Made by a program: the position numbers and the translations under genes
Assembly (NCBI GenBank): GCA_003557065.1
Contig: PWPS01000001.1
Coordinates: forward strand, 1-45,284
Direction: 5' to 3'
DNA from: Candidatus Nealsonbacteria bacterium
Lineage (GTDB): Bacteria > Patescibacteriota > Minisyncoccia > Minisyncoccales > PWPS01
Length of the DNA stretch: 45,284 bases
In this document: in pieces, positions 1 through 45,284 of the stretch
Layout of the letters: every line of letters begins with the position of its first letter
Position numbering within the stretch: position 1 is the first letter of the stretch
Notes under the pieces: model-generated
Told to the model about the DNA's origin: nothing
Database searches by the model: none
The model's input: only the letters and a program-made list of their open reading frames with translations

Positions 1-707
1 GGAATCATATCTTTTCTTCCTTTCTTTTTTAAGGCGATAAGAATTAACCCTATTACGGCACCCAAAATAAATGAAAAAAATAAACCGACCAGAATATCGG
101 GAAATCCCAGAAAAAATCCCATAAAGGCAGCGTACCTAACATCCCCAAAACCGATTCCCTTTCCCTTACTGAAGAAGAAGACGGAGAAAAAGAAAAGAAA
201 AGTGAAAAGCCCGGACAATAGGTCGTATGTGAAGACCATAAAGCTTCTATTTACAAAAAAGCTCAAAGTTATAATAAGTAAAGAGGCGAATATGGCCGGA
301 TATATTACCTTGTTCGGTATTATGTAATGCTTCAGATCATAAACGAAAACAACGACAAGGCAAGAGAAAATAAAAAGATTCAGAATGAATATCGTTATGG
401 ACAACAAGCTTTGAGTCGGATTTAAAAAAAGATAGACCAAAACAAAAATAATCCCGGTAAAAAGTTCCACAACGGGATATTGCATTGAGATTTTCTCATT
501 GCAATACCGACACTTGCCACGCAAAAAAAGAAAGGAAATAACCGGAATCAAATCAAGTGAATTGAGTTTATGTTTACATTTCGGACAAAAGGAGTTTCCC
601 TTAACCGTTTTATCGGTCTCCATTCTATACATCAGGCAATTCAAAAAAGATCCGACGGCCAATCCGAAAAGAAAAATAAAGGTAAGCAGTATTTCCTGGG
701 GAATCAT
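1..707 (-). CDS. pilD: Prepilin peptidase/N-methyltransferase (peptidase A24, PilD-like); 3' end runs off the window
   Basis: Absent from the ORF track because no stop lies inside the window. The reverse-strand ATG at 705-707 opens MIPQEILLTFIFLFGLAVGSFLNCLMYRMETDKTVKGNSFCPKCKHKL..GKCRYCNEKISMQ..VYDLKHYIIPN..GIGFGDVRYAAFMG (hand translation, frame checked). It has a CxxC..CxxC motif, two Asp-containing motifs and many hydrophobic helices, as in A24 prepilin peptidases. It lies just downstream of the pilin gene. Confidence 0.8.
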   Translation of the reverse strand, partial: MIPQEILLTFIFLFGLAVGSFLNCLMYRMETDKTVKGNSFCPKCKHKLNSLDLIPVISFLFLRGKCRYCNEKISMQYPVVELFTGIIFVLVYLFLNPTQSLLSITIFILNLFIFSCLVVVFVYDLKHYIIPNKVIYPAIFASLLIITLSFFVNRSFMVFTYDLLSGLFTFLFFFSVFFFSKGKGIGFGDVRYAAFMGFFLGFPDILVGLFFSFILGAVIGLILIALKKKGRKDMI

Positions 708-750
708 ATCTTTAATTGAATATTATCAAAAAAAATGCTCCTATTCAATA

Positions 751-775
751 AAAAAACCATCCGCAAAGATGGTTT
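751..775 (-). terminator. Intrinsic terminator between pilin gene and pilD
   Basis: Minus-strand hairpin CCATC-tttgcg-GATGG, extended by A:T pairs and followed by a T-run (plus strand aaaaaaccatccgcaaagatggttt). It lies about 50 nt after the pilin stop. Confidence 0.45.
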
Positions 776-824
776 CTTTATTACTCTCTAAATTTTTATT
801 AAAACTACTACAACTTTTTAGACC

Positions 825-1307
825 CTAAGTGGTGTCCATGACGTCATCACAATTTGATGCAGTCGAGTCCGGGTCAGTATCTCCCATTTCATGCTCACCC
901 GCGTTACCATCACTGTCGATACAGTAATAAACTACATTATCATCTTCGGAAGGAGCACAAAGAGGTGCCCAAGCCGCATACCTTTGAAAATTGTCGGATA
1001 TGCTTATCTGATACTCCGAATCAACTGCATCCGGAAGATAAGCTACACTACAGGGTGGAATTTGATCCTTGATATTTTCCCATCCGGACGAAGTATCGTA
1101 ATTCTCATAACTACCTCTTCCTCCCAGAGGATCATAGTAATATTGCTCGGCATTACTTCTGATCTGTGACAACTCGGATCTTATCTGTGTATCATAAGCA
1201 CCTTCTCTAGCTCCACTAATCGATACAAAGGCGATACCGGACAAAATTCCGATTATGGCAATAACCACAAGCAGCTCGATCAACGTAAAACCTTTTTGAT
1301 TTTTCAT
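825..1307 (-). CDS. Type IV pilin / pseudopilin with class III signal peptide
   Basis: N-terminus MKNQKG|FTLIELLVVIAIIGILSGIA: short basic leader, Gly-1/Phe+1/Glu+5 cleavage-methylation motif and hydrophobic alpha1 helix. Four Cys in the C-terminal globular part. TAG stop. Confidence 0.92.
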   Translation of the reverse strand: MKNQKGFTLIELLVVIAIIGILSGIAFVSISGAREGAYDTQIRSELSQIRSNAEQYYYDPLGGRGSYENYDTSSGWENIKDQIPPCSVAYLPDAVDSEYQISISDNFQRYAAWAPLCAPSEDDNVVYYCIDSDGNAGEHEMGDTDPDSTASNCDDVMDTT

Positions 1308-1354
1308 AGTGATCTTTTTGTTAATAATTTGACCTTTATTTTATTCTCACTGGA

Positions 1355-1383
1355 AGTATAGTCAAAAAATAAACTTACGTCAA
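1355..1383 (-). promoter_or_regulatory. Candidate sigma70-type promoter for the pilin gene
   Basis: Minus strand reads TTGACG (1383-1378), a 17-nt spacer, then TATACT (1360-1355). It lies about 45 nt upstream of the pilin ATG, in the pilC-pilin gap. Confidence 0.4.
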
Positions 1384-1397
1384 TAAAATTTTATGCC

Positions 1398-2615
1398 TCA
1401 CATTCCCATACCGACGTTATATATCGGCAAAAGAACCGCAACAACCAAACCTCCAACAACCGCACCCAATAGAATTATCAGGGCCGGTTCCGCAATTTTA
1501 ACATAACTATCCATACTTCTTTCAACTTCGTCCCTGTAAAAACGAACTACACTTTTAAGAATCTTTTCCATTTCACCGGTTTTTTCTCCGACAATTATCA
1601 TCTGAGTCACTAGACTGGGGAAAAATTTGGGATGTTTTTTAAGGGATGTGCTTATATCCCTACCTTCCTTAACGTCTTTTCTTGTCTCCGCTACTATATT
1701 TTTATAAACATAATTTCCAACTATCCCTTCGGTTACCTCCAAAGATTTCACCATATCCAAACCACTGGATATAAGTGTCGCCATGCTTTCCGCAAAATAA
1801 GTCAGATAAACCTTCCTTGAAAACGCTCCTATTACGGGAACCTTCAATAAAGTACTGTCAAAAATCTCTTTTCCCTTTTCAGTCTTTATCGCCTTAAAGA
1901 AAGCGAATGAACCGGCAACGAGTAAAATTAAAACCAGAAGACCCCAGTCGATAACGAAATCAGAAGTTGTAATCACTATTTGAGTTATCATAGGCATTTC
2001 GGCATCAAGTTCTTCTATCATCTCAACCAAATCGGGGATAACGAAAAAGAGCAAAAAAGCTACAACGAAACTAAAAACAAAAACAATAAAAAGAGGATAG
2101 ACCATCGCTCCGATCAATTTCTTTTTAAACTTACTACTTCTTTCAATATGGTCTTCCAAATATTGAAGTGATTGTGGAAGATTACCGGATGCTTCACCAG
2201 ATTCTATCGCTCCGATATAAAACGGAGAGAATATGTCGGGGTATCTCTCCAAAGCCTTGGAGAACGGTTCCCCTCCCTCAACTTTTTCGGCAACATCTTC
2301 AACGGTTTTTTTGAGCTTATTGCTTTCTATTTGGTGAGCTAAAATTCTCAAAGACTCGATAATCCCTATTTGAGACTCAAGCATGATTCCCAATTGCCTG
2401 GAAAACATTATAAGATCCGTGTCCGAAACATTGTCAAAAAGAGCTATGTTAAGATCGAATTCTTTCTTGTAGAAAGGAACCTTAATTTTTTTAACTTCGA
2501 ACACATAAAGATCCCTTTGCTGTAATTTAAGTAAGGCCTCCCCTTTCGAGTCCGCTTCTATCGTCCCATTGACTTCTTCCCCTTCTTCATTTTTAGCTCT
2601 ATATTCGAAATCCAT
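1398..2615 (-). CDS. pilC: Type IV pilus platform protein PilC (GspF family)
   Basis: 405 aa with two repeated cytoplasmic GspF-type domains (..SRQLGIMLESQIGIIESL.. and ..YFAESMATLISSGLDMVKSL..), each followed by TM helices. TGA stop. Confidence 0.92.
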   Translation of the reverse strand: MDFEYRAKNEEGEEVNGTIEADSKGEALLKLQQRDLYVFEVKKIKVPFYKKEFDLNIALFDNVSDTDLIMFSRQLGIMLESQIGIIESLRILAHQIESNKLKKTVEDVAEKVEGGEPFSKALERYPDIFSPFYIGAIESGEASGNLPQSLQYLEDHIERSSKFKKKLIGAMVYPLFIVFVFSFVVAFLLFFVIPDLVEMIEELDAEMPMITQIVITTSDFVIDWGLLVLILLVAGSFAFFKAIKTEKGKEIFDSTLLKVPVIGAFSRKVYLTYFAESMATLISSGLDMVKSLEVTEGIVGNYVYKNIVAETRKDVKEGRDISTSLKKHPKFFPSLVTQMIIVGEKTGEMEKILKSVVRFYRDEVERSMDSYVKIAEPALIILLGAVVGGLVVAVLLPIYNVGMGM

Positions 2616-2616
2616 T

Positions 2617-3684
2617 CTATTCGATTAACTTTTTAAGACTTTTGGGATTCCTTGAATAGGTAATCGCATCTTCTATTGTTATCTCATTATTTTTAATCAG
2701 GTCACTTAAATACTTATTAAGGCTGATCATCCCGTCGTTGGAAGAAGTTTCCACTATGATATCAAGTTCATGGATTTTATTTTCTCTTATCAAATTTGAG
2801 ACTGCAGAATTTCTCCTCATTATCTCACAAGCTGGAATCAGTCCTCCCGATTTTCTGGGTATCAATCTTTGAGAGACTATTCCCAAAAGCGATGCCGATA
2901 ACTGAGCTCTGATTTGATCCTGTTGATCGGATGGAAAGGAATCAACTATTCTGTGAACCGTCTGACTGGCAGAATTGGTGTGCAGTGTGGAAAAAACCAA
3001 ATGTCCGGTTTCAGCAGCGGTTATGGTAGTCTCTATAGTCTCGGGGTCTCTCATTTCACCGACCATTATGATGTCCGGATCCTGTCTGAAAACCGACTTC
3101 AAAGCTCTGGCGAAAGAGGGGGTATCCTGTCCGACTTCCCTTTGATCGATCAAAGCCTTGTCGTCTTTAAAGATATATTCTATAGGATCTTCTATCGTTA
3201 TGATGTGCTCAAATCTGGTTTTGTCTATCTTATCTATTAAAGCAGCTAAAGTTGTTGACTTACCATGCGAAGCGGGTCCGGTTATTAAAACCAGTCCCTG
3301 GTTGGCTTTTGAAAAATCATAGAGGCTTGAAGGAAGATGTAGTTCTTCCAGGTTTTTAATCCTTGCCGGTATCCTTCTCAGTGCGCAAGAAATATCTCCT
3401 TTTTGATTGAATATATTCACCCTGAATCTTGTTCCGTCATCAGATTGATAAGAAAAATCAACCTCTTTTTCCTTCAAGAAGCGTTCTCTTTGCTCTTCCG
3501 TAGCCAATTCAAAAGCCATCAATTTGGCCTCTTCACTTTTTACGGGATCCTCCTCCCTTATCTTTTGTAGATTCCCATTTATTCTTATTATCGGGTGTCT
3601 TCCGACGGATATATGTAAGTCGGATGCTTCTTTTTGAACCGCTTGATTCAATAATCTTTTTAATTTTTCTTTAATTTCATTCAT
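2617..3684 (-). CDS. pilT: Twitching-motility/retraction ATPase PilT
   Basis: Walker A GPASHGKST, Walker B IIMVGEMRD and a short PilT-size protein without a T2SSE_N domain. I place the start at MNEIKEK (ATG at 3684), which overlaps the pilB stop by 8 nt. The track start at 3732 adds a K-rich tail that lies inside pilB. Confidence 0.9.
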   Translation of the reverse strand: MNEIKEKLKRLLNQAVQKEASDLHISVGRHPIIRINGNLQKIREEDPVKSEEAKLMAFELATEEQRERFLKEKEVDFSYQSDDGTRFRVNIFNQKGDISCALRRIPARIKNLEELHLPSSLYDFSKANQGLVLITGPASHGKSTTLAALIDKIDKTRFEHIITIEDPIEYIFKDDKALIDQREVGQDTPSFARALKSVFRQDPDIIMVGEMRDPETIETTITAAETGHLVFSTLHTNSASQTVHRIVDSFPSDQQDQIRAQLSASLLGIVSQRLIPRKSGGLIPACEIMRRNSAVSNLIRENKIHELDIIVETSSNDGMISLNKYLSDLIKNNEITIEDAITYSRNPKSLKKLIE

Positions 3685-5437
3685 TTTCCTCTTCTTTTTT
3701 TGTTTCTTTTGTAGCTTTAAGAACAACCTCAACCGAGGTATGTCCCTCCAGGGCTTTCATAATGCCGTCTTGTCGCATCGTTATCATCCCCTGTTTATAT
3801 GCTTGCTTTTTTAATGGTTGCTCTCCTTTGTCTTCCAAGACTAAATTAGCCATCTCATCGGTCATCTCCAAGGCTTCATAAATTCCGATTCTTCCCTTAA
3901 ATCCGGTGGATCCGCACTTCTCGCAGCCGACCGGTTTAAAAATTTTAATGTCCGAAAGATTAAGACTTTCTCTGGTTCTCGGAGGGAGTTGCTCTATCTC
4001 ACTCAATATTATTTTTTTTATTCTTTCCTCGGGAACAACTTCTTTCTTACAACCGTCACAAAGTCTCCTGACCAATCTTTGAGCAATAGCCGTATTGAGC
4101 GAAGGGGGAACGAGATAAGGCTTTATCCCCATATCGGTCAATCTGGGAATAACTCCGACCGCATCATTGGTATGCAGTGTGGAAAGAACTATATGACCGG
4201 TAAGAGCAGCGTGAACCGCTAATTCCGCCGTTTCCTGATCACGAATCTCACCGACCATTATGATGTCCGGATCCTGTCTGAGAATTTGTCTTAATCCACT
4301 GGCAAAATCATATCCTATATCATGCTCTATCTGCGACTGATTTACCCCATCGATAAAATACTCCACCGGATCTTCCAATGTCACTATATTAACTTCTTCC
4401 GTATTCAATCTTCTCAGCAAAGAATAAAGTGTCGTCGTCTTACCCGATCCGGTAGGTCCGGTAGCAAGAATCATTCCGGTCGGCCTGTTTACTCCTCTGT
4501 TCACTATGGTCTCGGTCGAGTCTCTCATTCCCAGCTCTTCCAACTCCATCATTCCCTGTTCGGGATCAAGAACTCTTAAAACGACTTTTTCCCCCATGGT
4601 TGTCGGCATGGTGGCAACACGAAAATCAATATCCTTTCCGGCGATTTTTGAAAAGAATCTTCCGTCTTGCGGGAGTCTTCTTTCTTCTATCTTCAAGTTG
4701 GATAAAATTTTAATCCTGGCAACTACGGCCGGGTGTATTTTTAAAGGAAGCACCAATGAGGACCTTAACGCTCCGTCTATCCTGTATCTAACCTCCAACT
4801 TTTCTCTACCGGGCTCCACGTGTATATCCGAAGCTCCTCCCTCTATAGCCTCTTTTAGAATGACCGAAACAACCCTTACGATAGGTGCCTCTTCCGCCAT
4901 TTTCTGAACATTCTCCGTATCTTCTTCATTTATCCTTTTTGCCAACTCCTCTTCTTCTTCCGCCATGGCCCCCAGTGCCGCTCCCGCACCTTTTCTCAAC
5001 TCTCCATACTGACTTAGTATCTCTTCAAAGGTGCTTAGGTTTATTAGAAATATTTTGTAGGAAAACCCACCCCTACGAGAAAGAAATCTGAGCACCTCCT
5101 GAGCTTTCAAATCCTTGGGATAAACCATTCCTATTTCAATCGCATTTTCAGTCTTGTTTAAGGGAACCATTTTGTAATGCTTGGCCGAGTCTTCAGGAAT
5201 AAGGTTCGCTATGTCGGGCAAAACACTACCCAAACGATCAAGATTAACCTCGGGCTTGTAGGTAATATCCAAAATCTCACTTTTTATCCTGAAAAGCTGA
5301 TCTTCCGTAATCGGAATCGATGTATCTTCCATTATAACCTCTTCTTCTTTTCGTTCTCTGCTCTTTTCTTGCAACTCTTCAGCCTTTTCTTCACTTATCA
5401 ATTCCCTTTTTTTGATCTCGTCTATTAAGCTTTGCAT
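3677..5437 (-). CDS. pilB: Type IV pilus assembly ATPase PilB (GspE family)
   Basis: 586 aa. N-terminal T2SSE_N-like region, Walker A GPTGSGKTTT, IIMVGEIRD, and a tetracysteine CDGC..CEKC cluster. Confidence 0.93.
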   Translation of the reverse strand: MQSLIDEIKKRELISEEKAEELQEKSRERKEEEVIMEDTSIPITEDQLFRIKSEILDITYKPEVNLDRLGSVLPDIANLIPEDSAKHYKMVPLNKTENAIEIGMVYPKDLKAQEVLRFLSRRGGFSYKIFLINLSTFEEILSQYGELRKGAGAALGAMAEEEEELAKRINEEDTENVQKMAEEAPIVRVVSVILKEAIEGGASDIHVEPGREKLEVRYRIDGALRSSLVLPLKIHPAVVARIKILSNLKIEERRLPQDGRFFSKIAGKDIDFRVATMPTTMGEKVVLRVLDPEQGMMELEELGMRDSTETIVNRGVNRPTGMILATGPTGSGKTTTLYSLLRRLNTEEVNIVTLEDPVEYFIDGVNQSQIEHDIGYDFASGLRQILRQDPDIIMVGEIRDQETAELAVHAALTGHIVLSTLHTNDAVGVIPRLTDMGIKPYLVPPSLNTAIAQRLVRRLCDGCKKEVVPEERIKKIILSEIEQLPPRTRESLNLSDIKIFKPVGCEKCGSTGFKGRIGIYEALEMTDEMANLVLEDKGEQPLKKQAYKQGMITMRQDGIMKALEGHTSVEVVLKATKETKKEEENE

Positions 5438-5441
5438 TTTT

Positions 5442-6635
5442 TTAATTAATGAGACCTAATTCTTCTATTTTTTCTTCAGCACGCAAATAGAACTCGTTGA
5501 TTTCCCTCCTCAGCTCATTCGGAGTAAATTCTACTTCTTCGTATCTGTTTTTAATTTCTTCCACTTCCTCTCTAAGTAAAGCGTACTCATTTTCCGCTCT
5601 CATTATTATTTCCGGATCATCCAAATCCTCTATCATTTGAAGGAAAGAAGCAAAAGCATTTTCAACCTCTTGGAAAATTTCTTCCGCTTCGTCGAATTCG
5701 GTAAAGTCATCAACTAATTCTTCCAATTTTTTTATTTTTTCTTCTATGTCCGATTCATATTGCCCGATTGATTGCCTTAAAGAAGATACTGTCAGCTCTC
5801 CTCTTGAATATCTTTCTTCGATATCTCTGAACCTTTCTTCGAATTCGGAATAGTTTTCTTCCATTTCACTTCTAATATCTTCCTCTAAAAACTCTTTGAC
5901 TCTCTCCAGGGCTCTATGAAATTCGGTTAATTTTTCCCCGGCTCTCATTAGAAGATTTTCCGCCTCCCTCTCTCCCTCCGTTTGATAATCCTCCAACGTC
6001 GTATCATAATCATCTTTTCCTATTATCACTATATCTCCACGCATCCCTCCCCCGAAAGACGAAAAATAAGAGACCATTCCATCTTCTGCCTTAAATTCGA
6101 ATTTTTCTTCCCTTTTATCCGCTATTTCCCCCGAATCAAACACAATATCTCCAGCACTGTCTTCTATTTTAAAATCATGCTCTTCTCCACTAAAGTTTTC
6201 AATGGTAATCTCATACCATCTCCCTTCAAAAAGAAAAACTTCCGGATTCCTTTCTCCGGCTATTCTGTCAGGAAAAATTCCCGTCCAGCCGTCATCATCA
6301 ACCTTAAAGACAAGGTTAAAATTCTCCCACCACTCTCTCAGACGACTATCCGTCGGTATTCTGGGTGCATGAAAAGGGTTTTCAACCAAAACCTTATCCC
6401 AAAGAAGAAAAGGGGAATCTCCTCTATGGAAAGTATTTAAATTTTGAAAAAAATAACTGTCCAAAAAGACCAGATCTATATTAGGAAATCTCTGCAGGCT
6501 ATGGTCAATCATAATCTCATCATGTTCATAATCGGAAATAAAAACCTCCCAAACCACAAACCCAATTATCGCAACCGTAATCAAAACTACGGTATAGAAA
6601 TATTTTGGATCACTGTTTTTTTTATCCTTGCTCAT
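5442..6635 (-). CDS. Hypothetical membrane-anchored protein in the pilus operon (cupredoxin-like middle, acidic coiled-coil C-terminus)
   Basis: 397 aa, 2 nt after the pilO-like stop and 4 nt before the pilB start. One N-terminal TM helix (YFYTVVLITVAIIGFVVWEVF). A beta-rich middle ends ..WYEITIENFSGEEHDFKIED..VSYFSSFGGGMRGDIVIIG. The C-terminal half is rich in Glu/Asp/Arg heptad-like sequence. I recognise no named family. Confidence 0.7.
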   Translation of the reverse strand: MSKDKKNSDPKYFYTVVLITVAIIGFVVWEVFISDYEHDEIMIDHSLQRFPNIDLVFLDSYFFQNLNTFHRGDSPFLLWDKVLVENPFHAPRIPTDSRLREWWENFNLVFKVDDDGWTGIFPDRIAGERNPEVFLFEGRWYEITIENFSGEEHDFKIEDSAGDIVFDSGEIADKREEKFEFKAEDGMVSYFSSFGGGMRGDIVIIGKDDYDTTLEDYQTEGEREAENLLMRAGEKLTEFHRALERVKEFLEEDIRSEMEENYSEFEERFRDIEERYSRGELTVSSLRQSIGQYESDIEEKIKKLEELVDDFTEFDEAEEIFQEVENAFASFLQMIEDLDDPEIIMRAENEYALLREEVEEIKNRYEEVEFTPNELRREINEFYLRAEEKIEELGLIN

Positions 6636-6637
6636 AT

Positions 6638-7162
6638 TTAATAAGAATAAACTCTAACGGTTACTCTGTAATCCAACGGCTCCCCCCTTTCCCCGGAGCC
6701 TCTCCCCATCGTTATCTCTCTTACGTTCATTATTCTTGCCGAGCTTTTCAGTTCTCTTATGAAATTTTTAAAATTGGAATAAGCCCCTTCGATACTGAAA
6801 TTTATTTCCGTCATTTTAATTTCTACTCTATCGGGATGTGCTCTGGTAGAAAAGTCTCCTATACCACTAACTCTGACACCCGTCCGATAAGAAGCTCTTC
6901 TTATCTCGGCAAAGAGAGATGGAACGTAATGATCGTTCGGAATACCATCTTCGAACTTTCTAACTTCTCCCCGATAATCAATCTTCAAAGCTCCAGCCAT
7001 CGCTTCCATGGTTTGGTTGTAATTTATCATATTCTGCAAGTCAATTTCCTTTATTTCAGCCTTCACCATGGCCTCTCTTAAATCTTGGTATTCGGGCCAT
7101 ATGACCAAACCCATCAAAAGAAAGGATCCGATAAGACAAATTGTAGCTATAATCGGGCGCAT
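6638..7162 (-). CDS. pilO: PilO-like pilus alignment protein
   Basis: 174 aa. N-terminal TM helix, a coiled-coil segment (EYQDLREAMVKAEIKEIDLQN) and a C-terminal alpha/beta domain. Its size, layout and position after the pilN-like gene fit PilO. Confidence 0.65.
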   Translation of the reverse strand: MRPIIATICLIGSFLLMGLVIWPEYQDLREAMVKAEIKEIDLQNMINYNQTMEAMAGALKIDYRGEVRKFEDGIPNDHYVPSLFAEIRRASYRTGVRVSGIGDFSTRAHPDRVEIKMTEINFSIEGAYSNFKNFIRELKSSARIMNVREITMGRGSGERGEPLDYRVTVRVYSY

Positions 7163-7163
7163 T

Positions 7164-8267
7164 TTATTTGAATATCAATGGATCAAAAGTAATATTGAAT
7201 TGAAAACTCACACCTAGGTCTTCTCCTTCTATTTCTCTTATTCCGGATAATACAACCTCTTCAATTGGGTGAATTTTTTCTTTTCCTGCCACCTCGAACC
7301 AATCTTGGTCCAAAAGCTGATGTCCTCTCATTCCTTTCTGAAAAACATAATCCTCTTTTCTTGCGTGACTGAGCAGGGGTAGAGCTTTTTCCCCCTCAAA
7401 GTCTATTCTTTTAGGATCTTCTCCGGAAATGGGACTTTTTCGTAAATTGATTGCATTCTTTACGATAACACTGTTATCCGGATAAATCTCTCTGAGTAGG
7501 GTAAGTTCATTTCCTTCATCGGGTATTCCAAAAATAAACTCTTTCGATCTTGATTCTTCATCATTGTTACTGGTTACTCTGATACCGACCACCTCGCCTC
7601 TGTAATCCTCGGAAAAGCTGATTTTAAAATTTTCATTTTCACCGTCTTCTCCTCCCAAGCTCCTTTTCAAAAGTCTACCACTCATATCAAAAGCAACCCA
7701 ATCAAAATGATCGTATTCCCGTGGATAAGCAACTTCAAATCGATATTCCAACCCTCCTTCATTGTTCCAATTGATTCTTTTTTCTATTATCTGACTTTTG
7801 TCTATCCAACCAAAAATTTCCCTTTCCATGGAAAAATTTTTGAGGATTGAATGTTGTTGCTCCAACGTTCTGAAATTAAGAGTTTCCCCCACCATCGTTA
7901 TCGATCCGGTAGTCAAATTGATGCCCGTAGATTCCAGTCTGGACATCGGATGTGTTGCATTTTCCAAAAAAAGGAAAAAATCATCAACTTTAGCTCTGTT
8001 CCATACCAGATAAGTATAATCCGATATCTTGGCCATATACTCATAAACCAAATCTTGGTTTTTGTTGAAATCCGCCTCTCTCCCCAATCTATCCAATAAT
8101 TCCCTCCTGTTTTCAATCTGAGACTGCAGCTCAATATTCCACTGAGAGATTAATAAATACCCACTAAGACAAAAAAGCAAAAGAATTATCGAGTAATAAA
8201 AAAGAACATCAAAAGAACCGGGAAGGTTAAATGTTTTTTCTTTTTCCGGTTTTATATTTATCGCCAT
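7164..8267 (-). CDS. pilN: PilN-like bitopic protein with a long C-terminal extension
   Basis: 367 aa. Short cytoplasmic N-terminus, TM helix (VLFYYSIILLLFCLSGYLLISQW), then a coiled coil, lying immediately after pilM. About 190 extra residues follow the usual PilN length. Assigned from position and architecture only. Confidence 0.55.
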   Translation of the reverse strand: MAINIKPEKEKTFNLPGSFDVLFYYSIILLLFCLSGYLLISQWNIELQSQIENRRELLDRLGREADFNKNQDLVYEYMAKISDYTYLVWNRAKVDDFFLFLENATHPMSRLESTGINLTTGSITMVGETLNFRTLEQQHSILKNFSMEREIFGWIDKSQIIEKRINWNNEGGLEYRFEVAYPREYDHFDWVAFDMSGRLLKRSLGGEDGENENFKISFSEDYRGEVVGIRVTSNNDEESRSKEFIFGIPDEGNELTLLREIYPDNSVIVKNAINLRKSPISGEDPKRIDFEGEKALPLLSHARKEDYVFQKGMRGHQLLDQDWFEVAGKEKIHPIEEVVLSGIREIEGEDLGVSFQFNITFDPLIFK

Positions 8268-8268
8268 G

Positions 8269-9303
8269 CTAGCTTTTGGAATTTAATCCCTTTATAGCCA
8301 TACCTACGGCCACTGAACAAAGGGGAGAAAGCTCTTTTAGCGCTCCCTCCAAAGAAGAGGGGTATTTTAAATCTCTGAAAGGATTGGCATCATCTATGTC
8401 GAATCCTTCGGATAAAGACTTTTTAATCTCTTTCAACTTGGAAGCTCCGCCCGTAATGTATATCTTGTCTATATTTTTTCCCTCTTCTTTCTGATAACTA
8501 TCACAAATATCTTTTATCTTTTCCGCCAAATCTTCCGAAAGGGATTTTTTAATTTTTTCGGAAGTCTCCGACAGATTTTCTTCCCCTTTATTATAGTTAA
8601 TTTCCGGCAACATATCAAAATCCTCCGTAAAATCCTTACCCGATATTTCAAGACTGTGGCTGTGTTTCGGGATTTTGTCCTCTATTATATTAACCGTAGT
8701 CGACTGATCCCCTATGTCGGAAACTATAATCGTTTTTCCCTCTTTTCCATAAACCTCAGCCAAGCCGAAGGTTCCCGCATCCAGAAGACCCACCTCCAAT
8801 CCCGATTTTTTAGCTATTTTTCTATAGGTTTTAACCGTTTCATTGGGAACAGCCAAAAGTAAAACCTCTACCATTTCACCCTCTTCACCATCTCTCAGTC
8901 CGGTTAATGTCCAATCCAGGGTAACCTCATTAAGTGGAAGGGGGATTCTTTGTCTGGCTTGAAATTGAATAGCCGACTCCACTTCGGATCTTTTCATTTT
9001 GGGAACCTCGAAAGATGTGAAAAAGCTGCTGAAATCGGGGATGGCAAAAACGCTATTTTTAGTTTTTATGTCCGCCTCTTTCAGTATGGCCCGTATGGTG
9101 TCCGAAATCGCATCGATAGAAGATGAAAAAGCTCTTTCGTTTTTGTTTCTAATTTCGGTTCCGGTAACATCCTTGATTGAGGCTATTCCATAGTTTTCCA
9201 GGGTAAAATTATTTCGTTCTCTCGATAGTTCCACCACTTTCACCGATGTTGACCCCACGTCCACACCCAGATACATTTTTGGCTCTTTGGTAAATAGTGA
9301 CAT
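8269..9303 (-). CDS. pilM: Actin-like pilus assembly ATPase PilM
   Basis: 344 aa. N-terminal phosphate-1 motif LGVDVGSTSVKVVEL and a later ITGGASKL motif of the actin/HSP70 fold. First gene of the cluster. Confidence 0.85.
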   Translation of the reverse strand: MSLFTKEPKMYLGVDVGSTSVKVVELSRERNNFTLENYGIASIKDVTGTEIRNKNERAFSSSIDAISDTIRAILKEADIKTKNSVFAIPDFSSFFTSFEVPKMKRSEVESAIQFQARQRIPLPLNEVTLDWTLTGLRDGEEGEMVEVLLLAVPNETVKTYRKIAKKSGLEVGLLDAGTFGLAEVYGKEGKTIIVSDIGDQSTTVNIIEDKIPKHSHSLEISGKDFTEDFDMLPEINYNKGEENLSETSEKIKKSLSEDLAEKIKDICDSYQKEEGKNIDKIYITGGASKLKEIKKSLSEGFDIDDANPFRDLKYPSSLEGALKELSPLCSVAVGMAIKGLNSKS

Positions 9304-9378
9304 TTTATTTTTCCTTTGGGTCCTCCCCCAAGTAAACTTCCTCCTTTCTAACTAATTTATCTTTTCATACTCTCGATG

Positions 9379-9463
9379 CGGTGGGGGTGGGATTCGAACC
9401 CACGAACCCTTGCGGGTTGACGGTTTTCAAGACCGTTGCCTTAAGCCACTCGACCACCCCACC
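9379..9463 (-). tRNA. tRNA-Ser (anticodon TGA)
   Basis: Hand fold: acceptor GGTGGGG/CCCCACC, anticodon stem ACGGT/ACCGT with loop CTTGAAA, long variable arm, T-loop GTGGG-TTCGAAT-CCCAC. Confidence 0.9.
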
Positions 9464-9467
9464 ATAA

Positions 9468-10265
9468 TTAAGTTCTTTTCAAAAACTTTTTCCTTATTTC
9501 CGAATGCTTTCTTCCTACCGGAATTTTAATATCATCAACTTGATTTACCGGAAGAACTTCCCTTGTGGTTGAAGAAAGGAAGGCTTCATCAACACTTTTA
9601 AGTTCGTCATATAACAATTCTCTCTTCTCTATTCTAAAAGAATTTTCAGTAATTTCCAAGACTCTCTTTCTGGTTTCTCCATGCAAGACATTTTTTTCCG
9701 GGGTTATCAGGCAATCTTTCTTTATCACAAAAAAATTAGCTCTTGTACTTTCAAGAACTTTTCCATTCCAAGTATAAAGAAAGTCAAAAGCTCTTTTCAG
9801 TCTCTTTCTTTCTCGTATAGGGAAAGAGTAGTCCGTAATTTTAATATCGGGAAGAGCTCTTCTGTGCTCCAGACCGACCAGTTTTACTCCTTCCTCGTAA
9901 AGCTCATTTGAGGGAGGCTTCATCTCTCTGTTCAGGATGAAAAAGTTCTCTCCACCACAAGGATTAAATCCATCATCCGTTTCCCCCCCTGTTAAAACAA
10001 GCCGTAGATAAGAGTTCAAGAGACCGTTTGATCTTATCAATTGTAAAACCGCTTTTTCTACCTCGGAAAACTCAAACGGAAAATAAAAATCCATCTTTCT
10101 TGCATCTTCTTTAAGTTTTTCAAAATGACTTTCAAGCAAAAACGGTCTTCCTTCATAAACTCTCACAACTTGAAAAATAGCGCACCCCCTTATCACGGAT
10201 ATATCCGATAGAGCAACTGAAGCATCTTTCTCCTTAATTATCCCTCCATTTAAAAAACAATACAT
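9468..10265 (-). CDS. Class IV (fold type IV) PLP-dependent aminotransferase (BCAT / D-Ala aminotransferase / ADC lyase family)
   Basis: 265 aa. Contains ..RGCAIFQVVRVYEGRPFLLESHFEKL.., the catalytic-Lys context PDIKITDYS, and ESTRANFFVIK..ITP..VLHGETR. Substrate specificity cannot be decided from the sequence alone. Confidence 0.8.
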   Translation of the reverse strand: MYCFLNGGIIKEKDASVALSDISVIRGCAIFQVVRVYEGRPFLLESHFEKLKEDARKMDFYFPFEFSEVEKAVLQLIRSNGLLNSYLRLVLTGGETDDGFNPCGGENFFILNREMKPPSNELYEEGVKLVGLEHRRALPDIKITDYSFPIRERKRLKRAFDFLYTWNGKVLESTRANFFVIKKDCLITPEKNVLHGETRKRVLEITENSFRIEKRELLYDELKSVDEAFLSSTTREVLPVNQVDDIKIPVGRKHSEIRKKFLKRT

Positions 10266-10299
10266 TAAACGATCATATTATCCACCTAAACTTACTGTG

Positions 10300-10386
10300 C
10301 GGAGAGGGAGGGATTCGAACCCTCGGTACCCGTAAGGGCACAACACCTTAGCAGGGTGCCCCGTTCGACCGCTCCGGCACCTCTCC
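10300..10386 (-). tRNA. tRNA-Ser (anticodon GCT)
   Basis: Acceptor GGAGAGG/CCTCTCC, anticodon loop CTGCTAA, long variable arm, T-arm GAGGG-TTCGAAT-CCCTC. Confidence 0.9.
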
Positions 10387-10477
10387 TTTTGATTGTTTTC
10401 AGTATAACGAAAAAGAAATTATTTTCAACTGGAAAAAATGATATTTTATGGTAAAGTTAGACAACAACCCGACCGAA

Positions 10478-10553
10478 GTCCCCGTAGTTCAATCGGATAG
10501 AACACAAGCTTGCGGAGCTTGCGATAGAGGTTCGAATCCTCTCGGGGACACCA
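10478..10553 (+). tRNA. tRNA-Arg (anticodon GCG), CCA encoded
   Basis: Acceptor GTCCCCG/CGGGGAC, D-stem GTTC/GAAC, anticodon stem CAAGC/GCTTG with loop TTGCGGA, T-arm AGAGG-TTCGAAT-CCTCT, 3' ACCA. Confidence 0.85.
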
Positions 10554-10632
10554 ATATAATAAAACTCTGGATAAAAGAAAGATGCTTGCCGAATTATATT
10601 AGAGCACTCACTTTCGTCATATATGCTTACTT

Positions 10633-12720
10633 ATGATGAAGATAAGTAATCCAATCGAAAAAACTTCTGGGATAGGCCCCGTCTACAAGGAGAAATTAAA
10701 AAAAATGGGAATAAGAACCGTCGGTGATCTACTCTTTCATCTTCCGATACGTTATGAAGATTTTTCCACCATCGCCCCCGTTTCAAAACTTTCCGCAAAA
10801 AAAAGACAAACCGTACAGGGGAAAATAAAAGTTATACAGTCGGGAAAAACTCCCAGGAAAAGAGTTCCTTATACCGAAGCAATAGTTGAAGACGCTTCCG
10901 GAGCAGTTAGAGCAATTTGGTTTTATCAACCCTATCTATCAAAAATTCTAAAAAAGGGGGAAGATATTTACCTTTCGGGGAAACCTTCTTACCGGAAAAA
11001 CGGAATTGAATTAATAAATCCTACCTATGAAAAAATAAAAGAAGAAACACTGCACACGGGTGGGTTGGTAGCAATTTATCCCGAAACCGAAGGAATATCT
11101 TCACGGTGGTTAAGAAAAACAATAAAGTCATTAATGGATAAGGTCGAATTACCCGAAGAGACTCTACCAAAAGACGTATTAAAGCAAGCCCAACTAATTC
11201 CTTTAAAAGAAGCTTTGAGGAAAATCCATTTCCCAATAAACTATGATGACGCAAAAGCGGCCAAAGATAGATTTTCTTTTGAAAGAATCTTCTACATCCA
11301 ACTTGCCTCTCTAAAAAAGAAGGCACTTATAAAAAGAGAGGAGGCAACACCCATCGAAATCGACCTCGATTACATTAAGGATTTCGTTAAAAGTCTCCCT
11401 TTCAAGTTAACCGACGCTCAAAAAAAGGCATCTTGGAAGATTCTGAAAGACCTGGAAAAACCCTACCCCATGAATCGCTTACTCGAAGGAGATGTGGGTT
11501 CGGGAAAAACCGTAGTTGCCGTAATTGCAGCTTTGGCAACGGCAAAAAGCAACCATCAAGTGGCAATAATGGCCCCAACGGAAGTTTTGGCGACTCAACA
11601 CTTCAAAAAAATATCGGATCTCCTTAAAGAGTTTCGGCTCAACGTAGGATTTTTAACCGGTAAAAAGGATAAATACAAATCAAAAAAACTAAAGCATGAA
11701 TTCATTGAAATATCACGAAAAAAGCTTCTTGAAAAAGTCGGGGAAGGAGAAATAGATCTCCTAATAGGAACTCACGCCCTGATTCAGGACAAGGTAGTTT
11801 TTGATAATCTGGGATTGGTTATAGTTGATGAGCAACACAGATTCGGAGTAAAACAAAGAGCCAAGCTATGCAAAAAAAAGAAAATCCCTCACCTTCTATC
11901 AATGACAGCTACACCGATTCCAAGGACGTTAGCTTTAACTTTATATGGAGATTTGGATATATCGATAATAAACGAACTTCCTTTGGGGAGAAAAAAGACG
12001 ATTACAAAATTGGTAAGTGAAAGCAATAGGAAGAAGGTTTATTCTTTTATTGAAAAAGAAACAGAAAAAGGAAATCAGGTTTTTTTCATATGTCCCAAAA
12101 TAGAAGATTCGGAAAAAACGTCGCAAGCTTGGGCTAATGTAAAATCGATTGAAGAAGTTGAGAAAAATCTAAGAAAAATCTTTTCCTCTTTGCGGGTGGA
12201 GTCAATTCACGGAAAATTATCATCGACCAAAAAAGCGGAGGTGATGGATCTTTTTAAGAATGGAAAAACCGATATTCTGGTTTCAACCTCCGTTATAGAG
12301 GTCGGTGTCGATATTCCCAATGCTACGGTTATAATTATAGAGGGAGCAGAAATGTTCGGGCTAGCTCAGCTTCACCAATTCAGAGGTAGAGTCGGTAGGA
12401 GTGATAAACAATCCTACTGCTTTCTTTTTTCGGGATCAAAATCAAAGAGGAGTAGAGAGAGACTGCAGGCACTGATCGAATCCGACAACAGTTTCGAGTT
12501 GGCGGAAAGGGATCTTTCCATAAGAGGCCCGGGAGACTTAACCGGGAAAAGGCAATGGGGTGTCGCAGGATTTACGATGGAAGCATTAAAAAATCGTGCA
12601 TTGGTTGAAAGGTCAAAAGAAATAGCGGAGAAATTCTTAAAAAAGGACACCGAGTTGGAAGAGTTCCCGATAATGAAAAAAAAGATAAAAGCGATAGAAA
12701 AAAACTTGCACCTTGAATAA
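10633..12720 (+). CDS. recG: ATP-dependent DNA helicase RecG
   Basis: 695 aa. N-terminal wedge/OB region, helicase motif I GDVGSGKT, DEQH box (VIVDEQHRFG), QLHQFRGRVGR motif VI. Confidence 0.93.
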   Translation: MMKISNPIEKTSGIGPVYKEKLKKMGIRTVGDLLFHLPIRYEDFSTIAPVSKLSAKKRQTVQGKIKVIQSGKTPRKRVPYTEAIVEDASGAVRAIWFYQPYLSKILKKGEDIYLSGKPSYRKNGIELINPTYEKIKEETLHTGGLVAIYPETEGISSRWLRKTIKSLMDKVELPEETLPKDVLKQAQLIPLKEALRKIHFPINYDDAKAAKDRFSFERIFYIQLASLKKKALIKREEATPIEIDLDYIKDFVKSLPFKLTDAQKKASWKILKDLEKPYPMNRLLEGDVGSGKTVVAVIAALATAKSNHQVAIMAPTEVLATQHFKKISDLLKEFRLNVGFLTGKKDKYKSKKLKHEFIEISRKKLLEKVGEGEIDLLIGTHALIQDKVVFDNLGLVIVDEQHRFGVKQRAKLCKKKKIPHLLSMTATPIPRTLALTLYGDLDISIINELPLGRKKTITKLVSESNRKKVYSFIEKETEKGNQVFFICPKIEDSEKTSQAWANVKSIEEVEKNLRKIFSSLRVESIHGKLSSTKKAEVMDLFKNGKTDILVSTSVIEVGVDIPNATVIIIEGAEMFGLAQLHQFRGRVGRSDKQSYCFLFSGSKSKRSRERLQALIESDNSFELAERDLSIRGPGDLTGKRQWGVAGFTMEALKNRALVERSKEIAEKFLKKDTELEEFPIMKKKIKAIEKNLHLE

Positions 12721-12808
12721 TCAAGAGAAAGGTTCAAATCGCCTTTTTGCTTTTCATGTTAATTAAAAAAAATACCTCCTTGTTTTCAGAGGTATTTATA
12801 AAATGTAT

Positions 12809-12886
12809 TGGTGACCCCGAGGGGATTTGAACCCCTGTTACCAGGATGAAAACCTGGCGTCCTAGGCCAGACTAGACGACGGGGCC
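12809..12886 (-). tRNA. tRNA-Glu (anticodon TTC), CCA encoded
   Basis: Acceptor GGCCCCG/CGGGGTC, anticodon stem CCAGG/CCTGG with loop TTTTCAT, T-arm GGGG-TTCAAAT-CCCC. Confidence 0.9.
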
Positions 12887-12944
12887 TTGAACTTAAAGCT
12901 ATTTTCCTTTGTAGTATAATGAAATATCAAAAAAAATCAACCCT

Positions 12945-14036
12945 ATGAAAATTTTAGCAATTGAAACGTCCTGTGACGATACCTGTATCGCCATCTTGAA
13001 CACCGAAAACAATCAATTTTTATCAGATATATCATCCTCGCAGATAGAAGTTCACAGAAAATGGGGGGGAGTATATCCCACCATAGCGAAACGAGAACAT
13101 CAAAAAGCTTTGGTTCCCGTTTTGAAAAAAGCCCTAATGAAAGCCGGCCTTTTGAGTAGTGGAAATTCTTCCATCAAAATTTCAAAAATATTGGAAAGAG
13201 AGCCCGAACTTGAAAGTCAGTTGAATCGATTTCTGTCAACTTACGGTATTCCCGATATAGATCTTATTGCAGTAACGGTGGGACCGGGCCTGGATCCGTC
13301 GCTTTGGTCGGGAATAAATTTTGCAAAAGCTCTATCCTTGGCTTGGGGCAAAAATATTATTCCCATAAATCATGTTAAAGCTCATTTTTTTGCTCCTTTA
13401 ATCCTTGAAGAGGCACCCTTTCCTGCAATCTCCATTATAGCAAGCGGTGGTCATACCCAATTAATTTTTTCCAAAAATAGGAATGATCACCGAATCATAG
13501 GAGAAACAAGAGATGATGCCGCCGGCGAATGTTTCGACAAGACTGCAAGAATCATGGGGCTTCCCTACCCGGGTGGTCCGGAAATAGCAAAATTGGCAAA
13601 AAAAGAGACATCCAAATCGATTTCTTTACCCAGACCCATGATTAATTCCGGCGATTATGATTTTAGTTTTTCCGGATTGAAAACAGCCGTTTTATACAAA
13701 TGGAACGACGAAAAAGAAAAAGATGATAGTTTCAAGATAGCGATGGCTAAAGAAATTCAGGAAGCCATTGTTGACGTCATTACAACAAAAACATTTCTTG
13801 CAGCAGATTACTTTGAAGCTAAAACCGTAGTTTTGGGAGGTGGAGTATCGGCAAATGCTCTACTGAGGGAAAAATTCAAAGAAAAAGGTAATAATTTTAA
13901 GATAATACTTCCGGATATCGATCTCTCTACGGATAATGCAAAAATGATCGCAATAACAGCTGAATATGAATATAAGAAAAGAGGATCCGTAAGTTGGGAA
14001 AAGTTGAAATCGGAACCCAACCTTAAAATAAGTTAA
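12945..14036 (+). CDS. tsaD: tRNA N6-adenosine threonylcarbamoyltransferase TsaD (Kae1/Gcp family)
   Basis: 363 aa. MKILAIETSCDDTCIAIL N-terminus, HVKAH metal motif, GGVSAN C-terminal motif. Confidence 0.93.
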   Translation: MKILAIETSCDDTCIAILNTENNQFLSDISSSQIEVHRKWGGVYPTIAKREHQKALVPVLKKALMKAGLLSSGNSSIKISKILEREPELESQLNRFLSTYGIPDIDLIAVTVGPGLDPSLWSGINFAKALSLAWGKNIIPINHVKAHFFAPLILEEAPFPAISIIASGGHTQLIFSKNRNDHRIIGETRDDAAGECFDKTARIMGLPYPGGPEIAKLAKKETSKSISLPRPMINSGDYDFSFSGLKTAVLYKWNDEKEKDDSFKIAMAKEIQEAIVDVITTKTFLAADYFEAKTVVLGGGVSANALLREKFKEKGNNFKIILPDIDLSTDNAKMIAITAEYEYKKRGSVSWEKLKSEPNLKIS

Positions 14037-14083
14037 AAAATTTGCTATAATAAAAGACGTTACAAATCTCAATTAAGCATTTC

Positions 14084-16234
14084 ATGGAAATACCAAAAGC
14101 ATACAAGCCAGACGAAAGAGAAAGCGGAATATATGAAATATGGGAAAAGAGTGGATATTTCGATCCCGAAAAACTACCACCCGGACACAAGGAGCCGTTT
14201 TCCATTCTTATGCCACCCCCCAACGCGAACGATCCTCTGCATATCGGTCACGCCATGTTTATTACGATCCAAGACATCTTAATAAGATACAACAGGATGA
14301 GAGGAAAAAAGACATTATGGCTTCCCGGTGCGGATCACGCGGGATTCGAAACTCAAGTTGTTTTCGAGCGAAAATTAGAGGAAAAAGGAGAGTCCAGATT
14401 AGATATGAAAAGAGACGAATTTTATGACAGAGTTTGGAATTACACACAAGAAAATAGAAAAGTCGTGAAGAGTCAGATAAAGAAACTGGGAGCTTCCTGT
14501 GATTGGAGCAAGGACACTTTCACTCTGGACGATAAGGTAATAAAAACGGCCTACAAGACATTTAAAAAAATGGCCGATGAGGGCTTAATATACAGAGGGA
14601 AAAGATTAATAAATTATTGCACCAATCATCAAACCGCTTTTAGTGATCTGGAAGTTGAATATGTCGAAACTAAAACTCCTTTATATTATATAAAATACGG
14701 ACCCTTCATACTTGCAACAACAAGACCCGAAACCAAGTTCGGTGATACGGCTATCGCGGTACATCCGGAAGATAGACGATATGAAAAATATGTTGGAAAA
14801 GAAATCAAAATAGAAACTCTCTTAGGAGAAAGAATGATAAAAGTAATTGCGGATGAGGCCGTTGACAGAGACTTCGGAACGGGGGCGGTTAAAGTAACAC
14901 CCGCTCACTCCGAGGCCGATTTCGAGATTTGGCAAAGACATAAAGATGAAATGCCCGAACCGATAGAAGCAATCGACAAAGAAGGGAAAATGACTTCGGC
15001 AGCCGGTCCATACGAGGGCATGTCCGCCAAAAAAGCTAGAAATAAAGTAGCTGCGGACATGAAAGAGAAAGGATTATTACAAAGAGTCGATGAAGATTAC
15101 ATACACAACCTATCCGTCTGTTACAAATGTAAAAAAGAGATAGAACCACTCCTAATGGAGCAGTGGTTTATAGATATAAAACCACTAGCTGAGCCGGCCG
15201 CAGACGCTGTTAAAAATGGAGATATAAAGATTATTCCCGATAACTACCGAAAGATCTATCTTCATTGGTTGGATAATATAAAAGACTGGAATATTTCCAG
15301 ACAAAATTGGTGGGGAATTCCCATTCCGGCTTGGAGGTGCGTCGATTGTTCCACTGAAGATAATCCTCATTGGATAATAACCGAAGGAGATGAACCAAAA
15401 AAGTGTGATAATTGCCAATCCGACAATCTAAAAAAGGACACTGATGTTTTCGACACTTGGTTTTCTTCCGGTCAGTGGCCTTTTGCAACTCTTATTTCGG
15501 AAAAAGAACCTGAACTCAAAAAATACTACCCGACATCGGTAATGGAAACGGGGTATGATATCCTTTTCTTTTGGGTTATAAGAATGGTAATGCTGAGTCT
15601 CTATAGGACAAAAGAGATTCCTTTTAAAAACGTTTATCTTCACGGCCTGGTAAGAGATGAGAATAAGGAAAAAATGTCAAAATCGAAAGGAAATGTAATA
15701 AATCCGATTGAGGTATCCGAAGAGTATGGAACAGATGCTTTGAGAATGTCCCTCACGATAGGCAACATGCCCGGAAAGGACGCCGTAATATCGGAAAACG
15801 AAATAAAAGGATACAGAAACTACGTAAATAAAATCTGGAACATGTTTCGCTTTTTGATGATGAGATGTAATGACTATGACCCGGAAAATAATCCTTCTTT
15901 AACCAAAGAAGATGAAAATTTACTTAAAGAATTTACCGAAAAGGCAAAAGAGATAACCGATCATATTGATCGTTTCGAATTTTCTCATGCCGCAGAAACT
16001 CTTTATCACTATAGCTGGCACAGGTTCGCAGACGAAATAATAGAAGAATCAAAAGAAGTCTTGGACGATCAAAACAAAAAGTCCGGCCGCCAAAAAGTTC
16101 TAATTACCATTTTTGCAGGAATACTAAAATTAGCTCACCCCTTCATCCCTTTTATCACCGAGGAAATCTATCAAAAACTTCCTCTAAAAGATAAGAAGGA
16201 AACCATTATGATTGAAGAGTGGCCCATAAATTAA
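14084..16234 (+). CDS. valS: Valine--tRNA ligase (short form, no C-terminal coiled coil)
   Basis: PPPNANDPLHIGHA (HIGH), TRPETKFGDTAIAVHPED editing-domain motif, WNISRQNWWGIPIPAW, KMSKS. At 716 aa it ends soon after the anticodon-binding domain. Confidence 0.9.
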   Translation: MEIPKAYKPDERESGIYEIWEKSGYFDPEKLPPGHKEPFSILMPPPNANDPLHIGHAMFITIQDILIRYNRMRGKKTLWLPGADHAGFETQVVFERKLEEKGESRLDMKRDEFYDRVWNYTQENRKVVKSQIKKLGASCDWSKDTFTLDDKVIKTAYKTFKKMADEGLIYRGKRLINYCTNHQTAFSDLEVEYVETKTPLYYIKYGPFILATTRPETKFGDTAIAVHPEDRRYEKYVGKEIKIETLLGERMIKVIADEAVDRDFGTGAVKVTPAHSEADFEIWQRHKDEMPEPIEAIDKEGKMTSAAGPYEGMSAKKARNKVAADMKEKGLLQRVDEDYIHNLSVCYKCKKEIEPLLMEQWFIDIKPLAEPAADAVKNGDIKIIPDNYRKIYLHWLDNIKDWNISRQNWWGIPIPAWRCVDCSTEDNPHWIITEGDEPKKCDNCQSDNLKKDTDVFDTWFSSGQWPFATLISEKEPELKKYYPTSVMETGYDILFFWVIRMVMLSLYRTKEIPFKNVYLHGLVRDENKEKMSKSKGNVINPIEVSEEYGTDALRMSLTIGNMPGKDAVISENEIKGYRNYVNKIWNMFRFLMMRCNDYDPENNPSLTKEDENLLKEFTEKAKEITDHIDRFEFSHAAETLYHYSWHRFADEIIEESKEVLDDQNKKSGRQKVLITIFAGILKLAHPFIPFITEEIYQKLPLKDKKETIMIEEWPIN

Positions 16235-16968
16235 TGGACTATATCATATTTATAATATTGGGAATTTTGCCGGCATTGATTTGGCTATTCTATTTCCTGG
16301 AAAAAGATAAAGAGCCTGAGCCCAAATTGATAATTTTTGCAGTCTTTTTGATGGGTATCTTCGGTGCGGCGATAGCGGCAGCGATTCAGGGACCGATTAG
16401 AAGCTTTATTTATTCCATGGACCCGATGATGTTAACCGAAGTTGAGATGATGGTTATCTCATTTATAGATAGCTTTTTTGTGGTCTCTCTTTTAGAGGAA
16501 ACTTTTAAATTTATTCCCCTCTTACCACTTTTTTTGTTCGCTTGTAGAGATCTTGATGAGCCCGTTGACTTTATCATCTATGCAATAACCGCGGGTCTCG
16601 GATTTGCAGCACTCGAAAATTATTTTTACTTCTCGGTCGCTCCCATTGATACAATAGCCGAATTAGTGTTTCTCCGCTTTGCAATAACAACTCTTTTTCA
16701 TGCAATGGCTGCCGGAATAATGGGGTATTTTTTAGCCCTTTCAGTGAGAAAGATGAAAAAAGGATTAATTCCCGTCGGTCTTCTTGTCGTCTCTTTTTTT
16801 CATACCCTTTACAATATTCTCATAGAACTGATGGTTCAATCCCAAAATATGGTGTATCCGGGTGCTCTTCTTTTTTTTCTTTTTGTTTTGACTCTATTAC
16901 TTTTAAAGGGTTTTTCCGAAACTAAAAAGATGAAAAGCATATGTGAAGTCCCTTTCAGTTGCAGGTAA
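16234..16968 (+). CDS. PrsW-family intramembrane metalloprotease-like protein
   Basis: Polytopic membrane protein with EKDKEPEP, LLEETFKF and two FHxxxxG/N helices (FHAMAAG, FHTLYN). An ATG at 16234 forms a TAATG overlap with the valS stop. The track uses a GTG at 16219. Confidence 0.75.
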   Translation: MDYIIFIILGILPALIWLFYFLEKDKEPEPKLIIFAVFLMGIFGAAIAAAIQGPIRSFIYSMDPMMLTEVEMMVISFIDSFFVVSLLEETFKFIPLLPLFLFACRDLDEPVDFIIYAITAGLGFAALENYFYFSVAPIDTIAELVFLRFAITTLFHAMAAGIMGYFLALSVRKMKKGLIPVGLLVVSFFHTLYNILIELMVQSQNMVYPGALLFFLFVLTLLLLKGFSETKKMKSICEVPFSCR

Positions 16969-17011
16969 TTCGGCAAAGTGATAAATTTAAAAATGTTAAA
17001 ATAAAAAAAAT

Positions 17012-17419
17012 ATGGAAAATCAGGAAGAAAAAAAAGAGTGGGAAAATCAAAAAATAGAGGAGAAAAGTAAAAAGGGCTGGCTTTCAAAAGAAGGAGAGCT
17101 TGTAGTAGACGTTTATCAAACCGAAGAGAATATCGTAATACAGACGGCAATAGCAGGAATTAAAAAGGATGACTTGGAAATAATAACTGAGAAAGATATG
17201 ATATCAATCAAGGGTGAAAGAGAAAGGAATGAAGAAGAGAAAATAGAAGAGTTTTTTATAGAAGAGTGTTTTTGGGGTCCTTTCTGTAGAGAAATAGTGC
17301 TCCCGGAAGAAACGGATCCTTCCAGAATAAAAGCAACCATGCATCAAGGTATTTTGACCATAAAAGTTCCTCGTATAGAAAGAGAAAAAAGAAGAGAGGT
17401 TGAACTTGAAGAGGAATGA
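17012..17419 (+). CDS. Small heat-shock protein (Hsp20/alpha-crystallin family)
   Basis: 135 aa. Alpha-crystallin core ..VVDVYQTEENIVIQTAIAGIKKDDLEI..ISIKGERE..GILTIKVPR. Its TGA stop overlaps the next ATG (ATGA). Confidence 0.9.
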   Translation: MENQEEKKEWENQKIEEKSKKGWLSKEGELVVDVYQTEENIVIQTAIAGIKKDDLEIITEKDMISIKGERERNEEEKIEEFFIEECFWGPFCREIVLPEETDPSRIKATMHQGILTIKVPRIEREKRREVELEEE

Positions 17420-17949
17420 TTTATCTGCAACTGGCATTGATCTTAGCTTTCTCCTTACTTTTCTTTTTCTTTGCCATAGCTTACGCTCTAATAGGGCTAA
17501 AATCCTTTGTTACCGGGGCTCCCCCGGTTCCATCCCCCAAGAAAGAAATAAAAGCCGCCCTGCGGGCCGTGGGACTGGAAAAAGGTGATTCTTTTTACGA
17601 TCTCGGGTCGGGAACGGGAAGAGTTGTCTTACTTGCTGAAAAGCATGGTGCGAATTCTACGGGAGTTGAGTTCTCGCGCCTGGTGTCCTTTATATCAAAA
17701 ATAAACCTTGGGATAAGGAGATCGAAGTCAAAAATAATAAGGGCTGATTTTTTGAATATGGACTTGAGTGACGCGGATGTTGTCTATATTTACGGATCCA
17801 TCAGATTGATGGAAAGATTGGAAGAGAAGATCAAGAAAGAATCTTTACACTTAAAAGTGGTAAGTTATTGCTTCAGGTTTCCAAATTTAAAGCCGATAAA
17901 GAAAATAAAGACCCCTCTGAAAAAATCGGTTTTCGTTTACAAAATATAA
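17416..17949 (+). CDS. Membrane-anchored class I SAM-dependent methyltransferase
   Basis: N-terminal TM helix, then motif I FYDLGSGTGRVV and an acidic post-I residue (LLAEKHG). Target unknown. Confidence 0.7.
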   Translation: MIYLQLALILAFSLLFFFFAIAYALIGLKSFVTGAPPVPSPKKEIKAALRAVGLEKGDSFYDLGSGTGRVVLLAEKHGANSTGVEFSRLVSFISKINLGIRRSKSKIIRADFLNMDLSDADVVYIYGSIRLMERLEEKIKKESLHLKVVSYCFRFPNLKPIKKIKTPLKKSVFVYKI

Positions 17950-18005
17950 AAAATCGGCTATTCGCCGAATTTAAACTGAAACTCCTATTAAATATAGATT
18001 AATTG

Positions 18006-18089
18006 TGCCGAGGGTGGGACTCGAACCCACAAGCCTTTACGGGCAATAGGCCCTAAACCTACCGCGGTTGCCAATTTCGCCACCTCGGC
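18006..18089 (-). tRNA. tRNA-Leu (anticodon TAG)
   Basis: Acceptor GCCGAGG/CCTCGGC, anticodon stem GTAGG/CCTAT with loop TTTAGGG, long variable arm, T-arm GTGGG-TTCGAGT-CCCAC. Confidence 0.9.
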
Positions 18090-18172
18090 CTGCCAGTATT
18101 CTAATCTTCTCTTAAAATAAAATCAACCCTTCCTTAAATATAAAGAAAGGGCTGATATATCTTTTCCAGCTT

Positions 18173-18499
18173 CTATCCTATCACTAAATTGATAATTGCC
18201 GGAACGGCATAAGCGAAAACCGCTACGAGAACACCGGCGATTCCGAAAGTAATATACTTTTTACCTTTATCGACATTGTCGGGGTTTTGTCCTCCCATGA
18301 GGATCATTGCACCTCCGAGAGTAACAAGACCGACTACGATACCCATCATTAAGTAAAAGACAACCTGAGCAGCTCTGTTTACGGTGTTTATCATGCAAAC
18401 TATTGCCCATGCATCTCCATCCGCTGCTGTTACTGTAGTTCCAGCACCTCCTCCAACTCCTTCATATTCAAGCGCCCTTACAAGAGTACATCCTTCCAT
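18173..18499 (-). CDS. VirB2/TrbC-like two-helix pilin-like protein, paralog 1 (ORF as tracked lacks the signal peptide; see in-frame TGA at 18539-18541)
   Basis: The C-terminal half, MMGIVVGLVTLGGAMILMGGQNPDNVDKGKKYITFGIAGVLVAVFAYAVPAIINLVIG, is near-identical to paralog 2. Upstream in the same frame lies MKKVLIVLALVVAFAGI-TGA-VTLPSNNVEAQEV. The intact form would therefore be 18173-18592 (139 aa). Confidence 0.6.
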   Translation of the reverse strand: MEGCTLVRALEYEGVGGGAGTTVTAADGDAWAIVCMINTVNRAAQVVFYLMMGIVVGLVTLGGAMILMGGQNPDNVDKGKKYITFGIAGVLVAVFAYAVPAIINLVIG

Positions 18500-18662
18500 T
18501 ACTTCTTGAGCTTCAACGTTGTTGGAAGGGAGAGTTACTCAGATACCTGCAAAAGCAACTACCAAAGCTAAAACAATAAGTACTTTTTTCATTTTTCTGT
18601 TTTAGATTTCATCGACCTTTTCTTGCTTTTTATTCTAGCACTTTTTTTTATTCAGTAAAACC

Positions 18663-18689
18663 AAATCCCTCCCGATAAAGGAGGGATTT
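18663..18689 (-). terminator. Intrinsic terminator after pilin-like paralog 2
   Basis: Perfect 10-bp stem AAATCCCTCC/GGAGGGATTT with a 7-nt loop. On the minus strand it is followed by GGTTTT. It lies 22 nt past the stop at 18711. Confidence 0.5.
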
Positions 18690-18710
18690 ATGGCTTTATC
18701 TTTAAGAGGT

Positions 18711-19139
18711 CTATCTCAAAACAAGATTCAGAATGGCCGGAACGGCATAAGCGAAAACCGCTACGAGAACACCAAAAACCGCGAAAGTGATATATTTTTT
18801 ACCTTTTTCTACACTTTCAGGATTTCCTCCACTACCAAGAATCAAGAAACCACCGAAAATCACTAGCGCCACTACGATACCCATCATAATGGTAAAAAGA
18901 ACTTGCGCAGTTCTGTTTATGGTATTTATCATGCACATAACCGCCCACTCTTCTCCTTCGTGGTCCGCACCGGTTCCTTCCGCACCTACGGTATCGTTTT
19001 CACCCGCAGTAATATTTCCGTAGTCAAGTGCTCTAAGCATTCTGCATTGTTGAATAGGAGAATCTTGAGCTCCTACATAAGCAGATGCACCAAGCGTGAA
19101 TGCAATCACCAGCGATAAAGCTAATAATGCTTTTTTCAT
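18711..19139 (-). CDS. VirB2/TrbC-like two-helix pilin-like protein, paralog 2 (intact)
   Basis: 142 aa. Signal peptide MKKALLALSLVIAFTLGASAYVGA, a variable acidic/Gly-rich segment, WAVMCMINTINRTAQV, hydrophobic helix 1, loop GGNPESVEKGKK, and hydrophobic helix 2 ending FAYAVPAILNLVLR. Confidence 0.7.
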   Translation of the reverse strand: MKKALLALSLVIAFTLGASAYVGAQDSPIQQCRMLRALDYGNITAGENDTVGAEGTGADHEGEEWAVMCMINTINRTAQVLFTIMMGIVVALVIFGGFLILGSGGNPESVEKGKKYITFAVFGVLVAVFAYAVPAILNLVLR

Positions 19140-19216
19140 TTTTTCATTTTTTAAGTTTCATCGACCTTTTTTATTACACCTTGGTTAATTCTATCACCTT
19201 TCAAAAAAGCTGCAAC

Positions 19217-19555
19217 TTAACTAAGTACAAATTGAACTACCGCTAAAACCGCATAAGCAAAAAGGGCAATCATAATCCCCACAACTGTCCAGGTTATTAT
19301 GTTTTTTCCTTTTTTAACATTATCAGGATTAATTCCCCCGAACATATAAAAAGCTCCCCCCAAGACAATCATAAATGTAACCAAAGCCAACCCCACCTGA
19401 ATTAAAAAGCGTGTCAAAGCAGCTAAAAGCTCTGGAATGGTATCGTATTGCAAGGGGTTTTCCAAAGGAATATAATCCCCGTTACCGTTAGCCAAAACCA
19501 AAACAGGAATCAGAAGAAATAGTAGCGCCAGTAGTATTTTAGTTTTTTTCGGCAT
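19217..19555 (-). CDS. VirB2/TrbC-like two-helix pilin-like protein, paralog 3 (divergent)
   Basis: 112 aa. Signal peptide MPKKTKILLALLFLLIPVLVLA and the same helix / GGINPDNVKKGK / helix (LFAYAVLAVVQFVLS) layout. It starts 3 nt after the methyltransferase stop. Confidence 0.65.
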   Translation of the reverse strand: MPKKTKILLALLFLLIPVLVLANGNGDYIPLENPLQYDTIPELLAALTRFLIQVGLALVTFMIVLGGAFYMFGGINPDNVKKGKNIITWTVVGIMIALFAYAVLAVVQFVLS

Positions 19556-19558
19556 ATT

Positions 19559-20071
19559 TTATTTCTGATAAATAAAACCGTAATGATGCATTCCGGCTTG
19601 AAATTCATCTTTTAAGATAAAGTCTTTTTCCTCTATTATTCGCTTTAGTTCCTCCGGATCGATTTTTTCGGTTCTGGGACCTATGGGTGATTGGGGTAAC
19701 CATTCCACAACCAACAAGAACCCATCCTTTTTTAATATTCGTTTCGCTTCGTCCATTATTTTTTCTTTGTCCGATACTTGAAAAAGAAAATTTGTCATTA
19801 AAACCAAATCAACTCTATCATCTCTTATACTTAGACTTTTTTCAATATCTTCATTAAGAACTTTCACATTGGCAATCCCTCCTCTATTCAAACGACCCCT
19901 TAAGACAGAGGTCGGTTCTTCCAGAATATCAATTGCATAGACGACACCTTCTTCCAGTTTTTCCGCCAAAGGGATAACCCATCCCCCCGAACCGCAACCA
20001 AAGTCGGCAGCCACCATCCCTTTCGTAAGGGGTAAATCGTCTATTATTTCTTCCGGATTAATAAATTCCAT
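19559..20071 (-). CDS. Class I SAM-dependent methyltransferase (Methyltransf_11/25-like)
   Basis: 170 aa. Motif I VAADFGCGSGGWVIPLA, with post-I and motif II-like segments (DLVLMTNFLFQV). It abuts the gyrA stop with no gap. Confidence 0.8.
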   Translation of the reverse strand: MEFINPEEIIDDLPLTKGMVAADFGCGSGGWVIPLAEKLEEGVVYAIDILEEPTSVLRGRLNRGGIANVKVLNEDIEKSLSIRDDRVDLVLMTNFLFQVSDKEKIMDEAKRILKKDGFLLVVEWLPQSPIGPRTEKIDPEELKRIIEEKDFILKDEFQAGMHHYGFIYQK

Positions 20072-22534
20072 TTAAAAGCAAGTTATTGAAGCTATTTCAT
20101 CATCCTTGCTAAGCTTCATTACTTTAACTCCCTGAGTAACTCTGGAAAGCTTTGATATCTTATCAATGCTGGTTCTTATAACTTTACCTCTTTTAGAAAT
20201 GGAAACCAAGTCTTGATCGGGAGTAACGATTCTGGCAGATATTATTTCACCCACCTTTTTGGGGTTGCTAAGAGTTTTGAGCCCGATCCCTCCTCTTTTC
20301 TGTGGCTTATAACTTCCAATCGGAGTTCTTTTTCCATAACCTTTATTGGTCATTATCAAGACATACTTTTCTTTTTCATCTTTTCTAAAAATACCGACAT
20401 CGGCAACCTTGTCTTTATTTTTCAAATCTATACCCTTGATTCCCATTGCTTGCCTTCCCATCGGTCTCACTTCTTCTTCATCGAATCTTATGGATTTTCC
20501 CTTCCTGGTAACGATTAGGATATCATCATTTCCGGTCGTCTTTCTAACTCTTTTCAGTTGATCGTCATCCTTCAAGCTAAGGGCGATCAATCCCGACCTC
20601 CTGATGTTTTTAAATTCTTCCAAAGGGGTTTTCTTTATCTTTCCGTTTTCGGTAATCATTACCAAATTCTTGATCTCCCCGTCCTTTCCATCCTTATCCA
20701 GAGGGATAACAGCTAAAACGGACTCTTCCGAAGAGAGTTCCAAGAAATTCAAAATTCCTCTTCCTCTGGCCGCTCTGGATCCTTCCGGAACTTTATACAC
20801 CGGAACTCTAAAAACTTTACCCGTGTCGGTAAAAAATAAAAGATCGTCATGAGTATTCGCTTCTATAAAGTGATCTATCACATCGTCTTGAGTTGTTTTC
20901 ATTCCAAGAATTCCCTTTCCTCCCCTCCTCTGTTTTTTGTAGATCGAAGGATTAATTCTTTTTATGTATCCCCCACTGGTAATAGTAACTATGGCTCTTT
21001 CTTGAGGGATTAAATCTTTTTCATTGATATTCTCCAGAGCCATATCGGTTACTTTGGTCCTTCTTTTATCACCGAATTTCTCCTTCATCTCCAATAATTC
21101 TTTCTTGACTTCTTCTTTGATTCTACTCTCACTTTCTAAAATTTCCGTCAACTCTTTTATTATCTTTCTTTTTTCCTCCAATTCATTCTCAACCTCAACC
21201 CTTTCCAACTTGGCCAGCCTTTGAAGTCTCATCATCAAGATCGCGGTAGCTTGGATATCGGTCAATCCATATTCTTTCATTAAGTTATCCTTGGCCTCTT
21301 CTTTATTTTCCGAAGCTTTAATCGTTTCAATTATCTTGTCTATATCAACCAAAGCCTTAAAAAGACCTTCCAGAATATGCGCTCTATCTTTCGCCCTTTT
21401 TAAATCATATTTAATCCTGCGAGTAACGACCTCTATTCGATGATCGACATAATACTCCAATATCTCAACCAGATTAAGAACTCTTGGCTGTATTCCGTCC
21501 ACAAGCGCTATCATATTCAAGTGAAACTTTGTTTGCAACGAACTGTAGTTGTAGAGTCTGTTCAATATTTTTTCCGGATAAGCATTTCTTTTCAAGTCAA
21601 CTGCAACTCTCAATCCATCTCTGTCCGATTCGTCTCTTATATCTTTTACCCCTTCAAGCTTTCCATCTTTAACCAACTTGGCAAATTCTTCAACCATTTT
21701 CGACTTCCTTACCCCGTAAGGTATTTCGGTGATAATAATTTGAGCAAATCCTGATTTTTCATCTTCTATTATTTCAGCCCTACCCCTGACTTTAATACTT
21801 CCCTTTCCTTGTGAGTAAGCCGTTATTATTTGCTCTTTATTAAATATTTCCCCACCCGTAGGAAAATCCGGACCTTGGACAAACTGAAAGAGATCTTCCG
21901 TATCCGCTTCCGGGTTTTCAAGTAGATGAATAGTCGCGTCTATGGTCTCGCCTAAATTATGCGGGGGAATATTGGTCGCCATTCCTACAGCAATACCCAA
22001 TGTTCCATTTAAAAGAAGCTGAGGAACGGGGGAGGGTAATACCGTAGGCTCCCTATTGGTTCCGTCATAGTTGTCGATAAACTCAACCGTATCCTTTTCT
22101 ATATCCTTCAACATAACCTCTCCTATATCAGAAAGTTTCGCTTCCGTGTATCTTTGAGCTCCGGGAGGATCGTCATCTATGGATCCGAAGTTACCTTGAC
22201 CTTTGACCAATGGATATCTCAACGAGAAATCTTGAGCCATCCTAACCATGGAATTATAAACCGCGGAATCTCCGTGAGGATGGTATCTGGCAAGTGTCAT
22301 TCCAACCACACTGGCAGATTTTTTAAATCTTCCACCGGGAGAAAGACCATCTTCTTTCATCGTATAGAGAATTCTTCTATGAACCGGCTTTAAACCGTCA
22401 CGAACATCGGGAAGAGCTCTTCCGACAATAACCGACATCGCATAGTCGATATAAGACTTTTTCATCTCCTCCTCAATATTTCTCGGCTTAACGTAGCCTA
22501 TGTCGTTTTCTTCTTCAAATTCTTTTTCTTCCAT
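20072..22534 (-). CDS. gyrA: DNA gyrase subunit A
   Basis: 820 aa. [24 protein letters not shown], the active-site Tyr context [13 protein letters not shown]-like HPHGDSAVY, and C-terminal beta-pinwheel repeats. Confidence 0.95.
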
Positions 22535-22544
22535 ACTTTTTTAA

Positions 22545-23216
22545 TTAGTTACTTTGCGGATTAAGTCTGTATACTTGAATTTCTCCTTCCGATAAACTGT
22601 TTTTTGAAATGGAAACTTTGTCTTTCGCTTCTTTGTCTTTCGCCCCCATAGCTTTAAGGAACGGCTCTACCTCATCCAATTCAATTTTTAATCCCGGAAT
22701 CTTATAATGCATCGGGATAACCGCTTTCGGTTCCAGTTGAGATATTATTTTCCCGGCCTTTTTTGCATTTATCGTATAATTTCCTCCAACCGGAATAAGT
22801 AAAACATCAACTTCTCCGATCTCTTTAATTTGTCTGTCACTCAATTCACTTTGACCGAAATCACCCAAGTGACAAACATTCATTCCCTCCGACTCTATTA
22901 TATATATCGTATTCGCTCCTCTTTCTGCTCCTTTCTCTTCATCGTGATAAGAAAAAACACCCTTTATAAAGGTATTTTTAGTTTCATACTCACCCGGACT
23001 ATCTATAACGAAGGCGTCATCGTTGACAGCATCAAGATTGTTATGATCAGCATGTTGGTGAGATACGAGCACAACATCAACATTTTTCTTATAGAGCTTC
23101 AATCCGGTTGAATCCTCATCGTAAGGGTCGATTAAAACAGTGACCCTTTTTCGTGATTTCATTTTCTTTTTCACCGAAATATAAAAACAAGACTGTCCGT
23201 ACCATTTAAAATCCAT
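22545..23216 (-). CDS. MBL-fold metallo-hydrolase (UPF0173-like)
   Basis: 223 aa. HQHADH metal-binding motif (VLVSHQHADHNN) and downstream His/Asp positions typical of the beta-lactamase fold. Confidence 0.8.
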   Translation of the reverse strand: MDFKWYGQSCFYISVKKKMKSRKRVTVLIDPYDEDSTGLKLYKKNVDVVLVSHQHADHNNLDAVNDDAFVIDSPGEYETKNTFIKGVFSYHDEEKGAERGANTIYIIESEGMNVCHLGDFGQSELSDRQIKEIGEVDVLLIPVGGNYTINAKKAGKIISQLEPKAVIPMHYKIPGLKIELDEVEPFLKAMGAKDKEAKDKVSISKNSLSEGEIQVYRLNPQSN

Positions 23217-23264
23217 GTGCGTATAAAAATTAATTTGTATCCTGGTTCATTTTAACAGTGATAC

Positions 23265-23292
23265 TTGAAAAAATCAAGATATTATGTAAAAT
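23265..23292 (+). promoter_or_regulatory. Candidate promoter upstream of the rpsA-like gene
   Basis: TTGAAA (23265-23270), 16-nt spacer, then TG-extended TAAAAT (23285-23292). This would give a leader of about 125 nt. Pattern match only. Confidence 0.3.
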
Positions 23293-23423
23293 GATTTATC
23301 AGTACTGGGAACTCTTAAAAGTTTTGATCCGAAGACCGAGATGCCCGTGCATAATTTATTAATCAAAAAATGAGGAAATTTAAGCTTGTATTCGGATCTG
23401 CCAATTTCCGCAAGTAAAGAACT

Positions 23424-23732
23424 ATGAAAGAAAAATTAAAAGAAGAAAATTTATTGGACATCCCCAAAGAAGGAGCTACTGTCGAAGGAGAAATTGTCGG
23501 TCAAGGGAGAGCTGCCGCTTATGTCGATTTGGGAATTTTCGGAACCGGAATCATTTTCGGAAGAGAATTTTATGCAGCTAAAGACGAACTCAAAGATCTT
23601 GAAAATGGTGAAATCGTTTCTGTAAAAGTAATCAAAATAGATGGTGAGGAAGGCTATGTTGAACTTTCCAGACACCAAGCAAGAAAAGATAAGGCCTGGG
23701 ATGTGTTGGAAAAAAAGAAAGAGGAAAGTTAA
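23424..23732 (+). CDS. rpsA: S1 RNA-binding domain protein: first S1 domain of an rpsA-like gene, ending at an in-frame TAA
   Basis: EGATVEGEIVGQGRAAAYVDLGIFGTGIIFGREF..GEIVSVKVIKIDGEEGYVELSRHQA is a canonical S1/OB domain. The ORF stops at TAA 23730-23732, inside the linker before the next S1 domain. Confidence 0.8.
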   Translation: MKEKLKEENLLDIPKEGATVEGEIVGQGRAAAYVDLGIFGTGIIFGREFYAAKDELKDLENGEIVSVKVIKIDGEEGYVELSRHQARKDKAWDVLEKKKEES

Positions 23733-23891
23733 ACGATAGCGGTAAAGATAGAAGGAGCCAATAAGGGAGGTCTTCTGACCAAACTTTACGGGATACCTGC
23801 ATTCTTACCCTCTTCCCAACTTTCATCCGAAAACTACCCCCATGTAGAAGGAGGAGATCGCGATCAAATACTTAAAGAACTTCAATCTCTT

Positions 23892-24473
23892 GTGGGAGAA
23901 AAGTTGGATGTAAGAATCTTGGATCTTTCAAAAGAAGAAGAGAAAATAATACTTTCGGAAAAAATAAGGGAGATTGAAAAGAAAGAAGAAGCTCTTGAAG
24001 AATATAAAGAAGGAGATGTGGTAAAGGGAAAAGTTACCGGAATAGTTGATTTCGGAGCATTTATAAAATTCGGACAGGGAATTGAAGGATTAATTCATAT
24101 TTCCGAACTGGATTGGAGCTTGGTATCCGATCCGTCGGATATTCTTGAGGAAGGAGAGGAAATAGATGCCAAGATAATCAAAATAGCGGATGGTAAAGTT
24201 TTTCTTTCTCTCAAGGCTTTAAAAGAAGATCCTTGGAAAAAAATTGAAGAAAAACATTCAAAAGGAGATATAATAAAGGGAAAAGTTACCAAATTTGTCT
24301 CTTTCGGATCCTTCGTTGAGCTCGAATCGGGAATTCAAGGACTGTGTCACATTTCCGAATTCGGAACAAAAGAAAAAATGGAAAAAGAATTGGAAGTCGG
24401 AAAAAAATACGAGTTTGAAATACTGTCCATGGATGCAGATGACCATAGATTAAGTTTGAGACTGAGAAAATAA
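23892..24473 (+). CDS. rpsA: rpsA-like continuation (S1 domains 3-4 as tracked; domain 2 lies in frame at 23733-23891)
   Basis: Same frame as 23424-23732. Codons 23733-23891 read TIAVKIEGANKGGLLTKLYGIPAFLPSSQLS.. (an S1 domain) with no further stop. Two more S1 domains follow (GDVVKGKVTGIVDFGAFIKF.., GDIIKGKVTKFVSFGSFVEL..). The tracked start is only the first GTG after the stop. Confidence 0.8.
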   Translation: MGEKLDVRILDLSKEEEKIILSEKIREIEKKEEALEEYKEGDVVKGKVTGIVDFGAFIKFGQGIEGLIHISELDWSLVSDPSDILEEGEEIDAKIIKIADGKVFLSLKALKEDPWKKIEEKHSKGDIIKGKVTKFVSFGSFVELESGIQGLCHISEFGTKEKMEKELEVGKKYEFEILSMDADDHRLSLRLRK

Positions 24474-24494
24474 GACAAAATGGAGATAGAAAAA

Positions 24495-24519
24495 GCCGCC
24501 TTTTCACGGGCGGTTTTTT
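24495..24519 (+). terminator. Intrinsic terminator after the rpsA-like gene
   Basis: Stem CCGCC/GGCGG extended by A:T pairs, 8-nt loop, then TTTTTT (aaaagccgccttttcacgggcggtttttt). Confidence 0.6.
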
Positions 24520-24535
24520 AATTTTTTCTTGATTG

Positions 24536-24608
24536 TCTCCTCGGAAGGACTCGAACCTTCATCTGCGGCTTAGGAGGCCACCGCTCTATCCCGTTGAGCT
24601 ACGAGGAG
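24536..24608 (-). tRNA. tRNA-Arg (anticodon CCT)
   Basis: Acceptor CTCCTCG/CGAGGAG, anticodon stem GTGGC/GCCGC with loop CTCCTAA, T-arm GAAGG-TTCGAGT-CCTTC. Confidence 0.88.
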
Positions 24609-24706
24609 TTTGATGTGCCCAACTACCGAAAGATGGGTCCGAATAATTTAATGGCTTATATTCATAAACTCCGACAAAGGAAACTTCGGGAGTATAATTG
24701 TTAAAG

Positions 24707-24784
24707 TGGGCGACCGACGGGACTCGAACCCGCACCAACTCTCGGACCACAACCGAGTGCTTTACCAATTAAGCTACGGTCGCC
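24707..24784 (-). tRNA. tRNA-His (anticodon GTG)
   Basis: 5' GGCGACCG.. pairs with ..CGGTCGCC (compatible with an encoded G-1). Anticodon stem CTCGG/CCGAG with loop TTGTGGT, T-arm GCGGG-TTCGAGT-CCCGT. The 3' boundary is accurate to about 2 nt. Confidence 0.88.
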
Positions 24785-24792
24785 ATAAAAAG

Positions 24793-24865
<73 letters not shown>

Positions 24866-24963
24866 TTGTAAAAAACATGTGTAAACTATTATACAAGCTA
24901 ATTCTTTTTAGTCAACGAAAACCTTGCCATTTCTCAACTTTATGTTATTATGAACAGACGTAA

Positions 24964-26793
24964 ATGTTTAAGAATCTCAGTAAAAACTTAATTTCCTTTT
25001 TAATAATCCTACTGATAATAGTGGGGCTTTTCGGTTTGGCTTCGGAAGATTGGCTTCAACAACCGGAAAAAATTACGACTCGCGAATTGATTGAAAAAAT
25101 AAACGAGGGAAAAGTTGCTGAAATCAGCTTGATCGGAAACGAGGTTTTAATTTCTTTGGAAGATGAAACTTCTTTAACCACCAATAAGGAGGAGGGGATT
25201 TCTTTTGTAGAATTCTTATCTAGGTGGGGAGCTGATGAGGATCAGATTAAAAACTTGTCGGTTTCATATGAAAAAGAAGCTGACTGGAGTTGGCTTACAA
25301 CTCTACTGATAGTATTCTTGCCCATTTTGTTTTTGATAATATTTTTTCAGATAATTTTAAAACAAGCGAAAGGAGGTGCCAGTAATGCTTTGGATTTTTC
25401 AAAAGCCAAGGCGAGAATGTTCGGAGAGGGGGGTATGCCCAAAAAAGAGGTTAATTTTGAAGACGTAGCGGGACTGGAAGAAGCAAAAGAAGAGCTAAAA
25501 GAAATAGTGGAGTTTTTAAGAGATCCCAAAAAATTTAAAGCCGTAGGTGCAAAAATACCTAAAGGAGTCTTGTTAACCGGTCCTCCCGGAACAGGGAAAA
25601 CTTTACTTGCTCAGGCTGTATCGGGAGAGGCAAATGTTCCTTTTTTCGAAGTTTCCGGATCCGAATTTATTGAACTGTTCGTCGGAGTGGGATCGGGAAG
25701 AGTCAGAGATCTTTTTCAGAAAGCAAAAGCAAAACAACCCTGTATAGTATACATTGACGAGCTGGACGCAATAGGAAGAAAGAGGGGAGCTGGCTTGGGG
25801 GGAGGTAATGATGAGAGAGAACAAACTTTAAATCAAATACTGGTAGAATTGGACGGATTCGACAAGGATACGAAAGTTATTGTCTTAGCCAGCACCAATC
25901 GTCCCGATGTTTTGGATCCGGCACTTCTAAGACCGGGGAGATTCGACAGAAAGGTAATCTTGGATTCTCCCGATTTGAAAGCAAGAAAAGAAATATTAGA
26001 AATTCACACACGAGAAAAACCTTTGGGAAAAAACGTCAATCTTCAAGAGGTAGCCGAAAGAACTCCTGGATTTTCCGGAGCAGATTTAGAAAATCTGGCC
26101 AACGAAGCGGCAATTTTAACGGCAAGAAAAAATAAAAAAGAAATTGATCAGAATGAGCTTCTGGAAGCGATAGAAAAGGTTTTGCTCGGACCAGAAAGAA
26201 GAAGTCATATTTTAACCGACGAGGAAAAAGAGATCAGCGCATACCATGAAGCCGGACATGCTCTGGTTTCTCACCTACTGACAAAAACCCACGAAGTAAG
26301 AAAGGTTTCCATAATCTCAAGAGGGCAAGCGGCAGGATATACTCTTAAAATGCCGATGAAAGAGAAAAGCATAATGAGTAAGGCTGAGTTTATGGCCGAA
26401 ATTTCAATTCTATTGGGCGGCTTTACGGCTGAAAAAATTATATATAATGAAACAACCACCGGCGCTTCCAACGACTTGGAAAAAGCTTCAAAATATGCTA
26501 GAAAATTAGTGAAAAAATATGGAATGTCTTCATTGGGCCCAATCTCTTACGGAGGTGAAAGAGAGCACGTTTTCTTGGGAGAAGAAATTTCCGAGGAAAA
26601 AAATTATTCCGAGGAAATTGCAGCGAAAATCGACAGAGAGATATCAAAGATAATAAAGGCAGCGGAAAAAAAGGCCGGCGAGGTTATAAGCAAAAACAAA
26701 GATAAATTGGAAAAGTTGGCGAAGGTCCTGATCGATAAGGAGACAATAGAAAAGGAGGAATTCGAAAAGATAATGGACGGTAGTAAAAATTAG
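24964..26793 (+). CDS. ftsH: ATP-dependent zinc metalloprotease FtsH
   Basis: 609 aa. Two TM helices, AAA+ Walker A GPPGTGKT, Walker B IVYIDELD, SRH, and the zinc motif HEAGH. Confidence 0.95.
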   Translation: MFKNLSKNLISFLIILLIIVGLFGLASEDWLQQPEKITTRELIEKINEGKVAEISLIGNEVLISLEDETSLTTNKEEGISFVEFLSRWGADEDQIKNLSVSYEKEADWSWLTTLLIVFLPILFLIIFFQIILKQAKGGASNALDFSKAKARMFGEGGMPKKEVNFEDVAGLEEAKEELKEIVEFLRDPKKFKAVGAKIPKGVLLTGPPGTGKTLLAQAVSGEANVPFFEVSGSEFIELFVGVGSGRVRDLFQKAKAKQPCIVYIDELDAIGRKRGAGLGGGNDEREQTLNQILVELDGFDKDTKVIVLASTNRPDVLDPALLRPGRFDRKVILDSPDLKARKEILEIHTREKPLGKNVNLQEVAERTPGFSGADLENLANEAAILTARKNKKEIDQNELLEAIEKVLLGPERRSHILTDEEKEISAYHEAGHALVSHLLTKTHEVRKVSIISRGQAAGYTLKMPMKEKSIMSKAEFMAEISILLGGFTAEKIIYNETTTGASNDLEKASKYARKLVKKYGMSSLGPISYGGEREHVFLGEEISEEKNYSEEIAAKIDREISKIIKAAEKKAGEVISKNKDKLEKLAKVLIDKETIEKEEFEKIMDGSKN

Positions 26794-26799
26794 CTTGAA

Positions 26800-26871
26800 G
26801 GGCGGCTAGCTCAAAGGCAGAGCGTCTCCTTGACGTGGAGAAGGTTAGAGGTTCGAGTCCTCTGCCGCCCA
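26800..26871 (+). tRNA. tRNA-Val (anticodon GAC)
   Basis: Acceptor GGGCGGC/GCCGCCC, anticodon stem TCTCC/GGAGA with loop TTGACGT, T-arm AGAGG-TTCGAGT-CCTCT. Confidence 0.9.
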
Positions 26872-26879
26872 CCCTTTAC

Positions 26880-26955
26880 GGGCGTATAGCTCAACGGTTA
26901 GAGCGCTACTCTTATAAAGTAGAGGTTCCAGGTTCGATTCCTGGTACGCCCACCA
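26880..26955 (+). tRNA. tRNA-Ile (anticodon TAT), CCA encoded
   Basis: Acceptor GGGCGTA/TACGCCC, D-stem GCTC/GAGC, perfect anticodon stem CTACT/AGTAG with loop CTTATAA (U33, anticodon TAT, A37), T-arm CCAGG-TTCGATT-CCTGG. Confidence 0.85.
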
Positions 26956-26975
26956 CCTTGAATAACCGTAAGTAA

Positions 26976-27635
26976 ATGAGCCGAATAATATATCAAGACG
27001 ATGAGATCTTAGTAGTAAATAAGCCGTCCGGAGAGATTGTTGAAGTTTTTGCAGAAAAAATAGGAGAAGACATTCCAATCCTAAAAGGCCTTCCTCGTTA
27101 CGGACTGGTTCACAGATTAGATAAAGACACTTCCGGAATTTTGCTTTTTGCCAAGAAAAAGGATATATTGGAAAGCCTTCAGAAACAATTCAAGGAAAGA
27201 AAAGTTACAAAAAAGTACATCGCTTTAATCTGGAGACCAATGAAAGAGGAAGAGGGGGTTATCGAGACTTCCATGAGAAGATCCGGAAGCGACAGAAGAA
27301 AACACCAATCTTATCCACTGCAAGAGAACGGAAGAAGAGCAACAAGTAGATACCGGGTACTTGAAAATTTTGAGAATTATAGTTTAATAGAGGTGTCGCC
27401 CGTTACGGGAAGAAAACATCAGATAAGAAGTCAATTCGCCTATCTGGGTCATCCGTTAGTCGGAGATGAGCTTTACGGCTTTAAAGATCAGGTTGACCCA
27501 TCGGGAATCGAGCGCCATTTTTTACACAGCAATTTATTAGAAATTGAAGTAAATGGCAGAAAGAAGAGATTCATGTCCGAATTACCCGAAAACCTGAAAG
27601 AAATAATAAACACGATAAAATGTCTACAAAGTTAG
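26976..27635 (+). CDS. RluA-family pseudouridine synthase (no S4 domain)
   Basis: 219 aa. ILVVNKPSG, catalytic-Asp motif HRLDKDTSGILLFAK, GRKHQIR. Confidence 0.85.
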   Translation: MSRIIYQDDEILVVNKPSGEIVEVFAEKIGEDIPILKGLPRYGLVHRLDKDTSGILLFAKKKDILESLQKQFKERKVTKKYIALIWRPMKEEEGVIETSMRRSGSDRRKHQSYPLQENGRRATSRYRVLENFENYSLIEVSPVTGRKHQIRSQFAYLGHPLVGDELYGFKDQVDPSGIERHFLHSNLLEIEVNGRKKRFMSELPENLKEIINTIKCLQS

Positions 27636-27970
27636 AAGAATTCAAAAAAAAGCAAAAGAAAGAACTGCCGGAAATAAATCCCGGAGACAGAGTAAAGGTT
27701 TACCAAAAAGTAAAAGCCGGTGATGATGAAAGAGTGCAGGCTTTTGAAGGTTTAGTTATTGCCAGAAAGCATGGCGAAGACACCTCGGCAACAATTACGG
27801 TAAGAAATATAATTGAAAAGGTAGGAGTGGAGAAAATTTTCCCAATACACTCTCCCACGATTGAAAAGATAGAAATTATAAAGAGAGGAAATGCCAGAAA
27901 AGCAAAACTTTATTACGTCAGAGATAAGTCAAGAAAGGCGATCAGACGAAAATTGAGGGCAAAAAATTAA
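27620..27970 (+). CDS. rplS: 50S ribosomal protein L19
   Basis: 116 aa. ..PEINPGDRVKVYQKVKAGDDERVQAFEGLVIARK..ITVRNI..VGVEKIFPIHSP.IEKIEII is a typical bL19. It overlaps the preceding gene by 16 nt. Confidence 0.93.
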   Translation: MSTKLEEFKKKQKKELPEINPGDRVKVYQKVKAGDDERVQAFEGLVIARKHGEDTSATITVRNIIEKVGVEKIFPIHSPTIEKIEIIKRGNARKAKLYYVRDKSRKAIRRKLRAKN

Positions 27971-27979
27971 TAAGGAGAG

Positions 27980-28063
27980 GCCCAGGTGCTGGAATTGGCA
28001 GACAGGCAGCGTTGAGGGCGCTGTGTCCGTTAGGGCGTGTGGGTTCAAGTCCCACCCTGGGCA
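27980..28063 (+). tRNA. tRNA-Leu (anticodon GAG)
   Basis: Acceptor GCCCAGG/CCTGGGC, anticodon stem CAGCG/CGCTG with loop TTGAGGG, long variable arm, T-arm GTGGG-TTCAAGT-CCCAC. Confidence 0.9.
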
Positions 28064-28119
28064 CAAATTTTAATGATATTCAGTTATCGATCGATAGTCA
28101 TTAATTTGAGGGCGGTTAG

Positions 28120-28192
28120 CTCAATTGGCAGAGCATCTCGCTTACATCGAGAGGGTTGCAGGTTCGAGTCCTGCACCGCCCACATCTAATCG
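28120..28192 (+). tRNA. tRNA-Val (anticodon TAC)
   Basis: Acceptor GGGCGGT/ACCGCCC, anticodon stem TCTCG/CGAGA with loop CTTACAT, T-arm GCAGG-TTCGAGT-CCTGC. Confidence 0.9.
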
Positions 28193-28211
28193 TTTTAGAT
28201 AAGAAATTAAA

Positions 28212-28283
28212 GCCGCGGTAGCTCAGGGGTAGAGCACTTCTCTGAAAAAGAAGGGGTCGCCAGTTCAAATCTGGCCCGCGGCA
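28212..28283 (+). tRNA. tRNA-Phe (anticodon GAA)
   Basis: Acceptor GCCGCGG/CCGCGGC, anticodon stem CTTCT/AGAAG with loop CTGAAAA, T-arm GCCAG-TTCAAAT-CTGGC. Confidence 0.9.
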
Positions 28284-28328
28284 CAGGTTTTACACTTTTA
28301 ATTAAACAACCACCGACTAATCTTTGAT

Positions 28329-28400
28329 GCGGGAGTAGTTCAGTGGAAGAACGTCTGCTTGCCATGCAGAAGGCCGTGGGTTCGAATCCCATCTCCCGCT
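28329..28400 (+). tRNA. tRNA-Gly (anticodon GCC)
   Basis: Acceptor GCGGGAG/CTCCCGC, anticodon stem TCTGC/GCAGA with loop TTGCCAT, T-arm GTGGG-TTCGAAT-CCCAT. Confidence 0.9.
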
Positions 28401-28480
28401 CACTTGACACATCAGTAGAATATGTTACAGTTTAGGAGTTACGCTTGTAAGAGGTAACCGATGTGCTACAATCATAAAAG

Positions 28481-29059
28481 ATGTATACGGACGACAATTT
28501 GAAAACGACTTGCTTTACCTTCTTGGCAGCCACGATAGCATCTCTCTCAATTTTAGCCCTAGGGCTTTTTTTGCAAACAAAGGAGTTGGATTATATAACT
28601 CCTCCTTTTGAGGTTGTTGAAAGAATAACAGGAAACGGAGAGGGTTTTATTATCTCCAGAGATGGAACAATAATTAATAATTCCTCTTCCAGGTACTACA
28701 TGCCTCAGATAACCGGTATGGACAACCCTCGCACTGACACTGTTAAAAAAGTTCTTTATGTTGAACTTACGGGCTATTCCAGCACCGTTGATCAAACAAA
28801 CTCCGAACCTTTCATAACCGCATCGGGAAGCTGGGTTCGTCACGGTATAGTTGCCGCAAATTTTCTTGAATTCGGAACCAGAATCAGAATCCCGGAATAT
28901 TTTGGAGATGAAATTTTCACCGTAAAAGACAGAATGAATAGAAGATACAGTCAACCCTCTTCACCGGAATACGACGGATACGTGGATATATGGTTTCCAA
29001 GAAGACAGGATGCCAGAAATTTCGGCAGAGTCAGATCCACAATCGAAATTCTATATTAA
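28481..29059 (+). CDS. Membrane-anchored 3D-domain protein (MltA/RlpA-like double-psi beta-barrel, putative cell-wall glycosidase)
   Basis: 192 aa. N-terminal TM helix. The C-terminus LTGYSSTVDQTNSEPFITASGSWVRHGIVAANFLEFGTRIRIPEYFGDEIFTVKDRMN..YVDIWF resembles the 3D (Asp-Asp-Asp) domain pattern TGY..T..G..TASG..GIVA.. .G..I.I. Confidence 0.7.
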   Translation: MYTDDNLKTTCFTFLAATIASLSILALGLFLQTKELDYITPPFEVVERITGNGEGFIISRDGTIINNSSSRYYMPQITGMDNPRTDTVKKVLYVELTGYSSTVDQTNSEPFITASGSWVRHGIVAANFLEFGTRIRIPEYFGDEIFTVKDRMNRRYSQPSSPEYDGYVDIWFPRRQDARNFGRVRSTIEILY

Positions 29060-29083
29060 CTTTTTTTCCGATAATATCACTTT

Positions 29084-29108
29084 AAAAACCGCTTATAGCG
29101 GTTTTTTT
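29084..29108 (+). terminator. Intrinsic terminator after the 3D-domain gene
   Basis: AAAAACCGCT-tat-AGCGGTTTTT followed by more T. Confidence 0.55.
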
Positions 29109-29170
29109 GTTCTTTTTTCTATGTTACAATTAAGGTGTCGAAATCTCTTGCCAAGTCCAGAAATAATAAA

Positions 29171-29722
29171 ATGGAAACCGATAAAATTTATCACGTATCC
29201 AATTCAAGTATAGAGGGAATGAATATCTTTGATTCGGAAGAAGATTATTCTAAAATAATCGAGGCTATAAGGTATTTTTCCCATGGCGAAAGCCTTCCCA
29301 AACTCTCACAGTTTTCATCTTCAAAAAAAGTAGAGAAATTCGGATTTCCAAAAGCACTGAAGAAAATAACTAAAAAAGACAGAAAGTTGGTTGAAATTCT
29401 TTCTTATTTAATACTCCCTTCTGAATTTCATCTTGTATTAAAACAAAAAAAGAAGGGGGGTATAAGTAAATTCATGAGCGATGTGTCCAACTCCTATTCC
29501 AGATACTACAATAACAGATACGACAGGAGGGGTCCTTTATGGGTCGGTAGATTCAGGAGAGAATTAATAAAAGAAGAAGATTTGAAAAAAAGAATAGAAG
29601 AAATTCACAATCTTCCGGTAAAATCGGCTTTAGTTAGTTCTCCGGGCGAGTGGTTGTGTTCATCATATGGGGAATATTCAAATCCAGAAACTGTGACCGA
29701 TCCGATTTGTAAAAAAGAATAA
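29171..29722 (+). CDS. IS200/REP-associated Y1 (HUH) transposase-like protein (COG1943-like) with degenerate HUH motif
   Basis: METDKIYHVSN.. then ..YLILPSEFHLVLK.. where the family has NHxHLL, then SNSYSRYYNNRYDRRGPLWVGRFR.. and ..IHNLPVKSALVSSPGEWLCSSY. This matches the RayT/TnpA-Y1-like layout. I start it at ATG 29171; the track uses GTG 29135. Confidence 0.65.
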   Translation: METDKIYHVSNSSIEGMNIFDSEEDYSKIIEAIRYFSHGESLPKLSQFSSSKKVEKFGFPKALKKITKKDRKLVEILSYLILPSEFHLVLKQKKKGGISKFMSDVSNSYSRYYNNRYDRRGPLWVGRFRRELIKEEDLKKRIEEIHNLPVKSALVSSPGEWLCSSYGEYSNPETVTDPICKKE

Positions 29723-29770
29723 TTCTCAACTGAACCGGTTTTCAACTAAAGCTTGTTCTTATTATAATTC

Positions 29771-29796
29771 AAAAACCCGGATAACTCCGGGTTTTT
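29771..29796. terminator. Bidirectional hairpin terminator between convergent genes
   Basis: AAAAACCCGGA-taac-TCCGGGTTTTT: a 7-bp GC-rich stem flanked by an A-run and a T-run. It lies between the + gene ending at 29722 and the - gene ending at 29904. Confidence 0.5.
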
Positions 29797-29903
29797 CTAT
29801 TACCTACAAGTTGGAGAAGTTCTCGAAATCTTCTTTCTGTCTTTTTTAATACTTCCCTTATCTATTTAAATGATGATGATATTTTACAGAAGCAAATTCA
29901 CAT

Positions 29904-31157
29904 TTAAAAAGGATCTACCTCCTCCCACTCGGGCACTTCAACTTCAGTCTGAATATTTTTAGTTAAACTACATGATTCCGCATTGAAATCTCCTTTATCA
30001 TCTATCACATCAGCTTCCACTTCCAGAATAATTTGATAAGATCCTTCTTGACTAAATTCATTATCCACCCTCTCGAAAGAACTTTTTTCTCCTTTCAATT
30101 CTTCGAATTTTGCTTCTTCCGGAAATGTCCACCTGAGAGTTATTTCTCCCTGTCTATTTTCCGACTCAAGCCATCCGTAATAATTTGTATCTTCCGCACT
30201 GAAGTTAACCAATTCGTCAACTTTCGGGCTCGAAGGGGTCCAATCAAAATAAATTTGTGGATATCTGATCTTGGTTGTAAATATCTCTTCTTCCCACTCT
30301 GAAGAGATTCCCCTGTCATCAACTACTTGAACCCGAGCTAAATATTCGGTATCAAAATCTAATTCTTGTTCCGGCAATGGATAAGTCGGAGAAAAGGAAC
30401 CACTTTCATCTATTACCTTATGGTCATTGTCAGTCTTTATTACTTCTATATCGTAATATTCTATATTATCTTCTTCATCATACTCAAAAATTAAAGTAAC
30501 CTGAGGATATGATTGATTACAGTAATCTCCTTGCTCTATATCAAAGGATATCTCCGGACGCGACGGATAAAAATCGGTTTCAACCCTATAGTCCGATTGA
30601 TTACATACCCCGGTATTTTCACAATTGAAACTAATCCATCCTACAACATCGGATCCCCACGCCCAACCCAAAATTTGAAATTCACGATTTCCCGTAGGAT
30701 TCTCTTCAAAATTAAGAGTATATTGATCGTTTTCTCCTCCCAATTTTATCCAGCCATCCCATCCGTCATCGGGATCTTCCAGCCCTGCCAAAGCCCTTGC
30801 CCAACCACAAAGCTTTCCCTCTTCACAACCCGCTAAAGTTCCATCAACGTCAACCTTAGCGCTATAATGTGGTGCTTCGGGAAAATTATCCAAATCATTA
30901 AATTTTATCCATCCGATATTCTCGGACCAAGCATATCCGTATAACCCTCCTTCATCGGTAACTCTGACCCCGTAATTGGATTGATCACACACTCCAGTAT
31001 TTTCACAATTGAAACTAATCCATCCGATATTCTCGGACCAAGCATATCCGTACAAAGAAAAAACATCTTCTCCGTAAACATCTTCACTTTCTCCCGTGAA
31101 AAAAACAACTCCGATAATAATTATGATTAGAAAAAGCGGTATTATTTTTTTATTCAT
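29904..31157 (-). CDS. Secreted repeat protein: four Trp-rich GW..GWISFN-type repeats followed by two Ig/FN3/PKD-like beta-sandwich regions
   Basis: 417 aa. Signal/anchor MNKKIIPLFLIIIIIGVVFF. Repeats YGYAWSENIGWISFNCENTGVCDQSNYGV, YGYAWSENIGWIKFND.., GWARA..GWDGWIKLG.., GWAWGSDVVGWISFNCENTGVCNQSDYRV. Later come ..YYDIEVIKTD..YLARVQVVDDRGISSEW.. and ..IYFDWTPSSPKVDELVNFSAED... I recognise no named family. Confidence 0.75.
   Translation of the reverse strand: MNKKIIPLFLIIIIIGVVFFTGESEDVYGEDVFSLYGYAWSENIGWISFNCENTGVCDQSNYGVRVTDEGGLYGYAWSENIGWIKFNDLDNFPEAPHYSAKVDVDGTLAGCEEGKLCGWARALAGLEDPDDGWDGWIKLGGENDQYTLNFEENPTGNREFQILGWAWGSDVVGWISFNCENTGVCNQSDYRVETDFYPSRPEISFDIEQGDYCNQSYPQVTLIFEYDEEDNIEYYDIEVIKTDNDHKVIDESGSFSPTYPLPEQELDFDTEYLARVQVVDDRGISSEWEEEIFTTKIRYPQIYFDWTPSSPKVDELVNFSAEDTNYYGWLESENRQGEITLRWTFPEEAKFEELKGEKSSFERVDNEFSQEGSYQIILEVEADVIDDKGDFNAESCSLTKNIQTEVEVPEWEEVDPF
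30907..31052. repeat. Intragenic direct DNA repeats encoding the GWISFN-type units
   Basis: An identical 35-mer, atccatccgatattctcggaccaagcatatccgta, occurs at 30907-30941 and 31018-31052. A second identical 29-mer, gtattttcacaattgaaactaatccatcc, occurs at 30613-30641 and 30997-31025. Confidence 0.85.
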
Positions 31158-31176
31158 TTTTATTCAACTAAGAAAG

Positions 31177-31194
31177 AAAGCCTCCGGAGGCTTT
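31177..31194. terminator. Perfect 18-nt palindrome (hairpin), likely terminator of the upstream tRNA pair
   Basis: AAAGCCTCCGGAGGCTTT. It lies about 80 nt downstream (minus strand) of tRNA-Leu(TAA) and only about 20 nt upstream of the ATG at 31157. Confidence 0.4.
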
Positions 31195-31272
31195 TCTATT
31201 TAAAGATTAAAGAATGTAAACCATTACTTAAGTCTACAATTCTTTGTTTTTGTTTGTCAATAATAAAACCTG

Positions 31273-31356
31273 TGCCGCGGGTGGGACTCGAACCCACAAG
31301 AGCATACGCCCAGCGGATTTTAAGTCCGCCCTGTATACCAATTCCAGCACCGCGGC
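31273..31356 (-). tRNA. tRNA-Leu (anticodon TAA)
   Basis: Acceptor GCCGCGG/CCGCGGC, anticodon stem GCGGA/TCCGC with loop CTTAAAA, long variable arm, T-arm GTGGG-TTCGAGT-CCCAC. Confidence 0.9.
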
Positions 31357-31364
31357 AAAAGATG

Positions 31365-31437
31365 AGGCCTGGGCGGGATTCGAACCCGCGCATGACGGTT
31401 TTGCAAACCGTTGCCTTAGCCACTTGGCTACCAGGCC
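31365..31437 (-). tRNA. tRNA-Cys (anticodon GCA)
   Basis: Acceptor GGCCTGG/CCAGGCC, discriminator U, anticodon stem ACGGT/ACCGT with loop TTGCAAA, T-arm GCGGG-TTCGAAT-CCCGC. Confidence 0.9.
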
Positions 31438-31507
31438 GATCACCACTTGTCTTCGGTTGAAAAGTCTTAATACAATTTAACCCTCTTCACTTTTTTTTGC
31501 AACTTTC

Positions 31508-32986
31508 CTAGAGATCGGGTAAAACTTTTTTCGTCGTGTAGGCCACAAGTATATCATTCTCTTCTATCTTTTGCTCTCCTTCAAAAAGCATACCGAACTC
31601 TTCTCTTTCGGGAATTTTGTCTACATCTTTTTCTTCTTTCTTCAAATTAATAAGTTTTCCTTTTCCGATTTCCTCACCATTCCTTTGAATCTTTACCTCA
31701 ACCCCTTTATTAATTTCACCTTCCGAAACTTTCCCTCCTAGAATTTGTCTTCTTTTGTCCGTTTTAAAAACTGCGAGTATTTTTATTTTTCCTTCTTCTT
31801 CTTCCACTATTTCCGGATCAAGTAGTTTTGCCATCTCAATTCTAACCTCTTCTATCAGGTCATAAATTACATCATGGGTTAAGGCATCTATCTTATTTTG
31901 AACCATTAAATCTTTCGCAGTCCTTCCAACATTAACTCTGTAAGCCAACAAAACTCCGCCGCAGGTTTTCACTAAATCTACATCACTTTCGTTAATATCT
32001 CCTATCCCCGCACTAACAACATTAATTCCCACTCTTTCCCTGGGCAGCTTCTCAAACATGTTCTTGATAGCCTCGAGAGATCCCAAGACATCGGCTTTAA
32101 TGACAACATTTAAAGAATTTTTCTGAGACGAAGTCAATTCTTGAAAACTAACAACTCCTTTTTCATTTATTTTTGCTTCTTTCGCTTCGTTTTGATCTTT
32201 AAAAACCTTAAAATTTTCGCCGACATGAGGGTTCATTTTTAATCCGGAAACTCTTGCTGGCATCGAAGGAAATACTTTTTCAATTTTTTCTCCCTGAAAG
32301 TTTCTTATCTCTCTTATGGTTCCATAACAGCAATCCGTTCCGACTATATCTCCTTTCTTCAAAACTCCTTCTTGAACCAAGAGAGTCGCACTAACACCTT
32401 CCTTGGAGTCGACATTCGTTTCGATAATCACTCCTTCCGCTTTTTTTTCATAATCGGCTTCTATCTCTTCCATCTCAGCTAAAAGAATGATCATTTCCAA
32501 AAGCTCATCCATTCCTTCTTTTTTGATCGCAGATATTTCTACGCAAGGAATATCTCCTCCGTAGGATTCCACTATCAATCCCTCGCCGGATAATTCCTGT
32601 TTTACCTTTTCCGGATTCGCTCCACTTTTATCCATTTTATTGAATGCGATCAAGAAAGGTATATTGGCATCTTTCAGATGATTAATTGCTTCCACGGTTT
32701 GTTTTTTAACCCCTTCATCCGCAGCAATTACCAATATCCCTATATCCGCAACTTCTGCTCCACGTGATCTCATCGCGGAAAAGGCTTCGTGTCCGGGAGT
32801 ATCTATAAAGGTAATTTGTTCACCGTCTTGCTCTACGGTATACGCCCCCATATGCTGAGTTATTCCTCCCGATTCTTTATCGGTTATTTTTAAATCTTTT
32901 ATCGCCTCCAGAAGAGAACTCTTACCATGATCGACATGGCCCAAAATAGCTACTACGGGAGGTCTTTTTTTAATCTTTTCAGTCAT
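31508..32986 (-). CDS. infB: Translation initiation factor IF-2 (short form lacking the N-terminal region)
   Basis: 492 aa, beginning almost directly at the G domain (RPPVVAILGHVDHGKSSLL, DTPGHEAF, NKMD). Domains II-IV follow. Confidence 0.93.
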   Translation of the reverse strand: MTEKIKKRPPVVAILGHVDHGKSSLLEAIKDLKITDKESGGITQHMGAYTVEQDGEQITFIDTPGHEAFSAMRSRGAEVADIGILVIAADEGVKKQTVEAINHLKDANIPFLIAFNKMDKSGANPEKVKQELSGEGLIVESYGGDIPCVEISAIKKEGMDELLEMIILLAEMEEIEADYEKKAEGVIIETNVDSKEGVSATLLVQEGVLKKGDIVGTDCCYGTIREIRNFQGEKIEKVFPSMPARVSGLKMNPHVGENFKVFKDQNEAKEAKINEKGVVSFQELTSSQKNSLNVVIKADVLGSLEAIKNMFEKLPRERVGINVVSAGIGDINESDVDLVKTCGGVLLAYRVNVGRTAKDLMVQNKIDALTHDVIYDLIEEVRIEMAKLLDPEIVEEEEGKIKILAVFKTDKRRQILGGKVSEGEINKGVEVKIQRNGEEIGKGKLINLKKEEKDVDKIPEREEFGMLFEGEQKIEENDILVAYTTKKVLPDL

Positions 32987-33038
32987 ACTTTTTTTATTTT
33001 AACCCTAATCCGATGAATCACTTACCGATTGTTACTTT

Positions 33039-33126
33039 TGGCGGTGGGAGTGGGATTCGAACCCACGAACTCCTATGAGTTAACGGTTTTCGAAACCGCC
33101 GCCTTAAGCCGCTCGGCCATCCCACC
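33039..33126 (-). tRNA. tRNA-Ser (anticodon CGA), CCA encoded
   Basis: Acceptor GGTGGGA/TCCCACC, anticodon stem GCGGT/ACCGT with loop TTCGAAA, long variable arm, T-arm GTGGG-TTCGAAT-CCCAC. Confidence 0.9.
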
Positions 33127-33172
33127 TTGAAGTAAGTGAGTTTAAGCGAAAAAAATATATTCGCCCTTCTTT

Positions 33173-33249
33173 TGGTGGACCCGGCGAGACTCGAACTCGC
33201 GACCTCATGCGTGCCACGCATGCGCTCTAGCCAACTGAGCTACGGGCCC
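33173..33249 (-). tRNA. tRNA-Ala (anticodon GGC), CCA encoded
   Basis: Acceptor GGGCCCG/CGGGTCC with the G3:U70 alanine identity pair, anticodon stem CATGC/GCATG with loop GTGGCAC, T-arm GCGAG-TTCGAGT-CTCGC. Confidence 0.9.
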
Positions 33250-33331
33250 GAATAAATTGCTTATAAATCTTTTTTTATTATAACTAAATTTCTTCTTTTA
33301 TTCAAGGTGTCTCAACTTTTTCTTCAATACA

Positions 33332-33733
33332 TTAAAGAACCGTTACTCTTCTTCCTTCTGGAATTATTTCCAGTTTGATTCTTTTCCATTTTATTTTTTG
33401 ATTTATTTTCTCCGGCCACTCGATAATAACAATTCCATTATTATTATCCAAAATTTCTTTGATTCCTATTTCTTGCAAATCCGTTTCAGCTCTATAGCAG
33501 TCTATATGATACAAATAATCAAAATTTTCATTTTTAATTTCATATTTTTTCATGATTACAAAAGTAGGGCTGGTTACATCCCTTATCCCGAAATACTCAC
33601 AAAAACCTTTGGCAAAAGTTGTCTTGCCGCTTCCCAAATCACCTTCAAGTAAGATTATTCTTTCTTTAGTTTCAGAAGCTATTTTTTTTCCGAAATTTCG
33701 CATCTCCTCTTCGTTGTCAATGATAATTTCCAT
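33332..33733 (-). CDS. tsaE: tRNA threonylcarbamoyladenosine biosynthesis ATPase TsaE
   Basis: 133 aa. P-loop LEGDLGSGKTTFAKG, then V.SPTFVI and HIDCYR motifs. Confidence 0.88.
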   Translation of the reverse strand: MEIIIDNEEEMRNFGKKIASETKERIILLEGDLGSGKTTFAKGFCEYFGIRDVTSPTFVIMKKYEIKNENFDYLYHIDCYRAETDLQEIGIKEILDNNNGIVIIEWPEKINQKIKWKRIKLEIIPEGRRVTVL

Positions 33734-33790
33734 AAATTGACTTTAAGCTTAGTTTGGGTTAAAGTTTAACATAGTAAAGATATTTTTTCC

Positions 33791-35104
33791 ATGGAAAAAA
33801 GAGATAAAATAACTGAAGAAATAACCATCCCGGAAACTCTTGCAAGTGAGATTGAAAGAAAAATAAGAAACCTACCCTCATTAAAAGAAGAGATTCGATT
33901 TAATCTGGAAAAAGATACTTCCGAATTTTTGAATATCATAATGGCCGGAGGAATTTCTCTTGGAACTTCGGATATACATATCGAGCCGACTGAAGAAGAC
34001 GCTAAAATAAGAATCAGAGTAGATGGAGTATTGCAAGATGTAATAGTGATAAAAAGAGAGATATACAATAAAACTCTCTCTAGAATAAAATTAATTTCGG
34101 GAGTAAAATTGAACGTTGAAAATAAACCTCAAGATGGAAGATTCTCAATACTATATCCGGGTGAAAAAAGAAGCTATTCGATTGAAATAAGGATGTCCAC
34201 CCTGCCTTCGGAATATGGGGAAACCGTAGTGATGAGAATATTGGATCCTCGAAAGTTAATAACCTTGGACAAATTGGGTCTCAGGAAAGATTTGGAGGAA
34301 ATATTTAAAAGAGAAATAAAGAGACCTAATGGAATGATAATCGTGACCGGACCGACGGGATCAGGTAAAACGACTACCCTATATGCCTTCTTAAAATACA
34401 TTAGAAATCCCGGTATAAAAATTATAACCATAGAAGATCCGATTGAATATCATTTGGATGGAATATCTCAAACCGAAGTTTCTCCCGATAAGGGTTATGA
34501 CTTTGCCAACGGATTAAGGGCTATCGTAAGACAAGACCCCGATGCCATTTTGGTTGGTGAGATAAGAGATCTGGAAACCGCAAGCATAGGTCTCCAGGCC
34601 GCTTTGACCGGACATACGGTTTTTAGCACGCTTCACACCAACGATGCTGCCGGAGCGATTCCTCGTCTTCAAGCTCTTGGAGAAAAGCCTGTAAATATTG
34701 CTCCCGGATTGAACGTAATAATTGCCCAAAGACTAATAAGAAGGCTTTGCCCGAGGTGTAAAGAGGAAATTGAAATGAGTGAAAACTTGTTTAATATAAT
34801 AGATTCCGAACTTAAAAAAATATCAAAAGACTTACACCCAGCCTATTTCAAAGGAATGACGATATATCAAACAAAGGGATGTAAAGAGTGTAGTTTCACC
34901 GGTTATAAGGGCAGATTAGGTGTTTTTGAGGCTTTGGTTGTTGATGATGAGATTGAAGATTTTATCTTTTCCAATCCTTCAACTTCCGAGATAAAAAAAA
35001 TGGCGATTGAAAAAGGGATGATAACTTTAAAACAAGACGGCTTCATCAAGATAATTAGGGGTGAAACGGACAAAGAAGAAATTGAACGTGTAGTAGGGTT
35101 ATGA
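33791..35104 (+). CDS. Second GspE/PilB-family secretion ATPase (short, no T2SSE_N domain)
   Basis: 437 aa. Walker A GPTGSGKTTT, ILVGEIRD, tetracysteine CPRC..CKEC. Paralogous to pilB at 3677-5437. Its TGA stop overlaps the ruvB ATG (ATGA at 35101-35104). Confidence 0.88.
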   Translation: MEKRDKITEEITIPETLASEIERKIRNLPSLKEEIRFNLEKDTSEFLNIIMAGGISLGTSDIHIEPTEEDAKIRIRVDGVLQDVIVIKREIYNKTLSRIKLISGVKLNVENKPQDGRFSILYPGEKRSYSIEIRMSTLPSEYGETVVMRILDPRKLITLDKLGLRKDLEEIFKREIKRPNGMIIVTGPTGSGKTTTLYAFLKYIRNPGIKIITIEDPIEYHLDGISQTEVSPDKGYDFANGLRAIVRQDPDAILVGEIRDLETASIGLQAALTGHTVFSTLHTNDAAGAIPRLQALGEKPVNIAPGLNVIIAQRLIRRLCPRCKEEIEMSENLFNIIDSELKKISKDLHPAYFKGMTIYQTKGCKECSFTGYKGRLGVFEALVVDDEIEDFIFSNPSTSEIKKMAIEKGMITLKQDGFIKIIRGETDKEEIERVVGL

Positions 35105-36087
35105 CAAAAAAAACAACTCCCATACAAATTGAAGAAGATAAGACGTTAGACTTGGCTTTGCGGCCTGAAACCTGGGATGAATACATAGGACAAGAGAAGG
35201 TCAAAAAGAATGTTAAAATAATGATTCAGGCTTCCGAAAAAAGGGGGGAGGCCGCTCCCGAGCATATGCTTTTTTATGGAAATTCCGGGTTGGGAAAGAC
35301 TACTCTTGCATATTTGATAGGAAGAGAAACCGGAAGAAGTGTCAGGGTTACTTCCGGTCCGGCCATCAAAAAAACAGGTGAGTTGGCAGCGATACTAACC
35401 AATTTAACGGAAGGAGATATTCTCTTTATAGACGAAATTCATCGACTAAATAAAGTTTGTGAGGAAATAATCTATCCCGTTATGGAGGAATTCAGTCTTA
35501 ATTTAGTGGTTGGAAATGGACCAATGGCAAGAACCGTTGATTTAAATATTCCACGTTTTACCTTAATAGGAGCAACCACTCAACTTGCCCTCCTTTCCGG
35601 GCCACTTAGAAATCGCTTCGGCGCAAGCTTTAGACTTGAGCCCTATAACCAGAATGATATTGAGAAAATAATAGAAAGATCAGCCTCTCTTCTAGATATA
35701 AAAATAACAAAAGAATCGATTAAAATGATTGCTTCCAGATCCCGTTTTACCCCCAGAGTGGCTAATCGTCTATTAAAAAGAGTGAGAGATTTAGCTCAAG
35801 TGGAAGATCAAGATAAGATAACGCCGGAAATAGCGGAAAAAACTTTTTCCAATCTCAATATTGATGAAATGGGATTAGAATCGGGAGATATAAACATATT
35901 AGAAACTCTAATAGAAAAATTCAACGGAGGACCTGCAGGCATAGGAGCTTTGGCCGCAGCTTCCGATGAAAGAAAAGATACCATATTGGAGATATATGAA
36001 CCCTACTTGGTTCAGATAGGATTTATAAGAAGAACTTCACGTGGAAGAGTTCTTACGGACAAAGCCTACAATCACTTGAAAAAATAA
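35101..36087 (+). CDS. ruvB: Holliday junction branch-migration helicase RuvB
   Basis: 328 aa. LRPETWDEYIGQEKVK, Walker A GNSGLGKTTLA, Walker B LFIDEIHR, and a winged-helix C-terminus. Confidence 0.95.
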   Translation: MTKKTTPIQIEEDKTLDLALRPETWDEYIGQEKVKKNVKIMIQASEKRGEAAPEHMLFYGNSGLGKTTLAYLIGRETGRSVRVTSGPAIKKTGELAAILTNLTEGDILFIDEIHRLNKVCEEIIYPVMEEFSLNLVVGNGPMARTVDLNIPRFTLIGATTQLALLSGPLRNRFGASFRLEPYNQNDIEKIIERSASLLDIKITKESIKMIASRSRFTPRVANRLLKRVRDLAQVEDQDKITPEIAEKTFSNLNIDEMGLESGDINILETLIEKFNGGPAGIGALAAASDERKDTILEIYEPYLVQIGFIRRTSRGRVLTDKAYNHLKK

Positions 36088-36096
36088 GATAGAAAT

Positions 36097-36786
36097 ATGG
36101 CAGGACATAGTCACTGGAGTAACATAAAAAGAAAAAAAGAAGCAAAGGATAAAAAAAGATCCAAAGAATTTTCGCGTCTCTCAAAAATGATAATGACAGC
36201 CGTCAGAGAAGGAGGAAAAGATCCCGAAATGAATCCTTCTTTAAAGCTAGCCATAGAAAAGGCAAAAGAAGGTGATATGCCCAAAGATAATATAGAAAAA
36301 GCTATTAAAAAAGGTGCTGGAGAGGGTGAAGAGGGAGCACTGGAAGATTTCATCCTTGAGCTTTACGGACCGGACGGTTTAGCCGTAATTATAAAGGGAT
36401 CAACGGATAATAAAAATCGAACGGTATCCCAAGTAAATCAAATATTGAAATCTTCAGGGGGTAAAATGGCTAAACCCGGATCGGTAAAATGGCTTTTTGA
36501 CAGAAAGGGTGTTATAGAAATTCCGAAGTCGGATGATAATGAACTAAAAGCAATTGATGCAGGAGCCGAGGCAATAAACCACAAAGAAGACACAATGCTA
36601 ATTTACACATCTCCGGATAATTTAAATGAAGTTAAATCAATCTTAAAAAAAGATGTGGAAATTGACTCCTACGATCTTGGATATAAACCTAAAGCCAAAT
36701 CGGAACCCCATGAAAAATACGAAAGATTTTTAAGTGATTTAGAGGAGCATGACGATGTAGAACAAGTTTATTTCACTATAAGATGA
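36097..36786 (+). CDS. yebC: YebC/PmpR (TACO1) family DNA-binding regulator
   Basis: MAGHSHWSNIKRKKEAKDKKRSKEFSRLSKMI is the family's hallmark N-terminus. 229 aa. Confidence 0.92.
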   Translation: MAGHSHWSNIKRKKEAKDKKRSKEFSRLSKMIMTAVREGGKDPEMNPSLKLAIEKAKEGDMPKDNIEKAIKKGAGEGEEGALEDFILELYGPDGLAVIIKGSTDNKNRTVSQVNQILKSSGGKMAKPGSVKWLFDRKGVIEIPKSDDNELKAIDAGAEAINHKEDTMLIYTSPDNLNEVKSILKKDVEIDSYDLGYKPKAKSEPHEKYERFLSDLEEHDDVEQVYFTIR

Positions 36787-37268
36787 AAATATTAGGAATC
36801 GATCCCGGAACCGCTACTATGGGCTATGGTGTGATAGAAAAAGACGGCCTAACTTTAAGGTGTTTAGAATATGGTTTAATAGAAACGGATAAACAATTAT
36901 CTGACTCGATACGTTTAAAAGAGATAGATGCCGAATTAGAAAAAATATTTTCCGAACATTTACCGGACGTTCTCGCTATAGAAAAAGTTTATTTCAGAAA
37001 AAATGTAAAAACAGCTATGACGGTAAGTCAGGCCAAAGGAATAGTCATGTTAAAAGCCGCTCGAAAAGAAATTGCCGTTTATGAGTTCACTCCATCTCAA
37101 ATTAAAGCGACCGTAACCGGTCATGGCAGTGCCACCAAACTTCAAGTTCAGGAAATGATAAAATCACAATTGAAACTCAAAGATAAACCTCACCCGGATG
37201 ATGCAGCGGATGCTCTCGGAGCCGCAATTTGTGGTTCACAAAAAATAAATAGAGATTCCTTGATTTAA
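36783..37268 (+). CDS. ruvC: Holliday junction resolvase RuvC
   Basis: 161 aa. MKILGIDPGTATMGYGVIE, AIEKVYF, PDDAADALGAAIC catalytic acidic motifs. ATGA overlap with yebC. Confidence 0.92.
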   Translation: MKILGIDPGTATMGYGVIEKDGLTLRCLEYGLIETDKQLSDSIRLKEIDAELEKIFSEHLPDVLAIEKVYFRKNVKTAMTVSQAKGIVMLKAARKEIAVYEFTPSQIKATVTGHGSATKLQVQEMIKSQLKLKDKPHPDDAADALGAAICGSQKINRDSLI

Positions 37269-38450
37269 TTAATTTATTTTAGCAAATCTTCGTTTCCCTA
37301 TTTGAATAACAGTCCCTTTTTTTATCTTTATTTCCTCCTTCCAGTCATTTATCTTTTTCCCATCCAGGCTAACCGCCCCCTGATCTATTAGGCGCTTCGC
37401 TTGGGATTTCGATTTAATCAAACCGGTTGAATAAACAAGATCAAGAGCTCCCATACTTTTTTCATCTACTTTTATCTCGGGCATATCTCCGGGATTCTTC
37501 CCTTCTTCAAAAACTTTTTCAAATTCTTTTCTAGCTCTTTTTGCTTCACCTTTTCCGTGATACAAGCTCACTATTTCTTCCGCTAATTCCTTTTTAATTT
37601 TTTTAGGATTTTCCTCACTAATTCTTTTTTTAACCGTTTCCATTTCTTCTTGAGAATAGAATGCACACAGGTTAAAATAGTCTATCATCAGCTCATCGTT
37701 AAGAGACATTATCTTTCCGAACATATCCTCCGGCTCATCCACAATTGTTACCACATTTCCCCAACTGGTAGACATTTTTCTACCATCAAGACCATAAAGC
37801 ATCTGAGATGTCATTATTTGTTGGGGTTCTTGATCAAATATCTTTTGGATTTTTCTTCCCGCCTTTAAATTGAATAACTGGTCAAAGCCTCCAATTTCAA
37901 CATCAGCTTCTACGGCAACCGAATCGTACCCTTGTAAAAGAGGATAGGTCATTTCATGAAGACCTATCGGCTTATCTTCATCCCATCTTTCTTTAAAATT
38001 CCTTCTTCTTATGAGTTGTTGGGCTGTAAAACTCATCGCCAAAGAGATAAATTTATCAATATTCATTTTACCGAGCCATTCACTATTATATCTTAATTCT
38101 ACCTTACTCATATCCAAAATTTTCCCGATTTGTTCTACATACCCTTTCATATTTTCTTTTATCTCTTTCTCGGTTAAGGGGGTTCTCATAGCCTGCTTAT
38201 CCGAAGCATCCCCTATTTGTGCAGTAAAATCACCGATAATAAGAACAATTTGATGTCCCAAATCTTGAAAAGCCTTTAGTTTCCAAAATTGAGAAGCTCT
38301 CCCCAGATGAATTTTAGGACCGGTAGGGTCAACCCCCAGTTTAATTCTCAACTTTTCTCCTGACTCGAGCTTTTTTCTTAAAACATTCTTATCTATAACA
38401 TCCTCTACACCTCTACTTAATATATCTTCTATTTTTTCTTTTTTATTCAT
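37269..38450 (-). CDS. tyrS: Tyrosine--tRNA ligase
   Basis: 393 aa. HIGH-type IHLGR, IGDFTAQIGDASDK, KMSTS loop, and a C-terminal S4 domain (SKSQAKRLIDQGAVSLDGKKI). Confidence 0.9.
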   Translation of the reverse strand: MNKKEKIEDILSRGVEDVIDKNVLRKKLESGEKLRIKLGVDPTGPKIHLGRASQFWKLKAFQDLGHQIVLIIGDFTAQIGDASDKQAMRTPLTEKEIKENMKGYVEQIGKILDMSKVELRYNSEWLGKMNIDKFISLAMSFTAQQLIRRRNFKERWDEDKPIGLHEMTYPLLQGYDSVAVEADVEIGGFDQLFNLKAGRKIQKIFDQEPQQIMTSQMLYGLDGRKMSTSWGNVVTIVDEPEDMFGKIMSLNDELMIDYFNLCAFYSQEEMETVKKRISEENPKKIKKELAEEIVSLYHGKGEAKRARKEFEKVFEEGKNPGDMPEIKVDEKSMGALDLVYSTGLIKSKSQAKRLIDQGAVSLDGKKINDWKEEIKIKKGTVIQIGKRRFAKIN

Positions 38451-38514
38451 GATTTTTATTTTTGTAATTCTACCATAAACACAACCAATTTTAAATTGAT
38501 GAAATAAAAAATAA

Positions 38515-38523
38515 TGGTATAAT
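38515..38523 (+). promoter_or_regulatory. Candidate extended -10 element (TGgTATAAT) for the PBP gene
   Basis: TGGTATAAT ends 10 nt before the ATG at 38534, which implies a near-leaderless transcript. No convincing -35. Pattern match only. Confidence 0.3.
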
Positions 38524-38533
38524 ATTAAACGAC

Positions 38534-40417
38534 ATGAAGAGAAAATTCAAAAAAATCAAAAACTTCATAAGTGTACTATTTTATATAGTATCTATTTTAG
38601 TATTTTTAACGATATTCTTCGGTTCCGTAAGTTTTATTTATTTTGCCAGAGATCTCCCCCGTCCGGAAAATTTTGTAAGCCGGAGCATAAGTCAACCTAC
38701 TAGAATTTATGACAGAACCGGAGAACATCTTCTTTACACGATTCACGGAGAAGAAAGAAGGGATCTTGTTAATATAGAAGATATTCCGGATCATCTCATT
38801 TACGCCTTACTGGCAGCAGAAGATACGAGATTTTATAATCACTACGGAATAGATATAGAAGGAATAGGTAGGTCCATTTTAATTAATTTACGCGATAGAA
38901 ATCTCTCCGCCGGTGGTTCCACCATATCTCAACAACTTGTTAGAACAGCTCTTCTAACTCATGAAAAAACTTTTATGAGAAAAGTAAGAGAAATAATACT
39001 AACAATAGAGTTAGAAAGAAGATATACAAAAGATGAAATACTTGAATTTTATTTTAATCAAGTTCCATTCGGTCATAATGTCTATGGAATTGAAACTGCA
39101 GCACAATCATTTTTCAATAAATCAACATCGGATCTGACCATTGCGGAATCCGCTACTTTGGTTGCTATGATAAGATCCCCATCAGCTCTTTCTCCATACG
39201 GAGATAATTTGGAGTCTTTAATAGGCAGAAGAAATTACATCATAAACAGAATGAGAAGTCTTGGCTTTATTTCGGAAGAAAAAAGTTCCGCTTCGTTAAA
39301 TGAAGAACCTGAATTCTCACGTTTCAGAAATTATTTAAGAGCACCACACTTCGTTTTACAAGTAAAAGCTGACTTGGAGAATAGGTACGGATCAGATTTT
39401 TTAAACCAAAGCGGTTTAAAGATATATACGACTATTGATTTCGAATTACAAAGAAAAGCAGAAGGTGTTGCTAAATTATTTGCAGAAAGAAACAGTGAAA
39501 GATATAACGCTCACAATATATCAATAGTAATAATGGATCCGAGCACGGGAGATATCTTATCAATGGTCGGTTCAGCCGATTATTTTGGAGATAAATTTCC
39601 TTCGGATTGTATTCCCGGAAAATCTTGTCTTTTTGACCCCTATACAAATGTTTCTTTACGAGGAAGACAACCCGGTTCCGCTTTTAAGCCACTCGTTTAT
39701 GCTGAAGCTTTCAGAAATGGATATAGTGGAGAAACAATAGTGATTGATGAAAGAACAAACTTCGGAACACAAAGTAATCCTTATATACCCAGAAATTATG
39801 ACGGTAAATATCGCGGAGAAGTCTCTCTAAGAGATTCTTTAGCTCAATCACTAAATATACCCGCCGTAAAAGTTATGGCCGAAATGGCCGGTCTGAGACA
39901 AAGTATCGAAATGGCAGAAAGGTTCGGCATAACAACGTTTACCAGAGAACCACACTTCTACGGCTTACCTTTAGTTTTGGGAGGAGGAGAAGTGAAACTT
40001 TTAGAATTAACTTCCGCATATGGCGTTTTTGCAGCAGATGGATTAAGATCTCCCGCTTCTTTTATTTCGAAAATAGAGGACTCTTCAAATAATACGATAT
40101 TTCAAAGCAATTCAACTCCAAGAAGAATAATAGAATCAGAAATAGCAAAAGAAATAACCGATATATTAAGCGATAACAAGGCAAGATCTCCCGTTTTCGG
40201 TAGTAACTCCCTTTTACATTTTGAAAACCATAATGTAGCCGTAAAGACCGGAAGTACTCAAAATTTCAGGGATGGTTGGACTATAGGTTATACTTCCGAC
40301 GTCGTAATAGGTGTTTGGGCGGGAAATAATAACAATGAATCAATGATCAACGCTCCCGGCATCTCAGTGGCTGCTCCGGCTTGGAGAGTTTTAATGGAGG
40401 AATTTTTAAGTAATTAG
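38534..40417 (+). CDS. Class A penicillin-binding protein (GT51 glycosyltransferase + transpeptidase)
   Basis: 627 aa. N-terminal TM anchor, GT51 motifs AAEDTRFYNHYGID and GGSTISQQL, transpeptidase SxxK (GSAFKP) and KTGST. Confidence 0.92.
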   Translation: MKRKFKKIKNFISVLFYIVSILVFLTIFFGSVSFIYFARDLPRPENFVSRSISQPTRIYDRTGEHLLYTIHGEERRDLVNIEDIPDHLIYALLAAEDTRFYNHYGIDIEGIGRSILINLRDRNLSAGGSTISQQLVRTALLTHEKTFMRKVREIILTIELERRYTKDEILEFYFNQVPFGHNVYGIETAAQSFFNKSTSDLTIAESATLVAMIRSPSALSPYGDNLESLIGRRNYIINRMRSLGFISEEKSSASLNEEPEFSRFRNYLRAPHFVLQVKADLENRYGSDFLNQSGLKIYTTIDFELQRKAEGVAKLFAERNSERYNAHNISIVIMDPSTGDILSMVGSADYFGDKFPSDCIPGKSCLFDPYTNVSLRGRQPGSAFKPLVYAEAFRNGYSGETIVIDERTNFGTQSNPYIPRNYDGKYRGEVSLRDSLAQSLNIPAVKVMAEMAGLRQSIEMAERFGITTFTREPHFYGLPLVLGGGEVKLLELTSAYGVFAADGLRSPASFISKIEDSSNNTIFQSNSTPRRIIESEIAKEITDILSDNKARSPVFGSNSLLHFENHNVAVKTGSTQNFRDGWTIGYTSDVVIGVWAGNNNNESMINAPGISVAAPAWRVLMEEFLSN

Positions 40418-41535
40418 CCGTTTCTAATAGGCATTACCACATAAAGAAAATCATCATTTCCAACGGGAGTTATTTTTCCCGGACTGGAGTTGTTATTTAC
40501 GGAAAAAACTACTTCCGATGATTTTATTTCCGAAATACCATCTTTAAGAAAACGATGATTAAATGAAATATCAACTCCTCCTCCTTCCATTTTTCCTTTT
40601 ATCGTTGTTTTATAACTACCCAAATCTCTATCTTCACTAATAATTATCATTTCTCCCCCCTCATTAATTTTCAACGTAACTTCATTAATCTTACCACTAA
40701 ACAGACTGGCTGCTTTTATTTTATTCAAGAATTCTTCTTTATCCAATAATATTTCCGTATTGGTTTGTTGAGGAATAATGGTTTCATAGTTTGGATAATC
40801 ACCTTCTATCAATTTTGAAGTAAGTTGAATTTTGGGATGATCCAATTCTTCCATTTTGGACTCAAATAAGACTTGATTGGAATCAAATTTTATAATTACC
40901 TCTTTTTCATTATCGAATATATTTAAAAATTCTTTTGCTGTTTTTTGAGGTAATATAAAAGAAAATTCTTCATTTATTTTTTCTTCCAAATATATTATCT
41001 TTTCGGCTAACCTATAACTGTCGGTTGCCGCAATTTTCAAAATATTATTTTTAAACTGAAAGTAAACTCCTGAAATTTCAGGTTTAACTTTCGTGTTAGA
41101 AGGGATATCTACAACTTGTTTTAAACCTTCGAAAAGATTGGTTGTTTTTATTTTAATTTCACTTCCATCTTTCACTTCCGGAATTATAGGGAAATCATCC
41201 GCATCCAATCCTTTTATTTTAGTTTTATAATCACTACATTCTATCGATAAATTATTATCCCTTTCATTAAAATCAATTTTCTCTTCTTCAGGTAATAAAT
41301 TTATAAAGCTGGAAAAAACATCCAAGGGAACGGTGGTTTCTCCTTCTTCTTCAGATTTTGTAATAGACCACCACTTCACTCCCACTTCCAGATCCGTTGC
41401 CGATAAACATATCAAATTTTCCTCGGTTTTTATATGAATATTCTTTAAAATGGGTAAAGAAACCGATTTAGTAGTTACTCTACCTACTGTAACCAAACCT
41501 TCTTTTATTTTATTTTGAGGAATTTTGAATTTCAT
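40414..41535 (-). CDS. dnaN: DNA polymerase III beta sliding clamp
   Basis: 373 aa with a three-domain clamp pattern (..SLPILKNIHIKTEENLICLSATDLEVG..). Located directly downstream of dnaA. Confidence 0.9.
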   Translation of the reverse strand: MKFKIPQNKIKEGLVTVGRVTTKSVSLPILKNIHIKTEENLICLSATDLEVGVKWWSITKSEEEGETTVPLDVFSSFINLLPEEEKIDFNERDNNLSIECSDYKTKIKGLDADDFPIIPEVKDGSEIKIKTTNLFEGLKQVVDIPSNTKVKPEISGVYFQFKNNILKIAATDSYRLAEKIIYLEEKINEEFSFILPQKTAKEFLNIFDNEKEVIIKFDSNQVLFESKMEELDHPKIQLTSKLIEGDYPNYETIIPQQTNTEILLDKEEFLNKIKAASLFSGKINEVTLKINEGGEMIIISEDRDLGSYKTTIKGKMEGGGVDISFNHRFLKDGISEIKSSEVVFSVNNNSSPGKITPVGNDDFLYVVMPIRNG

Positions 41536-41740
41536 ATTAGTTTTTTTATATTTTATATATTTATTGTTTTTATTAGTGTTTTGGAAAACTCAAATTTTAA
41601 GTTTAATTTAGCTTTAATAATAAACGGTGGAAAGCTTTTATGTAAATCGTTAAAAAGTTGTTAAAAACTTATTCAAGTGAATTTTGGCAATTTTTATCCA
41701 CTTGTTTTAAGTTTTATTATTAACCTTTTTTTAACATCTT
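41536..41740. other. AT-rich dnaA-dnaN intergenic region with degenerate DnaA-box-like sites
   Basis: TTATCCACt at 41694-41702, tTTGGAAAA at 41580-41588 and gGTGGAAAg at 41626-41634. Each differs by 1-2 mismatches from the classical box or from the local TGTGGAAAA box. Confidence 0.35.
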
Positions 41741-43084
41741 TTACACAGATAAAAGTATCTGCTTTATTAAAGCTAACTCTTCTTTCATATCATCCTCATT
41801 ATCTAATTCCTTTTTAATTTTTTTATGAGAATACATTACGGTGGTGTGATCTTTTCCACCCATTTTTTTACCTATATAAGGAAAGGAATAATCTAATTCT
41901 TCTCTTAAAAGAAACATTGCTACTTGTCTGGGTTTCACAATTTCTTTTTTTCTCGAATTTCCTTTCAAGTCACTTTCCGATACGTCGTAAAATTTTGATA
42001 CAGCTTTCAATATTTGAGTCGGAGAAATATTTTTTGTCGGAGATTCAAGTATGTTTTTTAATATTATTTTAGTTCCGGCAATATCTATTTTTTTGCCTGT
42101 TAAATTGTGATGGGCTATAAGCTTATTGAGTGCTCCCTCCAATTCTCTTATGTTTTTTTGAATATTTTCGGCAATATAACTACAAACTTCGTCGGAAATA
42201 TTTACTTGTTTTTCTTGTGCTTTAGTTTTTAGTATGGCAAGTCTGGTTTCAAAATCGGGAAAATTAATATCGGCAATCATTCCTCCTTCGAACCTTGATC
42301 TTAATCTCTCAGTTAGAGCCCTTATAGATTTAGGAGGTCTATCGGAAGAAAGAATAATTTGTTTATTTTTTTCATACAAATCATTGAATGTATGAAAAAA
42401 TTCTTCTTGTGTCTTTTCTTTTCCGGAAAGAAACTGAATATCGTCTATTATAAGAACATCGATATCTTTATATTTATCTTTAAATTGTTCCATTTGCCCA
42501 CTTCTTATCCCATTAACTACGCCGGTAATAAATTGTTGAGCCGGTATATATTTTACTCTCTTGGAGGATTTAATTACTTCATTTCCTATGGATTGAAGTA
42601 AATGTGTTTTCCCTAAACCTACCTTTCCATAAATAAAGAGTGGATTATAAACCGATCCGGGATTTTCAGCGACGGCATAGGCCGCAGCATGCGATAATTC
42701 ATTAAAAGGACCTACAACAAAATTTTCAAAAGTGTATTTCGGATTTAAATTGGTATCCTGATCAATATGAAATTGTTCAAACTCCATTTGATTTTCATTT
42801 TTTCCTTTTTCCTTTTCTACCTTCTCCTCTCTTTTTTCTTGTTTTTTTATAACATAATTTATGTCATTAACTTCTTTACCCAGACTTTTAACAGCCTCCA
42901 TGATAGTGTCGTGGTGTTTGTTTTTAAGCCATTCTTTAGTGAAAGAGTTAGGAACGGCAACTTCCATTTTTTCTTTTTCAAAAGAGATTAACTTGGTGTT
43001 TTTAAACCAAGTATTAAAGTTTGCTTGAGATATGTTGAGCTGCACTTCAGCTAGAATTGATTGCCAGAATTTATCTTTTTCCAT
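41741..43084 (-). CDS. dnaA: Chromosomal replication initiator DnaA
   Basis: 447 aa. Walker A GKVGLGKTHLL, Walker B LIIDDIQF, and the domain IV signature ..PRQVAMFLLRE... Confidence 0.95.
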   Translation of the reverse strand: MEKDKFWQSILAEVQLNISQANFNTWFKNTKLISFEKEKMEVAVPNSFTKEWLKNKHHDTIMEAVKSLGKEVNDINYVIKKQEKREEKVEKEKGKNENQMEFEQFHIDQDTNLNPKYTFENFVVGPFNELSHAAAYAVAENPGSVYNPLFIYGKVGLGKTHLLQSIGNEVIKSSKRVKYIPAQQFITGVVNGIRSGQMEQFKDKYKDIDVLIIDDIQFLSGKEKTQEEFFHTFNDLYEKNKQIILSSDRPPKSIRALTERLRSRFEGGMIADINFPDFETRLAILKTKAQEKQVNISDEVCSYIAENIQKNIRELEGALNKLIAHHNLTGKKIDIAGTKIILKNILESPTKNISPTQILKAVSKFYDVSESDLKGNSRKKEIVKPRQVAMFLLREELDYSFPYIGKKMGGKDHTTVMYSHKKIKKELDNEDDMKEELALIKQILLSV

Positions 43085-43300
43085 CGTTTATTTAATTTAA
43101 ACTGTGGAAAAATTATAACATATATAAAAACTGAGGAAAACTCCTAAATAGTCGAAAATATTGTGGAAAAGTTGTTAAAAATAGGTTAATTTAAAAAAAT
43201 AAAAAGATATTAGAACTCTAAAAATAAGCTTAAAAAAAATATTAAATATTATTTTATTCATAATAGTTTTCCACAACTTCTTAAGATTTTAGTTTATATT
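43085..43300. other. Probable oriC / dnaA control region: DnaA-box cluster plus AT-rich stretch
   Basis: Perfect TGTGGAAAA at 43103-43111 and 43162-43170, its inverse TTTTCCACA at 43267-43275, and a 1-mismatch copy TGaGGAAAA at 43132-43140. A nearly pure A/T tract spans about 43186-43262. Position between divergent dnaA and rpmH is the classical one. Confidence 0.6.
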
Positions 43301-43302
43301 TT

Positions 43303-43331
43303 TTGACATTTTGACTTATTTCAATTAGAAT
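43303..43331 (+). promoter_or_regulatory. Near-consensus sigma70-type promoter for rpmH-rnpA-yidC-jag
   Basis: TTGACA (43303-43308), exactly 17 nt, TAGAAT (43326-43331). It lies 33 nt before the rpmH ATG. Confidence 0.5.
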
Positions 43332-43364
43332 TTATGCCAGTATTAATCTAATTTACCGAAAAAG

Positions 43365-43499
43365 ATGTCTAAGACTTACAACCCCAGTAATAGAAAAAGG
43401 AAAAGGACTCATGGGTTTTTGGTTAGAAAGAAATCGAAAGGAGGAAAGAAGGTTCTTAAGAAGAGGCAGATGAAAGGAAGAAAAAAACTTTCAGTTTAA
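43365..43499 (+). CDS. rpmH: 50S ribosomal protein L34
   Basis: Too short for the ORF track. Hand translation gives [44 protein letters not shown] (44 aa), a typical bL34. Its TAA overlaps the rnpA ATG (TAATG). Confidence 0.9.
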
Positions 43500-43840
43500 T
43501 GCTGCCTAAGAAAAACAGACTTAAAAAGAAAAAAGAATTCGACACGGTTTTTATTAATGGATTCAGTAGCAATGATTCTTGTTTAGAATTTAGATTTAAG
43601 GAAGTGCCCGAAGGAAAGAAGATCGGGTTAGTTGCTCCGATAAAAATATTTAAGAGGGCTACCGAAAGAAATAGAATTAAAAGAAAGATGGCGGAAGCTA
43701 CAAAAAGAATTTTGAATTATTTTCCCGAGGGAATTAATGTGATATTAATAGCAAAAAAACCGGTAGAGAAAAAAAGTGTTTCTGAATTAGAGGAGTTAAT
43801 AAAGAAATTTTTAAACAAAATTCCAAAAAATGATAGGTAA
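43499..43840 (+). CDS. rnpA: RNase P protein component
   Basis: 113 aa, basic. [14 protein letters not shown].., with KRATERNRIKRKMAEA corresponding to the RNR motif region. Canonical position after rpmH. Confidence 0.88.
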   Translation: MLPKKNRLKKKKEFDTVFINGFSSNDSCLEFRFKEVPEGKKIGLVAPIKIFKRATERNRIKRKMAEATKRILNYFPEGINVILIAKKPVEKKSVSELEELIKKFLNKIPKNDR

Positions 43841-44513
43841 TTTTTTTTACGTCGTTTTTTATCAACCGCTTTTCAATCTCTTAATATTTTTCTATAACAA
43901 TTTAGGAGATTTAGGTTTAGCGGTAATAATCTTAACCTTGATTGTAAAGGGGATTCTTTATCCCGTTTCCGCAAAAGCGACAAAATCTCAAAAGGCATTA
44001 AAAGAGATCCAACCGAAAGTTAAGGAAATTCAACAAAAATATAAAGATAATAAAGAGAAGCAAGCAGAAAAAGTTTTAGAACTTTATAACAAGGAAAATA
44101 TAAGCCCGTTTTCGGGAATTCTACCACTTTTTATCCAATTTCCGGTTATAATAGCCTTATTTCAAATATTTAGAAGGGGGTTGGGGGCCGGGGAGCTCGT
44201 TCATTTATATGGAACTATTTCAAGACCGGAAATTATTGATTATCTCTCCTTCGGAATTTTGGATCTGGCTGCTCCGAATATAATTTTAGCCGTCTTGGCA
44301 GGAATTGGGCAATTTATTCAAGTGAGAGTGACTATGCCCGATACACCGGGGGAAAATAAGGGTGATTTTGGAGAAATAATGAAGAATCAAATGAAATTCG
44401 TATTGCCGATTTTTACTATTTTTATTTTATCCACTTTACCTTCGGCAGTTGGGGTTTATTGGCTTATTACAATAGCTTTTTCAATTGTTCAACATTACTT
44501 AGTTAAGGCTTAA
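43830..44513 (+). CDS. yidC: Membrane protein insertase YidC (short, Oxa1-like form)
   Basis: 227 aa, five hydrophobic helices, ..LIVKGILYPVSAKATKSQKALKEIQPKVKEIQQKYKDNKEK... Overlaps the rnpA end by 11 nt. Confidence 0.88.
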   Translation: MIGNFFYVVFYQPLFNLLIFFYNNLGDLGLAVIILTLIVKGILYPVSAKATKSQKALKEIQPKVKEIQQKYKDNKEKQAEKVLELYNKENISPFSGILPLFIQFPVIIALFQIFRRGLGAGELVHLYGTISRPEIIDYLSFGILDLAAPNIILAVLAGIGQFIQVRVTMPDTPGENKGDFGEIMKNQMKFVLPIFTIFILSTLPSAVGVYWLITIAFSIVQHYLVKA

Positions 44514-44517
44514 AAAA

Positions 44518-44979
44518 ATGCTGGAAAAAAGTGATATAAAAAAGATAGAAGAAATAACAACGGAATTTTTTGAAAAGATAGATTCTGGGATAAGTGCGGA
44601 AGTGGAACAAACGGATGATAATAACGTCGAAATCAATGTTAAGATGGGAAATCCGCAGGTTTTAATCGGAGAGAATGGGCAAACTCTTAAAGGGGTTGAA
44701 AGGCTTCTTAGATTAGCTCTAAGGAACAATGTAGAAAAAAGACTTTATATTGTTCTTGATATTAATGATTATAAAAGGAAAAAGAGAGAATATTTGGAAC
44801 AAAAGGCAAGAGAAGCTGCAGACGAAGTTTCTTTAACCGGAGTTGAAAAAAGGATGCCGGCGCTATCGGCAGCCGAAAGAAGGGTGGTTCATATGGAATT
44901 ACAGAACAGAGAAGATGTGAGAACCGAGAGTGAAGGAAAAGATCCCGAAAGGCAAGTTGTTATCAAGCCGAATGATTAA
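44518..44979 (+). CDS. jag: Jag/KhpB-like RNA-binding protein (KH + R3H domains)
   Basis: 153 aa. KH-like GxxG (LIGENGQTLKGVERLLRLAL) and R3H motif (ERRVVHMELQ). Canonical position after yidC. Confidence 0.85.
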   Translation: MLEKSDIKKIEEITTEFFEKIDSGISAEVEQTDDNNVEINVKMGNPQVLIGENGQTLKGVERLLRLALRNNVEKRLYIVLDINDYKRKKREYLEQKAREAADEVSLTGVEKRMPALSAAERRVVHMELQNREDVRTESEGKDPERQVVIKPND

Positions 44980-45284
44980 TTTATTTTTTTTCGCTCTTTC
45001 AGTTTTCTGATTTCTTCAGGAGTAGAAGTTATTATCTGGTCTTCCGCGTAGGAGGCCAGTATTTTTATAGCAACATGTTTTTTCCCGGCAAAAAATATTC
45101 CCTCTCCGACTTCTCCCTCCAGTAGAATATATTTTTCTTCATCGGTAAGATTAAACGTTTTTTGAACGGTATCTATCACTGCCGATGATTGTTTTAAAAG
45201 AAATCTCAAGGCCGAATTGGTTATTATGGGTTGTCCATATTCCGATCTCATGAAGTCTGCCACATCTTGAGTTATCGTAGTTAC
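44976..45284 (-). CDS. C-terminal fragment of a VirB4/TraE/TcpF-like conjugation-type ATPase (5' end outside the window)
   Basis: The frame stays open to the window edge (..VTTITQDVADFMRSEYGQPIITNSALRFLLKQSSAVIDTVQKTFNLTDEEKYILLEGEVGEGIFFAGKKHVAIKILASYAEDQIITSTPEE..). The pattern TQ..DF....G..I..NS....LL.Q......L...F.L...E...L....RGEGL..AG..H..I...AS..E..I.T resembles the C-terminus of VirB4-family ATPases. The tracked Met at 45263 is an internal GTG. Confidence 0.5.
   Translation of the reverse strand, partial: VTTITQDVADFMRSEYGQPIITNSALRFLLKQSSAVIDTVQKTFNLTDEEKYILLEGEVGEGIFFAGKKHVAIKILASYAEDQIITSTPEEIRKLKERKKIN

Follow-up and report, generated by a model that had tools for sequence, protein, structure and literature searches.

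The pilus operon of a Candidatus Nealsonbacteria genome holds, between pilO and pilB, an unnamed 397-aa ORF whose product we interpret, with a probability of about 0.65, as a bitopic accessory subunit of a secretin-less type IV pilus (T4P) machine, composed of a conserved ∼90-aa core, a demetallated cupredoxin and a repeat-bearing helical tail. The ORF lies in a stretch of 45,284 nucleotides (contig PWPS01000001.1 of assembly GCA_003557065.1), referred to here as the window. Two aspects of the gene appear to be new. Profile matches place its residues 1–92 in an unnamed ∼90-aa family that fills the pilO–pilB slot across the order, and the cupredoxin and helical tail that follow are, as judged from the distribution of matches, additions confined to the window's genus.

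The ORF is encoded on the minus strand, which a first-pass annotation of the window had left unstated, and only six further codons are open upstream of its ATG. Re-reading of the two junctions reproduced exactly the spacing given in that annotation: the TAA of pilO is followed after 2 nt by the ATG of the ORF, and the TAA of the ORF is followed after 4 nt by the ATG of pilB. A search of both junctions for an excess of promoter or terminator signals returned none. The gene order pilM–pilN-like–pilO–X–pilB (with X the gene described here) is common to all full-length homologs examined, so that the pilus neighbors are kept in related genomes as the annotation had anticipated; homologs from independent assemblies display the same architecture and the same neighbors, which argues against a chance ORF. 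Given the tight junctions and this conserved synteny, co-expression with the pilus genes, which had been called almost certain, is likely. The PilN-like protein is 265–370 aa long in the window's genus and 183–196 aa long in sister genera; the window's copy has about twice the sister-genus length, indicating that PilN has also been expanded in this genus. The coordinates of all features are collected in the table. Genomes of the genus are streamlined to about 0.6 Mb, and the completeness of the window's genome is 97.7%.

Table. Genes of the pilus operon in the window and segments of the 397-aa protein.
Feature	Position	Strand	Basis
pilM	8269..9303	(-)	PF11104, E = 7.5e-36
PilN-like gene, 367 aa	7164..8267	(-)	no Pfam match; tblastn, PilN-position gene in related loci
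pilO, upstream neighbor, 174 aa	6638..7162	(-)	PF04350, E = 1.8e-9
ORF under study, 397 aa plus TAA stop (protein P0001)	5442..6635	(-)	ORF call
Residues 1-12, short Lys-rich tail, putatively cytoplasmic (MSKDKKNSDPKY)	6600..6635	(-)	sequence; location from positive-inside rule
Residues 13-33, single TM helix with invariant Trp29	6537..6599	(-)	AF2 helix 11-33, pLDDT 88-94
Residues 34-92, extracytoplasmic core, P51-x-I-D-L-x-F-L-D-S-x-x-F ... N86-P87-F88	6360..6536	(-)	core profile and alignments
Residues 93-105, linker, WW-x-x-F motif conserved only in long forms	6321..6359	(-)	alignments; AF2 helix 97-105
Residues 106-206, cupredoxin (plastocyanin/halocyanin-type) beta-sandwich, degenerate type-1 copper site	6018..6320	(-)	phmmer, AF2, Foldseek
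Copper-ligand positions H153, S192, G195, M198	6177-6179, 6060-6062, 6051-6053, 6042-6044	(-)	
Residues 207-397, acidic helical region, pI 4.2	5445..6017	(-)	composition; AF2
Helical-hairpin repeat 1, residues 239-304, loop motif R-Y-x-x-G-E-L-T	5724..5921	(-)	BLASTP of two halves
Helical-hairpin repeat 2, residues 328-393, loop motif R-Y-E-E-V-E-F-T	5457..5654	(-)	BLASTP of two halves
pilB (assembly ATPase), downstream neighbor	3677..5437	(-)	PF00437, E = 3.7e-133, plus MshEN domain

Members of the ∼90-aa family are marked by a basic tail, a TM helix with a conserved Trp, an I/L-D/N-F..L.S motif and then GRxNPF. The 397-aa protein has W29, P51-N-I-D-L-V-F-L-D-S and N86-P87-F88, and the core profile matches positions 6360–6635 of the window at E = 3.7e-35. 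Profiles built from long forms only match ORFs of ∼90–110 aa at the same slot in sister genera, and the core profile was found in 132 of the 201 sampled genomes of the order (106 of 150 genera). The family member lies between pilO and pilB in all 28 loci checked: by tblastn it sits directly beside pilB in 27 of them, with pilO/pilN/pilM on its other side, and the one exception has its pilB match on that side too, at a distance of ∼650 nt. The core family was undetected in 69 of the 201 genomes, though PilM is present in 200, and is either dispensable in those genomes, too diverged to be detected, or specific to one pilus system among several; because PilM is so widespread, co-occurrence with it is not discriminating.

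Clustering at 90% identity gives at least 571 protein clusters of the core family, every one of them annotated as ‘hypothetical’. Scans of the 397-aa protein, 22 homologs and 7 short forms against Pfam and NCBIfam returned coiled-coil or TM noise only and no family, which agrees with the original impression that the protein resembles no canonical T4P component; these databases likewise gave no HMM match to any described pilus component. Published component lists for CPR T4P stop at PilB/T/C/M/N/O/D (PMC6744442; PMC11623550), and a literature search of incomplete coverage found no paper naming a CPR gene between pilO and pilB. The earlier description of the protein as lineage-specific is therefore apt for the full-length form, with its genus-specific cupredoxin and tail, and does not hold for residues 1–∼92, which form a widespread order-level family.

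The single N-terminal TM helix that had been proposed is present in the AF2 model, and its W29 is invariant in an alignment of 23 long and short homologs. Lys residues abound in the N-terminal tail and acidic ones past the helix, from which an N-in/C-out topology would follow. AF2 prediction with 4 sequences gave a pLDDT of 62, and with 131 sequences one of 82.8. In the latter run residues 34–92 remained at 42–69 while the rest of the protein rose to about 90, and for that reason we regard the conserved core as predicted to be non-globular, and not as unresolved. A profile search of the PDB with the core returned TM-helix noise only (E at least 0.4). An assignment as a type IV pilin or pseudopilin was considered and rejected: the protein has no class III signal and no match to PF07963 (for which the operon's own pilin, as a control, scores E = 7.9e-12), and its N-terminus lacks Gly-1 and Glu+5.

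The linker is followed by a domain whose cupredoxin-type fold, first suspected from its strand pattern, is confirmed by both homology searches and structure prediction. The predicted structure contains the expected beta-sandwich (residues 107–205, pLDDT 87–96), and in a Foldseek search of the PDB all of the best 50 matches are cupredoxin proteins. These include the N-terminal cupredoxin of 6tfd (E = 1.3e-6, rmsd 3.2 Å over 110 columns); rusticyanin and plastocyanin are also matched (TMt 0.56–0.59 for plastocyanin). A phmmer search identified 133 non-orthologous relatives that match over residues ∼105–209, with E-values down to 7e-24 and up to ∼36% identity. PF00127 is found at E ≤ 0.01 in 8 of 10 scanned relatives, in 6 of these above the curated cut-off; the PF00127 model itself gave no match to the 397-aa protein at E ≤ 1. 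Identity among orthologs within the domain is 30–55%, with strongly varying surface residues, and the fold-defining residues are retained almost throughout (P122, P131 and Y141 in 17/17 orthologs, Y190 and G200 in 16/17).

Both the cupredoxin and the tail are restricted to the window's genus, where all nine genomes keep the core together with the cupredoxin. Among 401 sampled Patescibacteria genomes, the cupredoxin domain was found in one, the window's own (G000), apart from one marginal match with stops. A scan of genome contigs yielded three long-form loci, and a scan of metagenomes and genomes with the long-form alignment yielded one more. The genus includes three named MAGs, two of them from soda-lake sediment; long forms are carried by the named MAGs Ca. 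Nealsonbacteria T1Sed10_186 and B1Sed10_182, and labels of the T1Sed10/B1Sed10 type denote soda-lake sediment metagenomes (PMC6704655, refs 78–79). The window's organism is probably haloalkaliphilic.

The 133 relatives point to a source for the domain: 110 carry an RR (Tat-like) signal, 119 have a pI below 5 and 124 possess a C..H..M loop. The single close relative assigned to a named organism comes from Halobacteria archaeon AArc-dxtr1, and one relative carries a PGF-CTERM motif. In an unrooted tree the 17 CPR domains group together in a single clade (support 0.92), within which a ligand-less haloarchaeal domain (the middle domain of P0023) also falls, a placement that could be due to long-branch attraction. 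Since the domain's nearest relatives are halocyanin-like proteins that are acidic and Tat-exported, it was likely captured from haloarchaea, with the direction of transfer read from distribution and sequence features.

An alternative is that the cupredoxin is a host-contact or mimicry module acquired from a haloarchaeal host and placed at the pilus base, where it would bind a host surface or a redox partner in the course of episymbiosis. The closest relatives of the domain being haloarchaeal-type surface halocyanins fits this idea, as does its absence from the other sampled Patescibacteria among the 401 genomes; an archaeal host is moreover plausible for the group, since a preprint reports Ca. 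Nealsonbacteria living as ectosymbionts on methanogenic archaea (bioRxiv 10.1101/2022.04.20.488981). However, no host is known for the window's genus, the domain is positioned ∼70 residues past the TM helix, near the membrane and not at the pilus tip, its surface varies strongly among orthologs, and the ligand loop that usually forms the partner-docking patch is degenerate. We therefore consider a host-contact role unlikely.

Still less probable, in our estimation, is that the protein is a true but diverged PilP/GspC ortholog that connects the inner-membrane platform with an outer conduit. Its gene is located directly downstream of pilO, as pilP is in pilMNOPQ operons; its succession of TM helix, beta-sandwich and helical or coiled-coil tail resembles some GspC layouts (GspC variants with a coiled-coil C-terminus exist); and the G-R-x-N-P-F with which the core ends resembles the R-D/S-P-F motifs that occur near the N-terminus of PilP. 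Against this, the protein, the 22 homologs and the 7 short forms gave no match to the Pfam PilP family at E ≤ 1 (a whole-genome search with PF04351 carries no weight, as the control genomes gave no match either), and neither PilP nor GspC structures are among the best 50 Foldseek matches. Nor is the sandwich an HR domain of the PilP/GspC type: it is a cupredoxin with clear halocyanin relatives, added in one genus only to an ancestral ∼90-aa form that has no globular domain. Anchoring is by a TM helix, and a lipoprotein signal or lipobox is missing. Finally, a search of the window's genome found no secretin, while the positive controls gave matches in 6 genomes, so that a PilP-like protein would have nothing to dock to.

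Type-1 (blue) copper proteins have a His-Cys-His-Met/Gln ligand set, which is not present in the 397-aa protein. At the four ligand columns the relatives carry His in 97%, Cys in 89%, His in 90% and Met in 84% of cases. In the 397-aa protein the Cys is replaced by Ser192 and the second His by Gly195, precisely the Ser/Gly exchange that the first-pass annotation had pointed out; His153 and Met198 are kept, and the ligand loop is shortened, being four residues shorter than that of the HdNIR cupredoxin. None of the 17 orthologs retains all four ligands and most retain none, which bears out the conclusion that the copper site is gone. Four orthologs contain exactly two Cys, one in the place of His1 and one in that of the Cys ligand, suggesting that in these proteins a disulfide takes the place of the metal.

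A metal or redox center that still functions, for example a modified Cu or Zn site built from His153, Met198 and other residues, could couple the pilus to copper sensing or electron transfer. Such a center would be compatible with the retention of the same His and Met in the closest homolog, P0002, and with the ortholog P0011, in which three ligand positions are occupied by Cys, Cys and His. Yet the essential Cys thiolate and the second His are the very ligands that were lost, no ortholog has the full set, the 97.7%-complete genome, searched for other PF00127 proteins as redox partners, contains none, and CPR bacteria generally lack respiratory chains. A functional metal center is thus very improbable.

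The C-terminal region is acidic and helical, as had been noted, with 60 D+E against 23 K+R in residues 210–397 (pI 4.2); it is not the single long coiled coil that had been envisaged, and consists in large part of two helical-hairpin repeats of ∼66 aa that align to each other by BLASTP without gaps (E = 6e-6, 29% identity over 66 aa). AF2 predicts five helices in the tail (block-mean pLDDT 59–98), with helix segments listed at residues 207–217, 220–249, 252–277, 283–336, 341–366 and 372–392. Orthologs have none, about one or two copies of the repeat. The median pI of the proteome is 5.8, only moderately acidic, and the acidity of the protein may therefore in part reflect composition and not a specific salt adaptation. 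The variable tail, with total protein lengths of 194–433 aa among orthologs and stops within the tail region of the G020 match, is what a hitch-hiking or decaying ORF, tolerated as a fusion product with no role in the pilus machine, might look like, but we give that explanation very little credence in view of a core found in at least 106 genera with a fixed operon slot and invariant residues, of a core and cupredoxin present throughout the nine genomes of the genus, of cupredoxin fold residues conserved in 16–17 of 17 orthologs, and of genomes this streamlined.

Our preferred reading is accordingly one of a non-redox, structural ectodomain displayed on an accessory subunit that occupies the PilP slot. 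The first module (residues 1–92) would be a copy of the small Parcubacteria protein encoded between pilO and pilB, the position of PilP elsewhere, in which a short, basic stretch in the cytoplasm leads into the single TM helix and this into an extended external segment of ∼55 aa. Carrying I/L-D/N-F-x-x-L-x-S and G-R-x-N-P-F, that segment may act as a linear docking peptide for the external domains of PilN/PilO or for another part of the machine, and the protein would be a physical member of the PilMNO complex. The second module (residues 106–206) would be a halocyanin-type cupredoxin gained once at the base of the genus, most likely from haloarchaea; as it keeps its fold residues and has lost the type-1 copper site, it is better understood as a stable beta-sandwich scaffold than as an electron carrier. 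The third (residues 207–397) would comprise two acidic helical-hairpin repeats, in copy numbers that differ by species. Together, the second and third modules could project from the pilus alignment complex as an ectodomain adapted to salt, which may act as a spacer, brace the machine against the cell wall or S-layer, or offer a contact surface. A stator or spacer standing in for PilP/PilQ-type components, as the first-pass annotation envisaged, would be a possible role, and in the window's genus the enlarged slot protein would be accompanied by an enlarged PilN-like partner.

A more ambitious version, which we put forward tentatively and as the less probable case, is that the ∼90-aa protein is a fourth subunit of the alignment complex, a minimal, secretin-independent counterpart of PilP that acts through a linear docking peptide and on which this genus displays captured domains. 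If so, the de-metallated halocyanin taken from haloarchaea would be a further sign that these soda-lake Nealsonbacteria have an archaeal host or live in close physical contact with an archaeal partner.

Type IV pili are commonly given a central part in host attachment and DNA uptake by the ultra-small CPR bacteria. A conserved, unnamed gene present in about two-thirds of the sampled genomes of one order, with at least 571 clusters and absent from published component lists, is for these reasons a concrete candidate for a missing T4P part in bacteria that have no outer membrane. The long form would represent a copper-protein fold that was recruited, probably across domains of life, lost its metal site and was reused structurally, a history suggestive of genetic exchange between haloarchaea and Patescibacteria of hypersaline habitats. 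With a function deduced indirectly and a long form confined to one genus, we regard the finding as a useful lead more than a first-rank surprise.

Among characterized proteins, EfeO (PDB 7wgu; an N-terminal cupredoxin followed by a helical M75 domain) is the best Foldseek match (E = 5e-7) and shares with the 397-aa protein a cupredoxin without a classical blue-copper site that precedes an all-helical domain. In contrast to EfeO, the protein has neither a Peptidase_M75 HMM match nor the conserved HxxE motif, and its helical part is an acidic repeat of variable copy number; global superposition of the two is poor (rmsd 14–23 Å, TM about 0.2). An EfeO-like Cup-M75 identity was ruled out by this poor fit, the lack of an M75 signal and the variable tail. 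GspC/XcpP of type II secretion, in its variants with a coiled-coil C-terminus, has the same order of parts (short cytoplasmic tail, one TM helix, linker, beta-sandwich, helical or coiled-coil C-terminus), a likeness of layout alone, as neither sequence comparison nor Foldseek showed any similarity. GspC uses its HR domain to dock to the N0 domain of the secretin, a protein that the search of the window's genome did not find.

PilP (PF04351; pilMNOPQ of Pseudomonas, Neisseria and Myxococcus) is comparable in that its gene comes right after pilO and its product is tethered to the cytoplasmic membrane on the outer side, with an extended, poorly structured N-proximal segment and a beta-sandwich. 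It differs in its lipid anchor, in its family (the 397-aa protein has no PF04351 match) and in its sandwich, which in our protein is a genus-specific cupredoxin added to a non-globular ancestral form, in a genome with no secretin partner. The halocyanins and the plastocyanin family (PF00127), above all the Tat-exported, acidic and often multi-domain forms of haloarchaea, differ in having a complete copper site where our protein has H, S, G and M with a shortened loop, and a Tat/lipobox signal where ours has the membrane anchor of a pilus operon. They are nonetheless homologous to it over residues ∼105–209, with the same Greek-key fold and in common W117, G119, P122, N130-P131, Y141, F181, A183, Y190 and G200.

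The protein encoded between pilO and pilB is a genus-specific elaboration of a small protein that is broadly conserved in the pilus operons of Parcubacteria and has no name yet. Its ORF (397 aa, ATG start, TAA stop) is the fourth gene in a co-directional block that starts with pilM. The spacing reported in the first-pass annotation proved exact: 2 nt separate the pilO TAA from the ATG of the ORF, and 4 nt separate the TAA of the ORF from the pilB ATG. Promoter-like and terminator-like sites around the ORF were not enriched relative to shuffled sequences. The genome (633 kb, a usual size for CPR/Patescibacteria; 38% G+C; completeness 97.7%) encodes a moderately acid-shifted proteome (median pI 5.8) and contains no secretin. 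An Rfam scan of the 45-kb window also located 18 tRNA genes (e.g. 10478-10550 and 26880-26952), dense for a 633-kb genome and of no bearing on the pilus ORF.

Features of the pilus block and of the target protein (pLDDT values from the AlphaFold2 model)
Feature	Position	Strand	Remarks
pilM	8269-9303	minus	co-directional pilus block
PilN-position gene	7164-8267	minus	no Pfam or NCBIfam match
pilO	6638-7162	minus	directly precedes target ORF
Target ORF	5442-6635	minus	
pilB	3677-5437	minus	directly follows target ORF
pilT, pilC, pilin, pilD			after pilB, in this order, same co-directional block
TM helix	residues 11-33		pLDDT 88-94
Low-confidence stretch	residues 34-105		short helices only; pLDDT 42-69
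Beta-sandwich	residues 107-205		pLDDT 87-96
Five helices	residues 207-392		block-mean pLDDT mostly 81-98; 59 for 211-220

A word-indexed search returned only three close homologues of the target, all in the order pilM, pilN-like, pilO, target-position gene, pilB. The long form, comprising an N-terminal core and a cupredoxin domain with no, one or two copies of the tail, is present in 9/9 genomes of the window's genus (within its GTDB family), where the called ORFs span 194-397 aa; orthologues overall reach 433 aa. At E-values of 1e-6 to 9e-4, a profile built only from the long form matched ORFs of 86-108 aa that occupy the target's slot in sister genera and stop just past an N-P-F motif, the aligned counterpart of target residues N86-P87-F88. 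A profile of the core matched 132 of 201 genomes sampled from the order (106/150 genera), nearly all of the ORFs being 90-115 aa long, and all 28 loci examined carried pilB on one side and pilO/pilN/pilM on the other. Synteny with pilus genes, which had been put forward as a check, holds for the close homologues and for the core loci examined; the description of the gene as lineage-specific stands for the cupredoxin and tail but not for the core.

The family consensus starts with MAITF-x-x-K/R-K-x-Q, continues through a TM helix that carries a conserved Trp and ~20 variable residues to I-D/N-F-x-x-L-x-S-x-x-L-x-x-L-x-P-F-E, and closes with G-R-E-N-P-F-x-P-Y at the C-terminus. A family-profile search gathered at least 571 clusters (E <= 0.001), none of which has a precomputed Pfam domain; the named sources are hypothetical proteins from Parcubacteria, Pacebacteria and Nealsonbacteria, with one evident misannotation as a symporter. 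Scans of seven members against Pfam and NCBIfam gave no match, and the component lists in the CPR pilus literature that we found (including PMC6744442) comprise PilB/T/C/M/N/O/D, with nothing for the pilO-pilB slot. This small, undescribed family lies at the base of the target's architecture, and the genus with the elaborated form includes soda-lake MAGs.

The PilN-position protein grew in the same genus as the slot protein: it measures 367 aa in the window, its closest relatives have 348-370 aa and the other members of the genus 265-283 aa, versus 183-196 aa in sister genera, and the extra length is C-terminal. Its MAI-x-I-K-P start superficially resembles the conserved cytoplasmic peptide that opens the small family in the same operons (loci L033-L056); the two N-termini may share a cytoplasmic partner, perhaps PilM, or the likeness may be coincidental. 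Most genomes of the order match PilM_2 two to four times, in many cases at distinct loci, an indication that a ~0.6-Mb genome can hold two or more pilM-type modules. Where both are visible (e.g. contig 12 of sampled genome G040), the small gene is apparently tied to one such module only.

The AlphaFold2 model (131-sequence alignment, mean pLDDT 82.8) contains the single N-terminal TM helix proposed earlier. A Lys-rich N-terminal dodecapeptide and acidic sequence past the helix point to an N-in/C-out topology. The whole protein has a pI of 4.3 and a net charge of -58, with 60 D+E and 23 K+R in the helical half. This half had been called a long hyper-acidic coiled coil; it is indeed acidic and helical, but is better described as two helical-hairpin repeats, since residues 239-304 and 328-393 align without gaps (29% identity, BLASTP E = 6e-6) and the loop in both repeats fits the pattern R-Y-x-x-G/V-E-L/F-T. 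Matches of the tail to SMC/Rad50-type HMMs fell far under cut-offs and were rejected as compositional noise.

The predicted cupredoxin-like module was borne out by both fold and sequence. With Foldseek, the top 50 PDB matches of both models were exclusively cupredoxin-containing proteins; the best domain-level fit was to Hyphomicrobium nitrite reductase (6tfd), whose N-terminal cupredoxin shares 24% identity and superposes with an rmsd of 3.2 A over 110 columns, and plastocyanins gave TMt values of 0.56-0.59. Searched exhaustively with phmmer, 1.84 billion representatives yielded 207 matches, ~16 of them full-length orthologues and the remainder covering only residues ~105-209 (E from 7e-24 upward). 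Eight of ten domain-only matches scanned contained PF00127 (the plastocyanin/azurin family) at E <= 0.01, six of them above the curated cut-off. The domain is a member of the cupredoxin superfamily, yet is no blue copper protein. Across 189 aligned domain copies, non-orthologous relatives conserve the type-1 copper ligand columns (H 97%, C 89%, H 90%, M 84%); the corresponding target residues are H153, S192, G195 and M198, with Ser and Gly at the Cys and second-His sites as first noted. The PDB alignment gave the same pattern (GEEHD versus GAQHD; YFSSFGG----GMRG versus YYCSIAGHRQAGMEG). Fold-defining residues are kept (W117, G119, P122, N130-P131, Y141, F181, A183, Y190 and G200).

The full ligand set occurs in none of the 17 orthologues, and most have no ligands. 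Four (P0007, P0009, P0011 and P0012) carry two cysteines and no more, one at the first-His position and the other at the Cys ligand position, and the remaining 13 have cysteine-free domains; at two further loci (L025 2512-3654 and L026 6001-6696), the same pair was identified by visual inspection of the translations rather than from the alignment. This strict pairing suggests that a disulfide, or a Cys2 site, would take the place of the copper centre in these proteins. MdbA-like thiol-disulfide oxidoreductases are enriched among CPR genomes (PMC6744442). A redox role is unlikely because the genome contains no second PF00127 protein, in a search whose control was positive in five reference genomes including Haloferax.

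Among 401 sampled Patescibacteria genomes, the cupredoxin domain was found only in the window's own, with one additional marginal, stop-interrupted match. Its relatives look haloarchaeal from their sequences: 110/133 have a twin-arginine signal, 50/133 a lipobox and 119/133 a pI below 5; one carries a PGF-CTERM motif, and one comes from Halobacteria archaeon AArc-dxtr1. A FastTree of domain copies placed 17 CPR domains inside one 18-tip clade (support 0.92), consistent with a single gain. The eighteenth tip is the middle domain of a three-domain halocyanin (P0023, L060 1562-2908) with a Tat signal and a PGF-CTERM-like end; this domain lacks all four copper ligands and both flanking domains retain theirs, so degenerate cupredoxins are already present in the presumed donor group. 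The long form occurs in three named MAGs, Ca. Nealsonbacteria T1Sed10_186 and B1Sed10_182 and one deposited as uncultured Ca. Saccharibacteria. PMC6704655 (refs 78-79) assigns the T1Sed10 and B1Sed10 labels to Siberian soda-lake sediment metagenomes, and bioRxiv 10.1101/2024.03.10.584303 gives 'hypersaline lake sediment in Siberia' for them. From the domain's distribution, the haloarchaeal traits of its relatives, the single CPR clade, the soda-lake MAGs and the acid-shifted proteome, we infer that the ancestor of the genus captured a halocyanin-type domain from haloarchaea living alongside it, with helical repeats then gained variably; the direction of transfer is read from distribution, the domain tree being unrooted.

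The analysis establishes operon membership and a conserved slot, a bitopic layout, a conserved non-globular external core, a metal-site-deficient cupredoxin and a variable acidic helical tail. The target is probably (about 0.65) an accessory subunit of the pilus alignment complex, structural and not redox-active, for which a widespread small protein serves as the anchor. The core would act as a docking peptide, holding the protein against outward-facing surfaces of PilN/PilO or against a different part of the machine, in much the same way as is reported for the N-terminal region of PilP. The cupredoxin domain, together with the helical repeats, might make up a salt-stable protrusion: a spacer or brace between the pilus base and the wall or S-layer, or else a surface for contacts; the spacer or brace role specifically is only tentatively proposed. 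Of four less likely rivals, a host-contact module ranks first. A true PilP/GspC orthologue ranks second and is weighed below. Third, a residual metal site could draw on H153 and M198, set against the ligand losses across the orthologues. A non-functional passenger, to which the variable tail might point, fares worst beside the conserved slot and the retained fold-defining residues.

Compared with known systems, EfeO is the top Foldseek match only since it also couples a cupredoxin with helices; identity with it was rejected (global rmsd 14-23 A, M75 signal absent). The likeness to GspC is one of layout only. Membership of the PilP family fails, the target having no PilP HMM match, lipobox or HR domain, and the genome no secretin, in keeping with the initial view that it is unlike any canonical T4P component; what the target and PilP have in common is their position and their tethering.

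What the first reader, a model, noticed from the sequence alone, without database searches (positions are those of the whole stretch)
17416..20071. Three tandem VirB2/TrbC-like (conjugative-pilin-like) small membrane proteins bracketed by two SAM methyltransferases and co-oriented with gyrA
**Shared architecture.** The ORFs at 18173-18499(+ext), 18711-19139 and 19217-19555 all have a signal peptide, a variable exposed segment, a hydrophobic helix, a short charged loop and a second hydrophobic helix. The C-terminal halves align as:
- P1: ..GGAMILMGGQNPDNVDKGKKYITFGIAGVLVAVFAYAVPAIINLVIG
- P2: ..GGFLILGSGGNPESVEKGKKYITFAVFGVLVAVFAYAVPAILNLVLR
- P3: ..GGAFYMFGGINPDNVKKGKNIITWTVVGIMIALFAYAVLAVVQFVLS

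This is the topology of VirB2/TrbC type IV secretion pilins. To my recollection Pfam has a T4SS_pilin family dominated by CPR sequences that looks like this.

**Recent duplication.** P1 and P2 share an identical 38-nt block (18198-18235 and 18736-18773) and a conserved leader, which implies recent duplication or gene conversion. Their exposed N-terminal segments differ (VGGGAGTTVTAADGD versus NITAGENDTVGAEGTGADHEGEE).

**Unusual context.** There is no VirB6, VirB8 or VirD4 nearby. P3 starts 3 nt after a methyltransferase that itself abuts gyrA, suggesting a gyrA-methyltransferase-pilin transcript. A second, membrane-anchored methyltransferase lies on the other side. The only other T4SS-like piece in the window is the VirB4-like fragment at 44976-45284.

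A diversifying family of surface-filament subunits in an episymbiont-like genome is a plausible host-interaction system that is poorly characterised.
Basis: partly seen in the sequence, partly recalled or inferred. Interest (0 to 1): 0.7.

Follow-up and report, generated by a model that had tools for sequence, protein, structure and literature searches.

The report
Patescibacterial VirB2-like pilin gene array
Three neighbouring small genes in this ultra-small (CPR/Patescibacteria) bacterium encode type IV secretion pilin-like subunits of a family already described in these organisms, so the finding is real and correctly named but is an ordinary member of a known kind.

Summary
On the minus strand lie gyrA, a SAM methyltransferase, and three paralogous genes for small proteins with a signal peptide and a two-helix hairpin.

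**Family.** P3 passes Pfam's own cut-offs for T4SS_pilin (PF18895) and TrbC/VirB2 (PF04956). P1 and P2 fall just below the cut-off, but 123 of 126 of their relatives hit PF18895.

**Context.** The contig is chromosomal and lies near oriC. It most resembles Candidatus Nealsonbacteria genomes from soda-lake sediment. A VirB4 C-terminal fragment sits at the contig end beside jag-yidC-rnpA-dnaA, the published position of the Patescibacterial T4SS.

**Already described.** VirB2-like pilin arrays of 2-11 genes are reported in 383 Patescibacteria assemblies (PMC12102498). One such array is essential in Southlakia epibionticum (PMC10633639).

**New details:**
- A pilin pair is conserved downstream of gyrA in at least 10 related genomes: a short type A, and a type B with a Cys-bracketed β-domain.
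- Both methyltransferases are missing in one relative, so a functional link to the pilins is weak.
- P1 is an extra type B copy. Its leader carries a TGA, where an otherwise identical JGI contig has GGA.
- The P1-P2 duplication is old (dS about 1.1, dN/dS 0.26). The 38-nt identical block looks like gene conversion.

Interest is low to moderate.

The parts
19217..19555 (-). P3, 'type A' VirB2-like prepilin (112 aa). It has a signal peptide, a short N-terminal segment with the motif (I)PLENPLQYD, and a two-helix hairpin with a KKGKN loop. Its ATG lies 3 nt after the stop of the upstream methyltransferase.
   Evidence: Pfam PF18895 33.9 bits and PF04956 30.4 bits, both above the curated cut-offs. 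AF2 model: pLDDT 80.6, helices 40-72 and 77-111. Orthologs occupy the same position in L002, L004, L005, L007-L011 and L013.
18711..19139 (-). P2, 'type B' VirB2-like prepilin (142 aa). It has a signal peptide, a small acidic β-domain bracketed by the conserved Cys32 and Cys69, and a two-helix hairpin with an EKGKK loop.
   Evidence: PF18895 24.8 bits, below the cut-off of 26.6. 123 of 126 relatives hit PF18895. AF2 model: pLDDT 88.7, β-strands at 31-52, helices 65-101 and 107-141. Cys69 is invariant and Cys32 is >=90% conserved in 126 sequences.
18173..18592 (-). P1, a second type B prepilin gene (139 codons from the ATG at 18592). In this window it is interrupted by TGA at codon 18 (18541-18539). 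NCBI calls only the 108-aa remainder from the internal Met (18173-18499).
   Evidence: Translation. JGI contig L001 matches window 18482-19382 at 900 of 901 nt; the single difference is window 18541, which gives GGA (Gly) instead of TGA. Homologs have Gly at that position.
18198..18235 (-). 38-nt block in the TM2 coding region of P1, identical to 18736-18773 in P2. Probably a short gene-conversion tract.
   Evidence: Identity confirmed. Column-shuffle test P = 0.0011: 12 consecutive codons carry no synonymous change, whereas 17 of the other 40 identical-residue codons do.
19188..19215 (-). Promoter-like element upstream of P2: TTGCAG, 16 nt, then an extended -10 (TGATAGAAT).
   Evidence: Read directly from the sequence. 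It was not called by the consensus scan. The same arrangement precedes the type B gene in all related loci.
19162..19170 (-). Conserved 5'-leader motif AAAAGGTCG, 20-30 nt upstream of the P2 ATG. The same motif lies upstream of P1 at 18613-18621.
   Evidence: The core AAGGTCG lies just upstream of the second pilin gene at both window copies and in 9 of the related loci that include that region. Its function is unknown.
18632..18659 (-). Promoter-like site upstream of P1 (TTTACT, 16 nt, TAGAAT, with TG).
   Evidence: Consensus scan.
18662..18690 (-). Terminator-like hairpin plus T-run after P2.
   Evidence: Scan: 12-bp stem with 5 GC pairs.
18122..18156 (-). Terminator-like hairpin plus T-run after P1.
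   Evidence: Scan: 14-bp stem.
19559..20071 (-). Soluble class I SAM methyltransferase (170 aa), tightly packed between gyrA and P3. A conserved neighbour; a functional link to the pilins is unproven.
   Evidence: Methyltransf_31/11/25, E about 1e-16 to 1e-17. No NCBIfam equivalog is reached. Present in L002, L004, L005, L007-L010 and L012, absent in L013.
20072..22534 (-). gyrA, the conserved upstream anchor of the pilin locus.
   Evidence: 820-aa ORF. 53-84% identical to gyrA in the related loci, where the gene carries Pfam DNA_topoisoIV and DNA_gyraseA_C.
18005..18089 (-). tRNA-Leu(tag), the conserved downstream boundary of the pilin array.
   Evidence: ARAGORN and Rfam. In the same position in L002 and L004.
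44979..45284 (-). C-terminal 102 codons of a VirB4/TraC-type ATPase gene that runs off the contig end, beside jag-yidC-rnpA-dnaA-dnaN. Presumed edge of the T4SS machinery cluster that would use the pilins.
   Evidence: Pfam P-loop_TraG, weak. 822 homologs, the best at 80% identity and E = 7e-44, several named VirB4 or TraC by their sources. Relatives carry PrgI (VirB3-like) and the rest of VirB4 immediately upstream.

Best explanation
The three genes encode prepilins of the Patescibacterial VirB2-like family (Pfam T4SS_pilin, PF18895).

**Proposed mechanism**
1. Each precursor is exported by Sec. Its leader is cut after an A-x-A-like site (inferred).
2. The mature protein sits in the membrane as an α-helical hairpin, with the Lys-rich loop (KGKK or KGKN) on the cytoplasmic side.
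3. The VirB4-powered T4SS extracts it. The VirB4 gene ends at the contig edge next to dnaA.
4. The subunits polymerise into a pilus or conduit that contacts the host cell on which this ultra-small bacterium lives. In that filament the Lys loop would face the lumen and the N-terminus the outside, by analogy with solved F- and T-pili.

**Two subunit types, conserved as a pair**
- Type A (P3) is short and translationally packed behind gyrA and the methyltransferase.
- Type B (P2, P1) carries an N-terminal acidic β-domain closed by a conserved Cys-Cys pair. It has its own promoter-like element, a conserved leader motif and a terminator, as expected for an abundantly made, surface-exposed major subunit.
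- P1 is a lineage-specific extra type B copy. In this assembly it carries a nonsense SNP in its leader; an intact allele exists in the same environment.

**What is shown and what is inferred**
- Shown: family membership, architecture, synteny, the SNP, and VirB4 on the same contig.
- Inferred: leader cleavage, the disulfide, pilus assembly, the host-contact role, and the division of labour between types A and B.
For: **Family and fold**
- P3 exceeds the curated cut-offs of both PF18895 and PF04956.
- P2 vs P3, E = 2e-13.
- 6058 representative clusters match the type B profile at E <= 1e-3. Most top hits are full-length matches of 135-170 aa, and 123 of 126 hit PF18895.
- Each protein has three hydrophobic segments.
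- AF2 gives high-confidence hairpins, plus a β-domain in P2.
- Cys counts in relatives are overwhelmingly even: 2, 4 or 6 in 111 of 132. Cys69 is invariant and Cys32 is >=90% conserved.
- The best, though non-significant, PDB fold match of P3 is the Aeropyrum pernix conjugation pilin 8dfu. The A. tumefaciens T-pilus 8exh ranks 41.

**Machinery and context**
- A VirB4 C-terminus lies at 44979-45284. PrgI and VirB4 lie beside jag-yidC-rnpA-dnaA in relatives.
- The pilin pair is conserved downstream of gyrA in L002, L004, L005, L007-L010 and L013. L011 has the same pair next to hsp20-prsW.
- Promoter, leader motif and terminator flank the type B genes.

**Literature**
- VirB2-like pilins were found in 1,948 Patescibacteria assemblies, with 441 arrays of 2-11 genes, and the T4SS lies near dnaA (PMC12102498).
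- A pilin array is essential in S. epibionticum (PMC10633639, PMC12857230).
Against: - P1 and P2 alone do not reach the PF18895 cut-off.
- A profile of the family shows no detectable similarity to A. tumefaciens VirB2 (hhalign probability 0.1) or to any PDB sequence.
- Foldseek gives no significant hit, because helical hairpins are generic.
- The pilin genes are about 25 kb from virB4. No VirB3, VirB6 or VirB8 gene is in the window.
- No pilus of this kind has been visualised in any Patescibacterium, according to the reviews read (PMC12857230, PMC11665869).
- P1 in this assembly would lack a leader.
Confidence: 0.75

Rival explanations
1. The pilins and the flanking methyltransferases form a functional module. 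The soluble methyltransferase co-transcribed with P3, or the membrane-anchored lysine-methyltransferase-like enzyme on the other side, methylates the pilins (for example the cytoplasmic KGKK loop) before assembly.
For: - gyrA, the methyltransferase and type A pilin are packed within 0-30 nt in the window and in L002, L004, L005 and L007-L010. A 32%-identical methyltransferase still follows gyrA upstream of a pilin array in L012, where gyrA is only 53% identical.
- The second methyltransferase has an N-terminal TM helix. It hits DOT1 above the Pfam cut-off (27.5 vs 23 bits) and an archaeal protein-lysine N-methyltransferase model far below its cut-off (42.7 vs 200 bits, E = 5.6e-11).
- All the pilins have a Lys-rich loop.
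Against: - L013 keeps gyrA-pilin-pilin-hsp20 with neither methyltransferase. L011 also lacks the second one.
- The second methyltransferase is convergent, lies beyond a tRNA gene, and overlaps the hsp20 stop. It therefore belongs to the prsW-hsp20 unit.
- No methylation of VirB2-type pilins is known (my own knowledge).
- Dense gene packing is normal in these small genomes.
Confidence: 0.08
2. The type B copies form a variation system. P1 and P2 exchange sequence by gene conversion and are switched on and off (the P1 nonsense allele), changing the exposed loop to follow hosts or escape phages.
For: - The 38-nt identical tract is longer than chance (P = 0.0011).
- The Cys-Cys segment is the most divergent part (dN 0.45 vs 0.21 in the hairpin), and its length varies from about 30 to 55 aa among relatives.
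- TGA and GGA alleles occur in two assemblies that are otherwise identical over 901 nt.
- Copy number varies: L009 has an independent third copy.
- The literature suggests that array diversity helps adaptation to different host strains (PMC12102498).
Against: - dN/dS is 0.20-0.28 in every segment, so there is no positive selection signal. The copies are old (dS about 1.1).
- The conversion tract lies in the conserved TM2, not in the variable loop.
- The nonsense site is not in a repeat or homopolymer, so it is not a phase-variation switch. It may be an assembly or sequencing difference.
- No silent cassettes were found in the window.
Confidence: 0.12
3. They are not filament subunits but small integral membrane proteins with another role. 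They could be static parts of the T4SS channel, or unrelated hairpin proteins such as holins or bacteriocin immunity proteins.
For: - A two-helix hairpin is a generic fold. The Foldseek top hits are ATP synthase subunit c, CHMP4B and similar proteins.
- There is no detectable similarity to A. tumefaciens VirB2.
- The genes are far from virB4.
- No pilus has yet been seen in Patescibacteria (PMC12857230).
Against: - P3 passes the curated TrbC/VirB2 and T4SS_pilin thresholds.
- There is no holin, immunity or phage family hit.
- The only other weak NCBIfam hit with a related annotation is a pilin-like conjugal transfer protein of mycoplasma ICEs.
- The cleavable leader, conserved extracytoplasmic Cys pairs and large N-terminal display domains in relatives (for example 527 aa with 52 Cys in L014) fit an exposed polymer subunit better.
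- Fused multi-hairpin proteins exist.
Confidence: 0.1

Closest known systems
VirB2-like pilin arrays of Patescibacteria (Quinonero-Coronel et al. 2025, PMC12102498; essential pilin series in the Southlakia epibionticum ML1 T4SS locus, Wang et al. 2023, PMC10633639)
   Same: - Same Pfam families (PF18895, PF04956).
- Tandem array of 2-11 divergent pilin genes. Here there are 3, at 33-60% identity.
- Patescibacterial chromosome, with virB4 beside dnaA/dnaN/rnpA.
- No relaxase or coupling protein seen in the window.
   Different: - The array is about 25 kb from virB4, not inside the T4SS cluster. The paper reports this for roughly 40% of pilin-bearing assemblies.
- It sits at a conserved gyrA-(methyltransferase)-pilinA-pilinB-tRNA-Leu locus.
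- P1 and P2 are 60% identical, slightly above the 54% maximum within-array identity the paper reports.
VirB2/TrbC/TraA conjugative pilins of diderm T4SS (A. tumefaciens T-pilus, PDB 8cue/8exh; F-pilus TraA)
   Same: - Cleavable leader, two hydrophobic helices joined by a short basic loop, small size.
- P3 passes the PF04956 cut-off.
- The T-pilus chain appears among the weak fold matches.
   Different: - No detectable profile similarity of the type B family to A. tumefaciens VirB2.
- The host is a monoderm with an MPF-FATA-like machine (PMC12102498).
- Type B adds a disulfide-bracketed β-domain.
- No sign of cyclisation or a TraX-type acetylase was tested.
- No VirB5 tip pilin was found.
Archaeal Ced/Ted conjugation-like pili (Aeropyrum pernix pilin, PDB 8dfu)
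   Same: Best structural match of the P3 model: TM 0.62 on the target, 73 columns, rmsd 3.1 Å. It is likewise a VirB2-like hairpin working in a cell without an outer membrane.
   Different: The match is not significant (E = 1.6). There is no sequence similarity, the domain of life differs, and that system imports DNA.
Mbov_0395 family pilin-like conjugal transfer protein of mycoplasma ICEs (NCBIfam NF045849)
   Same: A small hairpin protein from a monoderm conjugation system. Weak hits for P2 and P3 over the hairpin (E = 5e-3 to 7e-3).
   Different: Scores of 16 bits against a cut-off of 40, so these are not members.

Membership tests
Pfam PF18895 T4SS_pilin | HMM score at or above the curated gathering score (26.6 bits) | tested here: met
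   P3 scores 33.9 bits. This holds for P3 only.
Pfam PF18895 T4SS_pilin | The same threshold for P1 and P2 on their own | tested here: not met
   P2 scores 24.8 bits and P1 (108-aa form) 17.5 bits, both below 26.6. Indirect support: 123 of 126 relatives of P2 hit PF18895 at E <= 1e-3, and P2 vs P3 gives E = 2e-13. P1 and P2 are therefore divergent members by transitive homology.
Pfam PF18895 T4SS_pilin | Leader peptide plus a hairpin of two hydrophobic helices joined by a short Gly/Lys loop | tested here: met
   Hydropathy. AF2 helices 65-101/107-141 in P2 and 40-72/77-111 in P3. G-G...KGK columns are conserved.
Pfam PF04956 TrbC/VirB2 pilin | HMM score at or above the gathering score (27.9 bits) | tested here: met
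   P3 scores 30.4 bits over profile positions 11-94 of 98. P1 and P2 give no hit.
Pfam PF04956 TrbC/VirB2 pilin | Detectable similarity to a structurally solved VirB2 (A. tumefaciens) | tested here: not met
   hhalign of the type B profile against VirB2 (the sequence was verified against PDB 8cue) gives probability 0.1. A PDB profile search returned 0 hits.
Pfam PF04956 TrbC/VirB2 pilin | Fold match to solved conjugative pilins | tested here: inconclusive
   P3's top hit is the A. pernix conjugation pilin 8dfu (E = 1.6, TM 0.62); the T-pilus 8exh ranks 41. P2's hits are only generic hairpins. Nothing reaches E <= 1e-3.
T4SS pilin (functional class) | A VirB4-type ATPase and channel genes in the same genome | tested here: met
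   A VirB4 C-terminus lies at 44979-45284. Relatives have PrgI (VirB3-like) plus VirB4 at that position. The rest of the cluster lies beyond the contig end and was not seen for this genome.
T4SS pilin (functional class) | Polymerises into an extracellular pilus | not testable with these tools
   This needs microscopy or biochemistry. No multimer prediction tool was available.
Patescibacterial VirB2 array (PMC12102498) | 2-11 pilin genes in tandem, or separated by one gene, in a Patescibacteria genome | tested here: met
   Three adjacent pilin ORFs. The closest genomes are Candidatus Nealsonbacteria and other Patescibacteria MAGs.
Holin / bacteriocin immunity / phage small membrane proteins | Match to a holin, immunity or phage family model | tested here: not met
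   No such Pfam hit, no NCBIfam hit and no PHROG hit at E <= 0.01.
Type IV pilus (T4P) pilins | N-terminal class III leader / N-methylation motif (PF07963) | tested here: not met
   P1-P3 have no N_methyl hit. The true T4P pilin of this contig is at 825-1307, within a separate PilBCMOT cluster.

The most novel reading that the evidence does not exclude
The conserved pair at the gyrA locus is a two-component filament system that is genetically uncoupled from the T4SS machine.
- A plain type A subunit would act as base or primer.
- A separately transcribed, highly expressed type B subunit would form the shaft. Its disulfide-stapled, fast-evolving β-cap would be the host-recognition surface.
- Extra type B copies (P1) would be swapped in or silenced at population level.
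- A conserved 5'-leader motif (AAAAGGTCG) would control type B expression.
- The neighbouring methyltransferases might modify the Lys loop.

None of this is excluded by the data, and none of it is shown.
Probability: 0.1. Interest if true: 0.6.

Novelty: new member of a known kind. Interest (0 to 1): 0.3.

Why it matters
Patescibacteria make up a large share of bacterial diversity and live attached to host cells. Their T4SS and its pilin array are essential in the one species tested, yet what the system does is unknown.

This locus adds a clean example from the Parcubacteria/Nealsonbacteria side:
- a stable, vertically inherited pilin pair away from the machinery genes;
- a small, confidently modelled, Cys-bracketed exposed domain that could guide antibody or binder design, or host-range hypotheses.

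It does not change the current picture.

Tried and rejected
- **Alternative genetic code for the in-frame TGA of P1.** Rejected: long genes are intact in table 11, and TGA ends 5 of 41 ORFs.
- **P1 as a fixed pseudogene.** Weakened: an otherwise identical JGI contig has GGA at that codon.
- **Recent duplication.** Rejected: dS about 1.1.
- **Positive selection on the loop.** No support: dN/dS 0.20, with dS saturated.
- **PDB profile search.** Zero hits.
- **hhalign against A. tumefaciens VirB2.** Nothing.
- **Foldseek on both models.** No significant hit.
- **Exact-sequence look-up of P3.** Not on record.
- **Full-length VirB4 relatives.** Not obtained. The best 120 hits listed were short, at most 179 aa, and the contigs L018-L022 have fragmented gene calls.
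- **uORF reading of the conserved leader motif.** Considered and dropped. The ATG within it is present only in the two window copies, not in relatives.

Full report
**1. Observation**

The minus strand carries, in order:
- gyrA, 20072-22534;
- a 170-aa SAM methyltransferase, 19559-20071, whose ATG directly follows the gyrA stop;
- P3, 19217-19555, whose ATG lies 3 nt after the methyltransferase stop;
- P2, 18711-19139;
- P1, 18173-18499 as listed.

tRNA-Leu(tag) follows at 18005-18089. Each protein has three hydrophobic segments: an N-terminal leader and two long helices. P2 and P3 align over the hairpin at 38% identity (E = 2e-13). P1 and P2 are 60% identical. A profile built from the family finds exactly these three ORFs in all six frames of the window. 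The 38-nt blocks 18198-18235 and 18736-18773 are identical.

Three details needed correction.
- **P1's leader is interrupted.** P1's real start is the ATG at 18592 (MKKVLIVLALVVAFAGI*VTLPSNNVEAQEVMEGC...). The leader is interrupted by an in-frame TGA at 18541-18539. The window uses TGA as a normal stop (5 of 41 ORFs), and long genes are intact under table 11, so this is not a recoded genome.
- **The second methyltransferase is only geometrically adjacent.** This gene (17416-17949) lies on the plus strand and is convergent. It is separated from P1 by the tRNA gene and overlaps the stop of hsp20.
- **The VirB4-like fragment is on the minus strand.** It spans 44979-45284 and is the C-terminal end of a gene that runs off the contig.

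**2. What the proteins are**

- P3 passes the curated thresholds of both Pfam T4SS_pilin (PF18895, 33.9 vs 26.6 bits) and TrbC/VirB2 (PF04956, 30.4 vs 27.9 bits).
- P2 (24.8 bits) and P1 (17.5 bits) hit only PF18895, below its threshold.
- A profile of P1/P2-like sequences finds 6058 representative clusters at E <= 1e-3 and 360 at E <= 1e-10. Most are 135-170 aa and match end to end. Of 126 such sequences, 123 hit PF18895.
- No holin, immunity or phage family matches. The only other weak NCBIfam hit with a related annotation is a pilin-like conjugal transfer protein of mycoplasma ICEs.

AlphaFold2 models:
- **P2** (126-sequence alignment, mean pLDDT 88.7): leader helix, a small β-domain at residues 31-61, and two long helices at 65-101 and 107-141.
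- **P3** (mean pLDDT 80.6): leader, a disordered linker, and helices at 40-72 and 77-111.

Comparisons with solved structures were weak:
- Foldseek against the PDB gives no significant match for either model.
- P3's top hit is the Aeropyrum pernix conjugation pilin 8dfu (E = 1.6, TM 0.62). The A. tumefaciens T-pilus ranks 41.
- A profile-to-sequence comparison with A. tumefaciens VirB2 found nothing. I recalled that sequence from memory and verified it against PDB 8cue.
- A PDB sequence search with the family profile also found nothing.

Membership in the VirB2 superfamily therefore rests on the HMM results for P3 and on P1/P2's homology to P3. It does not rest on fold comparison.

**3. Two subunit types**

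Alignment with relatives separates two types.

- **Type A (P3-like, 103-129 aa).** It has a short N-terminal segment with a conserved (I)PNP(L/V)(R/K/Q)(F/Y) motif.
- **Type B (P1/P2-like, 131-154 aa).** After the leader comes (M)E-x-C-x-(L/I)-V-R, then a variable acidic Gly/Asp/Glu/Thr-rich segment of about 30-55 residues, then W-(A/G)-x-x-C-(M/L/V)-I-N, then the hairpin.

The second Cys is invariant and the first is >=90% conserved across 126 sequences. In the wider family, Cys counts are almost always even: 2, 4 or 6 in 111 of 132 proteins. This points to extracytoplasmic disulfides. I infer that the two Cys staple the β-domain seen in the model. I could not measure the Cys-Cys distance because model coordinates are not exposed.

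**4. Genomic context and conservation**

The contig is chromosomal and lies close to oriC. It carries dnaN, dnaA, rnpA, yidC, jag, many tRNAs, aminoacyl-tRNA synthetases and a complete type IV pilus cluster. The closest genomes are Candidatus Nealsonbacteria MAGs with soda-lake sediment isolate names, plus other Patescibacteria (lineage). An identical P2 occurs in JGI sample 3300000563, contig SL_3KL_010_SED.

- **Conserved gene order.** S1, Lactamase_B_3, gyrA, methyltransferase, pilin A, pilin B, then convergently methyltransferase 2, hsp20, prsW, valS and tsaD. This order appears in every relative whose contig covers it: L002, L004, L005 and L007-L010, with gyrA about 70-84% identical. tRNA-Leu(tag) follows pilin B in the two relatives scanned, L002 and L004.
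- **More distant genomes.**
  - L013 (gyrA 61% identical) keeps gyrA, pilin, pilin and hsp20 but has neither methyltransferase.
  - L012 (gyrA 53% identical) has gyrA, a methyltransferase homolog, an extra gene, and then four pilin genes, one of them a fused double pilin.
  - L011 has the pilin pair next to hsp20 and prsW.
- **Conclusions from synteny.** The pilin pair is an old, vertically inherited chromosomal locus. The methyltransferases are frequent neighbours but dispensable ones.
- **Rate of evolution.** The pilins (46-55% identity to orthologs) evolve faster than gyrA (80-82%) or hsp20 (74-77%), and about as fast as the methyltransferases (50-61%).
- **Copy number.** Most relatives have one type B gene. 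The window has two, and L009 has an independent extra copy.

**5. The VirB4 fragment**

The VirB4 fragment has 822 homologs. The best reaches 80% identity (E = 7e-44), and several are named VirB4 or TraC by their sources. In relatives the gene sits beside jag, yidC, rnpA, rpmH, dnaA and dnaN. It is preceded by a PrgI (VirB3-like) gene, and further upstream lies a protein with a weak pilin-like N-terminus. This is the arrangement published for Patescibacteria, including the location near dnaA (PMC12102498).

**6. Expression signals**

- Type A is packed behind gyrA and the methyltransferase, with no terminator-like site between them.
- Each type B gene is followed by a terminator-like hairpin (18690-18662 and 18156-18122).
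- Each type B gene is preceded by a TTGCA-like -35 element, an extended -10 (TGnTAnAAT), and a motif AAAAGGTCG lying 20-30 nt before the ATG. The same signals precede the second pilin gene in nine relatives: L002, L004, L005, L007-L011 and L013.
- I infer that type B is transcribed on its own, probably strongly. The role of the leader motif is unexplained.

**7. P1, duplication and gene conversion**

- **The nonsense codon is a single-base difference.** JGI contig L001 equals window 18482-19382 at 900 of 901 nt. The single difference is position 18541, which reads GGA (Gly) where the window reads TGA. Homologs have Gly there. An intact 139-aa P1 prepilin therefore exists. The stop in the window is either a segregating nonsense allele or an assembly difference. 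The 108-aa NCBI protein (P0003) is a truncated call.
- **The duplication is old.** P1 vs P2 gives dS about 1.1 and dN/dS 0.26 overall. The ratio is 0.20 in the Cys-Cys segment (dN 0.45, dS saturated) and 0.28 in the hairpin. There is no signal of positive selection.
- **The identical block looks like gene conversion.** The 38-nt run in TM2 is longer than chance (P = 0.0011). It covers 12 codons without a synonymous change, whereas 17 of the other 40 identical-residue codons carry one. This fits a short gene-conversion tract.

**8. Mechanism**

The best-supported reading is that these are subunits of the Patescibacterial T4SS-associated pilus.

1. The precursor is exported by Sec and its leader is cleaved after VGA/VEA/VLA (inferred).
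2. The mature hairpin is stored in the membrane with the Lys-rich loop inside.
3. The VirB4 machine extracts it and polymerises it.
4. In the filament, the loop faces the lumen and the N-terminal domain the outside. This follows from solved F- and T-pili (established knowledge; the analogy is not tested here).

Relatives carry N-terminal domains ranging from nothing to about 450 Cys-rich residues, and fused chains of 2-7 hairpins. This fits a polymerisation module that displays variable surfaces. Which cargo the system moves, and whether a pilus forms at all, is unknown even in the cultured models (PMC11665869, PMC12857230).

**9. Comparison with what is known, and novelty**

- Quinonero-Coronel et al. 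2025 searched 3,035 Patescibacteria genomes with PF04956 and PF18895. They found VirB2-like pilins in 1,948 assemblies that also have VirB4, near virB4 in 1,135 of them. They also found 441 arrays of 2-11 pilin genes in 383 assemblies, with a mean identity of 25% and a maximum of 54% (PMC12102498).
- Wang et al. 2023 showed that the pilin series in the S. epibionticum T4SS locus is essential (PMC10633639).

The window's array is therefore a new member of a known kind. Text searches of the 2025 paper for 'gyrA', 'disulfide' and 'Nealsonbacteria' returned nothing. The following details did not appear in the passages I read of the other papers:
- the conserved gyrA-linked A+B pair;
- the Cys-bracketed β-domain;
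- the type B promoter and leader motif;
- the nonsense polymorphism and conversion tract of P1.

These are modest additions.

**10. Verdict**

The claims of recent duplication, diversifying selection, unusual context and a methyltransferase link are not supported or are weak. Interest 0.3.

Noticed in passing
window 19162-19170 and 18613-18621 (minus strand); also L002, L004, L005, L007-L011, L013: A conserved motif AAAAGGTCG lies 20-30 nt upstream of the ATG of every second (type B) pilin gene, downstream of an extended -10 promoter-like element. It is too far from the ATG for an ordinary Shine-Dalgarno site. Its function is unknown.
   Followed up: partly
window 18541 (minus-strand T of TGA): This is the single-base difference from JGI contig 3300000563 SL_3KL_010_SEDDRAFT_10193222, which matches at 900 of 901 nt. 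It turns Gly18 (GGA) of the P1 leader into a stop. NCBI therefore annotates a 108-aa protein that starts at an internal Met.
   Followed up: yes
P0014 (606 aa), P0021 (820 aa), P0081 (348 aa); L012:5047-5673: Single polypeptides made of 2-8 tandem pilin hairpin units. The three inspected (P0014, P0081 and the L012 ORF) start with one leader. These are 'poly-pilins' among relatives in public metagenomes.
   Followed up: partly
L014:1740-3320: A 527-aa protein with a Cys-rich N-terminal region (52 Cys in the whole protein) fused to a C-terminal pilin hairpin. It suggests the hairpin can display large surface domains.
   Followed up: no
window 17416-17949 (+): A membrane-anchored methyltransferase. 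It hits DOT1 above the Pfam cut-off (27.5 vs 23 bits) and an archaeal protein-lysine N-methyltransferase model far below its cut-off (NF041081, E = 5.6e-11, 42.7 vs 200 bits). Its start overlaps the hsp20 stop. It is conserved next to hsp20-prsW in close relatives but absent in L011 and L013.
   Followed up: partly
window 1-9303 (minus strand): A complete type IV pilus gene cluster: prepilin peptidase fragment at the contig start, N_methyl pilin at 825-1307, PilC, PilT-like and PilB ATPases, PilO, PilM, and two ORFs (5442-6635, 7164-8267) with no Pfam hit.
   Followed up: partly
window 40000-45284: GC content drops from about 0.39 to about 0.30 across the dnaN-dnaA-rnpA-yidC-jag region, with a 400-nt intergenic gap between dnaA and rnpA (43085-43498). 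This is probably the oriC region. No rpmH ORF was checked.
   Followed up: no
L018-L022 (JGI samples 3300018772, 3300019140 and others): Relatives' contigs show VirB4, dnaA, yidC and rnpA each split into several short gene calls. This suggests frameshift-rich assemblies rather than real pseudogenes.
   Followed up: no
L005:5200-5577 and L008:1215-1601: Some type A pilins have acquired four Cys around the conserved IPNP motif (DCNPC...VCIPNPLRFC). Disulfide-stapled N-termini therefore arise in both pilin types.
   Followed up: no
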